From: a virus
IMG/VR virus record: IMGVR_UViG_3300007734_000751
Span: 1 to 64,000 of that record
Length of the DNA: 64,000 nt
Strand: one strand, 5' to 3'
This document shows positions 1-64,000 of the stretch, piece after piece. The translations under genes were made by a program, and so were the position numbers. Under the pieces are notes generated by a model, which did no database searches, was not told where the DNA came from, and saw only the letters and a list, made by a program, of their open reading frames with translations. How positions within the stretch are numbered: position 1 is the first letter of the stretch; each line of letters opens with the position of its first letter.

Positions 1-127
1 GCCACCTATGGCGCAAACCGGCCTTATCCAGGCCAAAATGGGCGCTGGGGAAGATATCAAATCCACCACGGGTCAATACGACAGCTCCATTGGTGCGACC
101 AGTAACGAGAGGACGGGTCGTGCGATT
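1..127 (+). repeat. 127-bp exact direct repeat, copy 1 (partner 38,597-38,723)
   Basis: Base-by-base identity from gccacctatg to tgcgatt; first mismatch at 128 (c vs t). Confidence 0.93.
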
Positions 128-901
128 CTGGCTCGGCAAAACCAAGGCGATACATCCACGTATCACTACGTGGACAATCTCGCGCGTGCGGTCAGATATA
201 CGACAAGACAACTCGTCGATCTGATCCCTAAGATCTATGACACGGAACGTGTTGCGAGAATCGTAGGACTCGACGGCGAAGTGGGTATGGTGAAAATCAA
301 CCCGAATCAGCCAGAACCAGTGCGCGTCATTAAGGATCCGATCACGGGTCTGGACATTGAAAAGATCTACAACCCATCAGTCGGCACATACGACGTGGTG
401 GTGACGACAGGCCCAAGCTACGCAACCAAGCGCCAAGAGGCGATGGAAGCAATGCAGATGATCTTGCAGACTAACCCGCAGCTCTGGGGCGTGGCAGGCG
501 ACTTGTTCATCAAGAACATGGACTGGCCTGGAGCGCAGGAAATGGCGGCGCGCTTTGCCAAGACGCTTGATCCAAAGGTTCTGGATAATACAGATGAGTC
601 GCCAGAAGCGCAGATGATGCGCGCTCAGATGAACGACATGGCGAACCAGATGGAACAGACTGCGGCGTTGGTGCAACAGTTGCAGCAAAGCTACGACATG
701 CAGAAACTGGCGATTGACGAGCAAAATACGCAGATTAAGGCGTATGACGCAGAGACAAAACGTCTTCAGGCCATGCAAAGCGGACTGTCGCCTGAACAGA
801 TCCAAGACATTGTAATGGGAACGGTCGCAGCGGCTATGGATACGGGCGATATTGTGCCTCGTAACACGCCGATGCAACCACAACTGCCAGGATTAGAATA
901 A
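2..901 (+). CDS. Portal protein, C-terminal part (5' truncated by window start)
   Basis: Protein identical to the C-terminal 297 aa of the 709-aa portal at 37,368-39,497. Confidence 0.92.
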   Translation, partial: PPMAQTGLIQAKMGAGEDIKSTTGQYDSSIGATSNERTGRAILARQNQGDTSTYHYVDNLARAVRYTTRQLVDLIPKIYDTERVARIVGLDGEVGMVKINPNQPEPVRVIKDPITGLDIEKIYNPSVGTYDVVVTTGPSYATKRQEAMEAMQMILQTNPQLWGVAGDLFIKNMDWPGAQEMAARFAKTLDPKVLDNTDESPEAQMMRAQMNDMANQMEQTAALVQQLQQSYDMQKLAIDEQNTQIKAYDAETKRLQAMQSGLSPEQIQDIVMGTVAAAMDTGDIVPRNTPMQPQLPGLE

Positions 902-1263
902 TGAGCTGCGGGGATCTCATAGGCCACCTCTTCTTAGCCCGCGATGTGACTCACAGCGTGCATCTAAACACCCGTTCTTATGCAAAACATAAGGCTTTGG
1001 GCGGTTTTTATAGCAAAGTTATCGACTTAGCGGACGATTTAGCTGAAGCATATCAAGGCCGTCATGGACTGATCGGGCCGATTACGCTCCATTCGGCCAA
1101 GAAAACGGGCAATGTTGTCGAGTTTCTTGAAGATTCACTGAAAGATGTCGAGGATCTTCGTTATAAAGTCTGTGAAAAGGACGATACGGCGATCCAAAAC
1201 ATTATCGACGAGATAGTTGGTCTTTATCTCAAAACCCTGTATAAATTGAAATTCCTAGCGTGA
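901..1263 (+). CDS. Ferritin/Dps-like four-helix protein
   Basis: HxxHLNT-SYAKHKALxxFY-LADDLAEAYQG pattern resembling Dps/ferritin-like phage proteins; TAATG coupling to portal. Confidence 0.65.
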   Translation: MSCGDLIGHLFLARDVTHSVHLNTRSYAKHKALGGFYSKVIDLADDLAEAYQGRHGLIGPITLHSAKKTGNVVEFLEDSLKDVEDLRYKVCEKDDTAIQNIIDEIVGLYLKTLYKLKFLA

Positions 1264-1270
1264 GGAAATC

Positions 1271-1540
1271 ATGGCTTATTACACAAAACTGACCGCATCA
1301 TCGCAGGTCAAAGTTGGTCTTGGCAAGCTAAAAGGTATTTTTGCCAGCTCTGGCTCATCGCCGACGGTTGCTGTTTACGATACGCCTGACGGCGACACCA
1401 ACGACCCTGTTGTTATCGCGCAATTTACGGCTGCAACGCCTGGAAATTACGTTTTTACGGCGGAAGGCATTAGTCTAAATAACGGCCTTTATGTTGTTCT
1501 CGGCGGCACAAATCCTGTGGTTACTATTCTTTTCGAGTAA
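1271..1540 (+). CDS. Small virion-associated beta-rich protein
   Basis: GAGG RBS; conserved in unit B (39,867-40,136); in the structural operon. Confidence 0.6.
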   Translation: MAYYTKLTASSQVKVGLGKLKGIFASSGSSPTVAVYDTPDGDTNDPVVIAQFTAATPGNYVFTAEGISLNNGLYVVLGGTNPVVTILFE

Positions 1541-1545
1541 TCTAA

Positions 1546-3888
1546 ATGGCCTTTATTTATAATCTTAGCGACACATGGAATGATGCTGCAACGACTTGGA
1601 ACGGCATTAAATTAGCCGTTACCAACTCTGGTTCTGATTCATCGTCCAAACTGCTTAATTTGACTGTTACAGGGGCGTCTACAGGGTCATTTACCGTCGA
1701 TAAAAGCGGTAATTTGCTCTTAAGTGGCTCGGTCAATAAGATTACGATGACGGCTCCAGCCACGGGCGCAACGCTCACGCTGGCTGATGGCTCTACTTTT
1801 GCGACATCTGGCGCTCACAGCGCAACTTTTACGTTCTCCGGCGCGACAACGCTGACGTTCCCAACGAGCGGCACGGTCACGGCGCTTGGCAACACGACGA
1901 CAGGCTCTGGCAGCATCGTCTTAGCGACCAGCCCTACGCTTGTTAGCCCTGCACTTGGCACGCCATCATCTGTCACGCTCACGAACGCCACTGGTCTGCC
2001 GATCTCGACGGGTCTGACAGGCACAGGCACGGGCGTTCTGACGGCTCTGGCTGTCAATGTCGGCTCTGCGGGCGCGTTTGTTACGTTTAATGGCGCGCTT
2101 GGCACGCCATCGTCAGGTAATCTATCAAACTGCACAGGCTACCCAGTTTCAGGTCTTGGTGGTCTTGGAACGGGCGTGGCGACTGCATTAGCAGTAAATG
2201 TCGGCTCTGCGGGCGCTTTCGTTGTTAATGGCGGTGCATTAGGCACGCCATCGTCAGGGACTCTGACAAATGCGACGGGATTACCTATTAGCACAGGCGT
2301 TGACGGCCTTGGGACAGGTGTTGCGACGTTCTTGGCGACGCCGACGAGCGCGAATCTCGCGGCGGCTGTCACAAATGAAACAGGGTCTGGGCCTCTAGTC
2401 TTTGCAACCAGCCCAACTTTCACGTCTCAGGTTACGCTTGGCACGTCTAGCTCGACACGCGGCACGTTGGTTCTATCCAACACAAGCGCCAATACGGTTA
2501 CGCTGCAATCATCAAATACCACCGCCGCAAATTACACGCTGACCTTCCCTGCGGCTGCACCTGTCAACGGTTACTACCTCCAAACTGACAGTCTTGGCGT
2601 CCTATCTTGGGCGGCAGGTGGTGGTGGAGGCGGTGGGTCACCCGGTGGGTCTAACACGCAGGTTCAGTTTAACGATTCCGCTACCTTTGGCGGTATGCCT
2701 GCCTTTACTTACGACAAGACGACCTACACGCTTGGTCTTGGTGTCGCTTCTACCTCTACAGGCACATTCAGCCTTTATAATTCAGCCAGCGCCAATTCTG
2801 TTAGCTTGAAGTCAGGTAACAACGCCTCTGCTTGGACGTTAACGCTGCCAACTGGCCCAGGAACAAACGGCTATGGCCTTGTAACGGACGGATCTGGCAA
2901 CACTTCATGGGCTGCTATTCCATCTGGCACGATTAACACCGGCACAATCGGTCAGATCACCTATTACAGCGGCACAAACGCGCTGTCTGGCACAACGACC
3001 GGCACGGGCGTCCTAACTGCTCTTGCGGTTAATACGGGATCTGCCGGAGCATTTGTTGTTAATGGCGGAGCGTTAGGCACACCTTCCAGCGGCACACTTT
3101 CGGGCTGCACAGGTCTGCCAATCTCTACCGGCGTGTCGGGTCTTGGCACAAGCGTAGCGACCGCATTAGCTGTCAATGTCGGAACGGCAGGCGCTGTTGT
3201 TGTTAATGGCGGAGCGTTAGGCACACCGTCTAGTGGCACGCTCTCAAGCTGCACGGGTTTGCCTGTTAGCACAGGTGTTAGTGGTCTTGGCACAAGCGTA
3301 GCGACCGCTTTAGCCGTTAACGTTGGTTCGGCTGGAGCGTTTGTCGTTAACGGCGGCGCTCTTGGAACGCCTTCAAGTGGCACACTTTCAAGCTGCACAG
3401 GTCTTCCTATTTCGACAGGTGTTAGTGGTTTAGGCAGTGGCGTTGCGACGTTCCTAGCGACACCGTCATCAGCCAATTTAGCTACTGCCGTTACGGACGA
3501 GACAGGCTCTGGTTCGTTGGTATTCGGCACGTCGCCTACGCTGTCGAATCCGACAGTCACTAACTACGTTGAGACATACTATAACATTGGCACAGTCACC
3601 TCTACGGTGACGTTGAATCTTGCCAATGGCACATTCCAAAACTTGACACTGACTTCAGCAACCGCTTTGACTGTAACAATGCCGACAGCCACCGCAGGTA
3701 AATCTTTCATCTTGATCGTTCGTCAACCTGCCTCTGGCACAGCAACAACGGCGACATTTACCAGCGTCAAATGGCCTGCTAGCACTGCTCCGACGATCAC
3801 AGCTACCGTTGGTAGAGCTGACATTATCTCGTTTTTCTCAGATGGCACGAACTGGTATGGTTCAGCCGTCCAAAACTTCACACCGTAA
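1546..3888 (+). CDS. Tail fibre (G/T/S-rich, 48-aa repeats)
   Basis: Repeated ALGTPSSGTL/TGLP motifs, poly-Gly linker plus PGGSNTQVQFND motif, fibre-type C-terminal domain. Confidence 0.85.
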   Translation: MAFIYNLSDTWNDAATTWNGIKLAVTNSGSDSSSKLLNLTVTGASTGSFTVDKSGNLLLSGSVNKITMTAPATGATLTLADGSTFATSGAHSATFTFSGATTLTFPTSGTVTALGNTTTGSGSIVLATSPTLVSPALGTPSSVTLTNATGLPISTGLTGTGTGVLTALAVNVGSAGAFVTFNGALGTPSSGNLSNCTGYPVSGLGGLGTGVATALAVNVGSAGAFVVNGGALGTPSSGTLTNATGLPISTGVDGLGTGVATFLATPTSANLAAAVTNETGSGPLVFATSPTFTSQVTLGTSSSTRGTLVLSNTSANTVTLQSSNTTAANYTLTFPAAAPVNGYYLQTDSLGVLSWAAGGGGGGGSPGGSNTQVQFNDSATFGGMPAFTYDKTTYTLGLGVASTSTGTFSLYNSASANSVSLKSGNNASAWTLTLPTGPGTNGYGLVTDGSGNTSWAAIPSGTINTGTIGQITYYSGTNALSGTTTGTGVLTALAVNTGSAGAFVVNGGALGTPSSGTLSGCTGLPISTGVSGLGTSVATALAVNVGTAGAVVVNGGALGTPSSGTLSSCTGLPVSTGVSGLGTSVATALAVNVGSAGAFVVNGGALGTPSSGTLSSCTGLPISTGVSGLGSGVATFLATPSSANLATAVTDETGSGSLVFGTSPTLSNPTVTNYVETYYNIGTVTSTVTLNLANGTFQNLTLTSATALTVTMPTATAGKSFILIVRQPASGTATTATFTSVKWPASTAPTITATVGRADIISFFSDGTNWYGSAVQNFTP
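2995..3440 (+). repeat. Three tandem ~144-bp (48-aa) coding repeats in the tail fibre
   Basis: aatggcggagcgttaggcacacc at 3,061 and 3,205 (144-nt period); a third degenerate copy follows. Confidence 0.8.
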
Positions 3889-6323
3889 TGTTTTCATCTA
3901 AGGATCTATTCTTCACACCTGCGGCTGGCGGTTACACCGTCAGTAAAAGTCTGCGTTTTCGTTCAGGTTCAACAACTTATTTAAATAGAACGCAAGGATC
4001 GCCTACAAATCAAATTAAATGGACTTGGAGCGCATGGGTTAAATTAGGAACATTAGGCGTCGATAGGACATTATTTGGCGCTGCGAATGCAGGCTCGGCT
4101 CCTTACGCAAGTATTTTTGTTACTAGCGGCGATAATTTGCGAATGAACGCGTCGCTTAATGGTTCTACAAGTGATGTCGATTTAATTACAACTTCAGTAT
4201 ATCGAGATCCGTCAGCTTGGTATCATATTGTTTTTATATACGATAGCGCGCAAGGAACTTCAACAAATAGATGTTCACTATACGTTAATGGCGTTCAGGT
4301 AACATCATTTTCTACGTCTACTTATCCTGGTTCTAGTGTAACAACAGCTATAAACACTAATACTTATGCAGCGGCCTTTGGTAGACGCCAAAATGGTGCA
4401 ACATGGTATTTTGATGGCTATTTAGCCGAAGTAAATTTTGTAGATGGCTCTGCGCTAACGCCTAGCTCATTTGGCGCGTATGATACGAATGGTGTCTGGC
4501 AACCAATTACACCGTCAGTATCAAGTTACGGAACTAACGGTTTTTATTTAAAATTCACAGATGTTGGTGCGACGTCTGGCAGCAACACAGGTTACGGTAA
4601 AGATTTTAGCACCAACACAAACTATTGGACGACGAATAACTTTGGCACCACCTCGACAGCCACAACATACGACTCGATGCTGGACTCGCCAACTAATGCG
4701 GCTGGCGATATTGGAAATTATTGCGTATTAAATCCATTAGATAACTATAATAACACCGTATCAGATGGTAATTTAACTGCAATATTATTGGGTTGGCCCG
4801 GAGGGTCAAATCCTAATGGTAATATAGCCGGATCTATAGCTGTTACATCAGGTAAATATTACTGGGAAGTTACTGTAACCGCAGCAACATCTAATGGTGT
4901 AGGTATTGGTGTTGCTAGAGGCGCTGATGGCATTACAGGATATACATCGTCTGGTGTCTATTATTTAGCGACCGGCAATAGTCAAACAGACGGCGGCACC
5001 GCGACAGCATATGGTGCGACATATGGTGTTAATGATGTCATTGGAGTTGCCTTAGACGCTACTGGCGGCACTGTTACATTTTACAAGCAAACAGGCGGCA
5101 CGGGATCTTTTACCGCATATAGCGCACTTACGTTGCCAAGTTCATCAAGCGGATGGAAACCTAAACTCGGAAATACTGCGGGAAGCGGGAATAGTTGGAC
5201 AATTGTTTTTAATGCAGGGCAACGCCCGCTTAACAATACAATTCCATCCGGCTATTCTCCGTTGACAACTCAAAATCTGAGCACACCGACGATCACCAAC
5301 GGCGCGCAGTATATGGCTGCGACGACTTATACGGGTAATGGCACTAGCATAACTGTTTCTAATTCCGCGAACAATACTATAGGCACAACGTTTCAGCCAG
5401 ATTTTGTATGGGTTAAAAAACGTTCAGCGGCTGGCAATAACGCGTTGTTTGACGTAATTCGAGGCGTCACAAAATATTTGATTTCTGATAGCACTTTAGC
5501 GGAAGGAACCGATGTTCAAACGCTAACGTCTTTTAACTCCACTGGATTTACATACGGAAATGAAGCATCGGGTAACGTAAATGGTGCGACCTTCGTCGGC
5601 TGGCAATGGAAAGCCAACGGCACAGGCGTATCCAACACCTCCGGCTCTATCACAAGCACAGTAAGCGCCAACACAAGCGCAGGGTTTAGTGTTGTTACTT
5701 ATACTGGTAATGGAACCATTGGGGCTACGATTGGACACGGGTTAGGGGTAAAACCATCTTTAATTATTGCTAAGACAAGAAGCAATGCTGATAATTGGCC
5801 TGTTTATCATACAAGCCTCGGCGCGACTAAATACATTTATTTAAATACTACAGGTGCCGAACAAACCAGTAGCACAACGTGGAATAATACAGAACCAACA
5901 TCTTCTGTCTTTACTGTCTATAATGATACAAGAATTAACGCATCAAGCTATACTTACGTAGCCTACTGTTTCGCTCCCGTGGCCGGATATTCAGCCTTTG
6001 GCAGCTATACGGGGAATGGCTCGACTGATGGGCCGTTTGTTTATACAGGCTTTAGGCCGCGATGGTTGTTGTTTAAACAGTCATCAGCGGCGGGCGAATA
6101 TTGGCATGTTATGGATACATCACGAAGTCCCTATAATGCCGTCGCATTAGATTTATACCCAAACTTATCAAATGCCGAAGCAACATATACTACGCCACCT
6201 TTTGATTTTGTATCGAACGGTTTCAAAATTAGAGACAGCAATACAGGATGGAATACTAACGGCGCTACATACATCTACGCTTGCTTCGCCGAAAACCCCT
6301 TTAAGATCAGTAGGGCACGATAA
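3888..6323 (+). CDS. Receptor-binding tail protein (LamG/ConA-like + SPRY-like + C-terminal beta domain)
   Basis: WTWSAWVK, RDPSAWYHIV, YFDGYLAEVNFVDG (LamG-like); SGKYYWEV...DVIGVALD (SPRY-like); PDFVWVKKRS. Confidence 0.8.
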   Translation: MFSSKDLFFTPAAGGYTVSKSLRFRSGSTTYLNRTQGSPTNQIKWTWSAWVKLGTLGVDRTLFGAANAGSAPYASIFVTSGDNLRMNASLNGSTSDVDLITTSVYRDPSAWYHIVFIYDSAQGTSTNRCSLYVNGVQVTSFSTSTYPGSSVTTAINTNTYAAAFGRRQNGATWYFDGYLAEVNFVDGSALTPSSFGAYDTNGVWQPITPSVSSYGTNGFYLKFTDVGATSGSNTGYGKDFSTNTNYWTTNNFGTTSTATTYDSMLDSPTNAAGDIGNYCVLNPLDNYNNTVSDGNLTAILLGWPGGSNPNGNIAGSIAVTSGKYYWEVTVTAATSNGVGIGVARGADGITGYTSSGVYYLATGNSQTDGGTATAYGATYGVNDVIGVALDATGGTVTFYKQTGGTGSFTAYSALTLPSSSSGWKPKLGNTAGSGNSWTIVFNAGQRPLNNTIPSGYSPLTTQNLSTPTITNGAQYMAATTYTGNGTSITVSNSANNTIGTTFQPDFVWVKKRSAAGNNALFDVIRGVTKYLISDSTLAEGTDVQTLTSFNSTGFTYGNEASGNVNGATFVGWQWKANGTGVSNTSGSITSTVSANTSAGFSVVTYTGNGTIGATIGHGLGVKPSLIIAKTRSNADNWPVYHTSLGATKYIYLNTTGAEQTSSTTWNNTEPTSSVFTVYNDTRINASSYTYVAYCFAPVAGYSAFGSYTGNGSTDGPFVYTGFRPRWLLFKQSSAAGEYWHVMDTSRSPYNAVALDLYPNLSNAEATYTTPPFDFVSNGFKIRDSNTGWNTNGATYIYACFAENPFKISRAR

Positions 6324-6799
6324 TGTTTTTACTTGACGGAAAAGTCCTTCAACTCGACACGCCCTTTGAGCATGATGGCACAAGCTATCCGGCTAATTGG
6401 CTTCGCTTGGCAAGTCCTGAAGATCGCGCAGCGATAGGAATTACGGAAGTAACCCTTCAGCCCAGACCTGACGACCGCTTCTACTGGGTCAGCGGCCCCA
6501 ACGAGAACGGCGACTACACAGCCATTCCGAAAGATCTTGACGGTCTAAAGAAGACTTGGACAGCGCAGTTCAAGAAGACGGCTTACGCTATGCTCGCCAC
6601 GTCTGACTGGATGGTCGTCCGTAAGCAAGAAAACGATACGCCGATTCCGGCTGACTGGACATCCTATCGTGAGGCTGTGCGGACAACTTGCGCGCTGGCT
6701 ATCACAAATCTTGAAGCGACGACTGACATCACATCTTTCATCACGGCGGCTACAACAGTTCAGTGGCCGCGTGATCCTAATAGCATTGACGCTATATAG
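6323..6799 (+). CDS. Tail fibre assembly chaperone-like protein
   Basis: YPANWLRLAS N-terminus and LATSDWMVVR...WTSYREAVR C-terminal motif; follows the RBP gene. Confidence 0.65.
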   Translation: MFLLDGKVLQLDTPFEHDGTSYPANWLRLASPEDRAAIGITEVTLQPRPDDRFYWVSGPNENGDYTAIPKDLDGLKKTWTAQFKKTAYAMLATSDWMVVRKQENDTPIPADWTSYREAVRTTCALAITNLEATTDITSFITAATTVQWPRDPNSIDAI

Positions 6800-6821
6800 A
6801 TGTTTATGTAATTATGTTTAC

Positions 6822-6844
6822 TACCGACTAGCCGGATAGCTAGG
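6822..6844 (+). promoter_or_regulatory. Conserved 5'-UTR RNA element upstream of scaffold gene (hairpin CTAGC/GCTAG, possible pseudoknot)
   Basis: taccgactagccggatagctagg identical at 44,463-44,485 despite different flanks. Confidence 0.6.
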
Positions 6845-6861
6845 TCAGAAAGGAAGTTGCC

Positions 6862-7641
6862 TTGAGCGACGAAGAACAGGCTGTAGCGGAGATCAGCCCC
6901 GCGCCGGAACAGGAAGCCACGGCGGCACCTGAATCTGTTGAGACGACGCCGGAGGAACAATCGACGAAATCGTTCACTCAAGAAGAGTTGGACGCTATCG
7001 TTGGCAAACGCCTCGCAAGAGAACAGCGCAAATGGGAAAGAGAGCAAGCACAGTTGCTTGCGGAGCAACAGGCTAGACAAAAGCCGGTAGCACCTCCACC
7101 TGCGCCAGATGATTTTGAGAACGCTCAAGCCTATGCGGAAGCATTAGCGGAGCAAAAAGCTCAACAGCTTCTGGCTCAACGAGAGTCCGCAAGGCAGCAA
7201 GCAGCTCTGCTTGAGTCGTATAAAGATCGTGAAGAGGAAGCGCGTGAGCGATACGATGACTTTGAACAAGTCGCGTATAATCCGAACCTCCCCGTAACGA
7301 ACGATATGGCCCAAGCCATCCAAGCTTCAGATATTGGCCCCGAAGTGATCTATCACCTAGGATCCAATCCAAAAGAAGCTCATCGGATCGCCAATTTGCC
7401 GCCGATCTTGCAGGCCGTGGAGATAGGTAAGATCATAGCCAAATTGGTTGCTGATCCGCCGACAAAACGCACTTCAACTGCGCCAGCTCCTCTTGCTCCT
7501 GTCTCAACTACTCGGTCAAGTTCCGGCCCAAGGTATGACACGACAGATCCTAGATCTATTAAGGATTTGACGACATCTCAATGGATCGAAAACGAACGGT
7601 TGCGACAGATTAAGATGTGGGAAGCGCGAAACCGTAGGTAA
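6862..7641 (+). CDS. Scaffolding protein (TTG start)
   Basis: Acidic/coiled-coil, FTQEELDAIVGKRLARE motif, directly upstream of capsid gene. Confidence 0.85.
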   Translation: MSDEEQAVAEISPAPEQEATAAPESVETTPEEQSTKSFTQEELDAIVGKRLAREQRKWEREQAQLLAEQQARQKPVAPPPAPDDFENAQAYAEALAEQKAQQLLAQRESARQQAALLESYKDREEEARERYDDFEQVAYNPNLPVTNDMAQAIQASDIGPEVIYHLGSNPKEAHRIANLPPILQAVEIGKIIAKLVADPPTKRTSTAPAPLAPVSTTRSSSGPRYDTTDPRSIKDLTTSQWIENERLRQIKMWEARNRR

Positions 7642-7648
7642 TTAGGTC

Positions 7649-8845
7649 ATGTCAAACTCAATTTTAACAATTGACATGATTACTCGCAAGGCTCTTGAGA
7701 TCCTTGAGAATAATCTTGTCCTCACGCGCACTGTAAACCGTCAGTATGACGACTCTTTCGCTGTAGAAGGCGCTAAGATCGGCTCGACCCTCCGCATCCG
7801 TCTTCCTGACCGCGCATTGGTCACGGACGGCGCTGCCCTTCAGGTTCAGGACGACAACGAGCAATACACCACGCTCGCTGTTTCCAGCCAGAAGCACATC
7901 GGCGTGAACTTCACGACTGCCGAACTGACGATGCAGTTGGACGACTTCGCTGAACGTGTTCTGAAGCCTCGTATTTCGCAGCTTGCGTCTTCTATCGACG
8001 CAGACGTTGCAAACAGCTTCAAATACATCGGCAACTCGGTCGGCACCCCAGGCACCACGCCTGCTACGTCGCTCGTTTTGTTGCAGGCTCAACAGAAGCT
8101 CAACGAGAACGCTGCGGTTATGTCGCCTCGTTATGCTACCGTCAATCCAGCCGCTAACGCTGCTTTGATCGAAGGCATGAAAGGCCTCTTCAACCCTGTG
8201 TCGGCTATCTCGAAGCAGTTCAAGAACGGTGTATTTGGCGAAGGCATCCTCGGCTACGACGAGCTGAACATGTCTCAGTCAATCAAGCAGTTCACGACTG
8301 GCTCACGCGCTGGCACTGTTACGGTTAGCACGACTGTTACTTCGGAAGGTTCAACCAGCATCGTTCTTACGGGCCTCGGCTCAACGACGATCAAAGCTGG
8401 CGACGTCTTTACGATTGGCAGCGTCTACGCTGTTAACCCACAGACCCGTGAATCAACCGGCTCGCTCTATCAGTTTGTGGCTCTTGCTGACGTTACGGCG
8501 TCAACGACCGCTACGGTCACTGTTCCTGCGATGTATTCGGCTTCACAGGCTCTCGCCACGGTTGACGCTCTGCCGGTTTCCGGCGCGGCTGTCACGTTCC
8601 TCGGCGCTGCTTCTACGCAGTATCCACAGAACTTGATCTATCACCGCGACGCGATCACCTTCGCCACCGCCGACCTTCTGCTTCCGCAGGGCGTCGATAT
8701 GGCAAGCCGTCAAGTTCACAATGGCATTTCGCTCCGCGTTGTTCGTCAGTATGACATCAACAACGACCGTCTGCCTTGCCGTATTGACGTGCTCTATGGC
8801 TACAGCGTGATTCGTCCGCAGATGGCCGTTCGCCTTTGGGGCTAA
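7649..8845 (+). CDS. Major capsid protein (P22 coat family)
   Basis: MSNSILTIDMITRKALEILEN...KIGSTLRIRLP...RIDVLYG. Confidence 0.95.
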   Translation: MSNSILTIDMITRKALEILENNLVLTRTVNRQYDDSFAVEGAKIGSTLRIRLPDRALVTDGAALQVQDDNEQYTTLAVSSQKHIGVNFTTAELTMQLDDFAERVLKPRISQLASSIDADVANSFKYIGNSVGTPGTTPATSLVLLQAQQKLNENAAVMSPRYATVNPAANAALIEGMKGLFNPVSAISKQFKNGVFGEGILGYDELNMSQSIKQFTTGSRAGTVTVSTTVTSEGSTSIVLTGLGSTTIKAGDVFTIGSVYAVNPQTRESTGSLYQFVALADVTASTTATVTVPAMYSASQALATVDALPVSGAAVTFLGAASTQYPQNLIYHRDAITFATADLLLPQGVDMASRQVHNGISLRVVRQYDINNDRLPCRIDVLYGYSVIRPQMAVRLWG

Positions 8846-8846
8846 T

Positions 8847-8869
8847 AGAGGGGGCGAAAGCCCCTTCTT
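8847..8869 (+). terminator. GAAA-tetraloop hairpin after capsid gene (terminator or processing site)
   Basis: agagggggc-gaaa-gccccttct; equivalent cUUCGg hairpin in unit B. Confidence 0.6.
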
Positions 8870-8896
8870 ACATCTCATCTTTTGGAGTTCATTAAT

Positions 8897-9355
8897 ATGG
8901 CTACAACTACTGCAAATGCGGCTTATCCGCTTGACTCGTTTGGCCCAACCCCCGCCATTCCAAATGGCGATGGTGGCTATCAGCTCGGCGCAGGCAATCT
9001 TGTCGAAGCTAACATGCAAGTTGCTACCGTTACATCTGCTACCGGCGACATCACATTGACCGCCGCGCAGCTTCTTGGCGGTATCATTTCTTGCAATAAG
9101 GGCAGCGACGCCGCTCTTACGGTTACGACGCCTACGGCTGCGTTGATCGACACGGGTTTGCCTAGCGCAAAAGTCGGGTCTACTTTTGAAGTAACGATCA
9201 CCAACAACAATAACAGCGGCGCTTCGTCTACTGTTACGTTCTCAGGTGGCACAGGCGTTACCGTCGTCGGCTCTGGCACTGTTGCTCGGTATGGCGGATC
9301 AACGTATCGTTTTATCAAAACGGGCACCGCTGCATACTCAGCTTACCTGAAATAA
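8897..9355 (+). CDS. Capsid decoration/minor head protein
   Basis: GGAG RBS then ATG at 8,897; LTAAQLLGGII...TPTAA motif; homolog at 46,540. Confidence 0.6.
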   Translation: MATTTANAAYPLDSFGPTPAIPNGDGGYQLGAGNLVEANMQVATVTSATGDITLTAAQLLGGIISCNKGSDAALTVTTPTAALIDTGLPSAKVGSTFEVTITNNNNSGASSTVTFSGGTGVTVVGSGTVARYGGSTYRFIKTGTAAYSAYLK

Positions 9356-9356
9356 T

Positions 9357-9380
9357 AAGGTGGGCTTCGGCCCGCCTTTC
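9357..9380 (+). terminator. cUUCGg hairpin
   Basis: aaggtgggc-ttcg-gcccgcctt followed by pyrimidines. Confidence 0.6.
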
Positions 9381-9400
9381 TCTTTCCAGAGGGTATTTCC

Positions 9401-9871
9401 ATGCCAAACACCAAACCAGTTGGTGTTGCTTTTTCTGATCCTGAACTCGTCGCTGGCACAACCATCACGGGCGCAACGATCAGCGGCGGCACCGTTTCTA
9501 GCGCTACATCAGTTAGCGCCACTTCTGTTAGCGCAGGCGATCTCACCACAACAGGCGGTCTTTATCTGAAGACGGCTACTGTGGCGGCTACTGGCTCGAC
9601 ACAAGCCGACGCGGCTTCAGTGTCGGACGGTCTTACGCTTGTAACAGCGGCAGACGGCACTAAAGGCATTAAACTTCCTGCGGCGGTTGCTGGCCGCACG
9701 GTCATCTTAAAAAATGGCGCAGCCGCTATTTTAAAAGTATGGCCTGCTTCGGGCGACGGCATCAACGCAATCACGGTTGATTCCAACTATGTGCTTGCAG
9801 CCAATACCTCTTCGTTGCTCATCGCTTATGATGCGACGACCTGGTATTCTGTCCCGCTGCTTGCTTCTTAA
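9401..9871 (+). CDS. Head fibre/decoration protein
   Basis: MPNTKPVGVAFSDPEL N-terminus shared with the unit B gene at 47,038; T/A-rich. Confidence 0.55.
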   Translation: MPNTKPVGVAFSDPELVAGTTITGATISGGTVSSATSVSATSVSAGDLTTTGGLYLKTATVAATGSTQADAASVSDGLTLVTAADGTKGIKLPAAVAGRTVILKNGAAAILKVWPASGDGINAITVDSNYVLAANTSSLLIAYDATTWYSVPLLAS

Positions 9872-9873
9872 TA

Positions 9874-9900
9874 TATAGCGGCCTACGGGCCGCTGTATTT
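9874..9900 (+). terminator. cUACGg hairpin with U-tract
   Basis: tatagcggcc-tacg-ggccgctgta-ttt. Confidence 0.65.
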
Positions 9901-9916
9901 CTTTAGAAAGTAACCA

Positions 9917-10120
9917 ATGGCTGTTATTTATTTGAAACACCCCGAACATGGGGTTAAAGTGGCGTGTCTCGACCTAGAGGCCGAAGCCGACGAAGAGAAC
10001 GGCTGGATAAGGTTCGACCCAGATGACGACATACAGTGCATACGACCAGATTTGCGGAGCGTTGAGGCTCCTAGGAGTGTTAGCCGAAGGCGAAACGCCC
10101 TCGTCAGAAACAGCGAATGA
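9917..10120 (+). CDS. Small conserved head-region protein
   Basis: IYLKHPEHGVKVA...EAEADEENGW; conserved in B; overlaps the next gene by 98 nt. Confidence 0.6.
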   Translation: MAVIYLKHPEHGVKVACLDLEAEADEENGWIRFDPDDDIQCIRPDLRSVEAPRSVSRRRNALVRNSE

Positions 10121-10739
10121 CGCGCTGTATGCGCTGAATCAAATGATCGACAGTTGGGACACTGAGCGTTTGGCGGTGTTTTCAACTAAAGATGATGTCT
10201 ATCTTTGGCCTGCGGGTCAAATATCGCGCACTTATGGCCCTACCGGCGATGTGGTTGGCGAGCGCCCTGTCCTATTAGATGACTCAACCTATTTCCGCGA
10301 TCCACAGACCAACGTGTCTTACGGGATCAAGTTTATCAATCAACAACAATATGATGGCATTGCTGTTAAAACAGTAACGTCAACTTATCCACAGGTCATG
10401 TGGATAAATATGAGCTACCCAAATATTGAAATGTATGTTTACCCAGTGCCGTTGCGGTTGCTGGAATGGCATTTCATCTCCGTCGAACGGCTAACGCAGC
10501 CCGCGACGTTGGCGACTTCGATTCTCTTCCCGCCAGGTTATCTGCGCGCTTTCCGCTACAATCTAGCCTGCGAGTTAGCGCCTGAGTTTGGTATCGAGCC
10601 ATCGCCGACGGTTAGCCGTATTGCTATGTATAGCAAGCGCGACTTAAAGCGTATCAATAATCCTGACGACATCATGGCTCTGCCTTACAGCATCGTCGGC
10701 ACACGTCAGCGCTATAACATCTACGCGGGCAACTACTGA
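10023..10739 (+). CDS. Head completion/tail adaptor (P22 gp4-like)
   Basis: ALRLLGVLAEGETP...ALNQMIDSW...YNLACELAPEFG; position between head genes and gp10. Confidence 0.75.
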   Translation: MTTYSAYDQICGALRLLGVLAEGETPSSETANDALYALNQMIDSWDTERLAVFSTKDDVYLWPAGQISRTYGPTGDVVGERPVLLDDSTYFRDPQTNVSYGIKFINQQQYDGIAVKTVTSTYPQVMWINMSYPNIEMYVYPVPLRLLEWHFISVERLTQPATLATSILFPPGYLRAFRYNLACELAPEFGIEPSPTVSRIAMYSKRDLKRINNPDDIMALPYSIVGTRQRYNIYAGNY

Positions 10740-12517
10740 TGAAGACGCCGATCTTAGGCAGCTCGTATGTAACCAGAAGCCCAAACGCGGCGGACAGCCG
10801 CATGGTCAATCTCTTCCCAGAGGTTATACCAGAAGGCGGCAAAGAAGCCGCTTGGCTTCAACGAGCGCCAGGACTGCGGTATCTTCAAACATTAGGCGCT
10901 GGGCCAGTTCGCGGGCTTTGGACGTTTTACAGCGACGCTATAGCCCCTGCCCCTGGCGAACCTACTAAAGTAAATTATGGCTATGCTATTTCGGCTAAAA
11001 AATTATACCGTATTGACTCTGAATTTAACGCTACGGAAATAGGAACTATTGAAGGCACTACGCAAGTAAATATGACCGATAATGGTCGTCAGATGTTTAT
11101 TGCCGCCGATACTTATGGATATATCTATAATAGCACGTATCAAACGCTAGTTTGCAATACCACTAATACAAGCACAACAGTTGTTACCACAGACACAGCT
11201 TATGTTTACCCTGGGCAACCAGTTTCAGGCACAGGCATACCAACCGGCGCAACGGTTGCTAGTGTTACGGACGCGACGCATTTTGTATTGTCTGCCGCTG
11301 CAACTGCCACCAATACAGGCGTTACGTTAACATTTACGCCTTTTCTTACGCAGCTCACAACGCCTTTTGAAGGCGCGGTTGGGTGTGGATTTCTCGACGG
11401 TTGGTTCGTGTTTAATCAACCAAACAGTCAGATCTTTTGGGTTATGGATTCTACTGGCACAACGATTGATCCGTTGTATTTTGCCAGCGCGGAAGGCTCG
11501 CCTGACAATCTTGTCACACTGATTGTCGATCACCGCGAGATCTGGCTATTTGGAACTAATTCCGTCGAAGTCTGGTATGACGCTGGTCTTCCTGACTTTC
11601 CTATGGCGCGCATCCAAGGCGCGTTTAATGAAATCGGTTGTCTTGCCGCCTACTCAGTTGCCAAGCTCGACAACGGTTTGTTCTGGCTCGGCGCTGACGC
11701 GCGCGGTAATGGTATCGTCTACCGCTCAAAAGGCTATAGCGGCGAGCGTGTTTCTACCCATGCGGTTGAATGGCAGATCCAACAATACGCTAACCTGTCT
11801 GATGCGGTCGGTTATACTTATCAACAGGACGGCCACAGCTTCTATGTCCTAAACTTTCCGACCGCCAACACGACATGGGTTTATGACGTGGCGACGGGCG
11901 CATGGCATGAACGCGCTGGTTGGGAAAATGACACTTACACGCGGACACGCGGCAACTGCCAAATGAATTTCAATAATGAAATTGTCATCGGCGATTACCG
12001 CACAGGCGAGCTTTATGCCTATGATTTAAATGTATATTCAGAAGCCGGAACACGTCAAAAGTGGTTACGGTCATGGCGCGCGCTGCCGACAGGCCAGAAC
12101 GATCTGAACCGCACAGCGCAGCATAGTCTTCAGTTAGATTGTCAAGCGGGCGTCGGTCTTCCAGGCTACAGCCAAGAGGAAGTCAATGACATTATTTATA
12201 TTTATGATCGCGCACATGATTATATTCTTGACCGCGCTGGATCTCCTTTAAAAATTCGCGATTACGCCAATTATCAGATTACAGTTGGCGCTAATCCACA
12301 AGTCATGTTGCGTTGGTCTGATGATGGCGGTCACACTTGGTCAAATGAGCATTGGAAGTCTATGGGTCAGATCGGCCAGACTGGCTACCGCACGATTTGG
12401 CGTCGGCTTGGCATGACATTAAAACTTCGCGATAGAGTATATGAGATCTCCGGCACCGACCCCGTAAAGATCGCTATTATGGGGGCCGAGTTGCATGTGA
12501 GTCCGACCAATGCCTAA
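10739..12517 (+). CDS. Tail hub/DNA stabilisation protein (P22 gp10-like)
   Basis: FASAEGSPDNL, FGTNSVEVWY, TWVYDVATGAWHER, LRWSDDGGHTW. Confidence 0.9.
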   Translation: MKTPILGSSYVTRSPNAADSRMVNLFPEVIPEGGKEAAWLQRAPGLRYLQTLGAGPVRGLWTFYSDAIAPAPGEPTKVNYGYAISAKKLYRIDSEFNATEIGTIEGTTQVNMTDNGRQMFIAADTYGYIYNSTYQTLVCNTTNTSTTVVTTDTAYVYPGQPVSGTGIPTGATVASVTDATHFVLSAAATATNTGVTLTFTPFLTQLTTPFEGAVGCGFLDGWFVFNQPNSQIFWVMDSTGTTIDPLYFASAEGSPDNLVTLIVDHREIWLFGTNSVEVWYDAGLPDFPMARIQGAFNEIGCLAAYSVAKLDNGLFWLGADARGNGIVYRSKGYSGERVSTHAVEWQIQQYANLSDAVGYTYQQDGHSFYVLNFPTANTTWVYDVATGAWHERAGWENDTYTRTRGNCQMNFNNEIVIGDYRTGELYAYDLNVYSEAGTRQKWLRSWRALPTGQNDLNRTAQHSLQLDCQAGVGLPGYSQEEVNDIIYIYDRAHDYILDRAGSPLKIRDYANYQITVGANPQVMLRWSDDGGHTWSNEHWKSMGQIGQTGYRTIWRRLGMTLKLRDRVYEISGTDPVKIAIMGAELHVSPTNA

Positions 12518-13115
12518 TTATGTCGATAACAACACACAAATTCCTGCCGCTCGCGTTAAAATGAACGACGATTTGACAGGGTTTGTTAATCGACCTTGGT
12601 ATCGTTGGTTTTTTAATATGTATCAAGCTCTTGAAGCAGGGCGACGATACGGATCTTTTTATAGCACGGCGACGCAAACAGCGGCTGCGGCGAATACCGC
12701 CTACGCCATGACCTACAACGCCACGACTAAGAATAACCAAGGCACTGATCTTACTTACGGCGTCTATATTGGCACACCAATATCCCGCGTTTATGTAGAT
12801 AATACAGCTACTTATAACATACAATTTTCCGCGCAATTTGTTAGCACTAACGCCGCGTCTAAGAACGTAACAATATGGCCTGCTATTAATGGCACGGCGG
12901 TTACAGCCTCTGCTACGCAGATTACAATGTCTGGTTCTAGCGGTGCCTATGTTGCTGCGTGGAATTTTCTGCTAAACCTTAACTCCGGCGATTATTTTGA
13001 GTTATATTGGGAAACGACCAATACTAACGTCTCAATTTATGCCGCCGCCGCGTCGGGGCATATCCCCGCTATTCCTTCGGTCATCCTGACCGTAACAAGT
13101 TGTGTAGGTGTTTAA
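12510..13115 (+). CDS. Tail protein (needle/knob-like, C1q-like C-terminus)
   Basis: RPWYRWF N-terminal motif; YNIQFSAQ...AAWNF..GDYFELYW beta domain. Confidence 0.6.
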   Translation: MPNYVDNNTQIPAARVKMNDDLTGFVNRPWYRWFFNMYQALEAGRRYGSFYSTATQTAAAANTAYAMTYNATTKNNQGTDLTYGVYIGTPISRVYVDNTATYNIQFSAQFVSTNAASKNVTIWPAINGTAVTASATQITMSGSSGAYVAAWNFLLNLNSGDYFELYWETTNTNVSIYAAAASGHIPAIPSVILTVTSCVGV

Positions 13116-14312
13116 ATGACCGTTGTATCGCCCACAGCCAAAGCTCAATTTATAGACGCGGCTGGCGTCCCGCTTAATGGCGGTCTTCTCTATACCTACG
13201 CCGCTGGCACGACTACACCGCAAGCTACTTATACGGACTCAACGGGCGCGACAGCTAATAGCAACCCTATTGTTTTAGATTCGCGTGGCGAAGCCAACAT
13301 TTGGCTTGGGTCATCTACCTATAAATTCAAACTTTGCGATTCAACTAATACTGAGATTTGGACAGTTGATAACGTATCCGCACCAACAACGGCGCTGTCG
13401 CCGGTCTTGTCTGGTAACGTCACGATTGACTCTGACTCGGCAGGAACAGCGTTAACGATTACTCAGACAGGCTCTGGCCCTGTTCTTAGAGTTCAAGATT
13501 CGGTGGATCCTGACGCCACGCCATTTATCATTGATACAACTGGTCAAGTTGGTATTGGAACGGCGACACCGGCAAATGCCCTTGATATTGCAGGCGGCAC
13601 ATTTCAGATTTCATCTTCGGCAGGAACATCGCGCACGACTATATCGGCGGACGCTACGGATTCAATTTTTGCTGTCACTAATGACCGTAATTTTACAATT
13701 AAAACTAATACGGCGACCCGATTAACTATTAATTCTACCGATGCTACGTCTACTGTTCCTATAGTATTACCCGCTGCCCCAACAACAACTCTTCAAGCGG
13801 CTACTAAAGGATATGTTGACGGATTAACTGGCTCACCTTCAGGTATTATCGCACCTTTTGCCGGAACAACAGCGCCGTCAGGCTGGTTAGCTTGTGATGG
13901 TTCTGCGGTATCTCGGACAACTTATGCTACTCTTTTTGCCGCTATTGGCACGACGTGGGGCGCAGGTAACGGCACGACTACGTTTAACGTGCCTGACCTT
14001 CGCGGTATGTTTCTTCGCGGTACAGGCACTAACGCGACTGGATCGTCAAGCGGCGCTGTTGGCCCATCAGTCGGCACCTATGCGGCAGATACATATCTAA
14101 ACCATACGCATACAGATAGCGGTCATACGCATACGATAAATATTGGTAATAGTGGACTTACTTGGAATACCACAGCTACTTCAGGATCTGTCGTATTCCC
14201 TGGTTATTCTACCACTACAGCTACTGGCACCGCCAATATTCAAACATCCACGACCGGCGGCACGGAAACAAAGCCAAAGAACTATGGCGTGCTATACATC
14301 ATCAAGACCTAG
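13116..14312 (+). CDS. Tail fibre with tail-collar domain
   Basis: QFIDAAGVPLNGG...NPIVLDSRGEA attachment domain; PSGWLACDGSAVSRTTYATLFAAIG...FNVPDLRGMFLRG collar. Confidence 0.88.
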   Translation: MTVVSPTAKAQFIDAAGVPLNGGLLYTYAAGTTTPQATYTDSTGATANSNPIVLDSRGEANIWLGSSTYKFKLCDSTNTEIWTVDNVSAPTTALSPVLSGNVTIDSDSAGTALTITQTGSGPVLRVQDSVDPDATPFIIDTTGQVGIGTATPANALDIAGGTFQISSSAGTSRTTISADATDSIFAVTNDRNFTIKTNTATRLTINSTDATSTVPIVLPAAPTTTLQAATKGYVDGLTGSPSGIIAPFAGTTAPSGWLACDGSAVSRTTYATLFAAIGTTWGAGNGTTTFNVPDLRGMFLRGTGTNATGSSSGAVGPSVGTYAADTYLNHTHTDSGHTHTINIGNSGLTWNTTATSGSVVFPGYSTTTATGTANIQTSTTGGTETKPKNYGVLYIIKT

Positions 14313-14329
14313 TATTATAGTGAGGCATT

Positions 14330-15304
14330 ATGGATCCGTTCACACTAGCCCTTTTAGGTGGCTCCGCTTTAGCTTCAGGCGGTCTAAGCTACATGGGGTC
14401 AAAGCAAGCCGCTGGAGCGCAGCAACAGGCCGCGCAACAGTCGGGTATGCTTGGGCTATTAGCGCAGCAACAGGCTGCGGCTCAAGCTCAACGCATGGCC
14501 GAACAGGGCGCTGCGGCTGGGCGTGAGTATTATGATAAAGGCCGCGCGGATCTACTAGCTCAAGGCAAACTCGGCGCAGATACGGCGCGCGATTTCTACG
14601 GCCAGGGCGTAGGCTTTCAAGAGCCATACATGGGCGCAGGAGCTGGAGCTACCAATCAGCTCGCGTCGCTCTTTGGTCAAGGCGGCGCGTATACGCAACA
14701 GCCTACCTATGAACAACTCCAGATGGATCCTGGCTATGCCTTCCGGCAACAGCAAGGCGAGCAAGCGATGCTCAACGCCGCGCGGGGTGGTGGCCTAGCT
14801 GGATCGGGCGCTGCGTTAAAAGCTGCTACGCGGTATGGTCAAGAGGCTGGCAGTCAAGAATATACTAACGCCTATAATCGCTTTATGGCTAACCGCGCGC
14901 AGGCAGTTCAGGGTCTTCAGAATCTTGCAGGCACGGGCGCAGGCGCTGCGGGCACAGCTTCACAACTCGCCGGTAGCATGGGCAACGCTCTGTCGGGTAA
15001 TCAATTTAATGTTGGCTCTAACCTCGGCACGATGGCGTCAAACGCTGGTTCGACAGTCGCTGGTGCATACACCGGCGCGATCCCAACGATGGCGGCGCTT
15101 ACATCAGCTAACCCATACGGGCAAGCGATGGAGAATGTCGGACAAGCTAGAGCTTCTGGCTATGTCGGCGGCACATCAGCCCTCAGTAACGCATTAAACA
15201 GCGGTATGGGTAATGCGCTGGCGTATAACATGATGAGTAGGTATGCGCCTCAAGGCCCAACAGGCTCATATCAATTTGGCGGTCAAAATGTCCCTTATTT
15301 TTAG
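14330..15304 (+). CDS. Ejection (DNA transfer) protein 1, P22 gp7-like
   Basis: Hydrophobic N-terminus, A/G/Q-rich, MDPGYAFRQQQG...SGAALKA motif. Confidence 0.75.
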   Translation: MDPFTLALLGGSALASGGLSYMGSKQAAGAQQQAAQQSGMLGLLAQQQAAAQAQRMAEQGAAAGREYYDKGRADLLAQGKLGADTARDFYGQGVGFQEPYMGAGAGATNQLASLFGQGGAYTQQPTYEQLQMDPGYAFRQQQGEQAMLNAARGGGLAGSGAALKAATRYGQEAGSQEYTNAYNRFMANRAQAVQGLQNLAGTGAGAAGTASQLAGSMGNALSGNQFNVGSNLGTMASNAGSTVAGAYTGAIPTMAALTSANPYGQAMENVGQARASGYVGGTSALSNALNSGMGNALAYNMMSRYAPQGPTGSYQFGGQNVPYF

Positions 15305-15313
15305 GTGATTTAA

Positions 15314-16708
15314 ATGGTTGACTACACAATAGCTGCACGCGGCGCACAAGCTAACGCAGCGCCTGACTTTGCAAATATGCTGGCGCAATACCAGATGATG
15401 GGCGCTCGCGCGCAACAGCAACAGCTTCAACAGCGTGAATTAGACCGTCAGAATCAATTGATTAGCCTATTAGGCGGCGCGGATATTAACTCGCCTGAAA
15501 CTATTAACGCGCTTGCGAGAGCTGGGTATTTACCTGAGTCTATCAGCGTCATGGGCGCGCAACGCCAAGCGGAAGCGCAGCGGGCAGCGGCTGACGCACA
15601 GCGCGCTACCGCACTATATCATCAAGGTATGCTCGGCATAGCGCAGGCTAAACTTCCTTTTGAAGAGCGTAAACTAACGCAGGAAGCTCTTAAAGAAGAA
15701 CGGCTTGCTGGCGAAGCGGAAACTAAAGCCGCCAAGACGCAGTTAGAGCGCGATGCAGAGATGTTTAAAACCGCTGAAAATACAGCGGCTAAGATCGTCA
15801 TGGCTGGCGGCAAAGGCTATAAGCCTTTCTATGATAAATTACCCGATCCTTTGAAAAATGTATTGCGCCCTGACTACGACGAAGAGGCGTTGACAAACTT
15901 CACAACTCAGATGGCGACGTTCCAAGATCAAATTAAACGCCGCGATGAGTATGAGCTTAAAGAAAGAATTAATCCGGCTACAGGTCTTAAGGAAACAATC
16001 GCTATTCCTAAGTATCAGCCAGGAAAAGGCGCTACAGTTGTTCCTGGCAGCGCGGGCGGGATTGCGGATAAGTATAAATTTTTGGCTGGCCCTGAAGGAA
16101 CAGGTACGGTCATTCGCACAAATGAAGCTGCGGGGACTGCCGAGTCCTTACCGCTTACCAGCGGCGGTATCCCCGCACCGCGTGTTCAAGCTACGCCAGA
16201 AGGCAAATTAACGCCGCGCGTTGATATGGCCGCGCCTCCTGGCGCTCCGGCTAATGTGCCTGAACCTGTGCCTGGAACGCCTGAATTTACTAACCGTCGG
16301 TTTGCTAATCAAGTATTTAAAGATATCGAATACAATCCTAAGACAGGGGATGATCGGCTATCTACGTTAATTAAGAAATCTACTAGCGGCGGTCTTGAAG
16401 CGGCGGCGTCTGGCGTCAGCGGATTCTTTGGTCGATCTACGACGGGCGCTAAAGCTATTGCTCAGATCGGGACGCTTGTTAACGATATTGTCTTGGAAAG
16501 AATGAACGGCAAGTTAGGCGCTGGCGTATCTAACGAAGATCGTGAGTTCTTTAAATCCTTGCAAGGTAATCTCGACAATCCGTCGATTCCTGTCGAAACA
16601 CGATTGGCAGCATGGAATGAAGCCAAACGACGCATGGCAAAATATGCGGGCGACGCTGGTGCCGCACCAAAAGCAGGCGGCATTATTGACTTTGGGGATC
16701 TGAAATAA
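15314..16708 (+). CDS. Ejection protein 2
   Basis: Q-rich coiled-coil N-terminus, GAGVSNEDREF motif; position in ejection triad. Confidence 0.65.
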   Translation: MVDYTIAARGAQANAAPDFANMLAQYQMMGARAQQQQLQQRELDRQNQLISLLGGADINSPETINALARAGYLPESISVMGAQRQAEAQRAAADAQRATALYHQGMLGIAQAKLPFEERKLTQEALKEERLAGEAETKAAKTQLERDAEMFKTAENTAAKIVMAGGKGYKPFYDKLPDPLKNVLRPDYDEEALTNFTTQMATFQDQIKRRDEYELKERINPATGLKETIAIPKYQPGKGATVVPGSAGGIADKYKFLAGPEGTGTVIRTNEAAGTAESLPLTSGGIPAPRVQATPEGKLTPRVDMAAPPGAPANVPEPVPGTPEFTNRRFANQVFKDIEYNPKTGDDRLSTLIKKSTSGGLEAAASGVSGFFGRSTTGAKAIAQIGTLVNDIVLERMNGKLGAGVSNEDREFFKSLQGNLDNPSIPVETRLAAWNEAKRRMAKYAGDAGAAPKAGGIIDFGDLK

Positions 16709-18612
16709 TGGATGTTCGGCTCCCTGACGGCACAGTCATAAAAAATGTTCCTGAAGGAACAACCAAAGCGCAGCTTGTAGAAAAGCTGAAAGCTAATGGG
16801 TATGACATTGGCGCGCTTGAAGCCAAGCCATCCGAGCCTCAAGAGATCGTTACGACGCCGCAAAAGATAGCGGGCTATCTTGGCGAAACGATTGGAAATA
16901 TCCCCGCGAGCACACTTAATCTCGCGCAAGGCGTTTACGAGACTGCGACGCACCCACTTCAGACAGCGGAAGCATTAGGACAGGCTGCGATGAGTCCTGT
17001 CCAGACGGCTAAAGCTATTGGTGGATATTTTGGCGAACGCTATGCGTCGCCGTTAGAGACATTCAAGCAAGATCCTGTCGGCGTTTTATCTGACATATCC
17101 GCTATCGCAGGTGGTGTCGGAGCTGGCGCGCGTTTAGCCGGCAAAGGCCCATTAGCGCAGGGCGCTATGAAATTAGCGCAACAAACCGCACCTTCAAATG
17201 TTTTAGCGGGCATGGTGCAGGCTCCTTTTAACGCCGCCGCGCCTACTTACGAGTTCGCGCGTAACATGATGGCTCCTAAGTATGCAGCCTACATGGCGGC
17301 GACTGAGGGCAGAACGCCTGAAATTATCTCGGCGCTTCGCAGCCCACAAGCTCAGATTGTTCCTGGCGCTATGCCTACGGCGGCTCAAGCCGCTGCGCCT
17401 GTTGGTGCGGCTAAGTTCCAGGCTCTCGGCGCTACAGCCGCCGAGACAATGCCATCTGAATATATGCAACGTGCTCAAGAGCAAGGCGCGGCGCGGCTAA
17501 AAGCTTTAAGAACTGTAGCTGGATCTGAGCGCACGCTAGAAGCGGCTAAAGAAGGCCGGTCTAAAGAAGCTGCGTATCTTTACGGAAAAGCAGATAAGAT
17601 GCTTGTGCCTGAAGATAAGAAATTAGCTGAGTTACTCACACGTCCTTCGATGGACAAAGCGCTTGCTCGCGCTGAAGAGTTAGCCGCAGAGCGCGGCCAT
17701 ACCTTCCAGCTTGGCGAGACTAAACCTGCTACGACTGTAGAGTCCGCTATCGTCGATGAGTATGGTAACCCGATCAAGCGCACGATTCCTGCGACAACCG
17801 CTAAGTATCCTGTTAGCAGCTTGCACGCGCTCAAGATGTCTATGGACGATCTTATACGCAATCCAGAACGCTTTGGCATCGGCGCATCTGAAGCCGCTGC
17901 TATAGGTAACACGCGTAAGCAATTAATTAGCTGGATCAAACAAAAATCACCGCTGTATGAACAAGCGCGCGGACAATTCGCAAAACGTAGCGGCCCGATC
18001 AATCAAATGGAGATCGGCCAATATCTTGAAAGCAAATTGCTGGCACCGTTGAGCGAAGAAGCGCCGCAACGCGCAGGTGTGTTTGCGACGGCTGTTGAGG
18101 CTGCACCGCGCACGATCAAACAAGCGCTTGAAGGTGGTGGGCCTCGGTTTGAGAAACTGTCTCAGGTTTTAACGCCCGCACAAGTAAAAGCTATTGAGAA
18201 TATCCAAGCTGACTTAGCGCGCGAGGCGCAAGCAGATCGTATGGCGCGTGTGGCTAGAGAAGCTGCGCCTGACGCGACTGAAATAACCAAAGGTGTGTTG
18301 CCGCGTGCTCCTAACTGGATGAACCGCATCACATCGACCGTCAATAAAATAATGGATAAATCGCAGGGCGCGCTTGATCGTAAATATGCGCTTGAGATCG
18401 CAACTGAGATGTTGGATCCCGAACAGACTGCAAAGGTTCTTGAAGCCGCTGTGGCGTATGCGGAAAAGACTAAAAAGACCGCAGAAAAGATAAAAGGCAT
18501 GGGCGCAGGTGTAAAAGACACTGTGCAGAAACTTGGCCCCGCGATCTCTGGAGCTGTGACCGTTCAGAACGTGATGCGCCGGAGAGACAACCAGAACGCG
18601 ATGGCAAGATAA
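16708..18612 (+). CDS. Ejection protein 3
   Basis: Ala-rich helical protein; DVRLPDG N-terminus; last gene of the triad. Confidence 0.65.
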   Translation: MDVRLPDGTVIKNVPEGTTKAQLVEKLKANGYDIGALEAKPSEPQEIVTTPQKIAGYLGETIGNIPASTLNLAQGVYETATHPLQTAEALGQAAMSPVQTAKAIGGYFGERYASPLETFKQDPVGVLSDISAIAGGVGAGARLAGKGPLAQGAMKLAQQTAPSNVLAGMVQAPFNAAAPTYEFARNMMAPKYAAYMAATEGRTPEIISALRSPQAQIVPGAMPTAAQAAAPVGAAKFQALGATAAETMPSEYMQRAQEQGAARLKALRTVAGSERTLEAAKEGRSKEAAYLYGKADKMLVPEDKKLAELLTRPSMDKALARAEELAAERGHTFQLGETKPATTVESAIVDEYGNPIKRTIPATTAKYPVSSLHALKMSMDDLIRNPERFGIGASEAAAIGNTRKQLISWIKQKSPLYEQARGQFAKRSGPINQMEIGQYLESKLLAPLSEEAPQRAGVFATAVEAAPRTIKQALEGGGPRFEKLSQVLTPAQVKAIENIQADLAREAQADRMARVAREAAPDATEITKGVLPRAPNWMNRITSTVNKIMDKSQGALDRKYALEIATEMLDPEQTAKVLEAAVAYAEKTKKTAEKIKGMGAGVKDTVQKLGPAISGAVTVQNVMRRRDNQNAMAR

Positions 18613-18872
18613 TGAATAGCGAGATCCAAGTATTCTTCGACGTAGCGGTCGGCGTGATCGGCGTTCTGGGCGGATGGGTATTGAATACCGTCTGGAGCGC
18701 CGTGAAAGATTTGCAGACCGCTGATAAAGAACTGGCTGAAAAAGTAGGCCAGATCGAAGTTCTTGTCGCTGGACGCTATGTTACCCGCGAAGAGTTTAAC
18801 ACGACACTTAGCCAAGTGTTCATAAAGCTCGATACGATTCGAGATATTGTGAGCCAGAAAGCGGATAGATGA
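18612..18872 (+). CDS. Single-TM membrane protein, holin/antiholin candidate
   Basis: N-terminal TM (VFFDVAVGVIGVLGGWVL) plus coiled coil; directly upstream of endolysin. Confidence 0.55.
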   Translation: MNSEIQVFFDVAVGVIGVLGGWVLNTVWSAVKDLQTADKELAEKVGQIEVLVAGRYVTREEFNTTLSQVFIKLDTIRDIVSQKADR

Positions 18873-19372
18873 AAGAGAACTACGCCCAGGCGCTGAAACA
18901 AGTCCTGAAGTATGAGGGCGGCTACGTTGACCATCCAAAAGACCCAGGTGGCCCGACGAATAAGGGAGTTACGCAAGCGGTTTATGATAGCTGGCGCAAG
19001 TCACAGAATCTCCCAACGCAAAGCGTGCGCGCTATCGCTGATTCAGAAGTTGCGGCGATTTACAAGAACCTATACTGGGATCGTATTTCTGGAGATAATC
19101 TGCCCTCTGGCGTTGATTTTGCTGTGTTCGATTATGCTGTCAATTCCGGCGTAAGCCGCGCAGCCAAGACCTTGCAGGCTGTTGTCGGCGTTACGCAAGA
19201 CGGCGTGATCGGGCCTGCAACCATAGAAGCTACTAAGACATATGTTGCGATGGCTGTTACCAACAAACGCTTGGCGTTTATGCAGTCCTTGTCGATCTGG
19301 TCTACGTTCGGCAAAGGATGGGCTGCACGGATCGCTGACGTCAAGAACCAGATCAAAGCATTATGCGGATAA
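18869..19372 (+). CDS. Endolysin, glycosyl hydrolase family 108
   Basis: EGGYVDHPKDPGGPTNKGVT motif; FDYAVNSG; QDGVIGPAT. Confidence 0.92.
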   Translation: MKENYAQALKQVLKYEGGYVDHPKDPGGPTNKGVTQAVYDSWRKSQNLPTQSVRAIADSEVAAIYKNLYWDRISGDNLPSGVDFAVFDYAVNSGVSRAAKTLQAVVGVTQDGVIGPATIEATKTYVAMAVTNKRLAFMQSLSIWSTFGKGWAARIADVKNQIKALCG

Positions 19373-19458
19373 TCTTACTCTGCCTTTTACTTTCTGGCTG
19401 TGCGCCGGCTAAGTATATCTTTGACTGCACAGTGACGCAGCCGGAGAACTGTAACTAA
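19363..19458 (+). CDS. 31-aa lipoprotein (not in ORF track)
   Basis: MRIILLCLLLSGCAPAKYIFDCTVTQPENCN; lipobox LSGC; coupled start/stop. Confidence 0.55.
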   Translation: MRIILLCLLLSGCAPAKYIFDCTVTQPENCN

Positions 19459-19571
19459 TGGATCCGCGATTGGCGTATATTGTTTACGCTGTCGCTGCCG
19501 CCGCATCGGTTGCTTACGGGGCCAAACTATTATTCATGCTCGGCATTTATTTCAGGAGGACAATGGAATGA
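19458..19571 (+). CDS. 37-aa membrane peptide (not in ORF track)
   Basis: MDPRLAYIVYAVAAAASVAYGAKLLFMLGIYFRRTME; homolog in B at 56,875. Confidence 0.5.
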   Translation: MDPRLAYIVYAVAAAASVAYGAKLLFMLGIYFRRTME

Positions 19572-19729
19572 TTAAGAATTGGAAAACCACAATCCCTGGC
19601 ATCATCACTCTCATCGGCGTTCTCTTTAACGCTTGGCAGACCAAGACGCTTGACTGGTCTTCGCTGCAAGCAGCGCTTGTCGCCATCGGTCTTATCGGCG
19701 CTAAAGATTTTAACGTCACGGGCGCATGA
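19568..19729 (+). CDS. Holin-like two-TM protein, 53 aa (not in ORF track)
   Basis: AGGAGG RBS; MIKNWKTTIPGIITLIGV...ALVAIGLIGAKD; conserved in B. Confidence 0.7.
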   Translation: MIKNWKTTIPGIITLIGVLFNAWQTKTLDWSSLQAALVAIGLIGAKDFNVTGA

Positions 19730-19938
19730 CAACTGTTATCTTAATTGGCATAGTTTTAGTCGTTCTGTATGGGGCGGCTAAGATGCTAACGGCTGAAGCC
19801 TATGAGCGCGGACGACGCGAGGAAGTTGTGCGTCGATTAGACCTTGCAGCCAAATTAAAAGAAAGACAGACCAATGTCGTTATGGCCCCTAAAACCGTGG
19901 ACGATACTGCTACTGATCTCGACAACGGCACTTTCTAG
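19726..19938 (+). CDS. i-spanin (Rz-like)
   Basis: N-terminal TM then charged helix; overlaps downstream lipoprotein. Confidence 0.7.
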   Translation: MTTVILIGIVLVVLYGAAKMLTAEAYERGRREEVVRRLDLAAKLKERQTNVVMAPKTVDDTATDLDNGTF

Positions 19939-20095
19939 CTGCCAGTCAACGAGCGGCGGGTCTTGCCCGCCACTCGCTCAATACTCACTCGCTCAACAGC
20001 GCGCTGTCGCCAGTGAACTTCGGCGGCTCCGTGGAACCGAAACGGCTCAGTTTATCGTCGATTACGGCAAGCTCCGCGCGGCGTGTAGACTTTAG
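19874..20095 (+). CDS. o-spanin (Rz1-like lipoprotein)
   Basis: Lipobox LSSC, CPPL, C-terminal Cys; overlaps the Rz 3' end. Confidence 0.72.
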   Translation: MSLWPLKPWTILLLISTTALSSCQSTSGGSCPPLAQYSLAQQRAVASELRRLRGTETAQFIVDYGKLRAACRL

Positions 20096-20437
20096 CGGCT
20101 CGATCTTAGCCGGCTTCAACTCTACCTTCTTCTTGTAACCGATGTTAGCGCCGGTTGCTGCTTTCTGTGCGATGTAATCGGCAGCAAACATGCTCGCAAA
20201 CGCTTCATAGTTCATAGCGTCTATGCGGCTATCAAGATGTGTCGGGTCATTAAACGCCCGCGCATTCTTAACGCAGACCATAATAATCGCCACCTCAAAC
20301 GGATGGATGTCACGCCCCAAACGTAACGACGCCAGATCCGCTACAAGCTGGAAATTATTTTCGATTCCGCCGTATGTCTCACCGCGCTCGGCGATGATAT
20401 CAGCGGCCTGTCTTAGGAGATCGGTAGGTGTATGCAT
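19985..20437 (-). CDS. DUF6378-like protein
   Basis: ERGETYG..ENNF...VAIIMVCVKNAR...HLDSRIDAMNY pattern. Confidence 0.72.
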   Translation of the reverse strand: MHTPTDLLRQAADIIAERGETYGGIENNFQLVADLASLRLGRDIHPFEVAIIMVCVKNARAFNDPTHLDSRIDAMNYEAFASMFAADYIAQKAATGANIGYKKKVELKPAKIEPLKSTRRAELAVIDDKLSRFGSTEPPKFTGDSALLSE

Positions 20438-20606
20438 CTTTCAACAGTTCCTCTCTTTCGCGCAACACTCGCAGAATGTTGTAGCGTTGATGCAAGCGGG
20501 TCATAATAAAAGCGCGCCGCCCATTCGCGCGTTCATCCTGAAGCAGGTCGTAAACTTGCTTCTCAGATAAATCAGCTAATTTCTTATTCAGTTCGTTCCA
20601 GTGCAT
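20400..20606 (-). CDS. Small conserved protein downstream of helicase
   Basis: RLHQRY..LR..RER motif; conserved in B (57,787-58,020). Confidence 0.65.
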   Translation of the reverse strand: MHWNELNKKLADLSEKQVYDLLQDERANGRRAFIMTRLHQRYNILRVLREREELLKDAYTYRSPKTGR

Positions 20607-21880
20607 AATTCCTCCAACGCCAATTCCGACATGGAGCGCTTGTCTTTCAGCGCGGTTTGGATCTTTTCATCGATGGTGTTAGCACAAATAATATTGTAAC
20701 ACCAGACATCTTTTGTTTGCCCGCTGCGATGCAAGCGCCCGATGGTTTGTTCGTACAGTTCAAGCGACCAAGGCAACGACAAGAAAATCATTTTGTTGCC
20801 GCCAAACTGTAGATTCAGTCCATGCCCAGCGGATTTAGGATGTATCGCTAAAAGTTCTGTTTCGCCTCTGTTCCACTTGTCCACAGCCTGTGGATCGTCC
20901 ATAGTGGAAAGTTTCGGAAATAGTTCTCGTAACTTAGCAAGCTCTTCCTTGTAGTTATACACAACGATGGTGTTGTCGTGTTGGTTCTCTTCGAGCACTT
21001 CTTTTAATAGGTCATACTTATGCGAAGTAAGCCACTCCGCGCCGTCTGCGCCGTAGACGAAGCCGCCGGCGAGTTGCTGTAGTTTCTGCGTCACGACCGC
21101 AGCGGTCGGCGCTGTAATGGTCTGGCCCAGCTCCAAAACAAAATCTCGTTTCATCTTGTTGTACGGCCCCATATCCATCGTGCAGCGCATATCCACGACA
21201 TGCAGTTCCGGCAGCTTGTCCTTATACTCTCCAGGCTCTAGCACGTATGTCGCCGGCTTGATCGCGTGCATGACGCTCTCTAGCGCGGTGGGTAGTGGCA
21301 CCCATTGTTGATACTCGCGGTTTAAACAGTAGAAATACTGTTGCAGAAACGCGCCTTTAGATCTGCCGAGTAGTTTCTGATCAACGACCTTGCATTGACC
21401 AAACACGTCTTCCAAGCCGTTCGACGTAAACGATCCAGTCAAACCCCAGCGTATGTGAAACTGATCAAGGATCTTTAACAGATGCTTAAAGCGTTTGCCG
21501 CTTGGGTTCTTAAGCCGCGTTAATTCATCAAATACTATTCCATCAAAGCCTGTAGGATCAATTGACGGTATATTGTCGTAATTAGTTACGACGACATCAA
21601 CGTCCGCAGCGAACGCCGCTTGACGCTGTGTTGGTGAACCGACAGCCACGGCTATAGGCATTTCAGGTGCCCACTTCGGGCCTTCAACAGGCCACACGTC
21701 AGTGCACACACGCTTGGGCGCGAGCACAAGCCAGCGGCTTACGAAGCCCTTCTCCAGCATGTCGCGCATAGCTGTTAATGTTATTGCTGTCTTCCCCGCG
21801 CCGACTGGCGCGAGGATCATGGCTCTGTCACGACAGAAAAGAAAATCCGCCGCCTCATCTTGATAAGGACGCAGCTTCAT
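20588..21880 (-). CDS. SNF2-family helicase
   Basis: LRPYQ, APVGAGKT, FDELT, GLTGS, SAGHGLNLQ, QTIGRLHRSGQ. Confidence 0.92.
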   Translation of the reverse strand: MKLRPYQDEAADFLFCRDRAMILAPVGAGKTAITLTAMRDMLEKGFVSRWLVLAPKRVCTDVWPVEGPKWAPEMPIAVAVGSPTQRQAAFAADVDVVVTNYDNIPSIDPTGFDGIVFDELTRLKNPSGKRFKHLLKILDQFHIRWGLTGSFTSNGLEDVFGQCKVVDQKLLGRSKGAFLQQYFYCLNREYQQWVPLPTALESVMHAIKPATYVLEPGEYKDKLPELHVVDMRCTMDMGPYNKMKRDFVLELGQTITAPTAAVVTQKLQQLAGGFVYGADGAEWLTSHKYDLLKEVLEENQHDNTIVVYNYKEELAKLRELFPKLSTMDDPQAVDKWNRGETELLAIHPKSAGHGLNLQFGGNKMIFLSLPWSLELYEQTIGRLHRSGQTKDVWCYNIICANTIDEKIQTALKDKRSMSELALEELCTGTN

Positions 21881-22092
21881 TTTGGTCTTTTTTTAGTAAG
21901 AAGAGTTATCATGTCTTTAGCTAAAAACTCACCTAACATGTACATACGCACGCCAGCTAAAGGCTTTTCGTCTTTATGAAGATTTAAATAAATTTTATCT
22001 ACTTCACGGCATCTTTCTTCAACTAACTGCCTAAATACAATCTCTAGCCGAGTCATATGCTCTTCTTTTTTGAGTCTCTTTCTATCGCCCAT
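21877..22092 (-). CDS. Hypothetical protein, AT-rich insertion present only in unit A
   Basis: Lies between VRR-NUC and helicase; absent in B. Confidence 0.5.
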   Translation of the reverse strand: MGDRKRLKKEEHMTRLEIVFRQLVEERCREVDKIYLNLHKDEKPLAGVRMYMLGEFLAKDMITLLTKKRPK

Positions 22093-22346
22093 CGGTCTAC
22101 TTGCTCCCTATTCCACAGACACGCGTAATGCTGATTCATACGCTTCATGTCTTGTGCAAAGATTTTTTGAAGCGCCGACAACTTGCCCCCTGTTGTCTTC
22201 ACTTCGATGAACCACGTCTCGCCATTTGGTAAACACACAACGCGATCACTCACGCCGCGATGCGATAACGAGTTGAATTTGTAGGCTTCGCCGTCCATAG
22301 CGCGGACGGTTTTAACCAAATATTGTTCAATGTCTGATTCTTTCAT
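22053..22346 (-). CDS. VRR-NUC nuclease
   Basis: GVSDRVV..P.GETWFIEVK..GGKLSALQ; start placed at MKESDIE by alignment to B. Confidence 0.88.
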   Translation of the reverse strand: MKESDIEQYLVKTVRAMDGEAYKFNSLSHRGVSDRVVCLPNGETWFIEVKTTGGKLSALQKIFAQDMKRMNQHYACLWNREQVDRWAIERDSKKKSI

Positions 22347-22356
22347 AAAAAAGTTA

Positions 22357-22385
22357 TTGCATAAACAAAAAAAGTTGTCTAGTGT
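22357..22385 (+). promoter_or_regulatory. Sigma70-like promoter for the replication operon, overlapping a divergent promoter
   Basis: TTGCAT-17-TAGTGT; B has TTGACA-18-TAGTAT at the same place. Confidence 0.55.
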
Positions 22386-22408
22386 GATTCGCATAAGGGA
22401 GATAATAA

Positions 22409-23506
22409 ATGGCACATTCTACTATTGTCGGCGGCTCATCAGCCAAGCGCGTCATCAACTGCCCTGGCAGTGTTGCGCTGGTTAGTAAAGTGCCGCCGAA
22501 GCCTACGTCGTCATACGCAGAAGAAGGCACGTTCCTGCATGAGTGCATGGAGCGTATACTCAATGGCGAATCAATTGACACGTTTACTGATGCGACTGAG
22601 GAACAGTTAAATGAGAAACTACGGCCTGCATTCGCCGCGCTCGATGAGATCGATCCAGAAGGCAAGTTGGAGTTCCAGACTGAAGTTCACGTCGCGTTTC
22701 CTGAACCATTACAAGAAGTGTTTGGATCTTGCGACGTGGTTGGTCGCCGTGGCGATACTGCTATTATTCTTGACTGGAAGTTCGGTAGCGGCGTCTGGGT
22801 TGACGCAGAAGAAAACGATCAGCTCATGTTCTACGCAGCCGCAGCTATGCACACAGAGAGCTGCCGCTGGGCGTTTGAAGGCGTCAACAAAATCGAATGC
22901 ATCATCGTCCAGCCCCCTTACATCAAGGTCTGGGAAACAACCCCTGGACGCATCAAAAACTTTGAGCGTGAACTGGTGCGTGCTATTCATTCTGCCATGC
23001 GTGAAGACGCCCCTCTAAAGAAGGGTGATCATTGTCGCTGGTGCGCCGCCAAAGCTATTTGTCCTTTGATGAACGGCGAGGCTAAACGCGCAGCTAAGAT
23101 ACAACTAAAGCAACTGCCGGATCTTTCAGATGCTCTTAAACTTGCTGATTTGCTTGAGCCGTGGATTAAAGATGTGCGAGAGCTTGCTCTTCGCAGTATG
23201 GAAGAAGGAACACAAATCACAGATTTTAAACTGGTCTCAAAACGAGCAACACGCCAATGGGTGGATGCTGAAGGAGCGCGAGAAGCTCTTGAGAAAATGG
23301 GACTGGATATGTCGGAATTGATGGAGACGAAGCTCCTATCGGTAGCGCAAGCGGAAAAGGTGTTGAAAAAGCACAAGCTCGCTTTACCAAAAGAGCATGT
23401 TGTGTCCATCTCATCGGGCAACACAATCGCGCCAAAGGATGATCCTAGGCCGGCGGTGTCGCAACTCAGCCAGAGTCTTCTGGCTTTTAGCAAAATGGAA
23501 AGATAG
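22409..23506 (+). CDS. DUF2800 Cas4/RecB-like exonuclease
   Basis: HSTIVGGSSAKRVINCPGS, FGSCD, LDWKFG, QLMFYA, HCRWC..KAICP. Confidence 0.88.
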   Translation: MAHSTIVGGSSAKRVINCPGSVALVSKVPPKPTSSYAEEGTFLHECMERILNGESIDTFTDATEEQLNEKLRPAFAALDEIDPEGKLEFQTEVHVAFPEPLQEVFGSCDVVGRRGDTAIILDWKFGSGVWVDAEENDQLMFYAAAAMHTESCRWAFEGVNKIECIIVQPPYIKVWETTPGRIKNFERELVRAIHSAMREDAPLKKGDHCRWCAAKAICPLMNGEAKRAAKIQLKQLPDLSDALKLADLLEPWIKDVRELALRSMEEGTQITDFKLVSKRATRQWVDAEGAREALEKMGLDMSELMETKLLSVAQAEKVLKKHKLALPKEHVVSISSGNTIAPKDDPRPAVSQLSQSLLAFSKMER

Positions 23507-23509
23507 AAA

Positions 23510-24139
23510 ATGACAGACTTTGCAAACTTACCGGCAGTCGCTGATTTAGGTGCAGCTCTTGAAAAGTTCGCGGCAGGTTCGCCTACGCGTCTTAAAGAAG
23601 TGTATCTAAAAATGGATAAAACAGGTCATTGGGTTTACGGCGCTGATCAAACTGAGATCGAGCGCGACTCACTTTGGGCTATTAATCCATTCTCATTTGT
23701 AGAAGGTTTCGTATGTTGGGGCGCGCAAGACACGCCTAACATGGGTAAGCTTCTTGGTGAGGTCATGAAGCCGCTGGGAAAAGATGAACTTGTTATGCCT
23801 GAAGATATTCCTGACTCTAATGGTTGGGAAGAGCAAGTTGGTATATCATTACAATGCATTAGCGGAAATGATAAAGGATTATCCGCGCGATATACAACTA
23901 AAACCAAAGGCGGTGTGCCGGAAGTTCGGCGCGTGGCTTTTGAAACAGGCATGAACTATAGGATTCGTAAATCGGAACCTGTTCCTATCGTAAAGTTAAA
24001 GAGTACTCATTATACTCACAACGCCGGCTATGGGCGCGTGTATACGCCTGTAATCGAGATCGTGAAATTCGTGAGTAATGAGACAGAACCCACTGTTGAA
24101 GAAGTAACGGAAGCTCCCGTTCGTCGTCGCAGAGGTTAA
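23510..24139 (+). CDS. Putative single-stranded DNA-binding/recombination protein
   Basis: Position between DUF2800 and PolA; KMDKTGHWV.GADQ, YGRVYTPV, acidic tail then RRRR. Confidence 0.6.
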   Translation: MTDFANLPAVADLGAALEKFAAGSPTRLKEVYLKMDKTGHWVYGADQTEIERDSLWAINPFSFVEGFVCWGAQDTPNMGKLLGEVMKPLGKDELVMPEDIPDSNGWEEQVGISLQCISGNDKGLSARYTTKTKGGVPEVRRVAFETGMNYRIRKSEPVPIVKLKSTHYTHNAGYGRVYTPVIEIVKFVSNETEPTVEEVTEAPVRRRRG

Positions 24140-24145
24140 TGAGTT

Positions 24146-24169
24146 GGGGCGCGTGAAGCGCCCCTTCTT
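24146..24169 (+). terminator. GC-rich hairpin after SSB gene
   Basis: ggggcgc-gtgaa-gcgcccc-ttctt. Confidence 0.55.
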
Positions 24170-24186
24170 ATCTCAGGAGAAATCAA

Positions 24187-24780
24187 ATGTTATTTGTGCC
24201 TGCCTATTGGCCGTTCTTTAAGAGCGGCGAACTGAGACGCTTTGACTATAGCAACCCTAACGCGCCTAGCTTCACATCTGTGTTTAGCTACGATAAGGGC
24301 AGCGATAGCATGCTGTACAACAATTATGATTCAGCCGGCACCTGGCTGAACAAATGGTATTATCAATACCGCACAGGCTTTGGCGTTGCTGAATGGCGCG
24401 ATGATTATCCAGGCAACAAGAAGGTCGTACTTAACCCGCCGATTGGCTGGGGCGAGTTCCAAGAAGTCGGGTCTGACTACGTAAATTACCCGCGCTTTGA
24501 TTTCTTTAAATGCTGGCCCCCAGCGTCAAGTAAGGGCGTACAGATCGTACACTTTGAAGAGCATATCTCGCAGATGTCTGCGCTTGGTGTGTATTACCAA
24601 GACGTGATCAAGTTCAGCTATTTGCAGAATTGGGATGGCAAACCTGCGACCGGCGCGCGCTATTGGATGGCGCTTGGCGTTGGGCCAATACAAACACAGT
24701 TCTTAACGCAAGACGCAAAAGATCCAACAAAGATAACGGAGTCAATCGTATGGGAAGCGAAGATAACGACCGTGAATTAA
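24187..24780 (+). CDS. Aromatic-rich beta protein of unknown function
   Basis: AGGAG RBS; YWMALGVGPI motif; close homolog in B. Confidence 0.7.
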   Translation: MLFVPAYWPFFKSGELRRFDYSNPNAPSFTSVFSYDKGSDSMLYNNYDSAGTWLNKWYYQYRTGFGVAEWRDDYPGNKKVVLNPPIGWGEFQEVGSDYVNYPRFDFFKCWPPASSKGVQIVHFEEHISQMSALGVYYQDVIKFSYLQNWDGKPATGARYWMALGVGPIQTQFLTQDAKDPTKITESIVWEAKITTVN

Positions 24781-24938
24781 GACTAAAGCAATTGATGGGC
24801 GATCTATTGTTCACCATCAAACAATATTCTGACAAACATGAGAAACCCGATGAGATCCTTTTTGTTCTTGACCGTATCGTTGACGCTTATCACACAGCCA
24901 TTAAAATCACAAGAAGTGGAGACGCCAAGGTTCACTGA
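24750..24938 (+). CDS. Small helical hypothetical protein
   Basis: GGAG RBS, MGSEDNDRELRLK...; core conserved in B (62,190-62,432). Confidence 0.55.
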   Translation: MGSEDNDRELRLKQLMGDLLFTIKQYSDKHEKPDEILFVLDRIVDAYHTAIKITRSGDAKVH

Positions 24939-25077
24939 GATGAACTACGGCGAGCAAACTTTCATCTATGATCGCAACGGGCGCATGGTCGCTGCGGGCG
25001 TAGGCGATGAGTATGGCATGTATTACAGCAACCGCTACGGCCAGACTATCGGCACAAGATATGATGCACCAAAATGA
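24850..25077 (+). CDS. Small secreted protein with signal peptide
   Basis: MRSFLFLTVSLTLITQPLKS/QEVE; mature part nearly identical in B; ATGA-coupled to polA. Confidence 0.62.
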   Translation: MRSFLFLTVSLTLITQPLKSQEVETPRFTEMNYGEQTFIYDRNGRMVAAGVGDEYGMYYSNRYGQTIGTRYDAPK

Positions 25078-26966
25078 TCTGGCTTGATTTTGAAACGCGG
25101 AGCGAGTGCGATCTAAAATCGATGGGCGTATATAACTACGCCCGTCATCCCACAACAGAAGTGTTGTGTATGTCTTACGCATACAACGACGATCCTGTGC
25201 AGACGTGGCGTCCAGGCGAGCCGTTCCCACGCTTGAACGGTCAGATCCGCGCGCACAACGCAGCGTTTGAGCGTCTGATTTTCTGGCATGTGTTAGACAA
25301 ACAGATCCCGCTTGAACAATTCTACTGCACCGCGTCACAAGCGAGAGCTAACTGTGCGCCAGGATCGCTCGAAGACGTTGCGCGTTTTGCTGGCACAAGC
25401 ATGCGTAAAGATCACCGAGGCAACTACTTGGTGCGTAAGCTCTGCATCCCGCCGTTCAGCAACGACGTGCGTTTGCTGCAAGAGCTGGTAGAATATTGCG
25501 AACAAGACGTGCGTACGATGCGCGCGGCATCTAAGGCGATGCGGGAACTGACAGATGAAGAGCTGGCAGATTATCATACTAATGAGCGGATCAATGATCG
25601 CGGCGTCTTGGTTGACGTATTTTTATGCCAAGCGGCGGTTCGATTTGCGGCTGATGAATTACAGGAAATCGAACGAATCGTTCGTGAGGTTACGAATGGC
25701 GAGATTACATCAGTCCGAAGCCCTAAGATGCGACAATGGGTTCAAGATCGTGTCGGCCCCGCAGCCCTCAAGCTCATGGAGCGCGACGACAAGTATAGTA
25801 TCGACAAGACGGCGCGCGCAAATTTATTGGCGATGGACGATCCTGAAGAAGTGCCGCCAGATGTTGCCGACGTTATACAGTGCGCTGACGATCTTTGGGC
25901 GTCTTCTGTAGCAAAGTTCAAGCGCCTTAACGATCTCGCCGGCGATGACCACAGAGTACGCGGCGCGTTCGTGTTCGCAGGTGGCAGCGCAACAGGGCGC
26001 GCGTCTAGCTACGGCGCGCAGGTTCATAATTTCACGCGCGTCTGCGCCGAAGAGCCAGAGGCTGTGCGTCATGCGATGGTGCGCGGACATAAGATCGTGC
26101 CTAAGTTCGGCAAGCGCGTCACTGATGTGCTCAAAGGTATGTTACGTCCTGCGATGATTCCGGCCAAGGGTCATCAGTTCGTCGTCGCCGATTGGTCGTC
26201 CATAGAAGCCCGTGTTACTCCGTGGTTGTCCATGAATGGCGATGACAAGCTTGCGTTATTTAATTCTGGACAAGATGTGTATAAGTTCAACGCATCAAAA
26301 ACCTTTGGTTGTGCAATAGAAGATGTGACAAAAGACCAACGCCAGGTTGGTAAAGTGCAAGAGCTTGCGTGTGGTTTTGCCGGCGGTGTCGGCGCGTTTG
26401 CTGCGATGGGTCGTGTATACGGAATTAACATGCCGGAAGACGAAGCCAGACGCATGGTAAACGCCTGGAGACTCGCAAATAAATGGTCAGTGCCGTTCTG
26501 GAATGACATCGAGATGGCGTACACGCGGGCGCTAGGTCGTCAAGACGAAATATTTAGCGCGGGTAGAATTAAATACTTGTTTCGCGGTGAGCACCTTTGG
26601 TATGCTCTCCCTTCGGGTCGCGTTCTTTGTTATCCCTATGCGCGGTTTGAAGATGACGGCAGTATAACTTACGCCAAAGCATCTTGGAAACCAGCCGCAG
26701 ACGCAAAGGAATGGCCCCGTGCACGGCTATGGCGTGGGCTTGCATGTGAGAATGTAACCCAAGCAGTTGCAAATGATTTATTAAGGTACAGTCTACGAAA
26801 TTTAAATAATGTTGTGCTTCATGTGCATGACGAAATAGTTGTCGAATCAGATGAGCCGGAAATAGCAAGGGAGGCTATGGTTCGTGTGATGACAACGCCG
26901 CCAGATTGGGCGGTTGGATTACCACTTGCCGTTGAGGCTAATATTATGGGGCGTTATGGAAAATAG
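25074..26966 (+). CDS. polA: DNA polymerase family A with 3'-5' exonuclease
   Basis: DFET, AHNAAFE, ADWSSIEAR (motif A), RQVGKVQELACGF (motif B), HVHDEIV (motif C). Confidence 0.95.
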   Translation: MIWLDFETRSECDLKSMGVYNYARHPTTEVLCMSYAYNDDPVQTWRPGEPFPRLNGQIRAHNAAFERLIFWHVLDKQIPLEQFYCTASQARANCAPGSLEDVARFAGTSMRKDHRGNYLVRKLCIPPFSNDVRLLQELVEYCEQDVRTMRAASKAMRELTDEELADYHTNERINDRGVLVDVFLCQAAVRFAADELQEIERIVREVTNGEITSVRSPKMRQWVQDRVGPAALKLMERDDKYSIDKTARANLLAMDDPEEVPPDVADVIQCADDLWASSVAKFKRLNDLAGDDHRVRGAFVFAGGSATGRASSYGAQVHNFTRVCAEEPEAVRHAMVRGHKIVPKFGKRVTDVLKGMLRPAMIPAKGHQFVVADWSSIEARVTPWLSMNGDDKLALFNSGQDVYKFNASKTFGCAIEDVTKDQRQVGKVQELACGFAGGVGAFAAMGRVYGINMPEDEARRMVNAWRLANKWSVPFWNDIEMAYTRALGRQDEIFSAGRIKYLFRGEHLWYALPSGRVLCYPYARFEDDGSITYAKASWKPAADAKEWPRARLWRGLACENVTQAVANDLLRYSLRNLNNVVLHVHDEIVVESDEPEIAREAMVRVMTTPPDWAVGLPLAVEANIMGRYGK

Positions 26967-29256
26967 AATCTTAGACTATGTCATTAGTCTTGCCGAAACC
27001 GGCGAAACGCCGCTTATCGTGCGTCAGATTCCACTTATGCGTGGTGGGGTTCATCAACAATATTTGGACGGATCTTATAAATATACTTGGCCCGCTTACT
27101 TGCCCGCGCATAAGCGCAAGAAAGGTGAAGCATGGTATATTAATACAGGTTCTTTTATTGTTGAGCGATTAAAAGACCGCATAAGCGCCGCAACAGCAAA
27201 TTGCGAATACGTGCTCTTTATGATGTTGGACGATATCGGCACTAAGTCCAAGATACCGCCGCTTAAGCCGACATGGATCGTTGAGACAAGCCCAGGCAAT
27301 TTTCAGTGGTGTTACGCATTTAGAGAACAACCTACAATAGGAGAATATTGTGCAGCCATTACAGCTATCGCCGACGCTGGTTATACCGACAAGGGCGCTA
27401 CTAATGCTGTGCGTAATTGCCGCTTGCCTGGTTCAGTTAATCTAAAGCCAGGACGCGATGCATTTACCTGCGTAGAAATAGAATTTAATCCTACTATAGA
27501 CTACACGTTAAAAGAAATATGCGATGCGCTCGGCGTTGTGCCAGGTGAAGCGTCTACGTCAATTTATAAATCAGTAACTGTAGAAGATACCGGCATTGAT
27601 AACGTAATGACGTGGCTCAACGAGCAAGGGCTTGTTCTGTCGCGTCCTAATCCTGCGGGATGGATGGGCGTTGTATGTCCTAATCACGAAGAACATAGTG
27701 ATGGACAGATTGAAGGCCGGTACAAGCCACTAGACAGATCTTATTGCTGTAAACACGCGCATTGCGAGCACCTTAACAGCGAAGCGTTTCTTACATGGGT
27801 CGCCGACAATGGTGGCCCGCGCGAGCGCCAAGGTATTCGAGGCGATCTTATTGCAAATGAATTTAAAGCAATGTTTGAAGGCATCAAGCCTAACGCGCTC
27901 TATCCAGATGTTGCATCTGAGCGTGTGGCGCAGGTAGATCGAGAAGAGGCTGGGCGTGTTGAGCGCGGTAGCTGGTATGAGCGCTTTGCGTACATCGTAG
28001 ATGACGACGCTTACTTTGACATGACAACGCGTAACGAGATCTCGCGCGGATCTTTCAATGCTATCTTTCGGCACATCAACTGCACATCAGTGCACAACCC
28101 CAAGCGCCGCATCGAGGCGTCTGTTTGTTTCGATGAGAACAGGCAAGAGCACAAAGCAAAATTATTGAAAGGCTTAACCTATGCGGCAGGTGAAAAGATC
28201 TTGGTGCATAAAGATGGCGAAGTCTATGGCAATAGATGGCGAGATGCGCGTCCCACTGTCGCACGAACAACTAGTGATATATCTCGCTTTACTGCCCATT
28301 GTGAACGATTGGTGGGAGATGAGATTGAACGAAACCATTGCTACGACGTTATGGCGTTTAAGCTCCAACACCCAGAAGTAAAAGTAAATCACGCCGTGTT
28401 GCATGGCGGCGATGAAGGCTCCGGCAAAGATACGATGTGGGCACCATTCATTTGGTCTGTCTGTGGCCCGAACAATCACAACTGGGGTATCATAGACAAC
28501 GAGAGCCTCTCTTCGCAGTGGGGCTATCAGCTAGAGAGCGAGATACTCATTCTTAACGAGCTACGCGAGCCGGAGGCCCGTGAGCGCCGCGCGCTGGCTA
28601 ACAAGCTCAAGCCCATTATTGCTGCGCCGCCTGACATGCTGCCGATCAACCGCAAGGGTCTGCATCCTTACGAGATGATCAACCGGCTGCTTGTGCTCGC
28701 GTTCACCAACGATCCGATTCCGATCTCTATACCGTCGCAAGACCGCCGCTGGTTCTGTCTGTGGTCTACTGCGCCGCGCATGTCGCCCGATGAGGCGCGT
28801 GAGATCTGGGCCTGGTATAAGGCCGGTGGCTTTGAGGCTATCGCCGCTTGGCTCTATGCGCGCGATGTGAGCAAGTTCAACCCTACCGCTGCGCCGCCTA
28901 TCACTGATTTCAAGCTTTCGCTTGTTGAGCATGGCATGTCTATGGCCGAGAGCTTTATCGTCGAGATGGCGCGCGGTCGCAAAGGCGATTTTGCTGCCGG
29001 CGTTATCGGTGGCCCGTTCCACGACATATGCTCGCGTATAAGCACCATGGCAGGCAATGGCGTTAAGGTGCCACAGGCAGCGCTTCTCCATGCGCTCAAG
29101 GAGGCCGGCTGGATAGATTGCGGGCGGCTGCACTCAGGTAAATATCAGACCAAGCGCCATGTGTTCTGCGCGCCTGAGATGGCTAGTCATAAAAATTCCG
29201 ACCTTCGGAACATGTGCGAACCCAATCCAACCCCAACCCTACAGGTGGTCAAATGA
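26956..29256 (+). CDS. Primase-helicase (RepB-type primase, Zn finger, SF3/D5-like helicase)
   Basis: LDDIG, WIVETSPGNFQW, RLPGSVNLK; CPNHEEH..C.HAHC; Walker A GDEGSGKDT. Confidence 0.88.
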   Translation: MENRILDYVISLAETGETPLIVRQIPLMRGGVHQQYLDGSYKYTWPAYLPAHKRKKGEAWYINTGSFIVERLKDRISAATANCEYVLFMMLDDIGTKSKIPPLKPTWIVETSPGNFQWCYAFREQPTIGEYCAAITAIADAGYTDKGATNAVRNCRLPGSVNLKPGRDAFTCVEIEFNPTIDYTLKEICDALGVVPGEASTSIYKSVTVEDTGIDNVMTWLNEQGLVLSRPNPAGWMGVVCPNHEEHSDGQIEGRYKPLDRSYCCKHAHCEHLNSEAFLTWVADNGGPRERQGIRGDLIANEFKAMFEGIKPNALYPDVASERVAQVDREEAGRVERGSWYERFAYIVDDDAYFDMTTRNEISRGSFNAIFRHINCTSVHNPKRRIEASVCFDENRQEHKAKLLKGLTYAAGEKILVHKDGEVYGNRWRDARPTVARTTSDISRFTAHCERLVGDEIERNHCYDVMAFKLQHPEVKVNHAVLHGGDEGSGKDTMWAPFIWSVCGPNNHNWGIIDNESLSSQWGYQLESEILILNELREPEARERRALANKLKPIIAAPPDMLPINRKGLHPYEMINRLLVLAFTNDPIPISIPSQDRRWFCLWSTAPRMSPDEAREIWAWYKAGGFEAIAAWLYARDVSKFNPTAAPPITDFKLSLVEHGMSMAESFIVEMARGRKGDFAAGVIGGPFHDICSRISTMAGNGVKVPQAALLHALKEAGWIDCGRLHSGKYQTKRHVFCAPEMASHKNSDLRNMCEPNPTPTLQVVK

Positions 29257-29453
29257 AACCCGGTGCTATGCATGCCTTGAAAGATCCGTCACGTCTAACG
29301 CCTGCCGAGGAGCGCATATACGCCTACATGAAAGAGGGTTTGACCGCGAAGGAGATTGCTGTGAGAATAGGAACTGGAACTGCGGGAGCGATGAACTGCC
29401 GCATCAAGGTCATACGAGAAAAGCTTGCTACGCGCCTTATGCCTACTGGTTAG
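29253..29453 (+). CDS. Stand-alone LuxR-type HTH regulator
   Basis: LTPAEERIYAYMKEGLTAKEIAVRIG; ATGA-coupled to primase. Confidence 0.72.
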   Translation: MKPGAMHALKDPSRLTPAEERIYAYMKEGLTAKEIAVRIGTGTAGAMNCRIKVIREKLATRLMPTG

Positions 29454-29523
29454 GGTTACCGTTTTATGGATGCTTTTCATTTGGTTCTTTATTGAGAACC
29501 GAAAGAGGGTAGGTAATGGTTGA
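29425..29523 (+). CDS. Possible 32-aa membrane peptide (TTG start)
   Basis: MLRALCLLVRVTVLWMLFIWFFIENRKRVGNG bridges the two neighbouring genes. Confidence 0.3.
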   Translation: MLRALCLLVRVTVLWMLFIWFFIENRKRVGNG

Positions 29524-29968
29524 CGAAGTAAACGCATTGCTCGGCAGGATAGCCAGGGAGCGCTATTCTAGCAAAGAGGCGCTCAAAGACCTGCCGGAAC
29601 CATCCTACTTGGATGACCTTACGTTTATGTATCAGCATAACTTTATGCCGCGATACAACGCGCTCGCGGCGCAATTGTTCGGGCCTGGGCCATCCTACAG
29701 CGACCCCTTAACGAGCCGTGAGCGCTCGCCTGTAGGGTTTATGGGCGACATGCCTACACAGGCTACCCCAGCCCAGCCGATGGCCCTGAACGCCTTCGTC
29801 TTTAATCCTATGCGCGCCTATCCGCGCTATTACACCGCAACTGAAACCTCTAATGAAGACGTTAAAGGCCCAAGCAAGTTGATGGAAGGTTTTAGCTATT
29901 TAGGCAACGACCGCCCCTGGGGCTTTATGGATATGACCTCGGGGCGCTATCCAGGCTTCGTCAAATAA
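29516..29968 (+). CDS. Hypothetical protein
   Basis: 150-aa ORF with GAGGG RBS, ends at the terminator hairpin. Confidence 0.6.
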   Translation: MVDEVNALLGRIARERYSSKEALKDLPEPSYLDDLTFMYQHNFMPRYNALAAQLFGPGPSYSDPLTSRERSPVGFMGDMPTQATPAQPMALNAFVFNPMRAYPRYYTATETSNEDVKGPSKLMEGFSYLGNDRPWGFMDMTSGRYPGFVK

Positions 29969-30000
29969 AAGCCCTCTAGCTATGGGGGCAGCTAGAGGGC
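29967..30000 (-). terminator. Rho-independent terminator of the leftward early transcript (possibly bidirectional)
   Basis: 11-bp stem gccctctagct/agctagagggc with UUUU on the minus strand; convergent genes. Confidence 0.78.
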
Positions 30001-30045
30001 AGGAGGCTTGCATATAAGGCCAAGGGAGGAGGCCATAGGCCGCAC
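29967..30045 (-). ncRNA. Candidate cuckoo-like (CCUCCUCCC) anti-SD small RNA
   Basis: Minus strand GGCCUAUGG-CCUCCUCCC-UUGGCC hairpin, second CCUCCUGCCC motif, then C-loop terminator. Confidence 0.45.
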
Positions 30046-30096
30046 CCTAACGCATCACGATAAACGCTACAAGACCTAAAACGAAAAGCGTTAAGA

Positions 30097-30282
30097 TCAA
30101 AACATCGTATCCAGATACTGGACAATTTCCGCTTCTGTCATGCCTGTCTTTCTAGTCCATTTTGTCCAGAAACGCCACAGAGGCTTGTTGACATTCTCGC
30201 ATGGCTCGTCGCGTGGAATGTCGGGAATGGTGCATTGCAGCTCCTCGTATTGCTCTAGAAAATATTCTTTTATTTTAGACAT
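30097..30282 (-). CDS. Early hypothetical protein
   Basis: GAGGTG RBS; in the early operon. Confidence 0.55.
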   Translation of the reverse strand: MSKIKEYFLEQYEELQCTIPDIPRDEPCENVNKPLWRFWTKWTRKTGMTEAEIVQYLDTMF

Positions 30283-30291
30283 AGCAGCACC

Positions 30292-30549
30292 TCAATGATT
30301 GCTGTTACTAGGACAATAAACGCCGATTCTTCGTTTTTCATAGTTAATCCCGCTTATGATGGTTGTATGGTCGCGTTTAAAGACGCGCGCTATTTGCGTA
30401 TAAGTTTTATCGGTTTCTATATGCGCGCGATACATGGCCTTGCGGCGCACTGCGATAACGCGCAGCGTGTTGTTATAAGAGATAAGGGTTTCATAGCTTA
30501 ACCCCGCCGCTTTCGCCTCCTCTTGTATTATTTGCTTTATTGTTTTCAT
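30292..30549 (-). CDS. DnaA C-terminal (domain IV) HTH-like protein
   Basis: RRKAMY...TYTQIARVFKRDHTTIISG matches the DnaA domain IV RDHTTV signature. Confidence 0.8.
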   Translation of the reverse strand: MKTIKQIIQEEAKAAGLSYETLISYNNTLRVIAVRRKAMYRAHIETDKTYTQIARVFKRDHTTIISGINYEKRRIGVYCPSNSNH

Positions 30550-30751
30550 GTGGCCCCATATTAAAAGCAAAATTTAAAGCGCTCGCTATTGTCGCCAAAC
30601 CGCGCAAGTCTGCATGCGTTACGTAAAGGCGCATGATCGGCGTTTCTTTTCCATCACACTTGTAAATGATAACGCAGCTAGTGTTATCAGTCTTGATTGC
30701 TTTAGCTTTCATGCGCCCTGGGTGGTCACAAAATAAATCAAGATGTAGCAT
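30491..30751 (-). CDS. Early hypothetical protein
   Basis: Coupled ORF in the leftward operon. Confidence 0.5.
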   Translation of the reverse strand: MLHLDLFCDHPGRMKAKAIKTDNTSCVIIYKCDGKETPIMRLYVTHADLRGLATIASALNFAFNMGPHENNKANNTRGGESGGVKL

Positions 30752-30989
30752 TTAATTTTTCCTTGTATTTTTTGACCATGCCTTCAAGGTAGCCATTGCG
30801 GACTGATAACTCTAAAATCTTGTCCTCCATGTCTTTAACTGTCCCAAACCCCCTTGCGACATAATTTAATTGTCTTTGAAGGCGTTCAATTTCCTTGTTT
30901 GCCTTTTTTAACTCGCGCAACAATAAGATCGGCTTGTTAAGCTCGTTAATCACATCATCTATTGGATTAGTTTTTCGTGGCGCGCGCAT
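30738..30989 (-). CDS. Early coiled-coil hypothetical protein
   Basis: GAGGGGG RBS; coupled ORF. Confidence 0.55.
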   Translation of the reverse strand: MRAPRKTNPIDDVINELNKPILLLRELKKANKEIERLQRQLNYVARGFGTVKDMEDKILELSVRNGYLEGMVKKYKEKLNATS

Positions 30990-31098
30990 TGATTTCCCCC
31001 TCTATTAACTCGCGGCGTGTCTCGTCACCCTCACCCTGTAACATTAGCTCAAGCGCCGGTGTGGATAGGCGATAAAGCAAACAGCAAAAATCGTACAT
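30967..31098 (-). CDS. Possible 43-aa early protein (not in ORF track)
   Basis: GAGG RBS; MYDFCCLLYRLSTPALELML...; fills an operon gap. Confidence 0.35.
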   Translation of the reverse strand: MYDFCCLLYRLSTPALELMLQGEGDETRRELIEGEINARATKN

Positions 31099-31099
31099 G

Positions 31100-31198
31100 C
31101 TAGCCTCGTTCTATTAGGTAAAGTATGGTTATGATTGCCGCAGGTATGGCTAGGCTAACGCTTGCCGCTAGCCCTATGAGATAAAGAGCTTGCCTCAT
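31100..31198 (-). CDS. 32-aa membrane peptide (not in ORF track)
   Basis: MRQALYLIGLAASVSLAIPAAIITILYLIERG; ATGA coupling. Confidence 0.45.
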   Translation of the reverse strand: MRQALYLIGLAASVSLAIPAAIITILYLIERG

Positions 31199-31509
31199 AT
31201 GTCTGCCTCATAACATGCGTCTTCTTCACATGATTGCTGCACATGGTCGCTATTTATTAGCGCGTCATATATAAGCTTATAAAGCCAGTGATCCTGGCTA
31301 AGATTAAGAGGCGACAAGTCTTTTTTATTGTTATGCAAAACAATTGACGTGATATCGATATCAGTGGCCCAGGCGTCAAAAATTCCTACGTCCGGCTCCG
31401 CGTCAGCCATTGTATACTCTATATCCGCTTCCCCTGTAGCTGTGACGGCATAGCCTGGAATTAACTCCAGCTCCTCAAAATTATATGTGAACGTGTTCGT
31501 CTTTTTCAT
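31195..31509 (-). CDS. Acidic early protein
   Basis: AGGGGG RBS; D/E-rich with EPDVGI motif. Confidence 0.6.
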   Translation of the reverse strand: MKKTNTFTYNFEELELIPGYAVTATGEADIEYTMADAEPDVGIFDAWATDIDITSIVLHNNKKDLSPLNLSQDHWLYKLIYDALINSDHVQQSCEEDACYEADI

Positions 31510-31519
31510 GTTATCCCCC

Positions 31520-31705
31520 TTAGTCGTTCTCAGCCGTTCTATCCCAGTCATACCGCGCGCAGTGTTGGCGCTCGGCTTCGTTGTCGTACTCTTCTTGCAT
31601 AGTGTGCAGCGCGTCGATTAAATGCCAAGGCAAGGGCGCGGGTTGAGCGTTTAAGATTTTAATAAGCGCCTCGACCGCCTCATGTTCTAGTGTTAGCTCT
31701 ATCAT
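31520..31705 (-). CDS. Early hypothetical protein
   Basis: GGGG RBS then MIELTLEHEA. Confidence 0.5.
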   Translation of the reverse strand: MIELTLEHEAVEALIKILNAQPAPLPWHLIDALHTMQEEYDNEAERQHCARYDWDRTAEND

Positions 31706-31706
31706 G

Positions 31707-31913
31707 TTACACCCCATAGGTTTCGATATATTGACGCGCCGCGCGATAGCCCATGACGGTAAACGCGTCATTAATTTGATCGATATATTTAAGCTCGGCT
31801 TGCTCATTAACGCCGCGCATAGCGTCAGCAGCAGCTCTCGCGTCTTTAACAATATATTCAAGCTCGGCGTCAGTCTTTTTATGATATGGGTGATCTTTTA
31901 ATGGCTTTTTCAT
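31707..31913 (-). CDS. Early hypothetical protein
   Basis: ELEYIVKDARAAA...KYIDQINDA; coupled ORF. Confidence 0.6.
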   Translation of the reverse strand: MKKPLKDHPYHKKTDAELEYIVKDARAAADAMRGVNEQAELKYIDQINDAFTVMGYRAARQYIETYGV

Positions 31914-32137
31914 TTTAACATCCCCTTCAATTCTGCCTTAACGCGCCGCGCGGTATCGCCGCGCCATGTCGAGGCGTTACATAAAAAATAGCGAACAATA
32001 CTTTCGCCGCTATCATAACCATAGGGTTGATTGATATCGTCCAGCGTCGACATAGCTTGCAGGTATGGTACCGCGCCAAAGTATGGCTTGCGCCAGTCTT
32101 GCGCTATCTCGCGCGCTATTGTTGATAGTGTTCTCAT
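31910..32137 (-). CDS. Conserved phage early protein of unknown function
   Basis: IAREI..DW.KPYFGAVPYL.AM...YG.DS...V.YFL.NA.TWRG..AR..KAELK, a pattern I recognise from many phages. Confidence 0.7.
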   Translation of the reverse strand: MRTLSTIAREIAQDWRKPYFGAVPYLQAMSTLDDINQPYGYDSGESIVRYFLCNASTWRGDTARRVKAELKGMLK

Positions 32138-32406
32138 AATATAACCCCCTCTCTTAAAGCTTGCGCCATGTCATCTTGCGCCGTGTAAGTAACGCGCCCC
32201 CTATGATCTTTTATTGGTGTTGTTTTGTATCGTGTCCCGAACAAGCGCCCGCGCTCATAGGCCCATTGATCGTTGAGCGTTTTTCCCGCGTCATAATTAA
32301 ATGGTTTACCTTCACGCGCCTCTTTAACGCCGCGATTGAATAGAGCGCTCCTCATTATAATTTTTAACGAAACGGTCTTAGTAGTAACTTGCTGTATGGT
32401 AGCCAT
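32134..32406 (-). CDS. Early hypothetical protein
   Basis: QWAYERGRLF motif; coupled ORF. Confidence 0.6.
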   Translation of the reverse strand: MATIQQVTTKTVSLKIIMRSALFNRGVKEAREGKPFNYDAGKTLNDQWAYERGRLFGTRYKTTPIKDHRGRVTYTAQDDMAQALREGVIL

Positions 32407-33176
32407 TATGCGGCCCTCCCTACGCGGAACCCGTGAAGGTTAATCACGATATCTTTAGACGATTTACTGCTATTGCCAGCGCATAGGCCGCATTTATCGC
32501 AGCTAGTGCGCGCGCCGTTTTCTTTAGCGGCAGGGCAACCAATTTCATTAGATGATTTAACGTCTTTAGATTTTTTGGCGCGGAAGGTTCGCCATCCACA
32601 AGCGCTAGCAAGTAAATGGTCTGATTCTGATTCGCAGCTAGCCATACATAGCAGCGAGAAAGCCTGAAAGCGCGGGTCGCGCCATTGGTGGCTATAGCCT
32701 GTAATCTTGGCAGCTCTTAACGTCGCGGCGCGCCATATCTGAAAAGGTATTGCGGCAGGGTCGCCATACGTGCCAAGTCTAAACGCTAGCCCTTCAAATA
32801 GCTCCGGCAATATAGCAGGGTCATAGTCTATGCCAGGGCGCGCATAGCGCTTGCGCTCATATGCGCCGTAAACGCTCACTACTGATTTAGCCACGTCAAC
32901 GTAGCATTTACCGCCCTTGAAGGGTCGCTGGGGGCAATCTCCACAAATGCTATGATCACGCCCGTCTTTAATTGCTGTAAAAGGATTAACATCGGCGCGT
33001 ATTATGAAAGTCTGAACCATTGCGCCGGTCTTAGCATTGGCGCTATTCGCGATAATGCGATTAGCTATCGCCACGATAGGCGCGCCATCGATGGCGCTTG
33101 GCCCTTCATATAATATCACGCCGGTAAATTGATTGCGCTTTATCGCTAGGCGCAAGGCGCTTGCTGTATCAATCAT
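32406..33176 (-). CDS. Cys-rich gp88-like / radical-SAM-like Fe-S candidate
   Basis: NAKTG, CGDCP..CYV, RLGTYGDP, TGYSH, CPA...CDKCGLC; GAGGG RBS before ATG 33,176. Confidence 0.6.
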   Translation of the reverse strand: MIDTASALRLAIKRNQFTGVILYEGPSAIDGAPIVAIANRIIANSANAKTGAMVQTFIIRADVNPFTAIKDGRDHSICGDCPQRPFKGGKCYVDVAKSVVSVYGAYERKRYARPGIDYDPAILPELFEGLAFRLGTYGDPAAIPFQIWRAATLRAAKITGYSHQWRDPRFQAFSLLCMASCESESDHLLASACGWRTFRAKKSKDVKSSNEIGCPAAKENGARTSCDKCGLCAGNSSKSSKDIVINLHGFRVGRAA

Positions 33177-33212
33177 TAGACTACCCTCATATTGAGACAA
33201 AAAGACATTAGG

Positions 33213-33244
33213 ACGTTAACACAAAATCTTTATTAGTCAATAGC
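33213..33244 (-). promoter_or_regulatory. Early sigma70-like promoter P2
   Basis: TTGACT-16-TAACGT; shares GCTATTGACTAA with P1. Confidence 0.6.
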
Positions 33245-33509
33245 CTCTATTGTGATCATAGTTACGAATTTTTGATCTTTTTTCGCGCGCGACGCGTTCG
33301 CGGAATTTTGGGTTGCTATTCGTTCTCTCGCGATAGCGAACGATAAACAACGACGCGTCGCAATCCTCCTCTAGGTAAAGATCGTCGCCTCGGCGATAGC
33401 TATATGAGCTAAAGTCCGCCGACGTTAATCCTAGAGCGAACAAATCGCGGGTGTTTACCTTCAACCATCCATGACCAGGGTCAGATATAAAATCAAATGT
33501 CGTACGCAT
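33237..33509 (-). CDS. Conserved phage early protein (DPGHGWL...YLEEDCD family)
   Basis: DPGHGWLKV, SSYSY, YLEEDCDA motifs; AAGGA RBS. Confidence 0.7.
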   Translation of the reverse strand: MRTTFDFISDPGHGWLKVNTRDLFALGLTSADFSSYSYRRGDDLYLEEDCDASLFIVRYRERTNSNPKFRERVAREKRSKIRNYDHNRGY

Positions 33510-33547
33510 GATATTTAATCCTTTTTAGTTAGAGATTAGAGCGGCGC

Positions 33548-33745
33548 TTATGCGCGCCGCTTTCTTTTCTTTGGTGCTACGTATTGCGCCGCTTGTTGCT
33601 CATAGTGCTCGACATGTCTTTGCAATTGCTCGACCGTCGTAAAGAAAGCGCAAAAAGTCATTATGTCTTGGTTGATATTTGCGGGATGATTTTGCGCCGA
33701 TGTTAAACGCGCCATCAGTTCGGGGTTGCTTTTCCATATGGTCAT
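33548..33745 (-). CDS. First early gene, hypothetical
   Basis: GAGGAG RBS directly downstream of P1; QDIMTFCAF motif. Confidence 0.65.
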   Translation of the reverse strand: MTIWKSNPELMARLTSAQNHPANINQDIMTFCAFFTTVEQLQRHVEHYEQQAAQYVAPKKRKRRA

Positions 33746-33779
33746 TTTGGGTTGCTCCTCTTTGCGATTTGATGATCAT

Positions 33780-33811
33780 ATATTAGCAAAGATTTTTTGT
33801 TAGTCAATAGC
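33780..33811 (-). promoter_or_regulatory. Early sigma70-like promoter P1
   Basis: TTGACT-16-TAATAT. Confidence 0.65.
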
Positions 33812-33840
33812 TTTTTTGTTAAAAGCAAAGATTTTTTGTT
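33785..33840 (+). repeat. 17-bp direct repeat AGCAAAGATTTTTTGTT (two copies), operator candidate
   Basis: Copies at 33,785-33,801 and 33,824-33,840, the first inside the P1 spacer. Confidence 0.65.
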
Positions 33841-33845
33841 TATTC

Positions 33846-34230
33846 TGGTCTTGATGGTCTTGAATGGTTAAATATATTTTAAAAATGACCATGTTAAACG
33901 TGTTGAATTGGCGGGTTTTAGTGTTAAATGGTCATTATGGTCATTATTGTTTAATTCTAAGAAAAATTTATATATGTATACAAATAAAGATAGTGTGTCA
34001 CCATTCTTGGCGCGATTTTTTCCGCGTGACCATTTGACCATAATGACCAAAAGCCCCTCTTCTTTGCCGCGTTTTCTTCCCCCATGTTGACATATATGTT
34101 TACATTCATATACCAGTGTGACCTCCGACTAGTAAACGCGTGACCATAATGACCATGAGTTATGTCGACATTTGAATGACAACTTAGTTTATGTAAACAT
34201 AGTTGACAATCATTTGACTAAACGACCATG
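33846..34230. other. Putative replication origin with TGACCA/TGGTCA iteron-like repeats
   Basis: About a dozen GACC/GGTC motifs in both orientations around an AT-rich core; largest non-coding region; strand switch. Confidence 0.6.
33867..33882 (-). promoter_or_regulatory. CtrA-type box TTAA-N7-TTAAC
   Basis: Minus strand reads TTAA-aatatat-TTAAC. Confidence 0.35.
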
Positions 34231-34349
34231 CGCGCCAATTCGACGGCATGCGACGCGACGGGGGGACTGGGCCTTGCGTGGTCTGGGAATATCTACGCAG
34301 GGATTACACAAACTTTTTTTTATTTTTAAAATATGGTAATAAAGATTCT

Positions 34350-34874
34350 ATGTTTGAAAGCTTGCCATATGAGCCTCGAAAAATAGAGGCCACAGAAAAG
34401 AATCTCGAACTAATCTACGAGGCCGCGCGCAAAGGACTTAAAGGTGACGCGTTGGCGCTAGCTGCCGGCATGATGCCGGTAGAGTATCGCCGGCTTGTGC
34501 AGTTCGACCCTATCGCTGAGTATGCGGAAACCAAAGGCCGCGCAGACGGCGAGGCTGAGATGGCGAACGTGCTCCGCACAGCCGCGTTGAACGGCGACAC
34601 TAAGGCGGCGCTTGAGATGCTCAAGCACGCGCATGGCTGGGTCGCCAAGCAGGCCGTCAGCGTAGAAGTGAACCAGACCATATCTATTACGGCGGCGCTT
34701 CAGGAGGCGCAGCAACGAGTCATCGAAGGGCAAATCATAGATGCAAACGACTATTTACAGTCCGGAGGAAGAACAGCGTTTGATGGCGACGCTGTGGAAT
34801 CCGGCGCTGAAGGACGACCCGCTGGCCTTCGTGAGATTAGCCTTCCCGTGGAAGAAGCCGAATACGCCCCTTGA
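34350..34874 (+). CDS. terS: Terminase small subunit (probable)
   Basis: Upstream of and overlapping terL; HTH-like N-terminus, ISITAALQEAQQRV C-terminus; start placed at MFESLPY. Confidence 0.7.
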   Translation: MFESLPYEPRKIEATEKNLELIYEAARKGLKGDALALAAGMMPVEYRRLVQFDPIAEYAETKGRADGEAEMANVLRTAALNGDTKAALEMLKHAHGWVAKQAVSVEVNQTISITAALQEAQQRVIEGQIIDANDYLQSGGRTAFDGDAVESGAEGRPAGLREISLPVEEAEYAP

Positions 34875-36267
34875 GCACTTCGAAGGCCCACGCAAATGGC
34901 AGCGCGAGGTGCTCGTTGAACTGCGCGATCACATCCACGCAAACAACGGACGAATAGACTTCGAGACGCTGCGGCTGGCGGTCAGTTCAGGACGCGGTAT
35001 CGGTAAGTCTGCGCTAGTCAGTTGGCTGACAATTTGGATGCTGACCACGCGGATCGGCTCGACGACCATCGTGTCGGCTAACTCGGAAGCGCAGCTCCGT
35101 AGCGTCACCTGGGCCGAGATAACAAAGTGGTTGAGCATGGCGATTCACAGCCACTGGTTCGAGGTATCCGCAACGCGGGTGCTACCGGCTAAGTGGATCG
35201 CGGAGTTGGTCGAACGTGATCTGAAAATGGGAACGCGCTACTGGGGCGTAGAAGGGCGGTTGTGGAGTGCGGAGAATCCTGACGCATACGCTGGTGTGCA
35301 CAACTTCGCGGGTGTCATGCTGGTATTCGATGAGGCGAGCGGAATTGATGATTCTATCTGGTCAGTTGCAGCGGGCTTTTTTACGGAAAATACCCCTAAT
35401 CGCTTTTGGTTGTGCTTCAGCAACCCCCGTCGTAACTCTGGTTACTTTTATGAGTGTTTTAACTCCAAGCGCGACTTCTGGCGAAATAAGATTGTCGATG
35501 CCCGATCTGTCGAAGGGACGGATAAAGCCGTCTACCAGCAAATCATTGACGAGTATGGGCCAGACTCCAGCGCGGCGCATGTCGAAGTCTACGGTCAGTT
35601 CCCCAACGCATCAGACGACCAGTTCATCGGAAACGCGCTGGTTGACGAGGCAATGGAACGTCCCGCTGTCGCCGACCAGTCCGCCCCCATCGTGGTCGGA
35701 GTGGATCCAGCACGCTTTGGGGCCGACGCCACCGTTATAGCCATAAGGCAGGGCAGAGACATCCTAGCCATCAAGCGCTACCGAGGCGACGACACGATGG
35801 AGGTTGTCGGTCGTGTCATCGATGTCATCGAAGAGTTCAAGCCAGCCTTGGTCGTCATCGACGAAGGCGGCTTGGGTGCGGGTGTAGTGGATCGGTTGAA
35901 GGAGCAGCGCTACAAGGTGCGCGGCGTGAACTTCGGCAATAAGAGCACGAAGCCCATGATGTATGGGAACAAGCGCGCTGAGATGTGGGGCGCGATGAAG
36001 GACTGGCTGAAGGACGCGAGCATACCGAAGGATCGCTACTTAAAATCTGACCTCATCGGGCCAATGATGAAGCCGGACTCGAAAGGCACCATATTCCTAG
36101 AGTCTAAGAAGGACATGAAAAGCAGAGGACTGGCGTCTCCAGACGCGGCGGACGCTATCGCGATAACCTTCGCATTTCCCGTAGCTAGACGCGAACAGCG
36201 AGTAGACAACACACGTCGCCTCGCGTATGGTGGCAACGCAGCCTCTTCAGGATGGATGGCAAGCTAA
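34741..36267 (+). CDS. terL: Terminase large subunit
   Basis: SSGRGIGKS Walker A, VFDEASG Walker B, GVDPARFGAD nuclease, SPDAADA. Confidence 0.95.
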   Translation: MQTTIYSPEEEQRLMATLWNPALKDDPLAFVRLAFPWKKPNTPLEHFEGPRKWQREVLVELRDHIHANNGRIDFETLRLAVSSGRGIGKSALVSWLTIWMLTTRIGSTTIVSANSEAQLRSVTWAEITKWLSMAIHSHWFEVSATRVLPAKWIAELVERDLKMGTRYWGVEGRLWSAENPDAYAGVHNFAGVMLVFDEASGIDDSIWSVAAGFFTENTPNRFWLCFSNPRRNSGYFYECFNSKRDFWRNKIVDARSVEGTDKAVYQQIIDEYGPDSSAAHVEVYGQFPNASDDQFIGNALVDEAMERPAVADQSAPIVVGVDPARFGADATVIAIRQGRDILAIKRYRGDDTMEVVGRVIDVIEEFKPALVVIDEGGLGAGVVDRLKEQRYKVRGVNFGNKSTKPMMYGNKRAEMWGAMKDWLKDASIPKDRYLKSDLIGPMMKPDSKGTIFLESKKDMKSRGLASPDAADAIAITFAFPVARREQRVDNTRRLAYGGNAASSGWMAS

Positions 36268-36518
36268 TGGTATCATTATCTGTAGGTCGTGGCGAGAAGC
36301 TATCGACGAAAGCGGGGGCTGGACTGACAGCCAAAGGCCGCGCTAAATACAATAAAGCCACTGGCAGCAAGTTAAAAGCGCCAGCTCCGAATCCTAAGAC
36401 CGAAGCAGATAAGGGCCGTAAGGCTAGTTTTTGTGCGCGCATGGGCGGCGTAGTCGCTAAGTCTAAGAACGCAGACCGCGCTAAAGCATCAATGAAAAGG
36501 TGGAACTGTGGCAAGTAA
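36267..36518 (+). CDS. Small basic protein
   Basis: GLTAKGRAKYN...RKASFCARM...RWNC; TAATG coupling to terL. Confidence 0.7.
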   Translation: MVSLSVGRGEKLSTKAGAGLTAKGRAKYNKATGSKLKAPAPNPKTEADKGRKASFCARMGGVVAKSKNADRAKASMKRWNCGK

Positions 36519-36657
36519 GCCAGGGCTATACGCCAACATACACGCTAAACGCGCGCGCATCGCAGCCGGATCGGGTGAGAAGATGCGTAAGGTCGGCGCT
36601 AAAGGCGCACCGACAGCGAAAGCGTTTAAAGAATCCGCTAAGACGAGGAAAAAATAA
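36508..36657 (+). CDS. 49-aa basic protein (not in ORF track)
   Basis: GTG start; KPGLYANIHAKRARIAAGSGEKMRK.G.KGAPTAKAFKESAKT. Confidence 0.7.
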   Translation: MASKPGLYANIHAKRARIAAGSGEKMRKVGAKGAPTAKAFKESAKTRKK

Positions 36658-36821
36658 TGCCTCTAGTTAAGTCCACATCTAAGAACGCCTTTCGGAAAAA
36701 TATCAAAGCTGAAGTCGCTGCCGGTAAGCCGGTCAAGCAAGCCGTTGCAATCGCGTATGCTACTAAGCGTAGCGCAGCGGCTAAGAAAGGCGGCATGAGC
36801 AAGAAAAGCGGTAAATGCTAA
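36657..36821 (+). CDS. 54-aa basic protein (not in ORF track)
   Basis: MPLVKSTSKNAFRKNIKAEVAAGKPVKQAVAIAY; coupled start/stop. Confidence 0.72.
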   Translation: MPLVKSTSKNAFRKNIKAEVAAGKPVKQAVAIAYATKRSAAAKKGGMSKKSGKC

Positions 36822-37378
36822 TCTACGACGTTGGCATACCGTGCCGCAAAGGACACACAACAGGCCGATATACAGTCAGCCGCAAGTGCGTTCAATGCGC
36901 TAAAGATACGGCATTGGCGTGGAATAAAGCTAATCCTGAACGCTATAAAGAGATAAAACGTAAGTCGCGCGACCCCGAAAAAGAATCGGAAAGATATCGC
37001 AAATGGCGGCTAGAAAATCCCGATAAAGTAAAAGCCAAAAATGCTAATTGGCGTGATAAGAATTGGGATAAGTATTTAGATATATCGGCAAGTTGGAAAC
37101 GACGAAATCGCGGGCATACAAACGCTAAGACTAAAGAGCGACGACTATCTCAGATACAACGCACGCCGAAATGGCTGACAGATCAAGATTTTGCTGATAT
37201 AAAGAAATTCTATGATTTGGCCCATGAACTTTCGCAGGCTTACGGCTTTCCTTGGCATGTAGATCATATTATACCATTACAAGGTAAAACCGTTTCAGGA
37301 TTGCATGTAGTCGATAATCTCCAAGTTATTCCTGGGTCGGAAAATTCTCGAAAAGGCAATAGATTCTATGGCTGCTAG
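36815..37378 (+). CDS. HNH endonuclease (homing-type)
   Basis: PC.KGH...C..C N-terminus; HVDHIIPLQG..VSGLHV..NLQVI...EN..KGN. Confidence 0.88.
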   Translation: MLIYDVGIPCRKGHTTGRYTVSRKCVQCAKDTALAWNKANPERYKEIKRKSRDPEKESERYRKWRLENPDKVKAKNANWRDKNWDKYLDISASWKRRNRGHTNAKTKERRLSQIQRTPKWLTDQDFADIKKFYDLAHELSQAYGFPWHVDHIIPLQGKTVSGLHVVDNLQVIPGSENSRKGNRFYGC

Positions 37379-39497
37379 TGACGTTGAAGGAGCCGGAAAA
37401 GTCTCCGATACCCCAGACCATGATCGTCTGGCTACTATGCGGCATCGCTTTACCGTTGCCTCTGCCGCTTATAGCGATTCACGGGAAGACGAATTAGATG
37501 ACCTTCGTTTTATGGCCGGAAGTCCTGACAACAGTTGGCAGTGGCCAGCCGACGTCTTGGCGACCAGAGGCGCGGTGCAGGGCCAGACGATCAACGCGCG
37601 GCCATGCCTGACGATTAACAAGCTGCCACAGCATGTTAGGCTGGTAACAAATGAACAACGACAGAACCGCCCCTCCGGCAAAGTCATCCCAGCGGACGAT
37701 AAAGCCGACGTCGCGGTCGCAGAAGTCTTTCAAGGTATTGTCAGACACATCGAATATTTGTCGGACGCGGACGTTGCTTATGATACCGCCTGCGACAATC
37801 AAGTTACCTACGGCGAAGGTTATATCCGAATCCTTACGGAATATTGCCGCGAAGACTCGTTTGACCAAGACCTGAAGATCGGTCGCGTTCGCAACAGCTT
37901 CAGCGTCTATATGGATCCGATGATTCACGATCCATGCGGATCAGACGCCGAGTGGTGCTTCATAACCGAAGACATTCCGAAAGAAGAGTATGAGCGTCTT
38001 TATCCTGACGCGCTGCCGATTTCTGTGATGATGTCGCAGGGCGTTGGCGATCAGTCACTTAGCATGTGGATGAGCCAGGAAACCGTCCGTATTGCTGAGT
38101 ATTTTTATATCGAACATCAGAAGCGCAAGCTGAACCTGTATCCAGACAATATGACGGCGTTCGATGGCACGCCGCTGGATAAGCAGCTCAAGGCGATGTT
38201 TGGCAAGCCGCTGAAATCTCGCACAAGCGAGCATCGTCAGGTGAAATGGCTAAAGACCAACGGCTTCGAGGTTCTTGAAGAGCGCGATTGGGCGGGTAAA
38301 TGGATTCCTGTCATCCGCGTGGTTGGCAATGAGTTTGAGGTAGACGGGCAGTTATACATCAGCGGTTTGGTGCGAAACGCCAAAGACGCGCAGCGCATGT
38401 ATAACTACTGGGTCAGCCAGGAAGCAGAGATGCTGGCGCTGGCTCCGAAAGCACCGTTTATCGGATATGGGGGTCAGTTTGAAGGATACGAAACAAACTG
38501 GAAAACGGCCAATACGAACAACTGGCCCTACCTCGAAGTCAACCCCGACGTCACCGATGGCGCTGGAAATCCTCTGCCATTACCTGAACGCGCGCAGCCA
38601 CCTATGGCGCAAACCGGCCTTATCCAGGCCAAAATGGGCGCTGGGGAAGATATCAAATCCACCACGGGTCAATACGACAGCTCCATTGGTGCGACCAGTA
38701 ACGAGAGGACGGGTCGTGCGATTTTGGCTCGGCAAAACCAAGGCGATACCTCCACATACCACTATGTGGACAATCTCGCCCGTGCGGTCAGATATACGAC
38801 AAGACAACTGGTAGATCTGATCCCTAAGATCTACGACACGGAACGCGTGGCACGCATCGTCGGACTCGACGGCGAAGTGGGTATGGTGAAAATCAACCCA
38901 AATCAGCCTGAACCAGTGCGCGTCATCAAGGATCCGATCACGGGTCTGGACATTGAAAAGATCTACAACCCATCGGTCGGCACATACGACGTGGTAGTGA
39001 CGACAGGCCCAAGCTACGCGACCAAGCGCCAAGAGGCGATGGAAGCGATGCAGATGATCTTGCAGACCAACCCGCAGCTCTGGGGTGTGGCAGGCGACCT
39101 GTTCATCAAGAACATGGACTGGCCTGGAGCGCAGGAAATGGCGGCTCGGTTCGCCAAGACGCTCGATCCGAAGGTTCTGGATAATACGGATGAGTCGCCA
39201 GAAGCGCAGATGATGCGCGCTCAGATGAACGACATGGCGAACCAGATGGAACAGACTGCGGCGTTGGTTCAGCAACTGCAACAGTCTTACGATATGCAGA
39301 AACTGGCGATTGACGAGCAAAATACGCAGATTAAGGCGTATGACGCAGAGACAAAACGTCTTCAGGCCATGCAAAGCGGGCTGTCGCCTGAACAGATCCA
39401 AGACATCGTAATGGGAACGGTCGCAGCGGCGATGGATACGGGCGATATTGTCCCGCGTAACACGCCGATGCAACCACAACTGCCAGGATTAGAATAA
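37368..39497 (+). CDS. Portal protein (P22-like); spans the A/B junction
   Basis: RPCLTINKL, GLVRNAKDAQRMYNY, SGKA-like TGRAILARQ, YDVVVTTGPSY. Confidence 0.93.
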   Translation: MAASDVEGAGKVSDTPDHDRLATMRHRFTVASAAYSDSREDELDDLRFMAGSPDNSWQWPADVLATRGAVQGQTINARPCLTINKLPQHVRLVTNEQRQNRPSGKVIPADDKADVAVAEVFQGIVRHIEYLSDADVAYDTACDNQVTYGEGYIRILTEYCREDSFDQDLKIGRVRNSFSVYMDPMIHDPCGSDAEWCFITEDIPKEEYERLYPDALPISVMMSQGVGDQSLSMWMSQETVRIAEYFYIEHQKRKLNLYPDNMTAFDGTPLDKQLKAMFGKPLKSRTSEHRQVKWLKTNGFEVLEERDWAGKWIPVIRVVGNEFEVDGQLYISGLVRNAKDAQRMYNYWVSQEAEMLALAPKAPFIGYGGQFEGYETNWKTANTNNWPYLEVNPDVTDGAGNPLPLPERAQPPMAQTGLIQAKMGAGEDIKSTTGQYDSSIGATSNERTGRAILARQNQGDTSTYHYVDNLARAVRYTTRQLVDLIPKIYDTERVARIVGLDGEVGMVKINPNQPEPVRVIKDPITGLDIEKIYNPSVGTYDVVVTTGPSYATKRQEAMEAMQMILQTNPQLWGVAGDLFIKNMDWPGAQEMAARFAKTLDPKVLDNTDESPEAQMMRAQMNDMANQMEQTAALVQQLQQSYDMQKLAIDEQNTQIKAYDAETKRLQAMQSGLSPEQIQDIVMGTVAAAMDTGDIVPRNTPMQPQLPGLE
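38597..38723 (+). repeat. 127-bp exact direct repeat, copy 2
   Basis: Identical to 1-127. Confidence 0.93.
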
Positions 39498-39859
39498 TGA
39501 GCTGCGGGGATCTGATAGGCCACCTCTTCTTAGCCCGCGATGTGACTCATAGCGTGCATCTAAACACCCGTTCTTATGCAAAACATAAGGCTCTGGGCGG
39601 TTTTTATGAGAATGTGATCGAATTAGCGGACGATTTGGCCGAAGCCTATCAAGGCAGACATGGCCTAATCGGGCCGATTACGCTTCATTCAGCCAAGAAA
39701 ACGGGCAATGTTATCGAGTTTCTTGAAGATTCACTGAAAGATGTTGAAGATCTTCGCTATAAAGTCTGTGAAAAGGACGATACGGCGATCCAAAACATTA
39801 TCGATGAGATAGTTGGTCTTTATCTCAAAACCCTGTATAAATTGAAATTCCTAGCGTGA
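39497..39859 (+). CDS. Ferritin/Dps-like protein (B)
   Basis: Near-identical to 901-1,263. Confidence 0.65.
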   Translation: MSCGDLIGHLFLARDVTHSVHLNTRSYAKHKALGGFYENVIELADDLAEAYQGRHGLIGPITLHSAKKTGNVIEFLEDSLKDVEDLRYKVCEKDDTAIQNIIDEIVGLYLKTLYKLKFLA

Positions 39860-39866
39860 GGAAATC

Positions 39867-40136
39867 ATGGCTTATTATGCACATCTGACCGCCACAACAC
39901 AGCTTAAGGTCGGTCTTGGCAAGCTGAAAGGCATTTTTGCCAGCTCTGGCTCATCGCCAACAGTAGCTGTTTACGACACGCCTGACGGCGACACGAATGA
40001 CCCTATCGTAATCGCTCAATTCACGGCTGCAACGCCTGGAAATTATGTGTTTACGGCGGAAGGTATCAGCTTAAATAACGGCCTTTACGTTGTTCTAGGC
40101 GGAACAAACCCGAAGGTTACAATCCTTTTCGAGTAA
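39867..40136 (+). CDS. Small virion-associated protein (B)
   Basis: Homolog of 1,271-1,540. Confidence 0.6.
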   Translation: MAYYAHLTATTQLKVGLGKLKGIFASSGSSPTVAVYDTPDGDTNDPIVIAQFTAATPGNYVFTAEGISLNNGLYVVLGGTNPKVTILFE

Positions 40137-40141
40137 TCTAA

Positions 40142-42718
40142 ATGGCCTTTATTTATAATCTTACTGACACTTGGAATGACGTTACAACTACATGGAACGG
40201 CATTAAATTAGCCGTTACCGACTCTGGTTCGTCATCGACTTCCAAACTCCTGAATTTAACGATTTCTGGCTCGTCAACGGGCTATTTTTATGTCGATAAA
40301 AGCGGAAATCTGACGCTTTCAGGAACTGTCAATAAGGTTACTTTAACGGCTCCAGCTACCAGCGCAACGCTTACGCTGGCTGATGGCTCTACTTTTGCGA
40401 CTTCTGGCGCTTATACGAGCACTTTTACCTTCACCGGCACGACTGCGCTGACGTTCCCAACGAGCGGCACGGTTACAGCGCTCGGTAACTCAACAACTGG
40501 CTCTGGTAGCATCGTCCTTCAGTCAAGCCCAACTCTGGTCACGCCTAATCTTGGCACGCCATCATTTGCAACGCTTACAAATGCTACTGGTCTGCCGATC
40601 TCGTCAGGTGTTAGCGGTCTTGGCACCAATGTGGCAACGGCGCTTGGCGTAAGTGTCGGCACAGACGGCGCATTTGTTGTAAAAGGCGGGGCGTTAGGCA
40701 CACCATCGTCAGGTAATTTATCAAGCTGCACAGGTTATGTCGTCGGTAATCTATCTGGCCTCGGCACAGGCGTAGCGACATGGCTTGCGACGCCATCTAG
40801 CGCCAATTTAGCAGCCGCTGTCACGGATGAGACAGGATCAGGCTCATTAGTTTTCGCTACATCACCAACCCTCGTTACACCTGCACTTGGGACGCCATCT
40901 TCGGCGACGCTAACCAATGCGACGGGATTACCTATTAGCACAGGCGTTAGCGGCCTTGGGACAGGTGTTGCGACGTTCTTGGCGACGCCGACGAGCGCGA
41001 ATCTCGCGGCGGCTGTCACGAATGAAACAGGATCTGGGCCTCTAGTCTTCGCAACCAGCCCGACTTTCACGTCTCAGGTTACGCTTGGCACGGCTAGTTC
41101 GACACGCGGCACGTTGGTTCTTGCTAATACAAGCGCCAATACGGTCACGCTACAATCCTCAAATACCACCGCAGCGGCTTACACGCTGACGTTCCCAGCG
41201 GCTGCGCCTGTTAATGGTTACTACCTTCAGACCGACAATCTTGGCGTCCTATCTTGGGCGGCAGGGGGCGGCGGTGGCGGTGGGTCACCTGGCGGGTCTA
41301 ACACGCAGGTTCAGTTTAACGATTCCGCGACATTCGGCGGCGAAGCTGCTTTTACATATACTAAAGCAACATACACGCTTGGGCTTGGCGTTGCCTCTAC
41401 ATCTACTGGCACATTCAGCCTTTATAACTCAGCCAGCGCCAATTCTGTTAGCTTAAAGTCAGGCAATAATAGCGTCGCTTGGTCGTTGACCTTACCTACG
41501 ACCGCAGGCACAGCTAATTACTTCCTGCAAACTGACGGCTCTGGCAACACCACATGGGCTGCGGCTGCGGCAGGCACGATCAACACCGGCACAGTCGGTC
41601 AGATCACCTATTACAGCGGCACAAACACGCTGTCTGGCACAACTACTGGCACGGGTGTCTTAACGGCTCTTGGTAACAACACGAACACCGCTGGCGGCGT
41701 TCTTGTTCCTGCGGCAGCTCTTACAGCAAGTGCTATCGTTCTTGGCGGCGGGTCTGGTACCGGCCCAGCTACGACGACAACAGGCACAGGCGTCATCACA
41801 GCCATCGGCAATGCTGTTAATACGGCAGGCGGTTTGTTAGCCCCTGCGGCAGCTCTCACTGCAAGCTCTCTTGTTGTCGGCGGAGGTTCTGGCACTGGCC
41901 CGTCAACGATAACGACCGGCACGGGCGTTGTTACGGCTCTCGGTGTCAACACAGGATCTGCCGGAGCGTTTGTCGTCAACGGCGGCGCGCTCGGCACACC
42001 GTCATCTGGCACACTCTCAAGCTGCACAGGGTTATCTCTTACAACTGGCGTTTCTGGCGTTCTTCCTGTCGCTAACGGCGGCACGAACGCATCTTCAGCC
42101 GGTATTACAGCGTTTAATAATATTACGGGTTACACAGCGGCGGGCGCGACAGGAACCACAAGCACCAATCTTGTGTTTTCGACCAGCCCGACACTTGTTA
42201 CGCCGGTTCTTGGTGCAGCAACAGCTACAAGCATCAACGGTCTGACGATCACATCGTCTACTGGCACGCTGACCGTTACTAACGGTAAAACGGCTTCTTT
42301 CAGTAACTCGATAACCTTTGCGGGCACTGATTCTACAACGATGACGTTCCCTGCAACGTCGTCGACAGTGCTTACGACAGGCAATACCGCTACAATTACA
42401 AAAGGCTATACTGTAACGCCATATAGCATTGGCACTGTATCTAGTGGCACATCAACGCCAGATCCGGCAAACGGTAACTATCAATATCTGACGAATGGCG
42501 GCGCATTTACTTTGGCAGCTCCGTCATCTGATTGTGCTATTGATATTCTTGTTATTAATGGCGCATCTTCAGGAGCTATTACTTTTAGTGGATTCAAAAC
42601 ACCTGGGACGGGTGTAACAGGAGCTACTTACGCTACTACCAATAGCACTTGGTGGGTTCTATCTATTCGCCGAACTAATAGTGTATCCACATATTCTTGG
42701 AATGGGCCTTGGACGTAA
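40142..42718 (+). CDS. Tail fibre (B), different repeat content and C-terminus
   Basis: Shared N-terminal and middle blocks with 1,546-3,888. Confidence 0.85.
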   Translation: MAFIYNLTDTWNDVTTTWNGIKLAVTDSGSSSTSKLLNLTISGSSTGYFYVDKSGNLTLSGTVNKVTLTAPATSATLTLADGSTFATSGAYTSTFTFTGTTALTFPTSGTVTALGNSTTGSGSIVLQSSPTLVTPNLGTPSFATLTNATGLPISSGVSGLGTNVATALGVSVGTDGAFVVKGGALGTPSSGNLSSCTGYVVGNLSGLGTGVATWLATPSSANLAAAVTDETGSGSLVFATSPTLVTPALGTPSSATLTNATGLPISTGVSGLGTGVATFLATPTSANLAAAVTNETGSGPLVFATSPTFTSQVTLGTASSTRGTLVLANTSANTVTLQSSNTTAAAYTLTFPAAAPVNGYYLQTDNLGVLSWAAGGGGGGGSPGGSNTQVQFNDSATFGGEAAFTYTKATYTLGLGVASTSTGTFSLYNSASANSVSLKSGNNSVAWSLTLPTTAGTANYFLQTDGSGNTTWAAAAAGTINTGTVGQITYYSGTNTLSGTTTGTGVLTALGNNTNTAGGVLVPAAALTASAIVLGGGSGTGPATTTTGTGVITAIGNAVNTAGGLLAPAAALTASSLVVGGGSGTGPSTITTGTGVVTALGVNTGSAGAFVVNGGALGTPSSGTLSSCTGLSLTTGVSGVLPVANGGTNASSAGITAFNNITGYTAAGATGTTSTNLVFSTSPTLVTPVLGAATATSINGLTITSSTGTLTVTNGKTASFSNSITFAGTDSTTMTFPATSSTVLTTGNTATITKGYTVTPYSIGTVSSGTSTPDPANGNYQYLTNGGAFTLAAPSSDCAIDILVINGASSGAITFSGFKTPGTGVTGATYATTNSTWWVLSIRRTNSVSTYSWNGPWT

Positions 42719-43887
42719 TGTTATATGAACGGCATTTTGAGTGTAAAACCAGAGGGTTAGTTCAAGGGCCAACTAGTTTAGATGGCTTTCCTGGCGCTGT
42801 AACGTCCATAAAAACACCAAAACAATTTCGTTTTATAAATAAACGCGAATTTTTTGTTGAGGATTTTTTTAAAGATTTGCGTGAAGAAAATCAGCCTTGG
42901 ATTAGAACATATAAAATTGTTATTCGTTCACATGAAAGCAAAGAAGAGATATGGGTTCGCCCTTTTGCGGATAAGTCCGAATGTTTTCTAATTTGGGCGC
43001 GTTTGATTGGTATGGATTTAGAACGCCTACCGACCGATAAACCGTTTGTCTGTCCGACTATTTGGATAGATGGTGAGATAGAATATTTGTTTGCTACAGT
43101 TGACCAATTTACTACTGTTGGGACTTTTACTTGGTCGCCAACAGGTAATGTTGTCGCTACAGATTATCTTATAGTTGCTGGCGGGGCTTCTGGCGGCGGC
43201 GCACCTACAGGTAGTTATGGCGGCGCGGGTGGGGGAGGCGGCGGCGAACTTAAAACAACGACAAACTATACGTTTACTACTAAAACCGTTGTAGTTGGAA
43301 ATTATGGCGCTGCTTCGGGAGCGGGACAGAATAATGGTAATCCTGGGTATGATAGCTCTTTTGATGGAATAACATCAAAAGGCGGTGGCTATGGTTCAAA
43401 AGCATATGGCACTGGCGGCGCTGCTTCAGCTAGTGGCGGAACTGCGGCTTGTGGAGGCGGCGGCTCAAATGGTAGTGGCGGTACTGGGTCTAAATATAGC
43501 GGTGGTACAGGAGCGGATGGCGGCGGCGGCGGGGCTGGAGATAGCCAAAATGGTGTAAGCGGAAGCGGGGCAAATGGCGGTAACGGCGGAAACGGCACTT
43601 CTAGTTCTTTAACGGGATCTTCAGTTGCTTATTCTGGCGGCGGCGGCGGCGGCGCATATCAATCTGGCACCGTTGGCGCGGCAGGAAACGCGGCGGCTAC
43701 TGCTGGTGCGGCAAATCTTGCTAGTAGTTCTAACGCTACTGCAAATAGAGGTGGCGGGTCTGGCGGCGGCGGCGGAACTTTTACATCTGGTACAACTGGA
43801 TCGGGTAACGGCGGCACAGGATTTGTGGCGTTAAGCTATACACCTATTACGCTTGTAGTTCGCAATATGCCAATGTTAGGAATGTAG
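42718..43887 (+). CDS. Glycine-rich receptor-binding protein (B)
   Basis: DYLIVAGGASGG, GGGGGG runs, GNGGTGFVAL; TAATG coupling gives start 42,718. Confidence 0.72.
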   Translation: MLYERHFECKTRGLVQGPTSLDGFPGAVTSIKTPKQFRFINKREFFVEDFFKDLREENQPWIRTYKIVIRSHESKEEIWVRPFADKSECFLIWARLIGMDLERLPTDKPFVCPTIWIDGEIEYLFATVDQFTTVGTFTWSPTGNVVATDYLIVAGGASGGGAPTGSYGGAGGGGGGELKTTTNYTFTTKTVVVGNYGAASGAGQNNGNPGYDSSFDGITSKGGGYGSKAYGTGGAASASGGTAACGGGGSNGSGGTGSKYSGGTGADGGGGGAGDSQNGVSGSGANGGNGGNGTSSSLTGSSVAYSGGGGGGAYQSGTVGAAGNAAATAGAANLASSSNATANRGGGSGGGGGTFTSGTTGSGNGGTGFVALSYTPITLVVRNMPMLGM

Positions 43888-43889
43888 AA

Positions 43890-44318
43890 ATGCAAGTTGG
43901 ATATAAGCTTATTGAAATTGCAACAGGCAATGTTATTCAATCTTGGGGCGGTAATTGGGGTCAGCTTCCTAATCCCCCAAGCCCAATAGAACTTCCTACT
44001 GGCGAGCAAGTATGCGGCGCTCAGACAGGAGACGAGTTTAACGGATATAGATTAGATCCGTGGAATATGGATAGTCCTCCAGTTCCTCAACAAGCCCCTA
44101 TGTGGGCTGTTAGAACAGTTCTTCAAAATGACAATCTGTTTGACCAAGCTCAAGCAGCCATTACGGCGTCAACAGATAACGCGCTTAAGAATGTCTGGGA
44201 ATACGGTAATTTTGCTGACAGAAATTCCAAAGCTATTGCATCTTTAGCCGTAACACTTAATTTGACAGACGCACAAGTAGATCAAATGTTTTTCGACGCA
44301 AACAGTCTGGAAGTCTGA
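43890..44318 (+). CDS. Tail-associated/chaperone protein (B)
   Basis: WEY...L.LTDAQVDQMF C-terminal motif typical of proteins next to tail fibres. Confidence 0.55.
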   Translation: MQVGYKLIEIATGNVIQSWGGNWGQLPNPPSPIELPTGEQVCGAQTGDEFNGYRLDPWNMDSPPVPQQAPMWAVRTVLQNDNLFDQAQAAITASTDNALKNVWEYGNFADRNSKAIASLAVTLNLTDAQVDQMFFDANSLEV

Positions 44319-44452
44319 TGAAAATTGAACTTACATCGCAAGAATGGACTTATATTTTAAATGTGTTGGCTCAACGCCCTTATGGCGAAGTTGTTGAACT
44401 CATAGCCAAGATACAGAAACAAGCCGTTGACGATGTTTCTGTAAACGAGTAA
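44318..44452 (+). CDS. 44-aa tail-cassette protein (B; not in ORF track)
   Basis: MKIELTSQEWTYILNVLAQRPYGEVVELIAKIQKQA; TGATG coupling. Confidence 0.6.
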   Translation: MKIELTSQEWTYILNVLAQRPYGEVVELIAKIQKQAVDDVSVNE

Positions 44453-44462
44453 TTATATACGT

Positions 44463-44485
44463 TACCGACTAGCCGGATAGCTAGG
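44463..44485 (+). promoter_or_regulatory. Conserved scaffold 5'-UTR RNA element (B)
   Basis: Identical to 6,822-6,844. Confidence 0.6.
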
Positions 44486-44500
44486 ATGATAGGAGGTCGC

Positions 44501-45283
44501 GTGAGCGACGAAGACCTTGCTACAGCGGAGATAAGCACCGCGTCAGAGTTGGAAGCTACGGTGGCCCCAACGACTGAGGAAACCAAACCGGAAGAACAGC
44601 CGTCCGAGAAGTTGTTCACTCAAAAAGAGCTGGACAAACTTATCGACAAACGGTTTCGCAAAGAGAAGCTAGACGCGGCTAAAGCAGCCCAGGAGTTAGC
44701 TCGACTTCAGGCAGAATTGCAGGCCAAAACTGCAAATCCGCCAGCGCCAGATGACTTTGAGAACGCTCATGCTTATGCGGAAGCATTAGCAGAGCAAAAA
44801 GCTCAACAGCTTCTGTTGCGTAAAGAAGAAGAGCGGCAACAAGCGGCAGCGCTTGAGGCGTATAGAGAGCGTGAAGAGGAAGCGCGCGAAAAATACGACG
44901 ACTTTGAACAAGTCGCGTATAACGAGCACCTCCCCGTAACGGACTATATGGCCCAAGTCATTCAGGCTTCAGACATCGGCCCCGAAGTGATTTATCACTT
45001 AGGATCTAACCCGAAAGAAGCCCATCGAATAGCCAAGTTACCGCCGATCTTGCAAGCAAGAGAAATCGGGCGAATCGAAGCCAAATTGGCCGCTGATCCA
45101 CCGACTAAACGCACTTCAACTGCGCCAGCTCCGCTTGCTCCTGTTTCAGCTACTCGGTCGAGTTCAGGCCCAAGGTATGACACGACAGATCCTAGAGCTA
45201 TCAAGGATATGACGCCGTCTCAATGGATTGAAGCCGACAGGTTGCGACAGATCAAGAAGATGGAAGCGCAAAACCGTAGGTAA
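44501..45283 (+). CDS. Scaffolding protein (B, GTG start)
   Basis: AGGAGG RBS then GTG AGC GAC GAA; homolog of 6,862. Confidence 0.85.
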   Translation: MSDEDLATAEISTASELEATVAPTTEETKPEEQPSEKLFTQKELDKLIDKRFRKEKLDAAKAAQELARLQAELQAKTANPPAPDDFENAHAYAEALAEQKAQQLLLRKEEERQQAAALEAYREREEEAREKYDDFEQVAYNEHLPVTDYMAQVIQASDIGPEVIYHLGSNPKEAHRIAKLPPILQAREIGRIEAKLAADPPTKRTSTAPAPLAPVSATRSSSGPRYDTTDPRAIKDMTPSQWIEADRLRQIKKMEAQNRR

Positions 45284-45290
45284 TTAAGTC

Positions 45291-46487
45291 ATGTCAAACT
45301 CAATTTTAACAATTGACATGATTACTCGCAAGGCTCTTGAGATCCTTGAGAATAATCTTGTCCTTACGCGCACTGTAAACCGTCAGTATGACGACTCTTT
45401 CGCCGTTGAAGGCGCTAAGATCGGCTCGACCCTTCGCATCCGTCTTCCTGACCGCGCTCTGGTCACGGACGGCGCTGCCCTTCAGGTTCAGGACGACAAC
45501 GAGCAATACACCACGCTCGCTGTTTCCAGCCAGAAGCACATCGGCGTAAACTTTACGACCGCCGAACTGACGATGCAGTTGGACGACTTCGCTGAACGTG
45601 TTCTGAAGCCTCGTATTTCGCAGCTTGCGTCTTCTATCGACGCTGACGTTGCGAATAGCTTCAAATACATCGGCAACTCGGTCGGCACCCCAGGCACCAC
45701 GCCTGCTACGTCGCTCGTCCTGTTGCAAGCTCAACAGAAGCTCAACGAGAACGCCGCTGTTATGCAGCCTCGTTATGCCACTGTTAACCCAGCCGCTAAC
45801 GCTGCGTTGATCGAAGGCATGAAAGGTCTGTTCAACCCTGTGTCGGCTATCTCGAAGCAGTTCAAGAACGGCGTATTTGGCGAAGGCATCCTCGGCTACG
45901 ACGAGCTGAATATGTCTCAGTCAATCAAGCAGTTCACGACTGGCTCACGCGCTGGCACCGTTACGGTTAGCACGACTGTTACTTCGGAAGGTTCAACCAG
46001 CATCGTTCTTACGGGCCTTGGCTCAACGACGATCAAAGCTGGCGACGTCTTCACGATTGCTAACGTCTACGCTGTTAACCCACAGACCCGTGAATCAACC
46101 GGCTCGCTCTATCAGTTCGTTGCTCTTGCTGACGTTACGGCGTCAACGACCGCTACGGTCACTGTTCCTGCGATGTATTCGGCTTCACAGGCTCTTGCTA
46201 CGGTTGACGCGCTTCCTGTTGCTACGGCTGCGGTCACGTTCCTCGGCGCTGCTTCTACGCAGTATCCACAGAACTTGATCTATCATCGTGACGCGATCAC
46301 CTTCGCCACCGCCGATCTTCTGCTTCCGCAGGGCGTCGATATGGCAAGCCGTCAGGTTCACAATGGCATCAGCTTACGCGTTGTTCGTCAGTATGACATC
46401 AATAACGACCGTCTGCCTTGCCGTATTGACGTGCTCTATGGCTACAGCGTGATTCGTCCGCAGATGGCCGTTCGCCTTTGGGGCTAA
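45291..46487 (+). CDS. Major capsid protein (B)
   Basis: Near-identical to 7,649-8,845. Confidence 0.95.
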   Translation: MSNSILTIDMITRKALEILENNLVLTRTVNRQYDDSFAVEGAKIGSTLRIRLPDRALVTDGAALQVQDDNEQYTTLAVSSQKHIGVNFTTAELTMQLDDFAERVLKPRISQLASSIDADVANSFKYIGNSVGTPGTTPATSLVLLQAQQKLNENAAVMQPRYATVNPAANAALIEGMKGLFNPVSAISKQFKNGVFGEGILGYDELNMSQSIKQFTTGSRAGTVTVSTTVTSEGSTSIVLTGLGSTTIKAGDVFTIANVYAVNPQTRESTGSLYQFVALADVTASTTATVTVPAMYSASQALATVDALPVATAAVTFLGAASTQYPQNLIYHRDAITFATADLLLPQGVDMASRQVHNGISLRVVRQYDINNDRLPCRIDVLYGYSVIRPQMAVRLWG

Positions 46488-46488
46488 T

Positions 46489-46515
46489 AGAGTGGGCTTC
46501 GGCCCGCTCTTTTTT
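46489..46515 (+). terminator. cUUCGg hairpin with U-tract
   Basis: agagtgggc-ttcg-gcccgctct-ttttt. Confidence 0.7.
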
Positions 46516-46539
46516 CTCATCATTCTTGGAGTTTAACCC

Positions 46540-46995
46540 ATGACAACTACTCAGAACGCGGCTTATCCGCTTGAGACGTTTGGCCCTTATGGCCCTATCC
46601 CAAATGGCGATGGCGGCTATCAGCTCGGCGCAGGCAATCTGTTAGAAGGAAATATGCAGGTAGCTACCGTTACGTCTTTGACGGGCGATGCTACTTTGAC
46701 GGCAGCGCAGGTCGCTGGCGGCATCATTTCCTGCAATAAAGGCAGCGACGCTGGCCTCACGGTTACGACGCCTACCGGCACGTTGCTTGACGCTGGTTTT
46801 CCAAGCGCCAAAGTTGGCTCAACCTTTGAGCTGACGATCACCAACAACAATAACAGCGGCGCTTCGTCGACTGTTACGTTCTCAGGTGGCACAGGCGTTA
46901 CGGTTGTTGGCTCTGGCACTGTTGCTCGTTACGGCGGCGCTACCTATCGCTTCGTCAAGACCGGCACGGCTACTTACTCTGCCTATCTGAAATAA
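46540..46995 (+). CDS. Capsid decoration/minor head protein (B)
   Basis: Homolog of 8,897-9,355. Confidence 0.6.
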   Translation: MTTTQNAAYPLETFGPYGPIPNGDGGYQLGAGNLLEGNMQVATVTSLTGDATLTAAQVAGGIISCNKGSDAGLTVTTPTGTLLDAGFPSAKVGSTFELTITNNNNSGASSTVTFSGGTGVTVVGSGTVARYGGATYRFVKTGTATYSAYLK

Positions 46996-46996
46996 T

Positions 46997-47020
46997 AGGG
47001 TGGGCTTTGGCCCACTCTTT
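46997..47020 (+). terminator. cUUUGg hairpin
   Basis: agggtgggc-tttg-gcccactct-tt. Confidence 0.55.
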
Positions 47021-47037
47021 CCTTTAGGAGATTAAAA

Positions 47038-47310
47038 ATGCCAAACACCAAAGCGGTTGGTGTTGCGTTCTCTGATCCAGAACTCAGCGGCGCATCTATC
47101 ACCAACTCGACATTCACATCGTCAGCTACGACGGGCGCTGTTATCGCTAACGCGACGGCAGGTCTTTACTTTCTGACATCTGCCATTACGGCTAACTCGA
47201 CCACGACAACGGCACCTGCCGGTTCGATTGCTACGACAACGAACGCAACAGGCACCGGCAAATTGTTTGTGTCAGATGGCACCAAATGGCAGTTTGCAGT
47301 AGTAGCCTAA
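47038..47310 (+). CDS. Head fibre/decoration protein (B, short form)
   Basis: Shared MPNTK.VGVAFSDPEL; APAGS...LFVSDGTKW C-terminus. Confidence 0.55.
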   Translation: MPNTKAVGVAFSDPELSGASITNSTFTSSATTGAVIANATAGLYFLTSAITANSTTTTAPAGSIATTTNATGTGKLFVSDGTKWQFAVVA

Positions 47311-47316
47311 CAAACT

Positions 47317-47339
47317 CAGCGGCCTTTGGGCCGCTGTTT
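47317..47339 (+). terminator. cUUUGg hairpin
   Basis: cagcggcc-tttg-ggccgctg-ttt. Confidence 0.6.
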
Positions 47340-47355
47340 CCTTAGAAAGTTACAC

Positions 47356-47559
47356 ATGGCTGTTATTTATTTGAAACACCCCGAACATGGGGTTAAAGTG
47401 GCGTGTCTCGACCTAGAGGCCGAAGCCGACGAAGAGAACGGCTGGATAAGGTTCGACCCAGATGACGACATACAGTGCGTACGACCAGATTTGCGGAGCG
47501 TTGAGGCTCCTAGGAGTGTTAGCCGAAGGCGAAACGCCCTCAGTAGAAACAGCGAATGA
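47356..47559 (+). CDS. Small head-region protein (B)
   Basis: Homolog of 9,917-10,120. Confidence 0.6.
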   Translation: MAVIYLKHPEHGVKVACLDLEAEADEENGWIRFDPDDDIQCVRPDLRSVEAPRSVSRRRNALSRNSE

Positions 47560-48178
47560 TGCGCTGTATGCGCTGAATCAAATGATCGACAGTTGGGACA
47601 CCGAGCGTTTGGCGGTGTTCTCAACTAAAGATGATGTCTATCTTTGGCCTGCGGGTCAAATATCGCGCACTTATGGCCCTACCGGCGACGTGGTTGGCGA
47701 GCGCCCTGTCCTATTAGATGACTCAACCTACTTCCGCGATCCGCAGACCAACGTGTCTTACGGAATCAAGTTTATCAATCAACAACAATATGATGGGATT
47801 GCCGTTAAGACGGTAACGTCAACTTATCCACAGGTCATGTGGATAAATATGAGCTACCCAAATATTGAAATGTATGTTTATCCAGTGCCGTTGCGGTTGT
47901 TGGAATGGCATTTCATTTCCGTTGAACGGCTAACGCAGCCAGCGACATTAGCTACGGCGATCCTTTTCCCGCCAGGTTATCTGCGCGCTTTCCGTTACAA
48001 TCTGGCTTGCGAGCTTGCGCCTGAGTTTGGTGTTGAGCCATCGCCGACGGTTAGCCGCATCGCCATGTATAGCAAGCGCGATCTGAAGCGTATCAATAAC
48101 CCTGACGACATTATGGCCCTGCCTTACAGCATCGTCGGCACACGTCAGCGCTATAACATCTACGCGGGCAATTACTGA
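47462..48178 (+). CDS. Head completion/tail adaptor (B)
   Basis: Near-identical to 10,023-10,739. Confidence 0.75.
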   Translation: MTTYSAYDQICGALRLLGVLAEGETPSVETANDALYALNQMIDSWDTERLAVFSTKDDVYLWPAGQISRTYGPTGDVVGERPVLLDDSTYFRDPQTNVSYGIKFINQQQYDGIAVKTVTSTYPQVMWINMSYPNIEMYVYPVPLRLLEWHFISVERLTQPATLATAILFPPGYLRAFRYNLACELAPEFGVEPSPTVSRIAMYSKRDLKRINNPDDIMALPYSIVGTRQRYNIYAGNY

Positions 48179-49956
48179 TGAAGACGCCGATCTTAGGCAG
48201 CTCATATGTAACCAGAAGCCCCAACGCGGCGGACAGCCGTATGGTCAATCTCTTCCCAGAGGTCATACCAGAAGGCGGCAAAGAAGCCGCATGGTTACAG
48301 CGCGCGCCTGGACTGCGGTATCTTCAGACATTAGGCGCAGGGCCAGTGCGCGGATTGTGGACGTTTACAAGCGATAGAATCGCGCCTGCCGTCGGCGAAT
48401 CTGCTACAGCGACTTATGGATATGCAGTATCGGCTAAAACTTTATACCGTATTGATACTGATTGGAATTATACTTCGTTAGGAACGATTGAAGGTGTAGA
48501 TCAAGTTACCATGACAGATAACGGACGGCAGATGTTTATCGCCGCCGGAACGTACGGCTACATTTATAACAGCACGTATAAAAAAGTTGCCTTCAACACG
48601 ACGAATACAAGCACAACTGTATCGGGCGGCGATACGACTTATGTTTACCCTGGTCAACCTGTGTCAGGCACCGGCATACCTGTAGGCGCGACCGTTGTTA
48701 GTGTAACTAATGCCACGACGTTTGTCTTATCGGCAGCGGCTACAGCAACAAATACCGGCACAACGCTGACATTCTCACCTTTTATAACTCAACTTACATC
48801 GCCGTTTGCTGGCGCTGTTGGTTGTGGCTTTCTTGACGGCTGGTTTGTATTTAACCAACCAAACAGTCAGATCTTTTGGGTTATGGATTCTACCGGCACA
48901 ACGATTGACCCGCTCTATTTTGCCAGTGCGGAAGGCTCACCTGACAATCTTGTTACGCTGATTGTCGATCACCGCGAAATCTGGCTGTTTGGCACTAACT
49001 CCGTCGAAGTTTGGTATGACGCCGGTTTGCCTGACTTTCCTATGGCGCGCATCCAAGGCGCGTTTAATGAAATAGGTTGTCTTGCGGCCTATTCGGTTGC
49101 GAAGCTCGACAACGGCTTGTTTTGGCTCGGCACCGACGCGCGCGGTAACGGTATTGTTTATCGCTCGAAAGGCTATTCCGGCGAGCGCGTTTCAACCCAC
49201 GCCGTTGAATGGCAGATCCAACAATACTCAACGCTTTCCGATGCTGTGGGATATACCTACCAACAAGACGGCCACAGCTTCTACGTTCTGAACTTTCCGA
49301 ACGCCAACACGACATGGGTTTATGACGTGGCGACTGGCGCATGGCATGAGCGCGCTGGATGGGAAAACAATCAATTTACCCGCACACGCGGCAACTGTCA
49401 GATGAACTTCAACAATGAGATCGTCATTGGAGACTATCGCACAGGCGAGATCTTTGCCTACGATCCGACAGTTTATACCGAAGCTGGCGCTACGCAGAAA
49501 TGGCTACGCTCTTGGCGCGCGTTGCCAACTGGTCAAAACGATTTAAACCGCACGGCGCAGCATAGTCTTCAACTGGACTGTCAAGCAGGTGTCGGTCTGG
49601 CTGGCTACAGCCAGGAGGAAGTCAATGATATTATTTATATTTATGATCGCGCACATGATTATATTCTTGACCGCGCTGGGTCTGCTTTAAAGATCCGCGA
49701 CTACGCTCAATACACCATCACCATTGGCGCTGACCCACAAGTCATGTTGCGCTGGTCTGACGATGGGGGTCATACTTGGTCAAATGAACATTGGAAATCT
49801 ATGGGCCAGATCGGCGAAACAGGCTATCGCACAATCTGGCGTCGGCTTGGCATGACTTTAAAACTCCGTGATAGAGTCTATGAAATTTCCGGCACGGATC
49901 CTGTGCAGATAGCGATCATGGGCGCTGAGTTGCACGCGAGTCCGACCAATGCCTAA
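48178..49956 (+). CDS. P22 gp10-like tail hub (B)
   Basis: Homolog of 10,739-12,517. Confidence 0.9.
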   Translation: MKTPILGSSYVTRSPNAADSRMVNLFPEVIPEGGKEAAWLQRAPGLRYLQTLGAGPVRGLWTFTSDRIAPAVGESATATYGYAVSAKTLYRIDTDWNYTSLGTIEGVDQVTMTDNGRQMFIAAGTYGYIYNSTYKKVAFNTTNTSTTVSGGDTTYVYPGQPVSGTGIPVGATVVSVTNATTFVLSAAATATNTGTTLTFSPFITQLTSPFAGAVGCGFLDGWFVFNQPNSQIFWVMDSTGTTIDPLYFASAEGSPDNLVTLIVDHREIWLFGTNSVEVWYDAGLPDFPMARIQGAFNEIGCLAAYSVAKLDNGLFWLGTDARGNGIVYRSKGYSGERVSTHAVEWQIQQYSTLSDAVGYTYQQDGHSFYVLNFPNANTTWVYDVATGAWHERAGWENNQFTRTRGNCQMNFNNEIVIGDYRTGEIFAYDPTVYTEAGATQKWLRSWRALPTGQNDLNRTAQHSLQLDCQAGVGLAGYSQEEVNDIIYIYDRAHDYILDRAGSALKIRDYAQYTITIGADPQVMLRWSDDGGHTWSNEHWKSMGQIGETGYRTIWRRLGMTLKLRDRVYEISGTDPVQIAIMGAELHASPTNA

Positions 49957-50554
49957 TTATATCGACAATAACACGCAAATCCCTGCGGCCCGCGTCAAGA
50001 TGAATGACGACTCTACGGGATTTGTGAACCGGCCTTGGTATCGTTGGTTCTTTAATATGTATCAAGCCGTCGAAGCAGGGCGGCGATACGGATCTTTTTA
50101 TAGCACGGCGACACAAACTGCGACGGCGGCAAATACCGCATACGCCATGACTTACAATGCCACGACAGCTAATAAGCAAGGCACTGATCTTACTTACGGT
50201 GTATATACGGGCACACCAAATTCGCGTGTTTATGTAGATAATACAGCTACATATAACATACAGTTTTCCGCGCAATTTGTTAGCACTAACGCCGCGTCTA
50301 AAAACGTAACAATATGGCCTGCTATTAATGGCACGGCGGTTACAGCTTCTGCTACGCAAATTACAATGTCTGGTTCTAGCGGTGCCTATGTCGCTGCGTG
50401 GAATTTTCTGCTAAACCTTAACTCCGGCGATTATATTGAGATATATTGGGAAACGACCAATACAAACGTCTCAATCTATGCCGCCGCCGCATCGGGGCAT
50501 ATCCCCGCTATTCCTTCGGTCATCCTGACCGTAACAAGCTGTGTAGGTGTCTAA
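49949..50554 (+). CDS. Tail protein (B)
   Basis: Homolog of 12,510-13,115. Confidence 0.6.
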   Translation: MPNYIDNNTQIPAARVKMNDDSTGFVNRPWYRWFFNMYQAVEAGRRYGSFYSTATQTATAANTAYAMTYNATTANKQGTDLTYGVYTGTPNSRVYVDNTATYNIQFSAQFVSTNAASKNVTIWPAINGTAVTASATQITMSGSSGAYVAAWNFLLNLNSGDYIEIYWETTNTNVSIYAAAASGHIPAIPSVILTVTSCVGV

Positions 50555-51757
50555 ATGGCTGTCGTAACGCCAACCGCAAAAGCCCAATTTATTGACGCCG
50601 CAGGCATACCGCTCGCAGGCGGTTTTCTTTATACCTACGCCGCTGGCACGACCACGCCGCAGGCGACTTATACGGATTCGACCGCATCTACGGCAAACAG
50701 TAATCCAATTGTCTTAGACTCGCGCGGCGAAGCTAATATTTGGCTTACTGGCGCAAACTATAAATTTAAACTAACGGACGCTAACGGCACAGAGATCTGG
50801 ACGGTTGATAACATCGCTGCGCCTTCTACGGCGTTGTCGCCTGTGTTCGATAGTAACGTCACGATTTCGGCCAACACTTCTGGCCCTGCACTTCTTGTTA
50901 CGCAGACAGGCGCGGGCGCGGCTATTCGTATTCAAGATTCTACGGATCCTGACTCATCGCCTTTTGTGGTCGATAACGCAGGCAATGTTGGTATTGGCAC
51001 AGCGTCTCCGGCTAATGCACTTGATTTAGCGGGCGGCGCTATTCAGGTATCATCTTCCGGCGGCACAGCCCGCACTATCATGTCAGCGGATTCTACGGAT
51101 TCTATTTTTGCAGTTAGCGACGACCGTAATTTTACTGTTAAGACCAATACAGTAACACGACTGACCGTTAACAGCTCAACGGCAACTTCTACTGTTCCTG
51201 TCGTGCTTCCTGGCGATCCCACATCCGCGCTTCAAGCTGCACCTAAACAGTATGTTGACGCGGCTGGCCCTGCGGGCGCTATTATGGCCTTTGCGGGCAC
51301 GACCGCACCGTCAGGTTGGTTGAAGTGCGAAGGCCAAGCAGTATCACAAACTACATATGCAAGTCTCTACGCCGCGATAGGAACGAACTGGAATACAGGC
51401 GGCGAAGGCGCGGGCAATTTTAGATTGCCAGATCTTCGCGGGATGTTTGTGCGCGGCACAGGCACCAATGCGACTGGTTCGTCTAGCGGTGCAGTAGGCC
51501 CATCAGTCGGCACATACGCAGCCGATACATATTTGAACCATAGCCACGCTGTAACAGATCCAGGCCATACACATTCATTTCCTGGCTATGCAGGTTCATC
51601 TCCAAGCTCCGCAGTAAGTGGAAGTACTTGGTATATTACTGGTTCTAGCACTAACACCAATTCAAATACCACTGGCCTGACCGTTAACACATCCACGACC
51701 GGCGGCACGGAAACAAAGCCAAAGAACTATGGCGTGCTATACATCATCAAGACCTAG
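50555..51757 (+). CDS. Tail fibre with collar domain (B)
   Basis: Homolog of 13,116-14,312. Confidence 0.88.
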   Translation: MAVVTPTAKAQFIDAAGIPLAGGFLYTYAAGTTTPQATYTDSTASTANSNPIVLDSRGEANIWLTGANYKFKLTDANGTEIWTVDNIAAPSTALSPVFDSNVTISANTSGPALLVTQTGAGAAIRIQDSTDPDSSPFVVDNAGNVGIGTASPANALDLAGGAIQVSSSGGTARTIMSADSTDSIFAVSDDRNFTVKTNTVTRLTVNSSTATSTVPVVLPGDPTSALQAAPKQYVDAAGPAGAIMAFAGTTAPSGWLKCEGQAVSQTTYASLYAAIGTNWNTGGEGAGNFRLPDLRGMFVRGTGTNATGSSSGAVGPSVGTYAADTYLNHSHAVTDPGHTHSFPGYAGSSPSSAVSGSTWYITGSSTNTNSNTTGLTVNTSTTGGTETKPKNYGVLYIIKT

Positions 51758-51774
51758 TATTATAGTGAGGCATT

Positions 51775-52761
51775 ATGGATCCGTTAACATTAGGCTTATT
51801 GATGGGTGGCACGTCGTTAGCGACGGGCGGACTCAATTATCTAGGTTCCAAGCAAGCCGCTGGGACGCAGAGCGCGGCTGCACAACAGTCCGGCATATTT
51901 GGTATGCTGGCTCAACAGCAAGCGCTTCAGCAAGCCAAACAAATGGCCGAACAAGGCGCTGCGGCTGGACGTGAGTATTATGATAAAGGCCGCGCGGATC
52001 TTTTAAACCAAGGTAAGATCGCAGCGGATACGACTAATCAATTTTATGGGCAAGGCATAGGCTATCAACAGCCTTATATGCAAGCTGGCGAACAAGCGAC
52101 GAATCAGCTCGCGCAACTTTACGGCCCTAATGGCGCTTATACGCAGATGCCAACCATCGCTCAGATTGAAATGGATCCTAGCTATGCGTGGCGCACCCAA
52201 CAGGGGCAACAAGCACTTCTTAACGCAACGCGGGCTGGCGTAGGCGGCGCTAATGCCGGATCTGGTGCAGCGGGTAAAGCTTTTATTAACTACGGTCAGA
52301 ACGCTGCCAGCCAAGAATATGCTAGTGCGTATAATCGCTTTATGGCTAACCGCGCTCAAGCTGTTCAAGGTCTTCAAAACTTGGCCGGCACAGGCGCAGG
52401 TGCAGCTCAGACAGCGACAGGTCTAGCCGGTAGCATGGGCAATGCGTTGTCAGGCAATCAATTTAATCTCGGTTCCAATCTCGGTACGATGGCGTCTAAC
52501 GCTGGTTCGACGGTCGCCGGCGCTTACACAGGCGCGATTCCAACGGTCGCGGGGCTTGCGTCCGCTAATCCTTACGGCACAGCGGCTGAGAATGCTGCCG
52601 CAGCTCGCGCTTCAGGATATGTTGGCGGCACGTCAGCGCTGGGCAACGCCCTACAGGGCGGCGTCAACGGTATGTTGGCTTATAGCATGTTAAACCGTAT
52701 GCCGCAGCAAGCCACTAATTTTGGCGCTTATGGGCCGCAACCAACTTATAATGGGCTTTAA
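51775..52761 (+). CDS. Ejection protein 1 (B)
   Basis: Homolog of 14,330-15,304. Confidence 0.75.
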   Translation: MDPLTLGLLMGGTSLATGGLNYLGSKQAAGTQSAAAQQSGIFGMLAQQQALQQAKQMAEQGAAAGREYYDKGRADLLNQGKIAADTTNQFYGQGIGYQQPYMQAGEQATNQLAQLYGPNGAYTQMPTIAQIEMDPSYAWRTQQGQQALLNATRAGVGGANAGSGAAGKAFINYGQNAASQEYASAYNRFMANRAQAVQGLQNLAGTGAGAAQTATGLAGSMGNALSGNQFNLGSNLGTMASNAGSTVAGAYTGAIPTVAGLASANPYGTAAENAAAARASGYVGGTSALGNALQGGVNGMLAYSMLNRMPQQATNFGAYGPQPTYNGL

Positions 52762-52763
52762 CT

Positions 52764-54176
52764 ATGCCAGTTGACTACACAATAGCTGCACGCGGCGCAC
52801 AGGCTAACACAGCTCCTGACTTTGCGAATACACTCGCTCAGTATCAGATGATGGGCGCACGCGCACAGCAAGAACAGCTTCAACAGCTTCAAACGCAAAA
52901 GCTTCAACAAGAGCAACAACAACAGAACATGTTGCTTAATACTTTGCGTAATTTGGATATTAACTCACCTGAAGCGATTAATGTTTTAGCGCGCGGCGGC
53001 AATCTATCTGAAGCTTTGTCTGTTCAACAAGCTCAACGGCAAAATGAAGCGCTTCGCGCCCAAACGGCAGCGCAAAATGCGACCGCTGGATATCACACAG
53101 GTATGCTTGGTTTAGCTCAAGCTAAACTTCCGCTTGAGCAAAGAAAGCTAGAGCAAGAAGCTCTTAAAGAAGAACGTCTTGCAGGAGAGGCTGAAATTAA
53201 GTCTCAAAAAACTGCATATGAGCGCGACGCTGAAGTATTAAAAAAGCATGAAAACCTTGCTGCTAAAATCGTTATGAACGGCGGTAAAGGATATGATAAT
53301 TTTTATAAAAATGCGCCAGATGAATTAAAGCCATATCTTTCGCCGAAATATGACGAAGATATGCTCACCAATTTTACAACTCAAATGTCGACGGTTCAGG
53401 AAAACTTGAAGCGCGCGCATGAGTTTGAGTTAGTTGATAGGATCAATCCTCAGACTGGTCTTAAAGAAAAAATTGCTGTTCCTAAATACGCGCCTGAAAA
53501 GGGCGGCAAAGCTGTTGCTGGCACGCAAGGCGTTGTTCAAGAAAAATACGGATTTATGCCTGGGCCTGAAGGAACTGGCACTGTTATTCGTACCAATCCT
53601 CTAGCTGGCACCGCCGAGTCTTTACCGCTTACCAGCGGCATACCTGCGCCCCGCGTCCAAGCGCCGCCTGAAGGCAAGCTAACGCCCCGCGTTGATATGA
53701 ACGCGCCTCCTGGCGCTCCGGCTAACGCTCCTGAACCTGTGCCTGGAACGCCTGAATATACTAATCGTCGTTTTGGCCGTGAAGCTCTAGAGGCTATTGG
53801 TTTTAATCCGCAGACCGGCGAAGACCGCGTGTCAAAATTGATTAGCCAATCTACAAGTGGTGGATTGCAATCCATCGGTGCAGGCGTTCGCGGGTTTCTT
53901 GGTAAAGGCACGTCAGGTGCTCAAGCTATTGGTCAGATCAAACCAATCATCAATAACCTTATTTTGGAAAAAATGAATGGTAAGCTCGGCGCAGGCATAT
54001 CAAACGAAGACCGCGAGTTCTTTAAATCGACGCTTGGCAATCTAGATGACCCAAGCATTCCGTCAAACGTAAGACTTGCATCTTGGGAAGAGGCTAAACG
54101 CCGGCTTGCTAAGTATGCTGGCGGTATGGCCGCACCATCTGATAACCGTCCATCTCTTAACGAGATCTTTAAATAA
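52764..54176 (+). CDS. Ejection protein 2 (B)
   Basis: Homolog of 15,314-16,708 with a different C-terminal peptide. Confidence 0.65.
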   Translation: MPVDYTIAARGAQANTAPDFANTLAQYQMMGARAQQEQLQQLQTQKLQQEQQQQNMLLNTLRNLDINSPEAINVLARGGNLSEALSVQQAQRQNEALRAQTAAQNATAGYHTGMLGLAQAKLPLEQRKLEQEALKEERLAGEAEIKSQKTAYERDAEVLKKHENLAAKIVMNGGKGYDNFYKNAPDELKPYLSPKYDEDMLTNFTTQMSTVQENLKRAHEFELVDRINPQTGLKEKIAVPKYAPEKGGKAVAGTQGVVQEKYGFMPGPEGTGTVIRTNPLAGTAESLPLTSGIPAPRVQAPPEGKLTPRVDMNAPPGAPANAPEPVPGTPEYTNRRFGREALEAIGFNPQTGEDRVSKLISQSTSGGLQSIGAGVRGFLGKGTSGAQAIGQIKPIINNLILEKMNGKLGAGISNEDREFFKSTLGNLDDPSIPSNVRLASWEEAKRRLAKYAGGMAAPSDNRPSLNEIFK

Positions 54177-56122
54177 TGGCTAATTTCTCCGCTAAGATCC
54201 AGACAGCGCGCGATGCCGGATACTCTGATGAAGAGATCAAACGGTTTCTTATGTCTACGCCTGAAGCGGAGAAAGCCAAAGAAGCTGGCTATACAGACGT
54301 AGAGATCGCGTCACATTTTGGATTAGCGCCATCAGAACCTAAAGAGATCGTTACGACTCCGCAAAAGATTGCCGGATATGTTGGCGAGACATTAGGCAAT
54401 ATTCCTGAAAGCACGCTTAATTTTGCTCAAGGCATTTATGAAACCGCCACCAATCCTATGCAAACGGTGGAAGCATTAGGACAGGCCGCGATGAGTCCTG
54501 TCCAGACGGCTAAAGCTATTGGTGGTTATTTAGGTGAACGCTACGGGTCGCCTACACAGGCATTAGAAACTTTTAAGACCGATCCTGTTGGCGTGTTGTC
54601 TGATATTTCTGCGGGTGCAGGTATTGGTGGATTGACTGCGCGGCTTGGCGGTAAAGGCGTTTTAGCTCAGAATGCAATGCGTTTAGCTGAACGCACTGCG
54701 CCTTCAAACGTATTAGCCGGCGCTTTACAAGCTCCTTTTAATGCCGCCGCGCCTACTTATGAGTTTGCGCGCAACATGATGGCTCCTAAGTACGCAGCAT
54801 ACATGGCGGCGACTGAGGGCAGAACGCCTGAAATTATCTCGGCGCTTCGCAGCCCACAAGCGCAGATCGTTCCTGGCGCTATGCCTACAGCGGCGCAAGC
54901 CGCTGCGCCTGTTGGTGCGGCTAAGTTCCAGGCGCTCGGCGCTACAGCCGCCGAAACAATGCCGTCCGAATATATGCAACGTGCTCAAGAGCAAGGCGCG
55001 GCGCGTCTAAAAGCATTAAGAACTGTAGCTGGATCTGAGCGCACGTTAGAAGCGGCTAAAGAAGGCCGGTCTAAAGAAGCTGCGTATCTTTACGGAAAAG
55101 CAGATAAAATGCTTGTACCTGAAGATAAAAAACTAGCTGAGTTACTAACGCGTCCTTCGATGGACAAAGCGCTTGCTCGCGCTGAAGAGTTAGCCGCAGA
55201 GCGCGGCCATACGTTCCAGCTTGGCGAAACTAAACCTGCTACGACTGTAGAGTCCGCTATCGTCGATGAATATGGCAATCCGATCAAGCGCACAATTCCT
55301 GCAACGACCGCTAAGTATCCTGTTAGCAGCTTGCACGCGCTCAAGATGTCTATGGACGATCTTATACGCAACCCAGAACGCTTTGGCATCGGCGCATCTG
55401 AAGCCGCTGCTATAGGTAACACGCGCAAGCAATTAATTAGTTGGATCAAACAAAAATCACCGCTGTATGAACAAGCGCGCGGTCAGTTTGCCAAGCGTAG
55501 CGGGCCGATCAATCAAATGGAGATCGGCCAATATCTCGAAAGCAAATTGCTGGCACCGTTGAGCGAAGAAGCACCGCAACGCGCAGGTGTATTTGCGACG
55601 GCTGTTGAGGCTGCACCACGCACGATCAAACAAGCGCTCGAAGGTGGTGGGCCTCGATTCGAGAAACTGTCTCAAGTATTAACGCCCACACAAGTAAAAG
55701 CTATTGAGAATATCCAAGCTGACTTAGCGCGCGAGGCGCAAGCAGATCGTATGGCGCGTGTGGCTAGAGAAGCTGCGCCTGACGCGACTGAAATAACTAA
55801 AGGTGTGTTGCCGCGTGCTCCTAACTGGATGAACCGCATCACATCGACCGTCAATAAAATAATGGATAAATCGCAGGGCGCGCTTGATCGTAAATATGCG
55901 CTTGAGATCGCGACTGAGATGTTGGATCCCGAACAGACCGCAAAGGTTCTTGAAGCCGCTGTGGCATATGCGGAAAAAACTAAAAAGACCGCAGCAAAAA
56001 TAAAAGGCATGGGCGCAGGTGTAAAAGAAACTGTGCAGAAACTTGGCCCCGCGATCTCTGGAGCTGTGACCGTTCAGAACGTGATGCGCCGCAGAGACAA
56101 TCAAAACGCGATGGCGAGATGA
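54176..56122 (+). CDS. Ejection protein 3 (B)
   Basis: Homolog of 16,708-18,612 with a different N-terminal domain. Confidence 0.65.
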   Translation: MANFSAKIQTARDAGYSDEEIKRFLMSTPEAEKAKEAGYTDVEIASHFGLAPSEPKEIVTTPQKIAGYVGETLGNIPESTLNFAQGIYETATNPMQTVEALGQAAMSPVQTAKAIGGYLGERYGSPTQALETFKTDPVGVLSDISAGAGIGGLTARLGGKGVLAQNAMRLAERTAPSNVLAGALQAPFNAAAPTYEFARNMMAPKYAAYMAATEGRTPEIISALRSPQAQIVPGAMPTAAQAAAPVGAAKFQALGATAAETMPSEYMQRAQEQGAARLKALRTVAGSERTLEAAKEGRSKEAAYLYGKADKMLVPEDKKLAELLTRPSMDKALARAEELAAERGHTFQLGETKPATTVESAIVDEYGNPIKRTIPATTAKYPVSSLHALKMSMDDLIRNPERFGIGASEAAAIGNTRKQLISWIKQKSPLYEQARGQFAKRSGPINQMEIGQYLESKLLAPLSEEAPQRAGVFATAVEAAPRTIKQALEGGGPRFEKLSQVLTPTQVKAIENIQADLAREAQADRMARVAREAAPDATEITKGVLPRAPNWMNRITSTVNKIMDKSQGALDRKYALEIATEMLDPEQTAKVLEAAVAYAEKTKKTAAKIKGMGAGVKETVQKLGPAISGAVTVQNVMRRRDNQNAMAR

Positions 56123-56385
56123 CACCAATGGCTGAATATCAAGTGTTCTTTGACGTGGCCGTTGGTATGATTGGCGTCCTGGGCGGATGGGTATTGAATA
56201 CCGTCTGGGGCGCTGTCAAAGACCTGCAAGAAGCCGATAAGGATCTGGCTGAGAAGGTCGGTCAGATCGAGGTTCTTGTCGCTGGACGTTACGTTACCCG
56301 CGAAGAGTTTAACACGACACTTAGCCAAGTGTTCATAAAGCTCGATACGATTCGAGATATTGTGAGCCAGAAAGCGGATAGATGA
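56119..56385 (+). CDS. Single-TM holin/antiholin candidate (B)
   Basis: Homolog of 18,612-18,872. Confidence 0.55.
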   Translation: MTPMAEYQVFFDVAVGMIGVLGGWVLNTVWGAVKDLQEADKDLAEKVGQIEVLVAGRYVTREEFNTTLSQVFIKLDTIRDIVSQKADR

Positions 56386-56885
56386 AAGAGAACTACGCGC
56401 AGGCGCTGAAGCAAGTCTTGAAATACGAAGGTGGCAAAGTAGATGACCCTCGTGATCCAGGCGGCAGGACTGCTTTTGGCATCACTCAGGATACCTATGA
56501 CGCGTGGCGTAAAAAACAGAATCTGCCGACAGTTGACGTGTTCACGATCAGTCAGGCGGATGTTGCGGCCATTTACCGTCAAGAATATTGGGATCGTATT
56601 TCTGGAGATAATTTGCCCTCTGGCGTTGATTTTGCTGTGTTCGACTTTGCTGTCAATTCCGGCGTAAGCCGCGCGGCTAAAACATTGCAAGCCGTTGTCG
56701 GCGTTACGCAAGACGGCGTGATTGGCCCCGCTACTATTCAAGCCGCTAAGACCTATGTTGCGATGTCGATAACTAATCGACGTCTAGCGTTTATGCAGTC
56801 CCTGTCGATCTGGTCTACGTTCGGCAAAGGATGGTCTGCGCGAATAGCTGACGTTAAATCGCAGATCATAGCGCTTGTTAAATAG
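56382..56885 (+). CDS. GH108 endolysin (B)
   Basis: EGGKVDDPRDPGGRTAFGIT. Confidence 0.92.
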   Translation: MKENYAQALKQVLKYEGGKVDDPRDPGGRTAFGITQDTYDAWRKKQNLPTVDVFTISQADVAAIYRQEYWDRISGDNLPSGVDFAVFDFAVNSGVSRAAKTLQAVVGVTQDGVIGPATIQAAKTYVAMSITNRRLAFMQSLSIWSTFGKGWSARIADVKSQIIALVK

Positions 56886-56979
56886 AATAGTATATATCGT
56901 CGCGGTTGCCGCTTCGATTTCATACGGTGCAAAACTAGCATTTATGCTTGGCATTTATTTTAGGAGGACAATGGAATGA
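56875..56979 (+). CDS. 34-aa membrane peptide (B; TTG start)
   Basis: LNRIVYIVAVAASISYGAKLAFMLGIYFRRTME, homolog of 19,458. Confidence 0.45.
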   Translation: MLNRIVYIVAVAASISYGAKLAFMLGIYFRRTME

Positions 56980-57140
56980 TTAAGAATTGGAAAACCACAA
57001 TTCCTGGCGTTATTACTCTTATTGGCGTTGTCTTCAATGCTTGGCAGACCAAAACGCTTGACTGGTCTTCACTGCAAGCTGCGCTCGTCGCTATTGGTCT
57101 GATCGGCGCTAAAGATTTTAACGTCACTGGCGGCGCATGA
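56976..57140 (+). CDS. Holin-like protein (B)
   Basis: MIKNWKTTIPGVITLIGVV...AKD. Confidence 0.7.
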   Translation: MIKNWKTTIPGVITLIGVVFNAWQTKTLDWSSLQAALVAIGLIGAKDFNVTGGA

Positions 57141-57349
57141 CGACTGCCATTCTCGTTGGTTTATTTTTAATTGTGCTTTACGGCGCGGTTAAAATGTTAA
57201 TCGCCGACGCTTATGATCGCGGGCGACGCGAGGAAGTTGTGCGTCGTTTAGATCTTGCGGCTAAGTTAAAAGAAAGACAGACCAATGTCGTTATGGCCCC
57301 TAAAACCGTGGACGATACTGCTACTGATCTTGACAACGGCACTTTCTAG
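57137..57349 (+). CDS. i-spanin (B)
   Basis: Homolog of 19,726. Confidence 0.7.
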   Translation: MTTAILVGLFLIVLYGAVKMLIADAYDRGRREEVVRRLDLAAKLKERQTNVVMAPKTVDDTATDLDNGTF

Positions 57350-57506
57350 TTGCCAGTCAACGAGCGGCGGGTCTTGCCCGCCACTCGCTCAATATTCACT
57401 CGCTCAACAGCGCGCCGTTGCCGCTGAACTTAGGCGGCTCCGTGGAACCGAAACGGCTCAGTTTATCGTCGATTACGGCAAGCTCAGGGCGGCGTGTCGG
57501 CTTTAG
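57285..57506 (+). CDS. o-spanin (B)
   Basis: Lipobox LSSC. Confidence 0.72.
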   Translation: MSLWPLKPWTILLLILTTALSSCQSTSGGSCPPLAQYSLAQQRAVAAELRRLRGTETAQFIVDYGKLRAACRL

Positions 57507-57845
57507 ATCTTCTCTTTTAGCGGGTTTTAAATCCGTACGCTTCTTGTATCCGATGTTAGCGCCAGTCGCGGCCTTCTGATTTGCATAATCATTAGCAAAC
57601 ATCGCCGCAAACGCTTCATAGTTCATCGCGTCAAGGCGGCTGTCGATATGCGTCGGGCTGCTAAACGCGCGAGCGTTCTTAACGCAGACCATGATAATCG
57701 CTACCTCAAAGGGGTGAATATCGCGGCCCAAACGCAGAGATGCCAAATCAGCAATAAGCTGAAAATTATCTTCAATTCCACCGTAGTCAGCCCCGCGCTC
57801 TCCGATAATTTCGCTGGCTTGTTGTAGTAGATCGTGCGGATTCAT
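57396..57845 (-). CDS. DUF6378-like protein (B)
   Basis: Homolog of 19,985-20,437. Confidence 0.72.
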   Translation of the reverse strand: MNPHDLLQQASEIIGERGADYGGIEDNFQLIADLASLRLGRDIHPFEVAIIMVCVKNARAFSSPTHIDSRLDAMNYEAFAAMFANDYANQKAATGANIGYKKRTDLKPAKREDLKPTRRPELAVIDDKLSRFGSTEPPKFSGNGALLSE

Positions 57846-58020
57846 CTATTTCCCCTATTAGTTCGGCACGCTCACGCAACATCCGCAGCGTCGTGTAACG
57901 CTGATGCAAACGTATAATGACCGTAGACCGCCGAGCGTTCTTGCGCTCGTCTTCCAAGAGATCCAATACCTCTTGTTCCGTGTAGTCCGTCAGGACTTCA
58001 TTCAATTCACGCCAGTTCAT
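57787..58020 (-). CDS. Small conserved protein (B)
   Basis: RLHQRY motif. Confidence 0.65.
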   Translation of the reverse strand: MNWRELNEVLTDYTEQEVLDLLEDERKNARRSTVIIRLHQRYTTLRMLRERAELIGEIDESARSTTTSQRNYRRARG

Positions 58021-59287
58021 TTAAGGCTAACTCCGCTAACGAACGCTTGTCGTGCAGACTTGCGTAGATGCGCTCGTCAATAGTCTTATTACAAATCATA
58101 ACGTAACACCACACTTCTTTTGTTTGGCCGCTACGGTGCAGGCGTCCAATGGTTTGCTCGTAAAGTTCGAGCGACCACGGCAACGATAGAAAGATGATCT
58201 TGTTGCCGCCAAACTGTAAGTTCAGTCCGTGACCTGCGCTCTTTGGATGCAGGGCCAATAGCTCCAGTTCACCTTTGTTCCACTTGTCAACGACATTCTC
58301 GTCGTCCATAGTAGAGAGTTGTGGATATTGTCGTTTTAATTCTGCTAGTTCTTCTTTATAATTGTAGACAATGATTGTGTTGGCGTGTTGGTTTTCTTCG
58401 AGCACTTCTCTTAATAGATCAAACTTATGCGAAGTTAGCCACTCCGCGCCGTTAGCGCCGTAAATGAATCCGCCCGCGAGCTGTTGTAGTTTCTGAGTGA
58501 CGACAGCCGCTGTCGGCGCTGTGATGGTCTGTCCTAACTCAAGGACAAAATCCTTTTTCATTTTATTGTATGGCGCTAGATCCATGTCGCAGCGCAACTC
58601 TACGACGTTGAGCGGCGGTAGCTTGTCCTTGTATTCGCCAGCCTCTAACACATATGTCGCTGGTTTGATCGCGGTCATTACATGGTTCAACGCCTCAGGC
58701 AGCGGCTCCCACTGTTGATACTCGCGGTTGATGCAGTAGAAATACTGTTGCAGAAACGCGCCTTTGCTACGGCCTAACAGCTTCTGGTCAACAACTTTGC
58801 ACTGGCCGAACACGTCTTCAAGACCGTTCGACGTGAACGATCCTGTCAAGCCCCAGCGTATGTGGAACTTGTCAAGGATTTTCAGTAAGTATTTAAAGCG
58901 TTTTCCACTAGGATTTTTTAGTCGCGTAAGCTCATCAAAAACCACACCGTCAAAACCAGTGGGATCAATGCTAGGTATATTGTCATAGTTCGTCACCACA
59001 ATGTCAGCGTCGGAATCAAAAGCGGCTTTGCGTTGCGCTGGCGTCCCAACGGCTATGCTTATGTCAAACTCAGGACACCACTTTTGACCCTCTTGCTTCC
59101 AAACATCAGTGCAAACTCGTTTGGGTGCAAGCACTAACCAGCGGTCAACAAAACCTCGCGCTAACATTTCTGTCATTGCGGTTAATGTAATTGCAGTCTT
59201 ACCAGCGCCGACGGGCGCTAAGATCATGGCGCGGTCACGACAGAAAAGGAAGTCGGCTGCGTCGTGTTGATACGGTCGTAAGTCCAT
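58007..59287 (-). CDS. SNF2-family helicase (B)
   Basis: Same helicase motifs as in A. Confidence 0.92.
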   Translation of the reverse strand: MDLRPYQHDAADFLFCRDRAMILAPVGAGKTAITLTAMTEMLARGFVDRWLVLAPKRVCTDVWKQEGQKWCPEFDISIAVGTPAQRKAAFDSDADIVVTNYDNIPSIDPTGFDGVVFDELTRLKNPSGKRFKYLLKILDKFHIRWGLTGSFTSNGLEDVFGQCKVVDQKLLGRSKGAFLQQYFYCINREYQQWEPLPEALNHVMTAIKPATYVLEAGEYKDKLPPLNVVELRCDMDLAPYNKMKKDFVLELGQTITAPTAAVVTQKLQQLAGGFIYGANGAEWLTSHKFDLLREVLEENQHANTIIVYNYKEELAELKRQYPQLSTMDDENVVDKWNKGELELLALHPKSAGHGLNLQFGGNKIIFLSLPWSLELYEQTIGRLHRSGQTKEVWCYVMICNKTIDERIYASLHDKRSLAELALNELA

Positions 59288-59547
59288 CTATCTACCTGTT
59301 CACGATTCCAGAGGCACGCATAACGCTGATTCAACTTTTTCATGTCTTCGGCAAATATCTTTTGCAACGCCGATAGCTTGCCGCCCTCTTGTTTTAACTC
59401 TACAAACCATGTTTCGCCGTTTGGTAAACAAACAATTCTGTCAGAAACGCCACGATTGGACAGGCTGTTAAATTTAAACGCAACGCCGTTAAGTGATTGA
59501 ACGGACTTTACAAAGTAGCGTTCAATATCTTTTTCCAAATCAGTCAT
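59224..59547 (-). CDS. VRR-NUC nuclease (B)
   Basis: GVSDRIV...FVELK..GGKLSALQ. Confidence 0.88.
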   Translation of the reverse strand: MTDLEKDIERYFVKSVQSLNGVAFKFNSLSNRGVSDRIVCLPNGETWFVELKQEGGKLSALQKIFAEDMKKLNQRYACLWNREQVDRWTYDRINTTQPTSFSVVTAP

Positions 59548-59557
59548 AAAAAACTAT

Positions 59558-59587
59558 TTGACACATCCGTAATAAATTGTCTAGTAT
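59558..59587 (+). promoter_or_regulatory. Sigma70-like promoter (B)
   Basis: TTGACA-18-TAGTAT. Confidence 0.6.
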
Positions 59588-59612
59588 GCAAATCACAGAA
59601 AGGTAATATACA

Positions 59613-60719
59613 ATGCACTCGGATATAGTCGGCGGCTCAACTGCAAAGCGCGTAATGAACTGCCCTGGCTCTGTAAAGCTCGCGCAATCCGTTCCCCCAA
59701 GACCAACATCAAAATATGCAGAGGAAGGATCACTCTTACATGATGCGATACACAAGATCTTATCTCACGGTGCATCTGTTGATGATTTTGGCCTTGGCGA
59801 TGATCTCATTGAGCGTAAACTACGCGTTGCCCTTGATGCGCTGAATGAGATTGATCCTAACTCACAGATGGAGTTTCAGACTGAGATCTCCGTCTCCTTT
59901 GGAGGGTATCTAGCTGGCGTATTCGGATCATGTGACCTCATTGGTCGTATTGGCAATCGTGCAGTTGTTCTCGATTGGAAGTTTGGTGATGGGGTGGCGG
60001 TGGATGCTGTCGAGAACCATCAGCTTTTGTTCTATGCCGCTGCGGCTATGCGGACTGACGAAGCCCGTTGGGCGTTCGAGGGCGTCACTGAAATAGAGTG
60101 CATCATCGTCCAACCGCCATATGTCAAGCGTTGGACTACTACGCCAGGTCGCGTCAAAGCGTTCGAGCGGGATCTTTACGACGCCGTTACAACAGCGCTG
60201 CGCGGTAACGCTCCTGTAAAGATTGGCGATCATTGCAAATGGTGTCCTGCCAAGCCAATATGTCCTGCCATGACTGGCGAGACTGAGCGCGCGTTACGGA
60301 TACAACTGAACAGCATATCGCCAGAGGGCTACAGCAATGCGCTTGTTATCGCAGATCGCCTTGAAGACTGGATCAAATCTGTGCGTGAGATGGCGCAACA
60401 GGCGCTTGAGAACGACATTGCCATCCCAGGATTTAAACTTGTGCCAAAGCGCGCCACACGTCAATGGGTCAACGACGAAGGCGCATTGGAAGCTCTTAAA
60501 GAAATGGGACTTGAGCTTGATGAATTAACAGAAACGAAATTGAGATCGCCAGCGCAGCTAGAGAAAGTGTTGAAGAAACACAAGCTCGAATTGCCTAAAG
60601 ATCACGTCGTCGCTGTTTCAACGGGTAACACGATTGCGCCGGAGTCAGATCCGCGCCCAGCCGCGTTACAACTCGGTAAGCACATCCGTGCTGCCACACT
60701 CAAACTACAGGTAAAATAA
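59613..60719 (+). CDS. DUF2800 exonuclease (B)
   Basis: Same motifs as 22,409; markedly diverged. Confidence 0.88.
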   Translation: MHSDIVGGSTAKRVMNCPGSVKLAQSVPPRPTSKYAEEGSLLHDAIHKILSHGASVDDFGLGDDLIERKLRVALDALNEIDPNSQMEFQTEISVSFGGYLAGVFGSCDLIGRIGNRAVVLDWKFGDGVAVDAVENHQLLFYAAAAMRTDEARWAFEGVTEIECIIVQPPYVKRWTTTPGRVKAFERDLYDAVTTALRGNAPVKIGDHCKWCPAKPICPAMTGETERALRIQLNSISPEGYSNALVIADRLEDWIKSVREMAQQALENDIAIPGFKLVPKRATRQWVNDEGALEALKEMGLELDELTETKLRSPAQLEKVLKKHKLELPKDHVVAVSTGNTIAPESDPRPAALQLGKHIRAATLKLQVK

Positions 60720-61351
60720 TGTCTAATCTAGTAAAGTTCGCTGGCGAAAACGCTAAACTTCCTAACTTATCACAAGTGTTGCGTTCGGTTAAGACCGAAT
60801 CAGCGCCGATAGGCATGGCAATTATCAAGATGGACAAGACCGGCCACTGGGTTGTCGGCGCTGACCAGACTGAGATTGAGAAGACAAGCGTATGGGCGGT
60901 TAATCCTTTCTCCTTTGTTCACGGCTTTATTGCTTGGGGCCAAGGCGAAGTGTTAGCTGAGAAGATGTTTCCGATTGATGTCAAACTTGCTGACGTTGAT
61001 CTGGGGCCAGCTCCGGCAGGCGCGCAGCGCGGTTGGGAAGATCAGTTCGGCATGTCTGTGAAATGCGTAGAAGGTGCCGACGAAGGACTTGATGCGCGTT
61101 TCTCAACAACATCTGTCGGTGGGCGGCGCGCTATGGCGACGTTGATGAACACCGTCGGCGAACAAGAAGAGAAAGACCCAACCAACATTGTGCCGTTGGT
61201 TGAGCTTGGTAGCGAGTATTATGCACATAAGGTTTATGGTCGCGTTTACACACCTGTATTCAAGATCATTAACTGGATCAGCTTAGACGGTAACGCCGCT
61301 GACGAGGCGCAAGTCGAGTCGGCAAGCACGGGGCGTCGCCGCCGTAGCTGA
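60719..61351 (+). CDS. Putative SSB (B)
   Basis: KMDKTGHWV.GADQ, YGRVYTPV; strongly diverged from A. Confidence 0.6.
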   Translation: MSNLVKFAGENAKLPNLSQVLRSVKTESAPIGMAIIKMDKTGHWVVGADQTEIEKTSVWAVNPFSFVHGFIAWGQGEVLAEKMFPIDVKLADVDLGPAPAGAQRGWEDQFGMSVKCVEGADEGLDARFSTTSVGGRRAMATLMNTVGEQEEKDPTNIVPLVELGSEYYAHKVYGRVYTPVFKIINWISLDGNAADEAQVESASTGRRRRS

Positions 61352-61354
61352 TAC

Positions 61355-61392
61355 GATGGGGCGGCGTTCGCGTGACACCGTGCCGCCCCGTC
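61355..61392 (+). terminator. GC-rich hairpin after SSB (B)
   Basis: gatggggcggcg...tgccgccccgtc. Confidence 0.5.
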
Positions 61393-61418
61393 ACCCTTCC
61401 TAACAGAAAGATAAGAAG

Positions 61419-61598
61419 ATGGCCGAACGTAAAGTTTGGAACGACGCAACACGTCTAACGCCCAAAGAACAACAGGTGTATGATCTATTCCGTAAGGGCT
61501 TTAGAGTTAAAGACATCGCTGTGATTCTTAGCATTACGCCAAGCGCAGCGCGGACAAGACTAGCTCTAGCAAAGGATAAGGTGCGCTGTGGCGGATAA
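61419..61598 (+). CDS. 59-aa LuxR-type HTH protein (B; not in ORF track)
   Basis: MAERKVWNDATRLTPKEQQVYDLFRKGFRVKDIAVILSITPSAARTRLALAKDKVRCGG. Confidence 0.7.
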   Translation: MAERKVWNDATRLTPKEQQVYDLFRKGFRVKDIAVILSITPSAARTRLALAKDKVRCGG

Positions 61599-62193
61599 AC
61601 TTTTCATACCGGCTTACTGGCCTTTCTTCAAATCGGGTGAGTTGCGTCGCTTTGACTATCAAGCGCCGGACACGCCATCGTTTACGTCTGTGTTTAGTTA
61701 TGACAAGGGCAGCGACAGTATGCTCTACAATAACTATGACAGCGCAGGCACATGGTTGAACAAATGGTTCTACCGATACAATCCTGGCTTCGGCGTTGCT
61801 GAGTGGCGTGACGACTATCCTGGCAACAAGAAGGTAGTTCTATCACCAGCGATAGGATGGGGCGAATTTCAGGACGTTGGGTCTGATTACATCAACTATC
61901 CGCGCTTTGACTTCTTTAAATGCTGGCCGCCAGCGTCAAGCAGCGGTGTGCAAATCGTGCATTTCGAAGAACACATCTCACAAATGAACGTGATGGGCGC
62001 ATACTATCAAGACGTGATCCAGTTCACTTACTTGCAGAACTGGAACGGCAAGCCAGCCACAGGCGCGCGTTATTGGATGGCGCTCGGTGTTGGCCCGATC
62101 AAGACGCAGTTCTTAACTCAGGAGGCAACAGACCCAACAAAGATAACGGAATCTGTAATATGGGACGCTAAAATAACGAGGATAAACCAATGA
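61588..62193 (+). CDS. Aromatic-rich beta protein (B)
   Basis: Close homolog of 24,187-24,780. Confidence 0.7.
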   Translation: MADKLFIPAYWPFFKSGELRRFDYQAPDTPSFTSVFSYDKGSDSMLYNNYDSAGTWLNKWFYRYNPGFGVAEWRDDYPGNKKVVLSPAIGWGEFQDVGSDYINYPRFDFFKCWPPASSSGVQIVHFEEHISQMNVMGAYYQDVIQFTYLQNWNGKPATGARYWMALGVGPIKTQFLTQEATDPTKITESVIWDAKITRINQ

Positions 62194-62432
62194 GTGACCG
62201 AAGCGATATGGAATACTATTTAGACGCCTTAGACCGCGAAGACCGTAAAGATCGCCGCGATGATCGTGAAGAGCGATTAAAAGAGCTGATGAGCGATCTA
62301 CTGTCCACCATCAAAAACTATTCAGACAAACATGAGAGGCCAGATGAAATCCTATTCGTTCTTGATCGTATCGTTGACGCTTATCGCACAGCCTTTGAAA
62401 GCACAGGAGGTAGAGACGCCAAGGTTCAGTGA
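62190..62432 (+). CDS. Small helical protein (B)
   Basis: Homolog of 24,750 with an N-terminal extension. Confidence 0.55.
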   Translation: MSDRSDMEYYLDALDREDRKDRRDDREERLKELMSDLLSTIKNYSDKHERPDEILFVLDRIVDAYRTAFESTGGRDAKVQ

Positions 62433-62571
62433 GATGAACTACGGCGAACAGACCTTCATCTACGACCGCAACGGGCGCATGGTCGCTGCGGGCGTGGGCG
62501 ATGAGTATGGCATGTATTACAGCAACCGCTACGGCCAGACTATCGGCACAAGATATGATGCGCCAAAATGA
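62344..62571 (+). CDS. Small secreted protein (B)
   Basis: MKSYSFLIVSLTLIAQPLKA/QEVE signal peptide. Confidence 0.62.
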   Translation: MKSYSFLIVSLTLIAQPLKAQEVETPRFSEMNYGEQTFIYDRNGRMVAAGVGDEYGMYYSNRYGQTIGTRYDAPK

Positions 62572-64000
62572 TCTGGTTAGACTTTGAAACGCGCAGCGAG
62601 TGCGATCTGAAGGTGGCGGGCGTATATAACTACGCTCGTCATCCTTCGACGCAGATACTGTGCATGGGCTTTGCGTTTAATGATGAGAGCGTCAACGTCA
62701 CAACGAACGTGTCGGAGATGCGTAAGATATTTGCTAACGCTCCAGACCATCAGATCTGCGCGCACAACGCAGCCTTTGAGCGGCTAATCATAGAGCATGT
62801 GCTTGGTATGCCGATGCCGATAGATCGTTTCTACTGCACGTCTGCACAGGCCCGCGCTAACTGTATGCCAGGATCGTTAGAAGATGTCGGGCGCTTCATG
62901 GGCGCGTCAATGCGTAAAGACAACAAAGGCGGCGCGCTTGTTAAGAAGCTCTGCACACCGCCGTTCAAAGGCACTGACGAAGACATGAAAGGTTTGATTA
63001 GATATTGCGCGCAGGACGTTCGCGCTATGCGAGACTTCAGCCAACGCATTGAACCGTTGAGCGAAGAACAGCTAACTGATTATCACGTCAACGAGCGCAT
63101 CAACGACAGAGGCGTGCGCGTAGATGTTAAACTGTGCAAGGCCGCGCTGCTTTATTCTGATGCAGAGATTGTTGATATTCAAAAGCGCGTGGTTGACATA
63201 ACCAAAGGCGCGATCACATCTGTCCGCAGTCCTAAGATGCGCGAGTGGGTGTTAGCGCGGCTAGGCCCAGACGCGCGGGCGCTGGCGGTCAAGAACGACA
63301 AGCCGTCTATCGACAAGAGCGTACGCGCCGCGCTGTTGTCAATGGGCGACCCTGACCAAGTGCCGCCCGATGTCCTTGAGGTCATACAATGCGCCGATGA
63401 TATGTGGGCGTCCTCGGTCGCTAAGTTCAAGCGGCTTGAACAGCTCGCCGGAGAGGACGACCGTGTGCGCGGCGCGTTTGTGTTCGCTGGCGGCAGCGCC
63501 ACGGGTAGAGCGTCATCATACGGCGCACAAGTGCATAACTTCACGCGCAAGTGTGCAGACAAGCCCGACTCGGTGCGTCAAGATATGGTGCGGCGTAAAC
63601 CGATTGTGCCTATACATGGTAAGCGTGTCACTGACGTGCTCAAGAGTATGTTACGCCCCGCGTTAATTCCGGCCACTAATAAAAAGTTTGTAGTAGCAGA
63701 CTGGTCGTCCATAGAAGCCCGTATAACTCCGTGGTTGTCTAATAATGGTGAAGCTAAGTTAAAACTATTTGAGACAGGCGCTGATGTTTATAAAGTAAAC
63801 GCGGCTAAAACATTTAATATATCAGTAGATAAAGTAACAAAAGATCAGCGACAGATTGGTAAAGTTCAAGAGCTTGCGTGTGGCTTTGCTGGCGGTATCG
63901 GCGCGTTTGCCGCGATGGGGCGCATCTACGGCGTTGATTTGTCTGATACTGAAGCGAATCAAATGGTTGTCGGTTGGCGCAAGGCTAATGATTGGGCGGC
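62568..64000 (+). CDS. polA: DNA polymerase A (B), truncated by window end
   Basis: MIWLDFETRSECDL start; ADWSSIEAR and KVQELACGFAGG near the end. Confidence 0.92.
   Translation, partial: MIWLDFETRSECDLKVAGVYNYARHPSTQILCMGFAFNDESVNVTTNVSEMRKIFANAPDHQICAHNAAFERLIIEHVLGMPMPIDRFYCTSAQARANCMPGSLEDVGRFMGASMRKDNKGGALVKKLCTPPFKGTDEDMKGLIRYCAQDVRAMRDFSQRIEPLSEEQLTDYHVNERINDRGVRVDVKLCKAALLYSDAEIVDIQKRVVDITKGAITSVRSPKMREWVLARLGPDARALAVKNDKPSIDKSVRAALLSMGDPDQVPPDVLEVIQCADDMWASSVAKFKRLEQLAGEDDRVRGAFVFAGGSATGRASSYGAQVHNFTRKCADKPDSVRQDMVRRKPIVPIHGKRVTDVLKSMLRPALIPATNKKFVVADWSSIEARITPWLSNNGEAKLKLFETGADVYKVNAAKTFNISVDKVTKDQRQIGKVQELACGFAGGIGAFAAMGRIYGVDLSDTEANQMVVGWRKANDWA

Follow-up and report, generated by a model that had tools for sequence, protein, structure and literature searches.

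The link, in short-tailed phages, between the periplasmic tube and the protein responsible for opening the inner membrane is considered here through a gene junction in a viral DNA of 64,000 nucleotides (the window, that is, the whole stretch analysed), which comprises a pair of related P22-like podovirus genomes, A and B. Three consecutive ejection genes lie downstream of a gp10-type hub, a sign that the tail of the phage is P22-type. Their products measure 324, 464 and 634 aa, versus 229, 471 and 609 aa in P22, and an endolysin gene comes after them. The genes concerned, the second and third ejection genes being called gp2 and gp3, are as follows.

10739..12517, + strand: P22 gp10-type tail hub (head closure Hc3; phrog_578, E = 4.1e-112)
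14330..15304, + strand: first ejection gene of genome A (324 aa), relative of P22 gp7 (phrog_598, 'DNA ejection', E = 4.4e-18)
15314..16708, + strand: gp2 of genome A (464 aa, ORF), second ejection gene, positional counterpart of P22 gp20
16708..18612, + strand: gp3 of genome A (634 aa, ORF), third ejection gene, positional counterpart of P22 gp16
51775..52761, + strand: first ejection gene of genome B (328 aa), an ORF inside the collinear block 9877-16652 / 47318-54123
52764..54176, + strand: gp2 of genome B (470 aa, ORF)
54176..56122, + strand: gp3 of genome B (648 aa, ORF)

P22 gp7 is likewise assigned to phrog_598 (E = 2e-95). The only family match of gp2 A is phrog_33352, of unknown function; gp3 A falls into no Pfam or PHROG family, and the nearest cultured relative of gp3 is annotated as a 'putative DNA transfer protein'. 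Against 50,697 phage records, megablast with 15314-18612 as query gave zero matches, and tblastn gave five phage records, the best being phage DSL-LC05 (44%). Sequence homology of gp2 with gp20 and of gp3 with gp16 was looked for and not found: the PHROGs are different (phrog_33352 in the window, phrog_917 and phrog_770 in P22), and hhalign of the window's family profiles with P22 gp20 and gp16 and with P22-like family alignments gave probabilities of 0.2-4.4% (none of the four comparisons significant). Therefore, gp2 and gp3 are taken as positional counterparts only, and experiments on P22 bear on the window by positional analogy only.

The replaced segment between gp2 and gp3

In both genomes, the stop of gp2 overlaps the start of gp3 as TAATG. 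In genome A, gp2 ends in ...EAKRRMAKYAGDAGAAPKAGGIIDFGDLK and gp3 starts with MDVRLPDGTVIKNVPEGTTKAQLVEKLKANGYDIGALEAKPSEPQEIVTTPQKIAGY; the corresponding sequences in genome B are ...EAKRRLAKYAGGMAAPSDNRPSLNEIFK and MANFSAKIQTARDAGYSDEEIKRFLMSTPEAEKAKEAGYTDVEIASHFGLAPSEPKEIVTTPQKIAGY. Self-blastn of the window aligns 9877-16652 with 47318-54123 (77.7% identity) and 16827-19359 with 54328-56872 (87.4% identity), leaving unaligned 16653-16826 in A (174 bp) and 54124-54327 in B (204 bp). A sequence-only reading had described ejection proteins 2 and 3 as homologous outside a short segment spanning the stop and start, and the self-blastn gap falls where it placed that segment. At the protein level (BLASTP), gp2 A and gp2 B share 67% identity up to AKYAG, and gp3 A and gp3 B share 93% identity from residue 25, just before PSEP, onward. 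Both boundaries recur in DNA alignments with relatives, and the segment is a real replacement, not an alignment artefact. Its pieces, all unaligned between A and B, are listed below.

16652..16705, + strand: replaced C-terminal segment of gp2 A, with the Gly/Ala/Pro linker DAGAAPKA and the tail-A motif GGIIDFGDLK (16676-16705)
16708..16827, + strand: head A, the first 40 residues of gp3 A (MDVRLPDGT...KLKANGYD...)
54123..54173, + strand: replaced C-terminal segment of gp2 B, with GMAAPSDN and the tail-B motif RPSLNEIFK
54176..54328, + strand: head B, the first 51 residues of gp3 B, with two AGYSDEEI-type helix repeats

Tail alignments show a short C-terminal element after a low-complexity flexible linker. 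The segment had been called fully replaced, and one refinement applies: the gp3 alignment is weakly prolonged over EKLKANGY in A and EKAKEAGY in B. The description is nevertheless fair, because the AF2 models of the two heads differ, with a β-hairpin and one helix for head A (mean pLDDT 65.8, low confidence) and four short helices for head B (mean pLDDT 82.2).

The favoured explanation, to which we give a probability of roughly 60%, is that tail and head form a cognate docking pair through which the inner-membrane channel protein is attached to the protein of the periplasmic tube. The connector would have two parts. The C-terminal peptide (tail), carried on a flexible Gly/Ala/Pro/Ser/Gln-rich linker, would end the second ejection protein, counterpart of P22 gp20 (periplasmic tube), and the N-terminal domain (head) would open the third, counterpart of P22 gp16 (inner-membrane channel). 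Each tail would bind a head of matching class, which would let the tube capture and position the membrane protein after the ejection of both proteins into the cell envelope. Such pairs come in several non-homologous classes, namely A and B in the window, a P22-type and an Sf6-type in enterobacterial phages, and probably more. As only matched pairs would work, recombination that moves a head would be retained only with the matching tail, giving a cassette of 150-200 bp that spans the gene boundary.

Tail and head classes across phages

Within this one window, the co-swap is weak evidence because both pieces are adjacent DNA; the evidential weight lies in a wider survey. Tail type A reads V-I-D-F-G-x-L-K and tail type B R-P-S-L-x-E-I-F-K, while head type A reads MDVRLPDGT... 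and head type B carries AGYSDEEI repeats. When distinct head-plus-tail combinations are scored with motif regular expressions, which were composed after inspection of the data, head A stands with tail A in 62/62 (with tail B, 0) and head B with tail B in 51/52 (with tail A, 0), so that there is no A/B cross pair among the 62 head-A and 52 head-B junctions. The remaining head-B junction bears neither tail motif. The association foreseen between upstream tail class and downstream head class is thus strict, as A and B never mix across the surveyed junctions. Tail A lies upstream of head A in 80/80 loci (the best 80 of a longer list), and its motif is found at all 82 distinct head-A junction DNAs. 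Each survey kept the best 80 of 338, 133, 288 or 385 matches, to the exclusion of weaker relatives. Since many of the loci are related, these counts are not numbers of independent events.

Scans that start from the tail give the same picture. In viral contigs, the tail-A pattern occurs in 46 stretches, 34 of which end a gp2-like ORF; head A comes next at all 33 of the gp2-like ends that could be assessed. Metagenome contigs yield 44 stretches, with 29 gp2-like tails followed by head A in 29/29, and the sole other long ORF encodes an unrelated DUF1559 protein. For tail B, the DNA scan finds an AGYS-repeat head next in all 27 stretches having a downstream ORF. In bacterial genome contigs, a tail-A variant is present at 9/9 head-A loci (eight clear, one divergent). 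At E ≤ 1e-3, the head-A profile picks out 1314 representative proteins, with the match falling inside the first 3 residues in 147 of the 150 best. Exceptions are four loci (L117/L118 and L121/L122) with AGYS-type heads and without the tail-B motif. Phage DSL-LC05, with a gp3 body 44% identical, belongs to neither class A nor class B.

Enterobacterial P22-like phages carry other classes with the same strictness. A P22-type gp16 head goes with a ...SKSG[IV]xFTVE tail in 80/80 loci, and an Sf6-type gp16 head with a ...SNFSSLWGD tail in 80/80 loci, each set being the best 80 of a longer list. Mixed pairs number 0 among these 160 loci of cultured and prophage phages. In ten cultured phages, four tail classes correspond one-to-one to four head classes. 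The co-change across hundreds of phages, P22 among them, suggests, short of proof, that tail and head fit each other.

Linkage, peptide selection and the downstream head

Co-transfer is also expected from linkage alone, because in nearly all loci 0-14 nt separate tail from head. The gene gaps across class-A junctions are -1, 1, 2, 3, 8, 14 and 409 nt, with 81 of 82 junctions between -1 and 14 nt and a 409-nt insertion in one. Tail and head might then function separately and travel together through adjacency, the tail packing on a gp20-like plinth or touching the membrane and the head touching the membrane, with recombination resolved only in the homologous sequence that flanks the non-homologous block. 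Indeed, homologous crossover inside a non-homologous cassette is impossible, the edges of the A/B cassette coincide with the points where DNA homology resumes, and mosaicism around the cassette is rampant. A tail serving its own protein, however, should co-vary with the body of that protein, and the observations are otherwise. At most head-A loci, the upstream and downstream bodies have no BLASTP match to those of A, and the heads are 66-100% identical. Islands of DNA identity comprise exactly tail plus head, with unalignable flanks, between genome A and two loci (L021 and L016) and between genome B and three others (L013, L004 and L011). Close B-type relatives are 89-100% identical in DNA between about -38 and +97, and 50-85% identical in the flanks. 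Window positions 1-20000 differ by 8-31% almost everywhere from the records behind L004, L006, L014 and L015.

The same holds in enterobacterial phages, where a P22-like gp20 C-terminal body bears either tail, as set by the gp16 head (30 and 37 loci). In phage L, gp20 is 90-100% identical to that of P22 over ∼210 residues and then takes an Sf6 tail, and this Sf6-tailed gp20 precedes an Sf6-type gp16. Judged by these alignments, what the tail tracks is the downstream head, not the protein body to which it belongs. Zero mixed pairs despite saturation of synonymous sites within class A, and a pairing kept across the 409-nt insertion, further argue against adjacency as the whole cause, which we consider unlikely. 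If it were nonetheless true, the finding would shrink to a well-conserved recombination cassette, useful as a marker and explaining no mechanism.

A different possibility is that the nucleic acid itself is the selected object, as a translational coupling signal at TAATG, a site of ribosome binding, or a site of recombination or homing, with conservation of the peptides as a by-product. The TAATG overlap is present in 62 of 82 junctions, and the DNA conservation of the B-type relatives around the junction would suit such an element. The codon pattern says otherwise. Over 82 junctions, mean entropy at codon positions 1, 2 and 3 is 0.70, 0.48 and 1.33 bits in the tail and 0.59, 0.40 and 1.52 bits in the head. 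With class-A third positions near saturation and first and second positions conserved, selection acts on the peptides and not on RNA, and tail and head alike are under protein-level purifying selection. Replacements among the aromatics F/W/Y and between L and M are conservative. Spacing varies too, from -1 to 14 nt and up to the junction split by 409 nt, and tail B stands upstream of five proteins (L229, L232, L233, L234 and L244) that start with a different, lysozyme-like sequence and hold the retrieving AGYS match deeper in. In locus L161, the gp2-like and gp3-like genes are separated by an ORF of 136 aa that weakly matches HNH, and the pairing survives this inserted gene. Pairing of tail and head is thus independent of junction architecture. 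An RNA or DNA element as the main cause is largely refuted, and we give it almost no weight.

The P22 channel and related systems

Experiments on P22 point in the same direction as the docking pair. P22 carrying Sf6 gene 16 alone or Sf6 gene 20 alone is reported to be non-functional, and P22 carrying both to be functional, while P22 gp20 lacking its last 33 residues gives non-functional virions (PMC10461980/PMC10883804). This need for both genes from one phage is hard to reconcile with linkage alone, and a docking pair would offer a molecular reason for the failure of the single-gene hybrids; the hybrids, as described there, exchanged whole genes and so leave the incompatibility unlocalised. 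P22 particles with a non-cognate gp20 are reported to take in Sf6 gp16 all the same, yet to be non-functional (PMC10461980). The sequence-only reading had proposed interchangeable docking modules that chain ejection proteins for packaging or ordered ejection. Its docking part gains from the class association, from selection on the peptides and from the tail tracking the downstream head; the packaging role is disfavoured by the incorporation of Sf6 gp16, and channel assembly after ejection is therefore the likelier role.

Published P22 work places the gp20 C-terminal plinth next to the cytoplasmic membrane at the site of gp16 assembly. The newest in situ study of P22 reaches atomic-level resolution neither for the final 36 residues of gp20 nor for any part of gp16. 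A low-confidence AlphaFold3 model in a preprint (gp16 residues 1-205) has the C-terminal segment of gp20 wrapped on the body or plinth of gp20 itself; this differs from docking on the gp16 head and favours linkage. No P22 gp20 or gp16 chain is found in the PDB copy searched. Our own complex prediction, from head-A alignments and alignments of the last 35 residues of gp2 with rows in the same order, scored 0.17 (mark 0.32) and speaks neither for nor against binding.

It is also conceivable that tail and head bind not each other but one class-variable phage or host envelope protein; each would match the common component and therefore match the other. The association data fit this arrangement and direct docking equally, and, according to the P22 literature, entry of P22 DNA requires YajC, an inner-membrane protein of the host. 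Such a partner would have to vary between phages in which the flanking ejection-protein bodies are 67-93% identical, as with classes A and B, and between phages of the same enterobacterial hosts, among which P22-type and Sf6-type classes coexist. Furthermore, P22 with Sf6 genes 16 and 20 and P22 gene 7 is reported to be functional in Salmonella (PMC10461980), so that a further Sf6 component is unnecessary. A third partner is thus distinctly improbable.

With direct docking retained as the preferred reading, the survey pinpoints a dozen residues of one protein and 30-50 of the next as the putative contact, and it covers the tractable phages P22, L and Sf6. A broader proposal, whose odds we put at about even, is that P22-like podoviruses wire their ejection channel by at least four to six non-homologous, class-specific connectors, in which roughly the final dozen residues of the tube protein would insert into the first 30-50 of the inner-membrane protein, and that these spread between unrelated bodies as boundary-straddling cassettes of ∼150-200 bp. 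If such connector classes are real, the class would decide which ejection-gene modules recombine productively and between which phages a gp16-like protein can be donated in trans during co-infection. The locus also illustrates in detail a mosaic module lying across a gene boundary, and it bears on how 'modules' are cut in comparative and engineering work.

The phenomenon had been thought undescribed, which is true only in part. That gp20 and gp16 must derive from one phage, and that the last 33 residues of gp20 are essential, is already published; for the specific pair of tail and head and its classes, full-text literature searches found no paper. Mosaic boundaries in P22-like virion genes were studied chiefly by Casjens and Thuman-Commike in 2011, who reportedly discuss non-random boundaries and may already note a tail-head correlation.

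Among known systems, the gp20-gp16 pair of P22 is the closest. Gene order after the gp7 relative and gp10-type hub, similar protein sizes and the TAATG overlap are shared with the window; in P22 too, the tail of gp20 and the head of gp16 are conserved, and the same-phage requirement and the essential gp20 C-terminus are known there. The differences are that the published work, in the parts available, does not trace the interaction to the final dozen gp20 residues and the first 30-50 of gp16 and describes no classes, that profile similarity of gp2 and gp3 is not significant, and that heads A and B are absent from Pfam. In T7, the N-terminal part of gp16 stabilises the C-terminal part of gp15 in the post-ejection periplasmic tunnel (PMC8954989). 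This 'molecular tape' likewise has the N-terminal part of the third ejection protein supporting the C-terminal part of the second. The T7 element, however, is an extended gp16 stretch of ∼70 residues that cements gp15 interfaces, not a terminal peptide with a mini-domain, and class swapping is not described in the accessible text of PMC8954989.

Pfam gave no family for tail A or head A at E ≤ 1, and for head B sub-threshold matches only (RepB_primase_C, E = 0.0087; DUF5333, E = 0.15); the head-A profile met nothing better than E = 0.03 in the PDB. Homology of tails or heads to docking-domain families is thus absent from these searches. In PKS/NRPS docking domains, a short C-terminal element is matched to a small N-terminal element of the next-encoded polypeptide, in several non-interchangeable classes that are portable between protein bodies. 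The window resembles them in its C-terminal element and N-terminal domain, its classes and its portability, binding here being putative. It differs in the lack of sequence relation (no Pfam match) and in its setting, a virion or ejectosome versus an enzyme assembly line. In phage tailspikes and tail fibres, a conserved N-terminal virion-binding module stays matched to its partner while the remainder is exchanged mosaically; there, one gene carries the module, whereas here it is split over two gene ends.

Two related genomes and their gp2/gp3 junctions

The record behind the window is linear (72,555 bp; CheckV completeness 100%), and the window is its first 64 kb. Self-comparison of the window reveals two related yet clearly distinct genomes in head-to-tail order, offset by 38,596 bp. 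Genome A (positions 1-26422) and genome B (38597-63931) are collinear, with 66-89% DNA identity outside several unalignable blocks. Their pairing in one record may reflect a chimeric assembly of co-occurring strains, a real heterodimeric concatemer or a tandem prophage. PHROG matches give the window phage a P22-type tail and head gene set, with a three-gene ejection set between the fibre and lysis genes.

Tail, head and ejection genes of the window phage
Portal: phrog_156
Major head protein: phrog_283
gp4-like adaptor: weak match
gp10-type hub: phrog_578, E=4e-112
Collar-type tail fibre: present in the same phage
Endolysin: present in the same phage
Ejection genes, genome A: 324, 464 and 634 aa
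Ejection genes, genome B: 328, 470 and 648 aa

The first ejection gene has a PHROG in common with P22 gp7. The second and third (gp2 and gp3) matched no family in a Pfam search. They are named here positional counterparts of P22 gp20 and gp16, not family members, because profile comparison with P22-like gp20 and gp16 gave no significant similarity. Elsewhere in genome A, direct repeats of ~115-400 bp (68-79% identity) at 1989-3542 lie inside an ORF of 780 aa (1546-3888), and matching repeats (40586-42052) occur in an 858-aa ORF of genome B (40142-42718); both ORFs look like a repeat-domain virion protein. The blocks that follow (3025-6808 and 41672-44449) cannot be aligned between A and B.

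The two gp2 proteins are 67% identical as far as ...AKYAG, and the two gp3 proteins are 93% identical starting just before PSEPxEIVTTPQKIAGY. Between these points the C-terminal peptide of gp2 (the tail) and the N-terminal domain of gp3 (the head) are replaced together, exactly as the sequence-only reading had described.

Unaligned DNA at the gp2/gp3 junction
16653-16826, genome A: tail ...GGIIDFGDLK and head MDVRLPDGTVIKNVPEGTTKAQLVEKLKANGYD
54124-54327, genome B: tail ...DNRPSLNEIFK and a head with two AGYSDEEI-type repeats

Stop and start overlap as TAATG in both genomes. In AlphaFold2 models, head A is a hairpin plus a helix, at low confidence (pLDDT 65.8); head B folds into four short helices (pLDDT 82.2).

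Association of tail and head classes

An alignment search of viral contigs with head A yielded 338 relatives, the best 80 of which were retained. At all 80 loci a tail of the form [VI][VI]D[FWY][GN]x[LM]K lies 0-2 residues from the C-terminus of the upstream ORF, and the motif is present in 82/82 distinct junction DNAs of the pooled head-A loci. A diverse head-B alignment search, of whose 133 relatives the best 80 were likewise retained, gave 52 distinct combinations of head and tail, 51 of them with a tail of the form [RK]xx[LI]xx[IFL][FWY] (e.g. RPSLNEIFK, RPPLSSFFGK, KPSLADIFGN and RPSLDDIFGGKKK). Exceptions are the loci L117/L118, and also L121/L122 of a separate scan, where AGYS-type heads follow other tails. 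Both regular expressions were composed after inspection of the data; against 793 distinct C-termini of locus ORFs of at least 150 aa they gave 71 and 51 matches, essentially gp2 tails only. Tail A was found with head B in 0/52 distinct head-B combinations (from the best 80 of 133 relatives), and tail B with head A in 0/62 distinct head-A combinations. In these loci the association of tail class with head class, which the sequence-only reading proposed to test, holds without A/B mixing.

Bacterial genome contigs, mostly of Burkholderiales, provide nine head-A loci, all with tail-A variants (eight clear, one divergent). The head-A genes of these loci (L271-L279) suggest hosts mainly among Burkholderiales (Roseateles, Pelomonas, Comamonadaceae and Thiobacillaceae); Caulobacteraceae, Endozoicomonas and one Paludibacter bin contribute a single case each.

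Scans that start from the tail give the same picture. In viral contigs, 46 stretches match a degenerate DNA pattern that encodes V-I-D-F-G-x-L-K-stop; 34 of them end a gp2-like ORF and 12 are short-frame chance matches or non-stops. Head A follows directly in 32 of the 33 assessable cases; in the remaining one (L161) an ORF of 136 aa, weakly similar to HNH endonucleases, intervenes before the head-A gene. The insertion, on the reverse strand of L161, falls exactly between tail and head; its start overlaps the gp2 stop, and its HNH endonuclease match (E=0.0017) is under Pfam's cut-off. In metagenome contigs, scanned with the pattern restricted to a TAA ending, 44 stretches comprise 29 gp2-like tails, each with head A next (29/29), one unrelated DUF1559 protein, one stretch without downstream sequence and 13 short chance frames. 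The tail-B pattern occurs in 28 viral-contig stretches, and the downstream ORF, available in 27, has an AGYS-repeat start in 27/27.

The tail follows the downstream head, not its own protein body. At most head-A loci the bodies, both upstream and downstream, have no BLASTP match to genome A or are 20-45% identical to it, while the heads are 66-100% identical. At the DNA level, genome A and the head-A locus L021 are 73-100% identical between about -45 and +105 relative to the gp3 start, with random similarity beyond, and the same pattern is seen with L016, L020 and others. In B-type relatives an island extends from about -38 to +97 (89-100% identity; flanks 50-85%). Its left boundary lies immediately upstream of APSDNRPSL, also where the remainder of gp2 is very different, for instance at L013. 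A head-A profile matches 1314 representative proteins at E<=1e-3, with bodies of 51 to 2643 aa, and in 147 of the best 150 its match begins no later than residue 3. The main rival to a functional pairing is that neighbouring DNA is simply linked. Such linkage accounts for the co-transfer of tail and head, but leaves the decoupling of the tail from its own protein body unexplained.

Conservation at the junction is chiefly that of peptides. Over the 82 class-A junctions, codon positions 1/2/3 have entropies of 0.70/0.48/1.33 bits in the tail and 0.59/0.40/1.52 bits in the head. Synonymous sites are nearly saturated, the peptides are retained and replacements are conservative (F/W/Y, L/M, I/V). 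The gap between the genes is -1, 1, 2, 3, 8 or 14 nt, and once 409 nt. At five loci (L229, L232, L233, L234 and L244) the protein after a type-B tail has another, lysozyme-like start, and the AGYS match by which the locus was retrieved sits further inside. Since synonymous sites are close to saturation, spacing varies and these five class-B loci have lysozyme-like starts, translational coupling or an RNA element cannot be the main cause, and an RNA-level explanation is largely excluded. Within class B, the 89-100% identity of 54138-54272 with the same site in L004, L011, L013 and L014 extends to synonymous sites, which points to recent spread of a ~135-bp cassette (tail plus head segment) or to an added nucleotide-level constraint.

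Tails and heads in P22, Sf6 and other cultured phages

In P22, gp20 ends in ...SYTSKSGIKFTVE, and the stop of its gene overlaps the gp16 start as TAATG, as in the window. Among viral contigs, the best 80 of 288 relatives of the P22 head all follow a ...SKSG[IV]xFTVE tail (80/80), carried on at least three different linkers. For the Sf6 gp16-type head (MAKAWKDVIAS...), 385 relatives were obtained, and the best 80 all follow ...SNFSSLWGD (80/80). Mixed P22/Sf6 tail and head occur in 0/160 of these loci, whatever the gp20 body.

gp20 C-terminal body and tail/head class at the 160 loci
P22-like body, P22 tail and head: 30 loci
P22-like body, Sf6 tail and head: 37 loci
Sf6-like body, Sf6 tail and head: 43 loci
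Other body, P22 tail and head: 50 loci (5 of these bodies are P22-like variants on visual inspection)

Phage L illustrates the second combination: its gp20 is 90-100% identical to that of P22 over ~210 residues, up to ...YNVNVG, and then switches to ...SNFSSLWGD ahead of an Sf6-type gp16. In ten cultured phages, four tail classes correspond one-to-one to four head classes, with body identity within a class down to 24-37%.

Tail/head classes of cultured phages
Class 1: P22, epsilon34, APSE-2
Class 2: Sf6, L, HK620, CUS-3, Brookers
Class 3: phiSG1
Class 4: Lumpael

The Sodalis phage phiSG1 (L446) has an Sf6-like gp20 C-terminal body, yet a different tail and head; it pairs ...DELVNKYLGGR with MMAYNREQLMTALRNADAAGD.... 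In Salmonella phage Lumpael (L448), the tail ...KEKYGFLPEGL precedes the head MANIFDQFDQ..., after which comes a lysozyme-like domain. Among cultured phages, DSL-LC05 (L196) has the nearest relative of gp3, with a body 44% identical to that of A. The DSL-LC05 junction (L196 3743-4102), of a third kind beside A and B, joins a gp2 ending in ...AARVLKGK to a gp3 starting with NPFAQF repeats, and contains neither head A nor head B.

A candidate docking pair

Genetic evidence comes from P22. In an mBio study and its preprint (PMC10461980/PMC10883804), P22 carrying either Sf6 gene 16 or Sf6 gene 20 alone gives no plaque-forming phage, whereas P22 with both is functional. This failure of single-gene hybrids is also left unexplained by linkage. 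The defective hybrid particles contain Sf6 gp16, virions whose P22 gp20 lacks its final 33 or 66 residues are non-functional, and the authors conclude that a gp16-gp20 interaction is necessary (PMC10461980/PMC10883804). A 2026 preprint on the P22 channel describes gp20 as a dodecameric periplasmic tube, with a C-terminal plinth that abuts the cytoplasmic membrane at the site of gp16 assembly. According to the same preprint, gp20 residues 436-471 are unresolved in the structure, and AlphaFold3 models, of low confidence, differ in where they put these residues depending on whether gp16 residues 1-205 are included. In an older study, gp16 reportedly could not be freed of gp20 during purification.

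Collectively, the best-supported reading is that the gp2 tail and gp3 head form a cognate docking pair, an instance of modular docking between consecutive structural proteins. In this reading the tube protein carries, at the end nearest the membrane, a terminal peptide on a flexible linker; after ejection this peptide would capture the mini-domain with which the inner-membrane protein begins. Of the docking modules proposed by the sequence-only reading, the co-variation of tail and head classes stands, and direct binding is what we infer from it. A third partner shared by tail and head is a less probable alternative. The packaging role also envisaged for the pair is less likely because particles still take up non-cognate gp16. 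As to novelty, the functional dependence of gp20 and gp16 was already known in P22; in full-text searches and in the passages of the P22 papers covered, neither a mapping of the interaction to tail and head nor tail-head classes were found. Specialists on P22 would hardly be astonished by the finding. It does narrow the question of how gp16 joins the gp20 tube to a few residues that can be tested.

The head-A motif also occurs away from N-termini. A 705-aa protein (P0039) has, besides its N-terminal copy, a second, internal motif at residues 499-534, directly ahead of a glucosaminidase-like region. In a large, cellular-looking repeat protein of 2078 aa (P0117), the central part of the profile (..NVPxGTTKAxF..) is matched in seven stretches. 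As a small structural motif, the strand-turn-helix core of head A may be widespread.

Follow-up and report, generated by a model that had tools for sequence, protein, structure and literature searches.

A conserved CCUCCC element at the 3′ end of the early operon of a freshwater phage, a candidate anti-ribosome-binding-site RNA

We have studied a short sequence that closes a block of small early genes in a virus genome known from metagenomic DNA. The element is a real, conserved, non-coding feature at the 3′ end of this early block. We give an even chance to the reading in which the last ~80 nt of the early operon transcript are a 3′-UTR RNA directed against ribosome-binding sites, the likeliest targets being those of the phage's own early genes. 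What we have observed directly is the sequence, a prediction of its fold, its conservation in divergent lineages, its linkage to the early operon and its complementarity to early ribosome-binding sites.

The window, by which we mean the whole stretch of 64,000 nucleotides that was analyzed, is the first 64 kb of the 72,555-bp virus record IMGVR_UViG_3300007734_000751. This record comprises two related phage genomes of ~37.5 kb arranged head to tail, which are 66–88% identical over most of their length; an assembly chimera or the co-packaging of two genomes could explain this. The section from 28952 to 34440 of the window has no nucleotide match in the second genome copy of the record. The G+C content of the sequence is ~50%, and genes for DNA polymerase, primase, helicase, exonuclease and terminase are present; no tRNA genes were found. 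A nucleotide search of the phage collection gave no match. By their DNA polymerase the nearest cultured phages (of Ralstonia and Sinorhizobium) are only ~33% identical, and the polymerase of MW202483.1 is 60.6% identical. DNA of the element was found in freshwater, river, lake and estuary metagenomes; the small word shares in RNA runs are no evidence of habitat.

The element is situated at a convergent junction, where a plus-strand ORF of 150 aa ends at 29968 and a minus-strand block of small genes arrives from the opposite side. This block extends from 33745 to 30097, and was assigned as early from its gene make-up. Its 3′ end consists of a gene for a DnaA C-terminal helix-turn-helix (HTH) protein, followed by that for a 61-aa protein and then by a hydrophobic ORF of 17 codons with its stop at 30047. 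The positions of these genes, of the parts of the element and of its candidate targets are given in Table 1. The 17-codon mini-ORF is the final translated stretch ahead of the element, which begins 13 nt past its stop codon. Among relatives the substitutions in the mini-ORF are synonymous or replace one hydrophobic residue by another, and in L263 the nucleotides are different, yet the 17 codons, the hydrophobic character and the terminal R are all retained. To judge from these sequences, the product MILTLFVLGLVAFIVMR is probably a real membrane micropeptide.

Table 1. Positions of the element, its neighboring genes and its candidate target sites (window coordinates except where a locus is named)
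Feature	Position	Strand	Remarks
Whole element	30034..29963	minus	hairpin, second CCUCCU, terminator, U tract
Hairpin 1	30018..30034	minus	GGCC 30034..30031 pairs with GGCC 30021..30018; 9-nt loop UCCUCCCUU
Anti-Shine-Dalgarno-like motif CCUCCUCCC	30032..30024	minus	3′ six letters are CCUCCC
Second motif CCUCCUGCCC, unpaired	30006..29997	minus	not conserved
Intrinsic terminator stem-loop	30000..29971	minus	12 pairs including closing G-U, 7 G-C pairs
Terminator loop CCCCCA	29988..29983	minus	predicted fold
U tract UUUUAUUU	29970..29963	minus	directly after terminator stem-loop
17-codon hydrophobic mini-ORF MILTLFVLGLVAFIVMR	30047..30100	minus	TTG overlaps TGA of 61-aa ORF
61-aa protein, family unassigned	30097..30282	minus	homologues mark all element-bearing loci
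DnaA C-terminal helix-turn-helix protein	30292..30570	minus	PF08299 at 1.3e-11
DnaA_C-only genes in other lineages	L001 7729-8055; L258 (MW202483.1) 5424-5720	minus (L001)	
GGGAGGG ribosome-binding site of 90-aa early gene (start 32406)	32414..32420	minus	best candidate target
GGGGG in ribosome-binding site of 83-aa early gene	30996..31000	minus	candidate target
Further G runs in early ribosome-binding sites	32149..32145, 31519..31515, 31925..31922	minus	

The 61-aa protein is 50–54% identical to the 66–68-aa proteins of a second subfamily, and a profile search returned only 17 remote matches. No Pfam match, DUF1127 included, was obtained for the protein itself, for six aligned homologues or for the 17 remote relatives. 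In genome 2 of the record the last gene ahead of the element likewise encodes the DnaA_C domain (1.1e-18), and the annotation of MW202483.1 shows a DnaA_C gene in the same place. In all three lineages, the last early gene or the one before it encodes a protein consisting solely of the DnaA C-terminal DNA-binding domain. The annotated early region of MW202483.1 (L258) additionally includes a homing endonuclease and a cytosine-5 DNA methyltransferase (1645-2091 and 4042-5019).

A sequence-only reading had placed a hairpin, a second motif and a terminator with its U tract on the minus strand at this position, and every letter of these was confirmed. The hairpin is indeed present, although not with the longer GGCCUAUGG arm that had been proposed for it; folding and conservation both indicate a GGCC/GGCC stem. 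In the predicted fold seven of the nine letters of CCUCCUCCC fall inside the hairpin loop. The terminator is the top terminator-like site between 29500 and 34500, and a U tract is absent from its plus-strand side. The 141-nt region as a whole folds better than its shuffled versions (z = −3.27, with 1 of 200 shuffles equally good), a low folding energy that comes mostly from the terminator. When a longer stretch of the mRNA is folded, an upstream GGG is predicted as a further possible partner for CCC in the window-type motif. On the plus strand GGGAGGAGG runs into CCATAGGCCGCACCC, which contains no ATG, GTG or TTG, bearing out the earlier statement that no start codon lies at the distance expected for a ribosome-binding site.

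The nine-letter CCUCCUCCC is present as a single copy in the window and in the entire 72.5-kb record. At least one copy arises by chance in 12 of 100 shuffles, i.e., its occurrence is unremarkable taken alone. The shorter CCTCCC is rare in the window, where both strands together have 6 copies and shuffles have 13.6 ± 3.9; at 32415-32420 one of these copies is an early ribosome-binding site read on the opposite strand.

It is therefore conservation, and not the frequency of the 9-mer, that places the element beyond chance. The exact 17-mer of the hairpin occurs in 19 IMG/VR stretches, 15 of them in the same context and four in unrelated ones, and is present in 15/15 of the informative close relatives. 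In the four unrelated contexts (L022, L024, L025 and L027) the same 17-mer has GGAGGAGG ~45 nt downstream. A 20-mer from the upstream mini-ORF retrieved the same 15 contigs, and a search with the DnaA_C protein found 17 close contigs, these being the same 15 together with two that end short of the element. Since the protein-based search recovers the same 15 informative contigs, the conservation counts are not an artefact of searching with the motif.

We aligned the window with these 15 relatives, making 16 sequences in all. None of the 17 columns of the hairpin varies, and in the terminator stem-loop there is a single variable column of 30, a change from U-A to U-G. In the same alignment the two linkers vary in 8 of 11 and 9 of 17 columns, the latter including the second motif, and 36 of the 61 third codon positions of the adjacent 61-aa ORF are variable. 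Past the U tract all 48 of 48 columns vary, and different contigs have different genes there. The element therefore belongs to, and travels with, the minus-strand early operon. As judged from this alignment, the element is under selection as nucleotides. Two motifs had been counted in the sequence-only reading; the first is kept in all the close sequences, but 5 of the 16 lack the second CCUCCU or have a changed form of it. L031 and L033 have lost CCUCCUGCCC, and L035 and L042 have CCCUAGCCC in its place; these contigs have duplicates in the collection (L031 and L033 are also L012 and L008/L014; L035 and L042 are also L016 and L026).

Linker indels of 1, 2 and 5 nt occur among the close relatives, so that no reading frame is conserved across the element. 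A 49-aa frame spanning it (30125..29976) was considered as a coding explanation, and is broken by these indels. The proposal of a strand-specific, non-coding element that closes the minus-strand block of small genes at its 3′ end is accordingly supported, there being no ORF that explains it. No covariation of stem pairs was seen in the close subfamily, where 16 of 18 pairs are invariant, a set too shallow to be informative either way.

We also examined more distant members of the phage family, for which at least 575 primase matches were obtained, 80 of them being fetched for comparison. Downstream of the primase, only ten of the 80 loci have a minus-strand terminator with CCTCC close by. Taking both strands, the fetched loci contain 126 terminator-like sites with CCTCC near 20 of these; nine of the 20 are the present element, and the other 11 are mostly the complements of ribosome-binding sites. 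Four new loci (L139-L142) encode a 66–68-aa homologue of the 61-aa protein. An alignment of these proteins, used as query, led to 33 IMG/VR and 28 metagenome loci. CCUCCC was found between the stop codon and the terminator in 31/31 informative IMG/VR loci (of the 33, 15 being the close contigs) and in 27/27 informative metagenome loci (of the 28, several being the same assemblies as IMG/VR contigs). The earlier claim that an anti-Shine-Dalgarno-like motif is kept by selection is therefore upheld both by the invariant hairpin columns and by the retention of CCUCCC across lineages.

Genome 2 of the record has CCUCCCC and a terminator directly after the DnaA_C-HTH gene, as does MW202483.1. The genome 2 version (L001 7586-7660, record 67586-67660, minus strand) reads GAGG...CCUCCCCUAG, followed by a 12-bp terminator with the loop UAAC, and is near-identical to that of MW202483.1. 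As a control, 13 distant DnaA_C loci (L060-L072) were inspected, and none has CCTCC within 180 nt downstream.

These loci provide 12 distinct 3′ UTR variants, which apart from the motif cannot be aligned. The CCUCCC is predicted to be open, with mean unpaired probabilities of 0.73–1.00, in six of them (A, which is that of the window, B, C, E, V2 and V4), and half open in variant D (0.50). It is predicted to be closed (0.00–0.28) in V1, V1b, V3, genome 2 and MW202483.1, where an SD-like 5′ arm is predicted to pair with it. The motif lies in a loop in A, B, E and V2, in a stem in V1 and V3, and is unpaired right after the stop codon in V4. In L263 (variant E) the pair closing the loop has changed from C-G to U-A in a compensatory manner, and the loop UAACCUCCCUU keeps CCUCCCUU. 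The C run in the terminator loop is kept in subfamilies 1 and 2, and is absent in V4, genome 2 and MW202483.1. The open motif loop expected from the sequence-only reading is therefore predicted for the window type but not for the five variants that pair CCUCCC; because of these five, and of the half-open D, a permanently open seed is not what is conserved. Across the sequences compared, the universal feature is the six-letter CCUCCC on the sense strand of the operon near the terminator.

How does the element relate to RNA families already described? At gathering thresholds no Rfam family, the ar14-type models included, was found in the window, and the ar14 model gave no match in the whole record. 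Searched over 501 nt, ar14 (RF02344) aligns with the element at 16.0 bits (E = 1), where the gathering threshold is 58.8, and 35 positions in the middle of the model are deleted in the alignment. Cuckoo RNAs have two to four adjacent hairpins, each with CCUCCUCCC in its loop, and all 321 members reported are in Alphaproteobacteria (PMC4615179, in the part cited here). The CcsR RNAs are released by cleavage from the 3′ UTR of an mRNA for a small protein, and their neighborhood has a conserved small protein of the DUF1127 type, in what are termed CIN1 loci (PMC8034643, in the part cited here). Like the cuckoo RNAs (CcsR1-4 or RSs0680a-d of Rhodobacter sphaeroides, and ar14 or NfeR1 of Sinorhizobium), the phage element presents CCUCCUCCC in a hairpin loop, which is read as an anti-Shine-Dalgarno seed. 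Unlike them, it has one motif hairpin, with the second copy (CCUCCUG) unpaired and CCCCCA in the terminator loop; the nine-letter CCUCCUCCC is limited to the window and its 15 close relatives, with L263, subfamily 2, genome 2 and MW202483.1 having only CCUCCC(C/U); and the neighboring protein is not DUF1127. Moreover, the reported cuckoo RNAs are all in Alphaproteobacteria (Rhodobacterales and Rhizobiales), whereas the element is carried by a freshwater phage. The membership of the cuckoo (ar14) family proposed in the sequence-only reading is close to refuted.

Other families share the general design. The toxic small RNAs of Betaproteobacteria are double hairpins of ~57–130 nt that have a terminator and CU-rich stretches left unpaired (PMC5688073, in the part cited here). 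The architecture of the element is similar to theirs (RF02278) and to that of the Burkholderia anti-hemB (RF02837) and ncS54 (RF02871) RNAs, and the first hairpin loop of the anti-hemB model, CCUCCCU, aligns with the L263 hairpin. The matches are all below threshold and confined to sister variants: 25.4 and 23.1 bits against 50 for RF02278, in L255 and L271, 22.4 against 49.5 for RF02837 and 23.0 against 43 for RF02871. None of these three models matches the window element at E up to 10. In Xanthomonas, sX13 uses its C-rich loops to repress mRNAs with G-rich motifs within or close to the ribosome-binding site, loops and motifs both being required, and S. aureus RNAIII and H. pylori HPnc5490 are named as further C-rich-loop sRNAs (PMC3771888, in the part cited here). 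Like the apical loops of sX13 (RF02232; CCCC and CCCCC), the phage loops UCCUCCCUU and CCCCCA are C-rich and predicted to be open in the window type, and like the sX13 targets the phage early genes bear GGGG(G) or GGGAGGG sites. In contrast to sX13, which is a stand-alone chromosomal gene with three loops, the phage element is the tail of an operon; the RF02232 model matched in L035 only, at 20.6 bits against 50. On paper the element works like these C-rich sRNAs, and it is a member of none of their families. From its sequence we regard it as a new form, found in phages, of the established C-rich anti-SD type of regulatory RNA, with a putative function.

The element had also been held to support an alphaproteobacterial host. 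This does not follow, as sRNAs with C-rich or anti-SD loops are also described in Xanthomonas, Burkholderia, Staphylococcus and Helicobacter (PMC3771888 and PMC5688073, in the parts cited here), and the best sub-threshold Rfam matches of sister variants are to Burkholderia and Xanthomonas models. Nor has the exact 17-mer any host-like homologue in 185,579 species genomes. Its 60 matches there are close to the number expected by chance (roughly estimated as ~70), and come from mixed phyla and coding-like contexts, the similarity stopping at the 17-mer; a host origin was rejected for these reasons. The second motif copy accompanies the 17-mer only in L116. The element says nothing on the identity of the host.

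Potential targets are provided by the early genes themselves. The ribosome-binding sites in the minus-strand block (30097-33745) are unusually G-rich, with GGGAGGG, GAGAGGGGG, AAGGGGGA and AGAGGGGGA, and many late genes have a weak Shine-Dalgarno sequence or none. GGGG or GGGAGG occurs at −20 to −4 in 6 of 11 early genes compared to 3 of 45 others (Fisher p = 9e-4), a contrast that is based on crude gene calls and on a motif picked after looking. G-rich early ribosome-binding sites occur in other lineages too. Pairing of the loop UCCUCCCU with AGGGAGGG ahead of the gene at 32406, worked out by hand, gives eight pairs, and the ribosome-binding site of this gene forms the best duplex among the start regions of the operon, at −21.6 kcal/mol. 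Duplex energies of the whole RNA with all start regions were set aside, because unrealistically large loops were allowed. Complementarity is cheap evidence, as any anti-SD sequence fits any strong ribosome-binding site. On the sequences, the phage's own early genes are probably the most likely targets, and are better documented as such than host ribosome-binding sites. The anti-ribosome-binding-site reading is drawn from these G-rich early sites taken together with the repression of G-rich start-site mRNAs by the C-rich loops of sX13 (PMC3771888, in the part cited here).

Could the element be a passive structure, its hairpins merely terminating the early mRNA and shielding it from 3′ exonucleases, with C-rich letters that have no partner? 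The terminator is strong and conserved, in five of the 12 variants the motif is just the 3′ arm of a stable hairpin, and the pairing target is so far a candidate only, all of which would be expected of such a structure. However, a shield requires a stem and not a sequence, whereas CCUCCC persists in loop, stem or unpaired positions while stems, loops and spacers all change around it. The letters of the loop are no more variable than those of the stem, and the genome otherwise avoids CCTCCC. We consider the passive explanation unlikely. It is more improbable again that the conserved letters act in DNA, either as a protein site (e.g., for the DnaA_C-HTH protein encoded upstream) or as the boundary of a recombination module. 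In every lineage the element lies behind a DnaA_C-HTH gene, mosaic junctions occur immediately past the U tract, and invariant blocks alternate with variable ones, as a DNA signal might have it; similarity to a DnaA box was checked by eye only. Yet there is one motif per genome, with no second site near promoters, and the U-G pair of the terminator and the one-sided U tract both point to an RNA of the minus strand. Furthermore L263 and subfamily 2 have diverged and nevertheless keep the RNA architecture, so that the conservation is not merely that of a recent sweep.

Two further explanations have still less to commend them. That a true cuckoo sRNA was captured from an alphaproteobacterial host, whose regulators it would mimic, is very improbable. 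The exact nine letters in a hairpin loop, the rank of ar14 as top Rfam model for the window element and a location in the 3′ UTR behind a small protein, recalling ccaF1-ccsR, would all suit such a capture. They are outweighed by the low ar14 score and single motif hairpin, by relatives that have CCUCCC(C/U) in place of the nine-letter motif, by a small protein that is not DUF1127, by genome matches of the 17-mer that are near chance and extend no further, and by sister variants that lean to Burkholderia models. We find it scarcely credible, finally, that the plus strand is the functional one, with GGGAGGAGG as the ribosome-binding or stand-by site of a plus-strand message. A perfect SD-like sequence does lie just past the convergent 150-aa gene, but no start codon follows it, nor is there one in the reverse complements of E, V2 and V4. 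In addition the plus-strand neighbor changes among relatives while the element stays, and the next plus-strand gene begins ~4 kb away.

We return to the anti-ribosome-binding-site reading, and to how such an RNA could arise. The tail would be made together with the early mRNA and guarded by the terminator hairpin, after which it could either stay in cis or be cut off as a 3′-UTR-derived small RNA. The position of the element fits the latter class in sharing the operon terminator. A sigma-70-like promoter scan reported no promoter for a separate transcript ahead of the element. The sequence TTGTAG-17-TAGGGT within the mini-ORF was rejected as a promoter; it is a weak match made by eye and unreported by the scan, and in L263 the nucleotides of this block have diverged. 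As weak evidence of expression, the element is covered by contigs assembled from three metatranscriptome runs of two studies, with DNA carry-over possible; these contigs also span the convergent gene and, in some cases, the terminator, and cannot show ends or strand, and no meaning attaches to the parts they leave uncovered. By pairing with G-rich ribosome-binding sites the CCUCCC of the tail would stop the initiation of translation, the main candidates being phage early genes with GGGAGGG and GAGGGGG sites, and strong host ribosome-binding sites a second possible target. The outcome would be a delayed negative feedback that turns the early genes off. We infer the accumulation of the RNA, the pairing and the choice of messages. 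In phage T4 the RegB nuclease and the RegA repressor silence early genes through their ribosome-binding sites. The scheme proposed for the phage tail resembles this in that early messages would be shut off at the ribosome-binding site once early products accumulate, but the effector would be an RNA derived from the early message itself, in place of the T4 proteins.

A more specific version of this scheme can be envisaged, to which we attach well below an even chance, as a doubtful extension. This freshwater podophage-like lineage might run an RNA-only timer for its early genes, in which a tail matched to the phage's own G-rich ribosome-binding sites outlives its message and stops early translation. 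An SD-like 'lid', which some variants have just past the last stop codon, might then tie the exposure of the motif to translation of the last ORF.

Few regulatory RNAs from virulent phages are known, and the coverage of phage regulatory RNAs in a 2025 review is mostly of prophage RNAs (PMC12197685, in the part cited here). In our full-text search of the literature we found no phage RNA that places a CCUCC-type seed where an early operon ends, and there is none of this kind in the cited parts of that review or of the phiKZ dRNA-seq paper (PMC8244752). The comparison made here is a caution against using CCUCC-loop RNAs as a marker of an alphaproteobacterial host. If the anti-ribosome-binding-site reading is true, the element would be a simple and portable module for repressing translation, with which a phage could control the timing of its early genes or attack heavily translated host messages, no protein being required.
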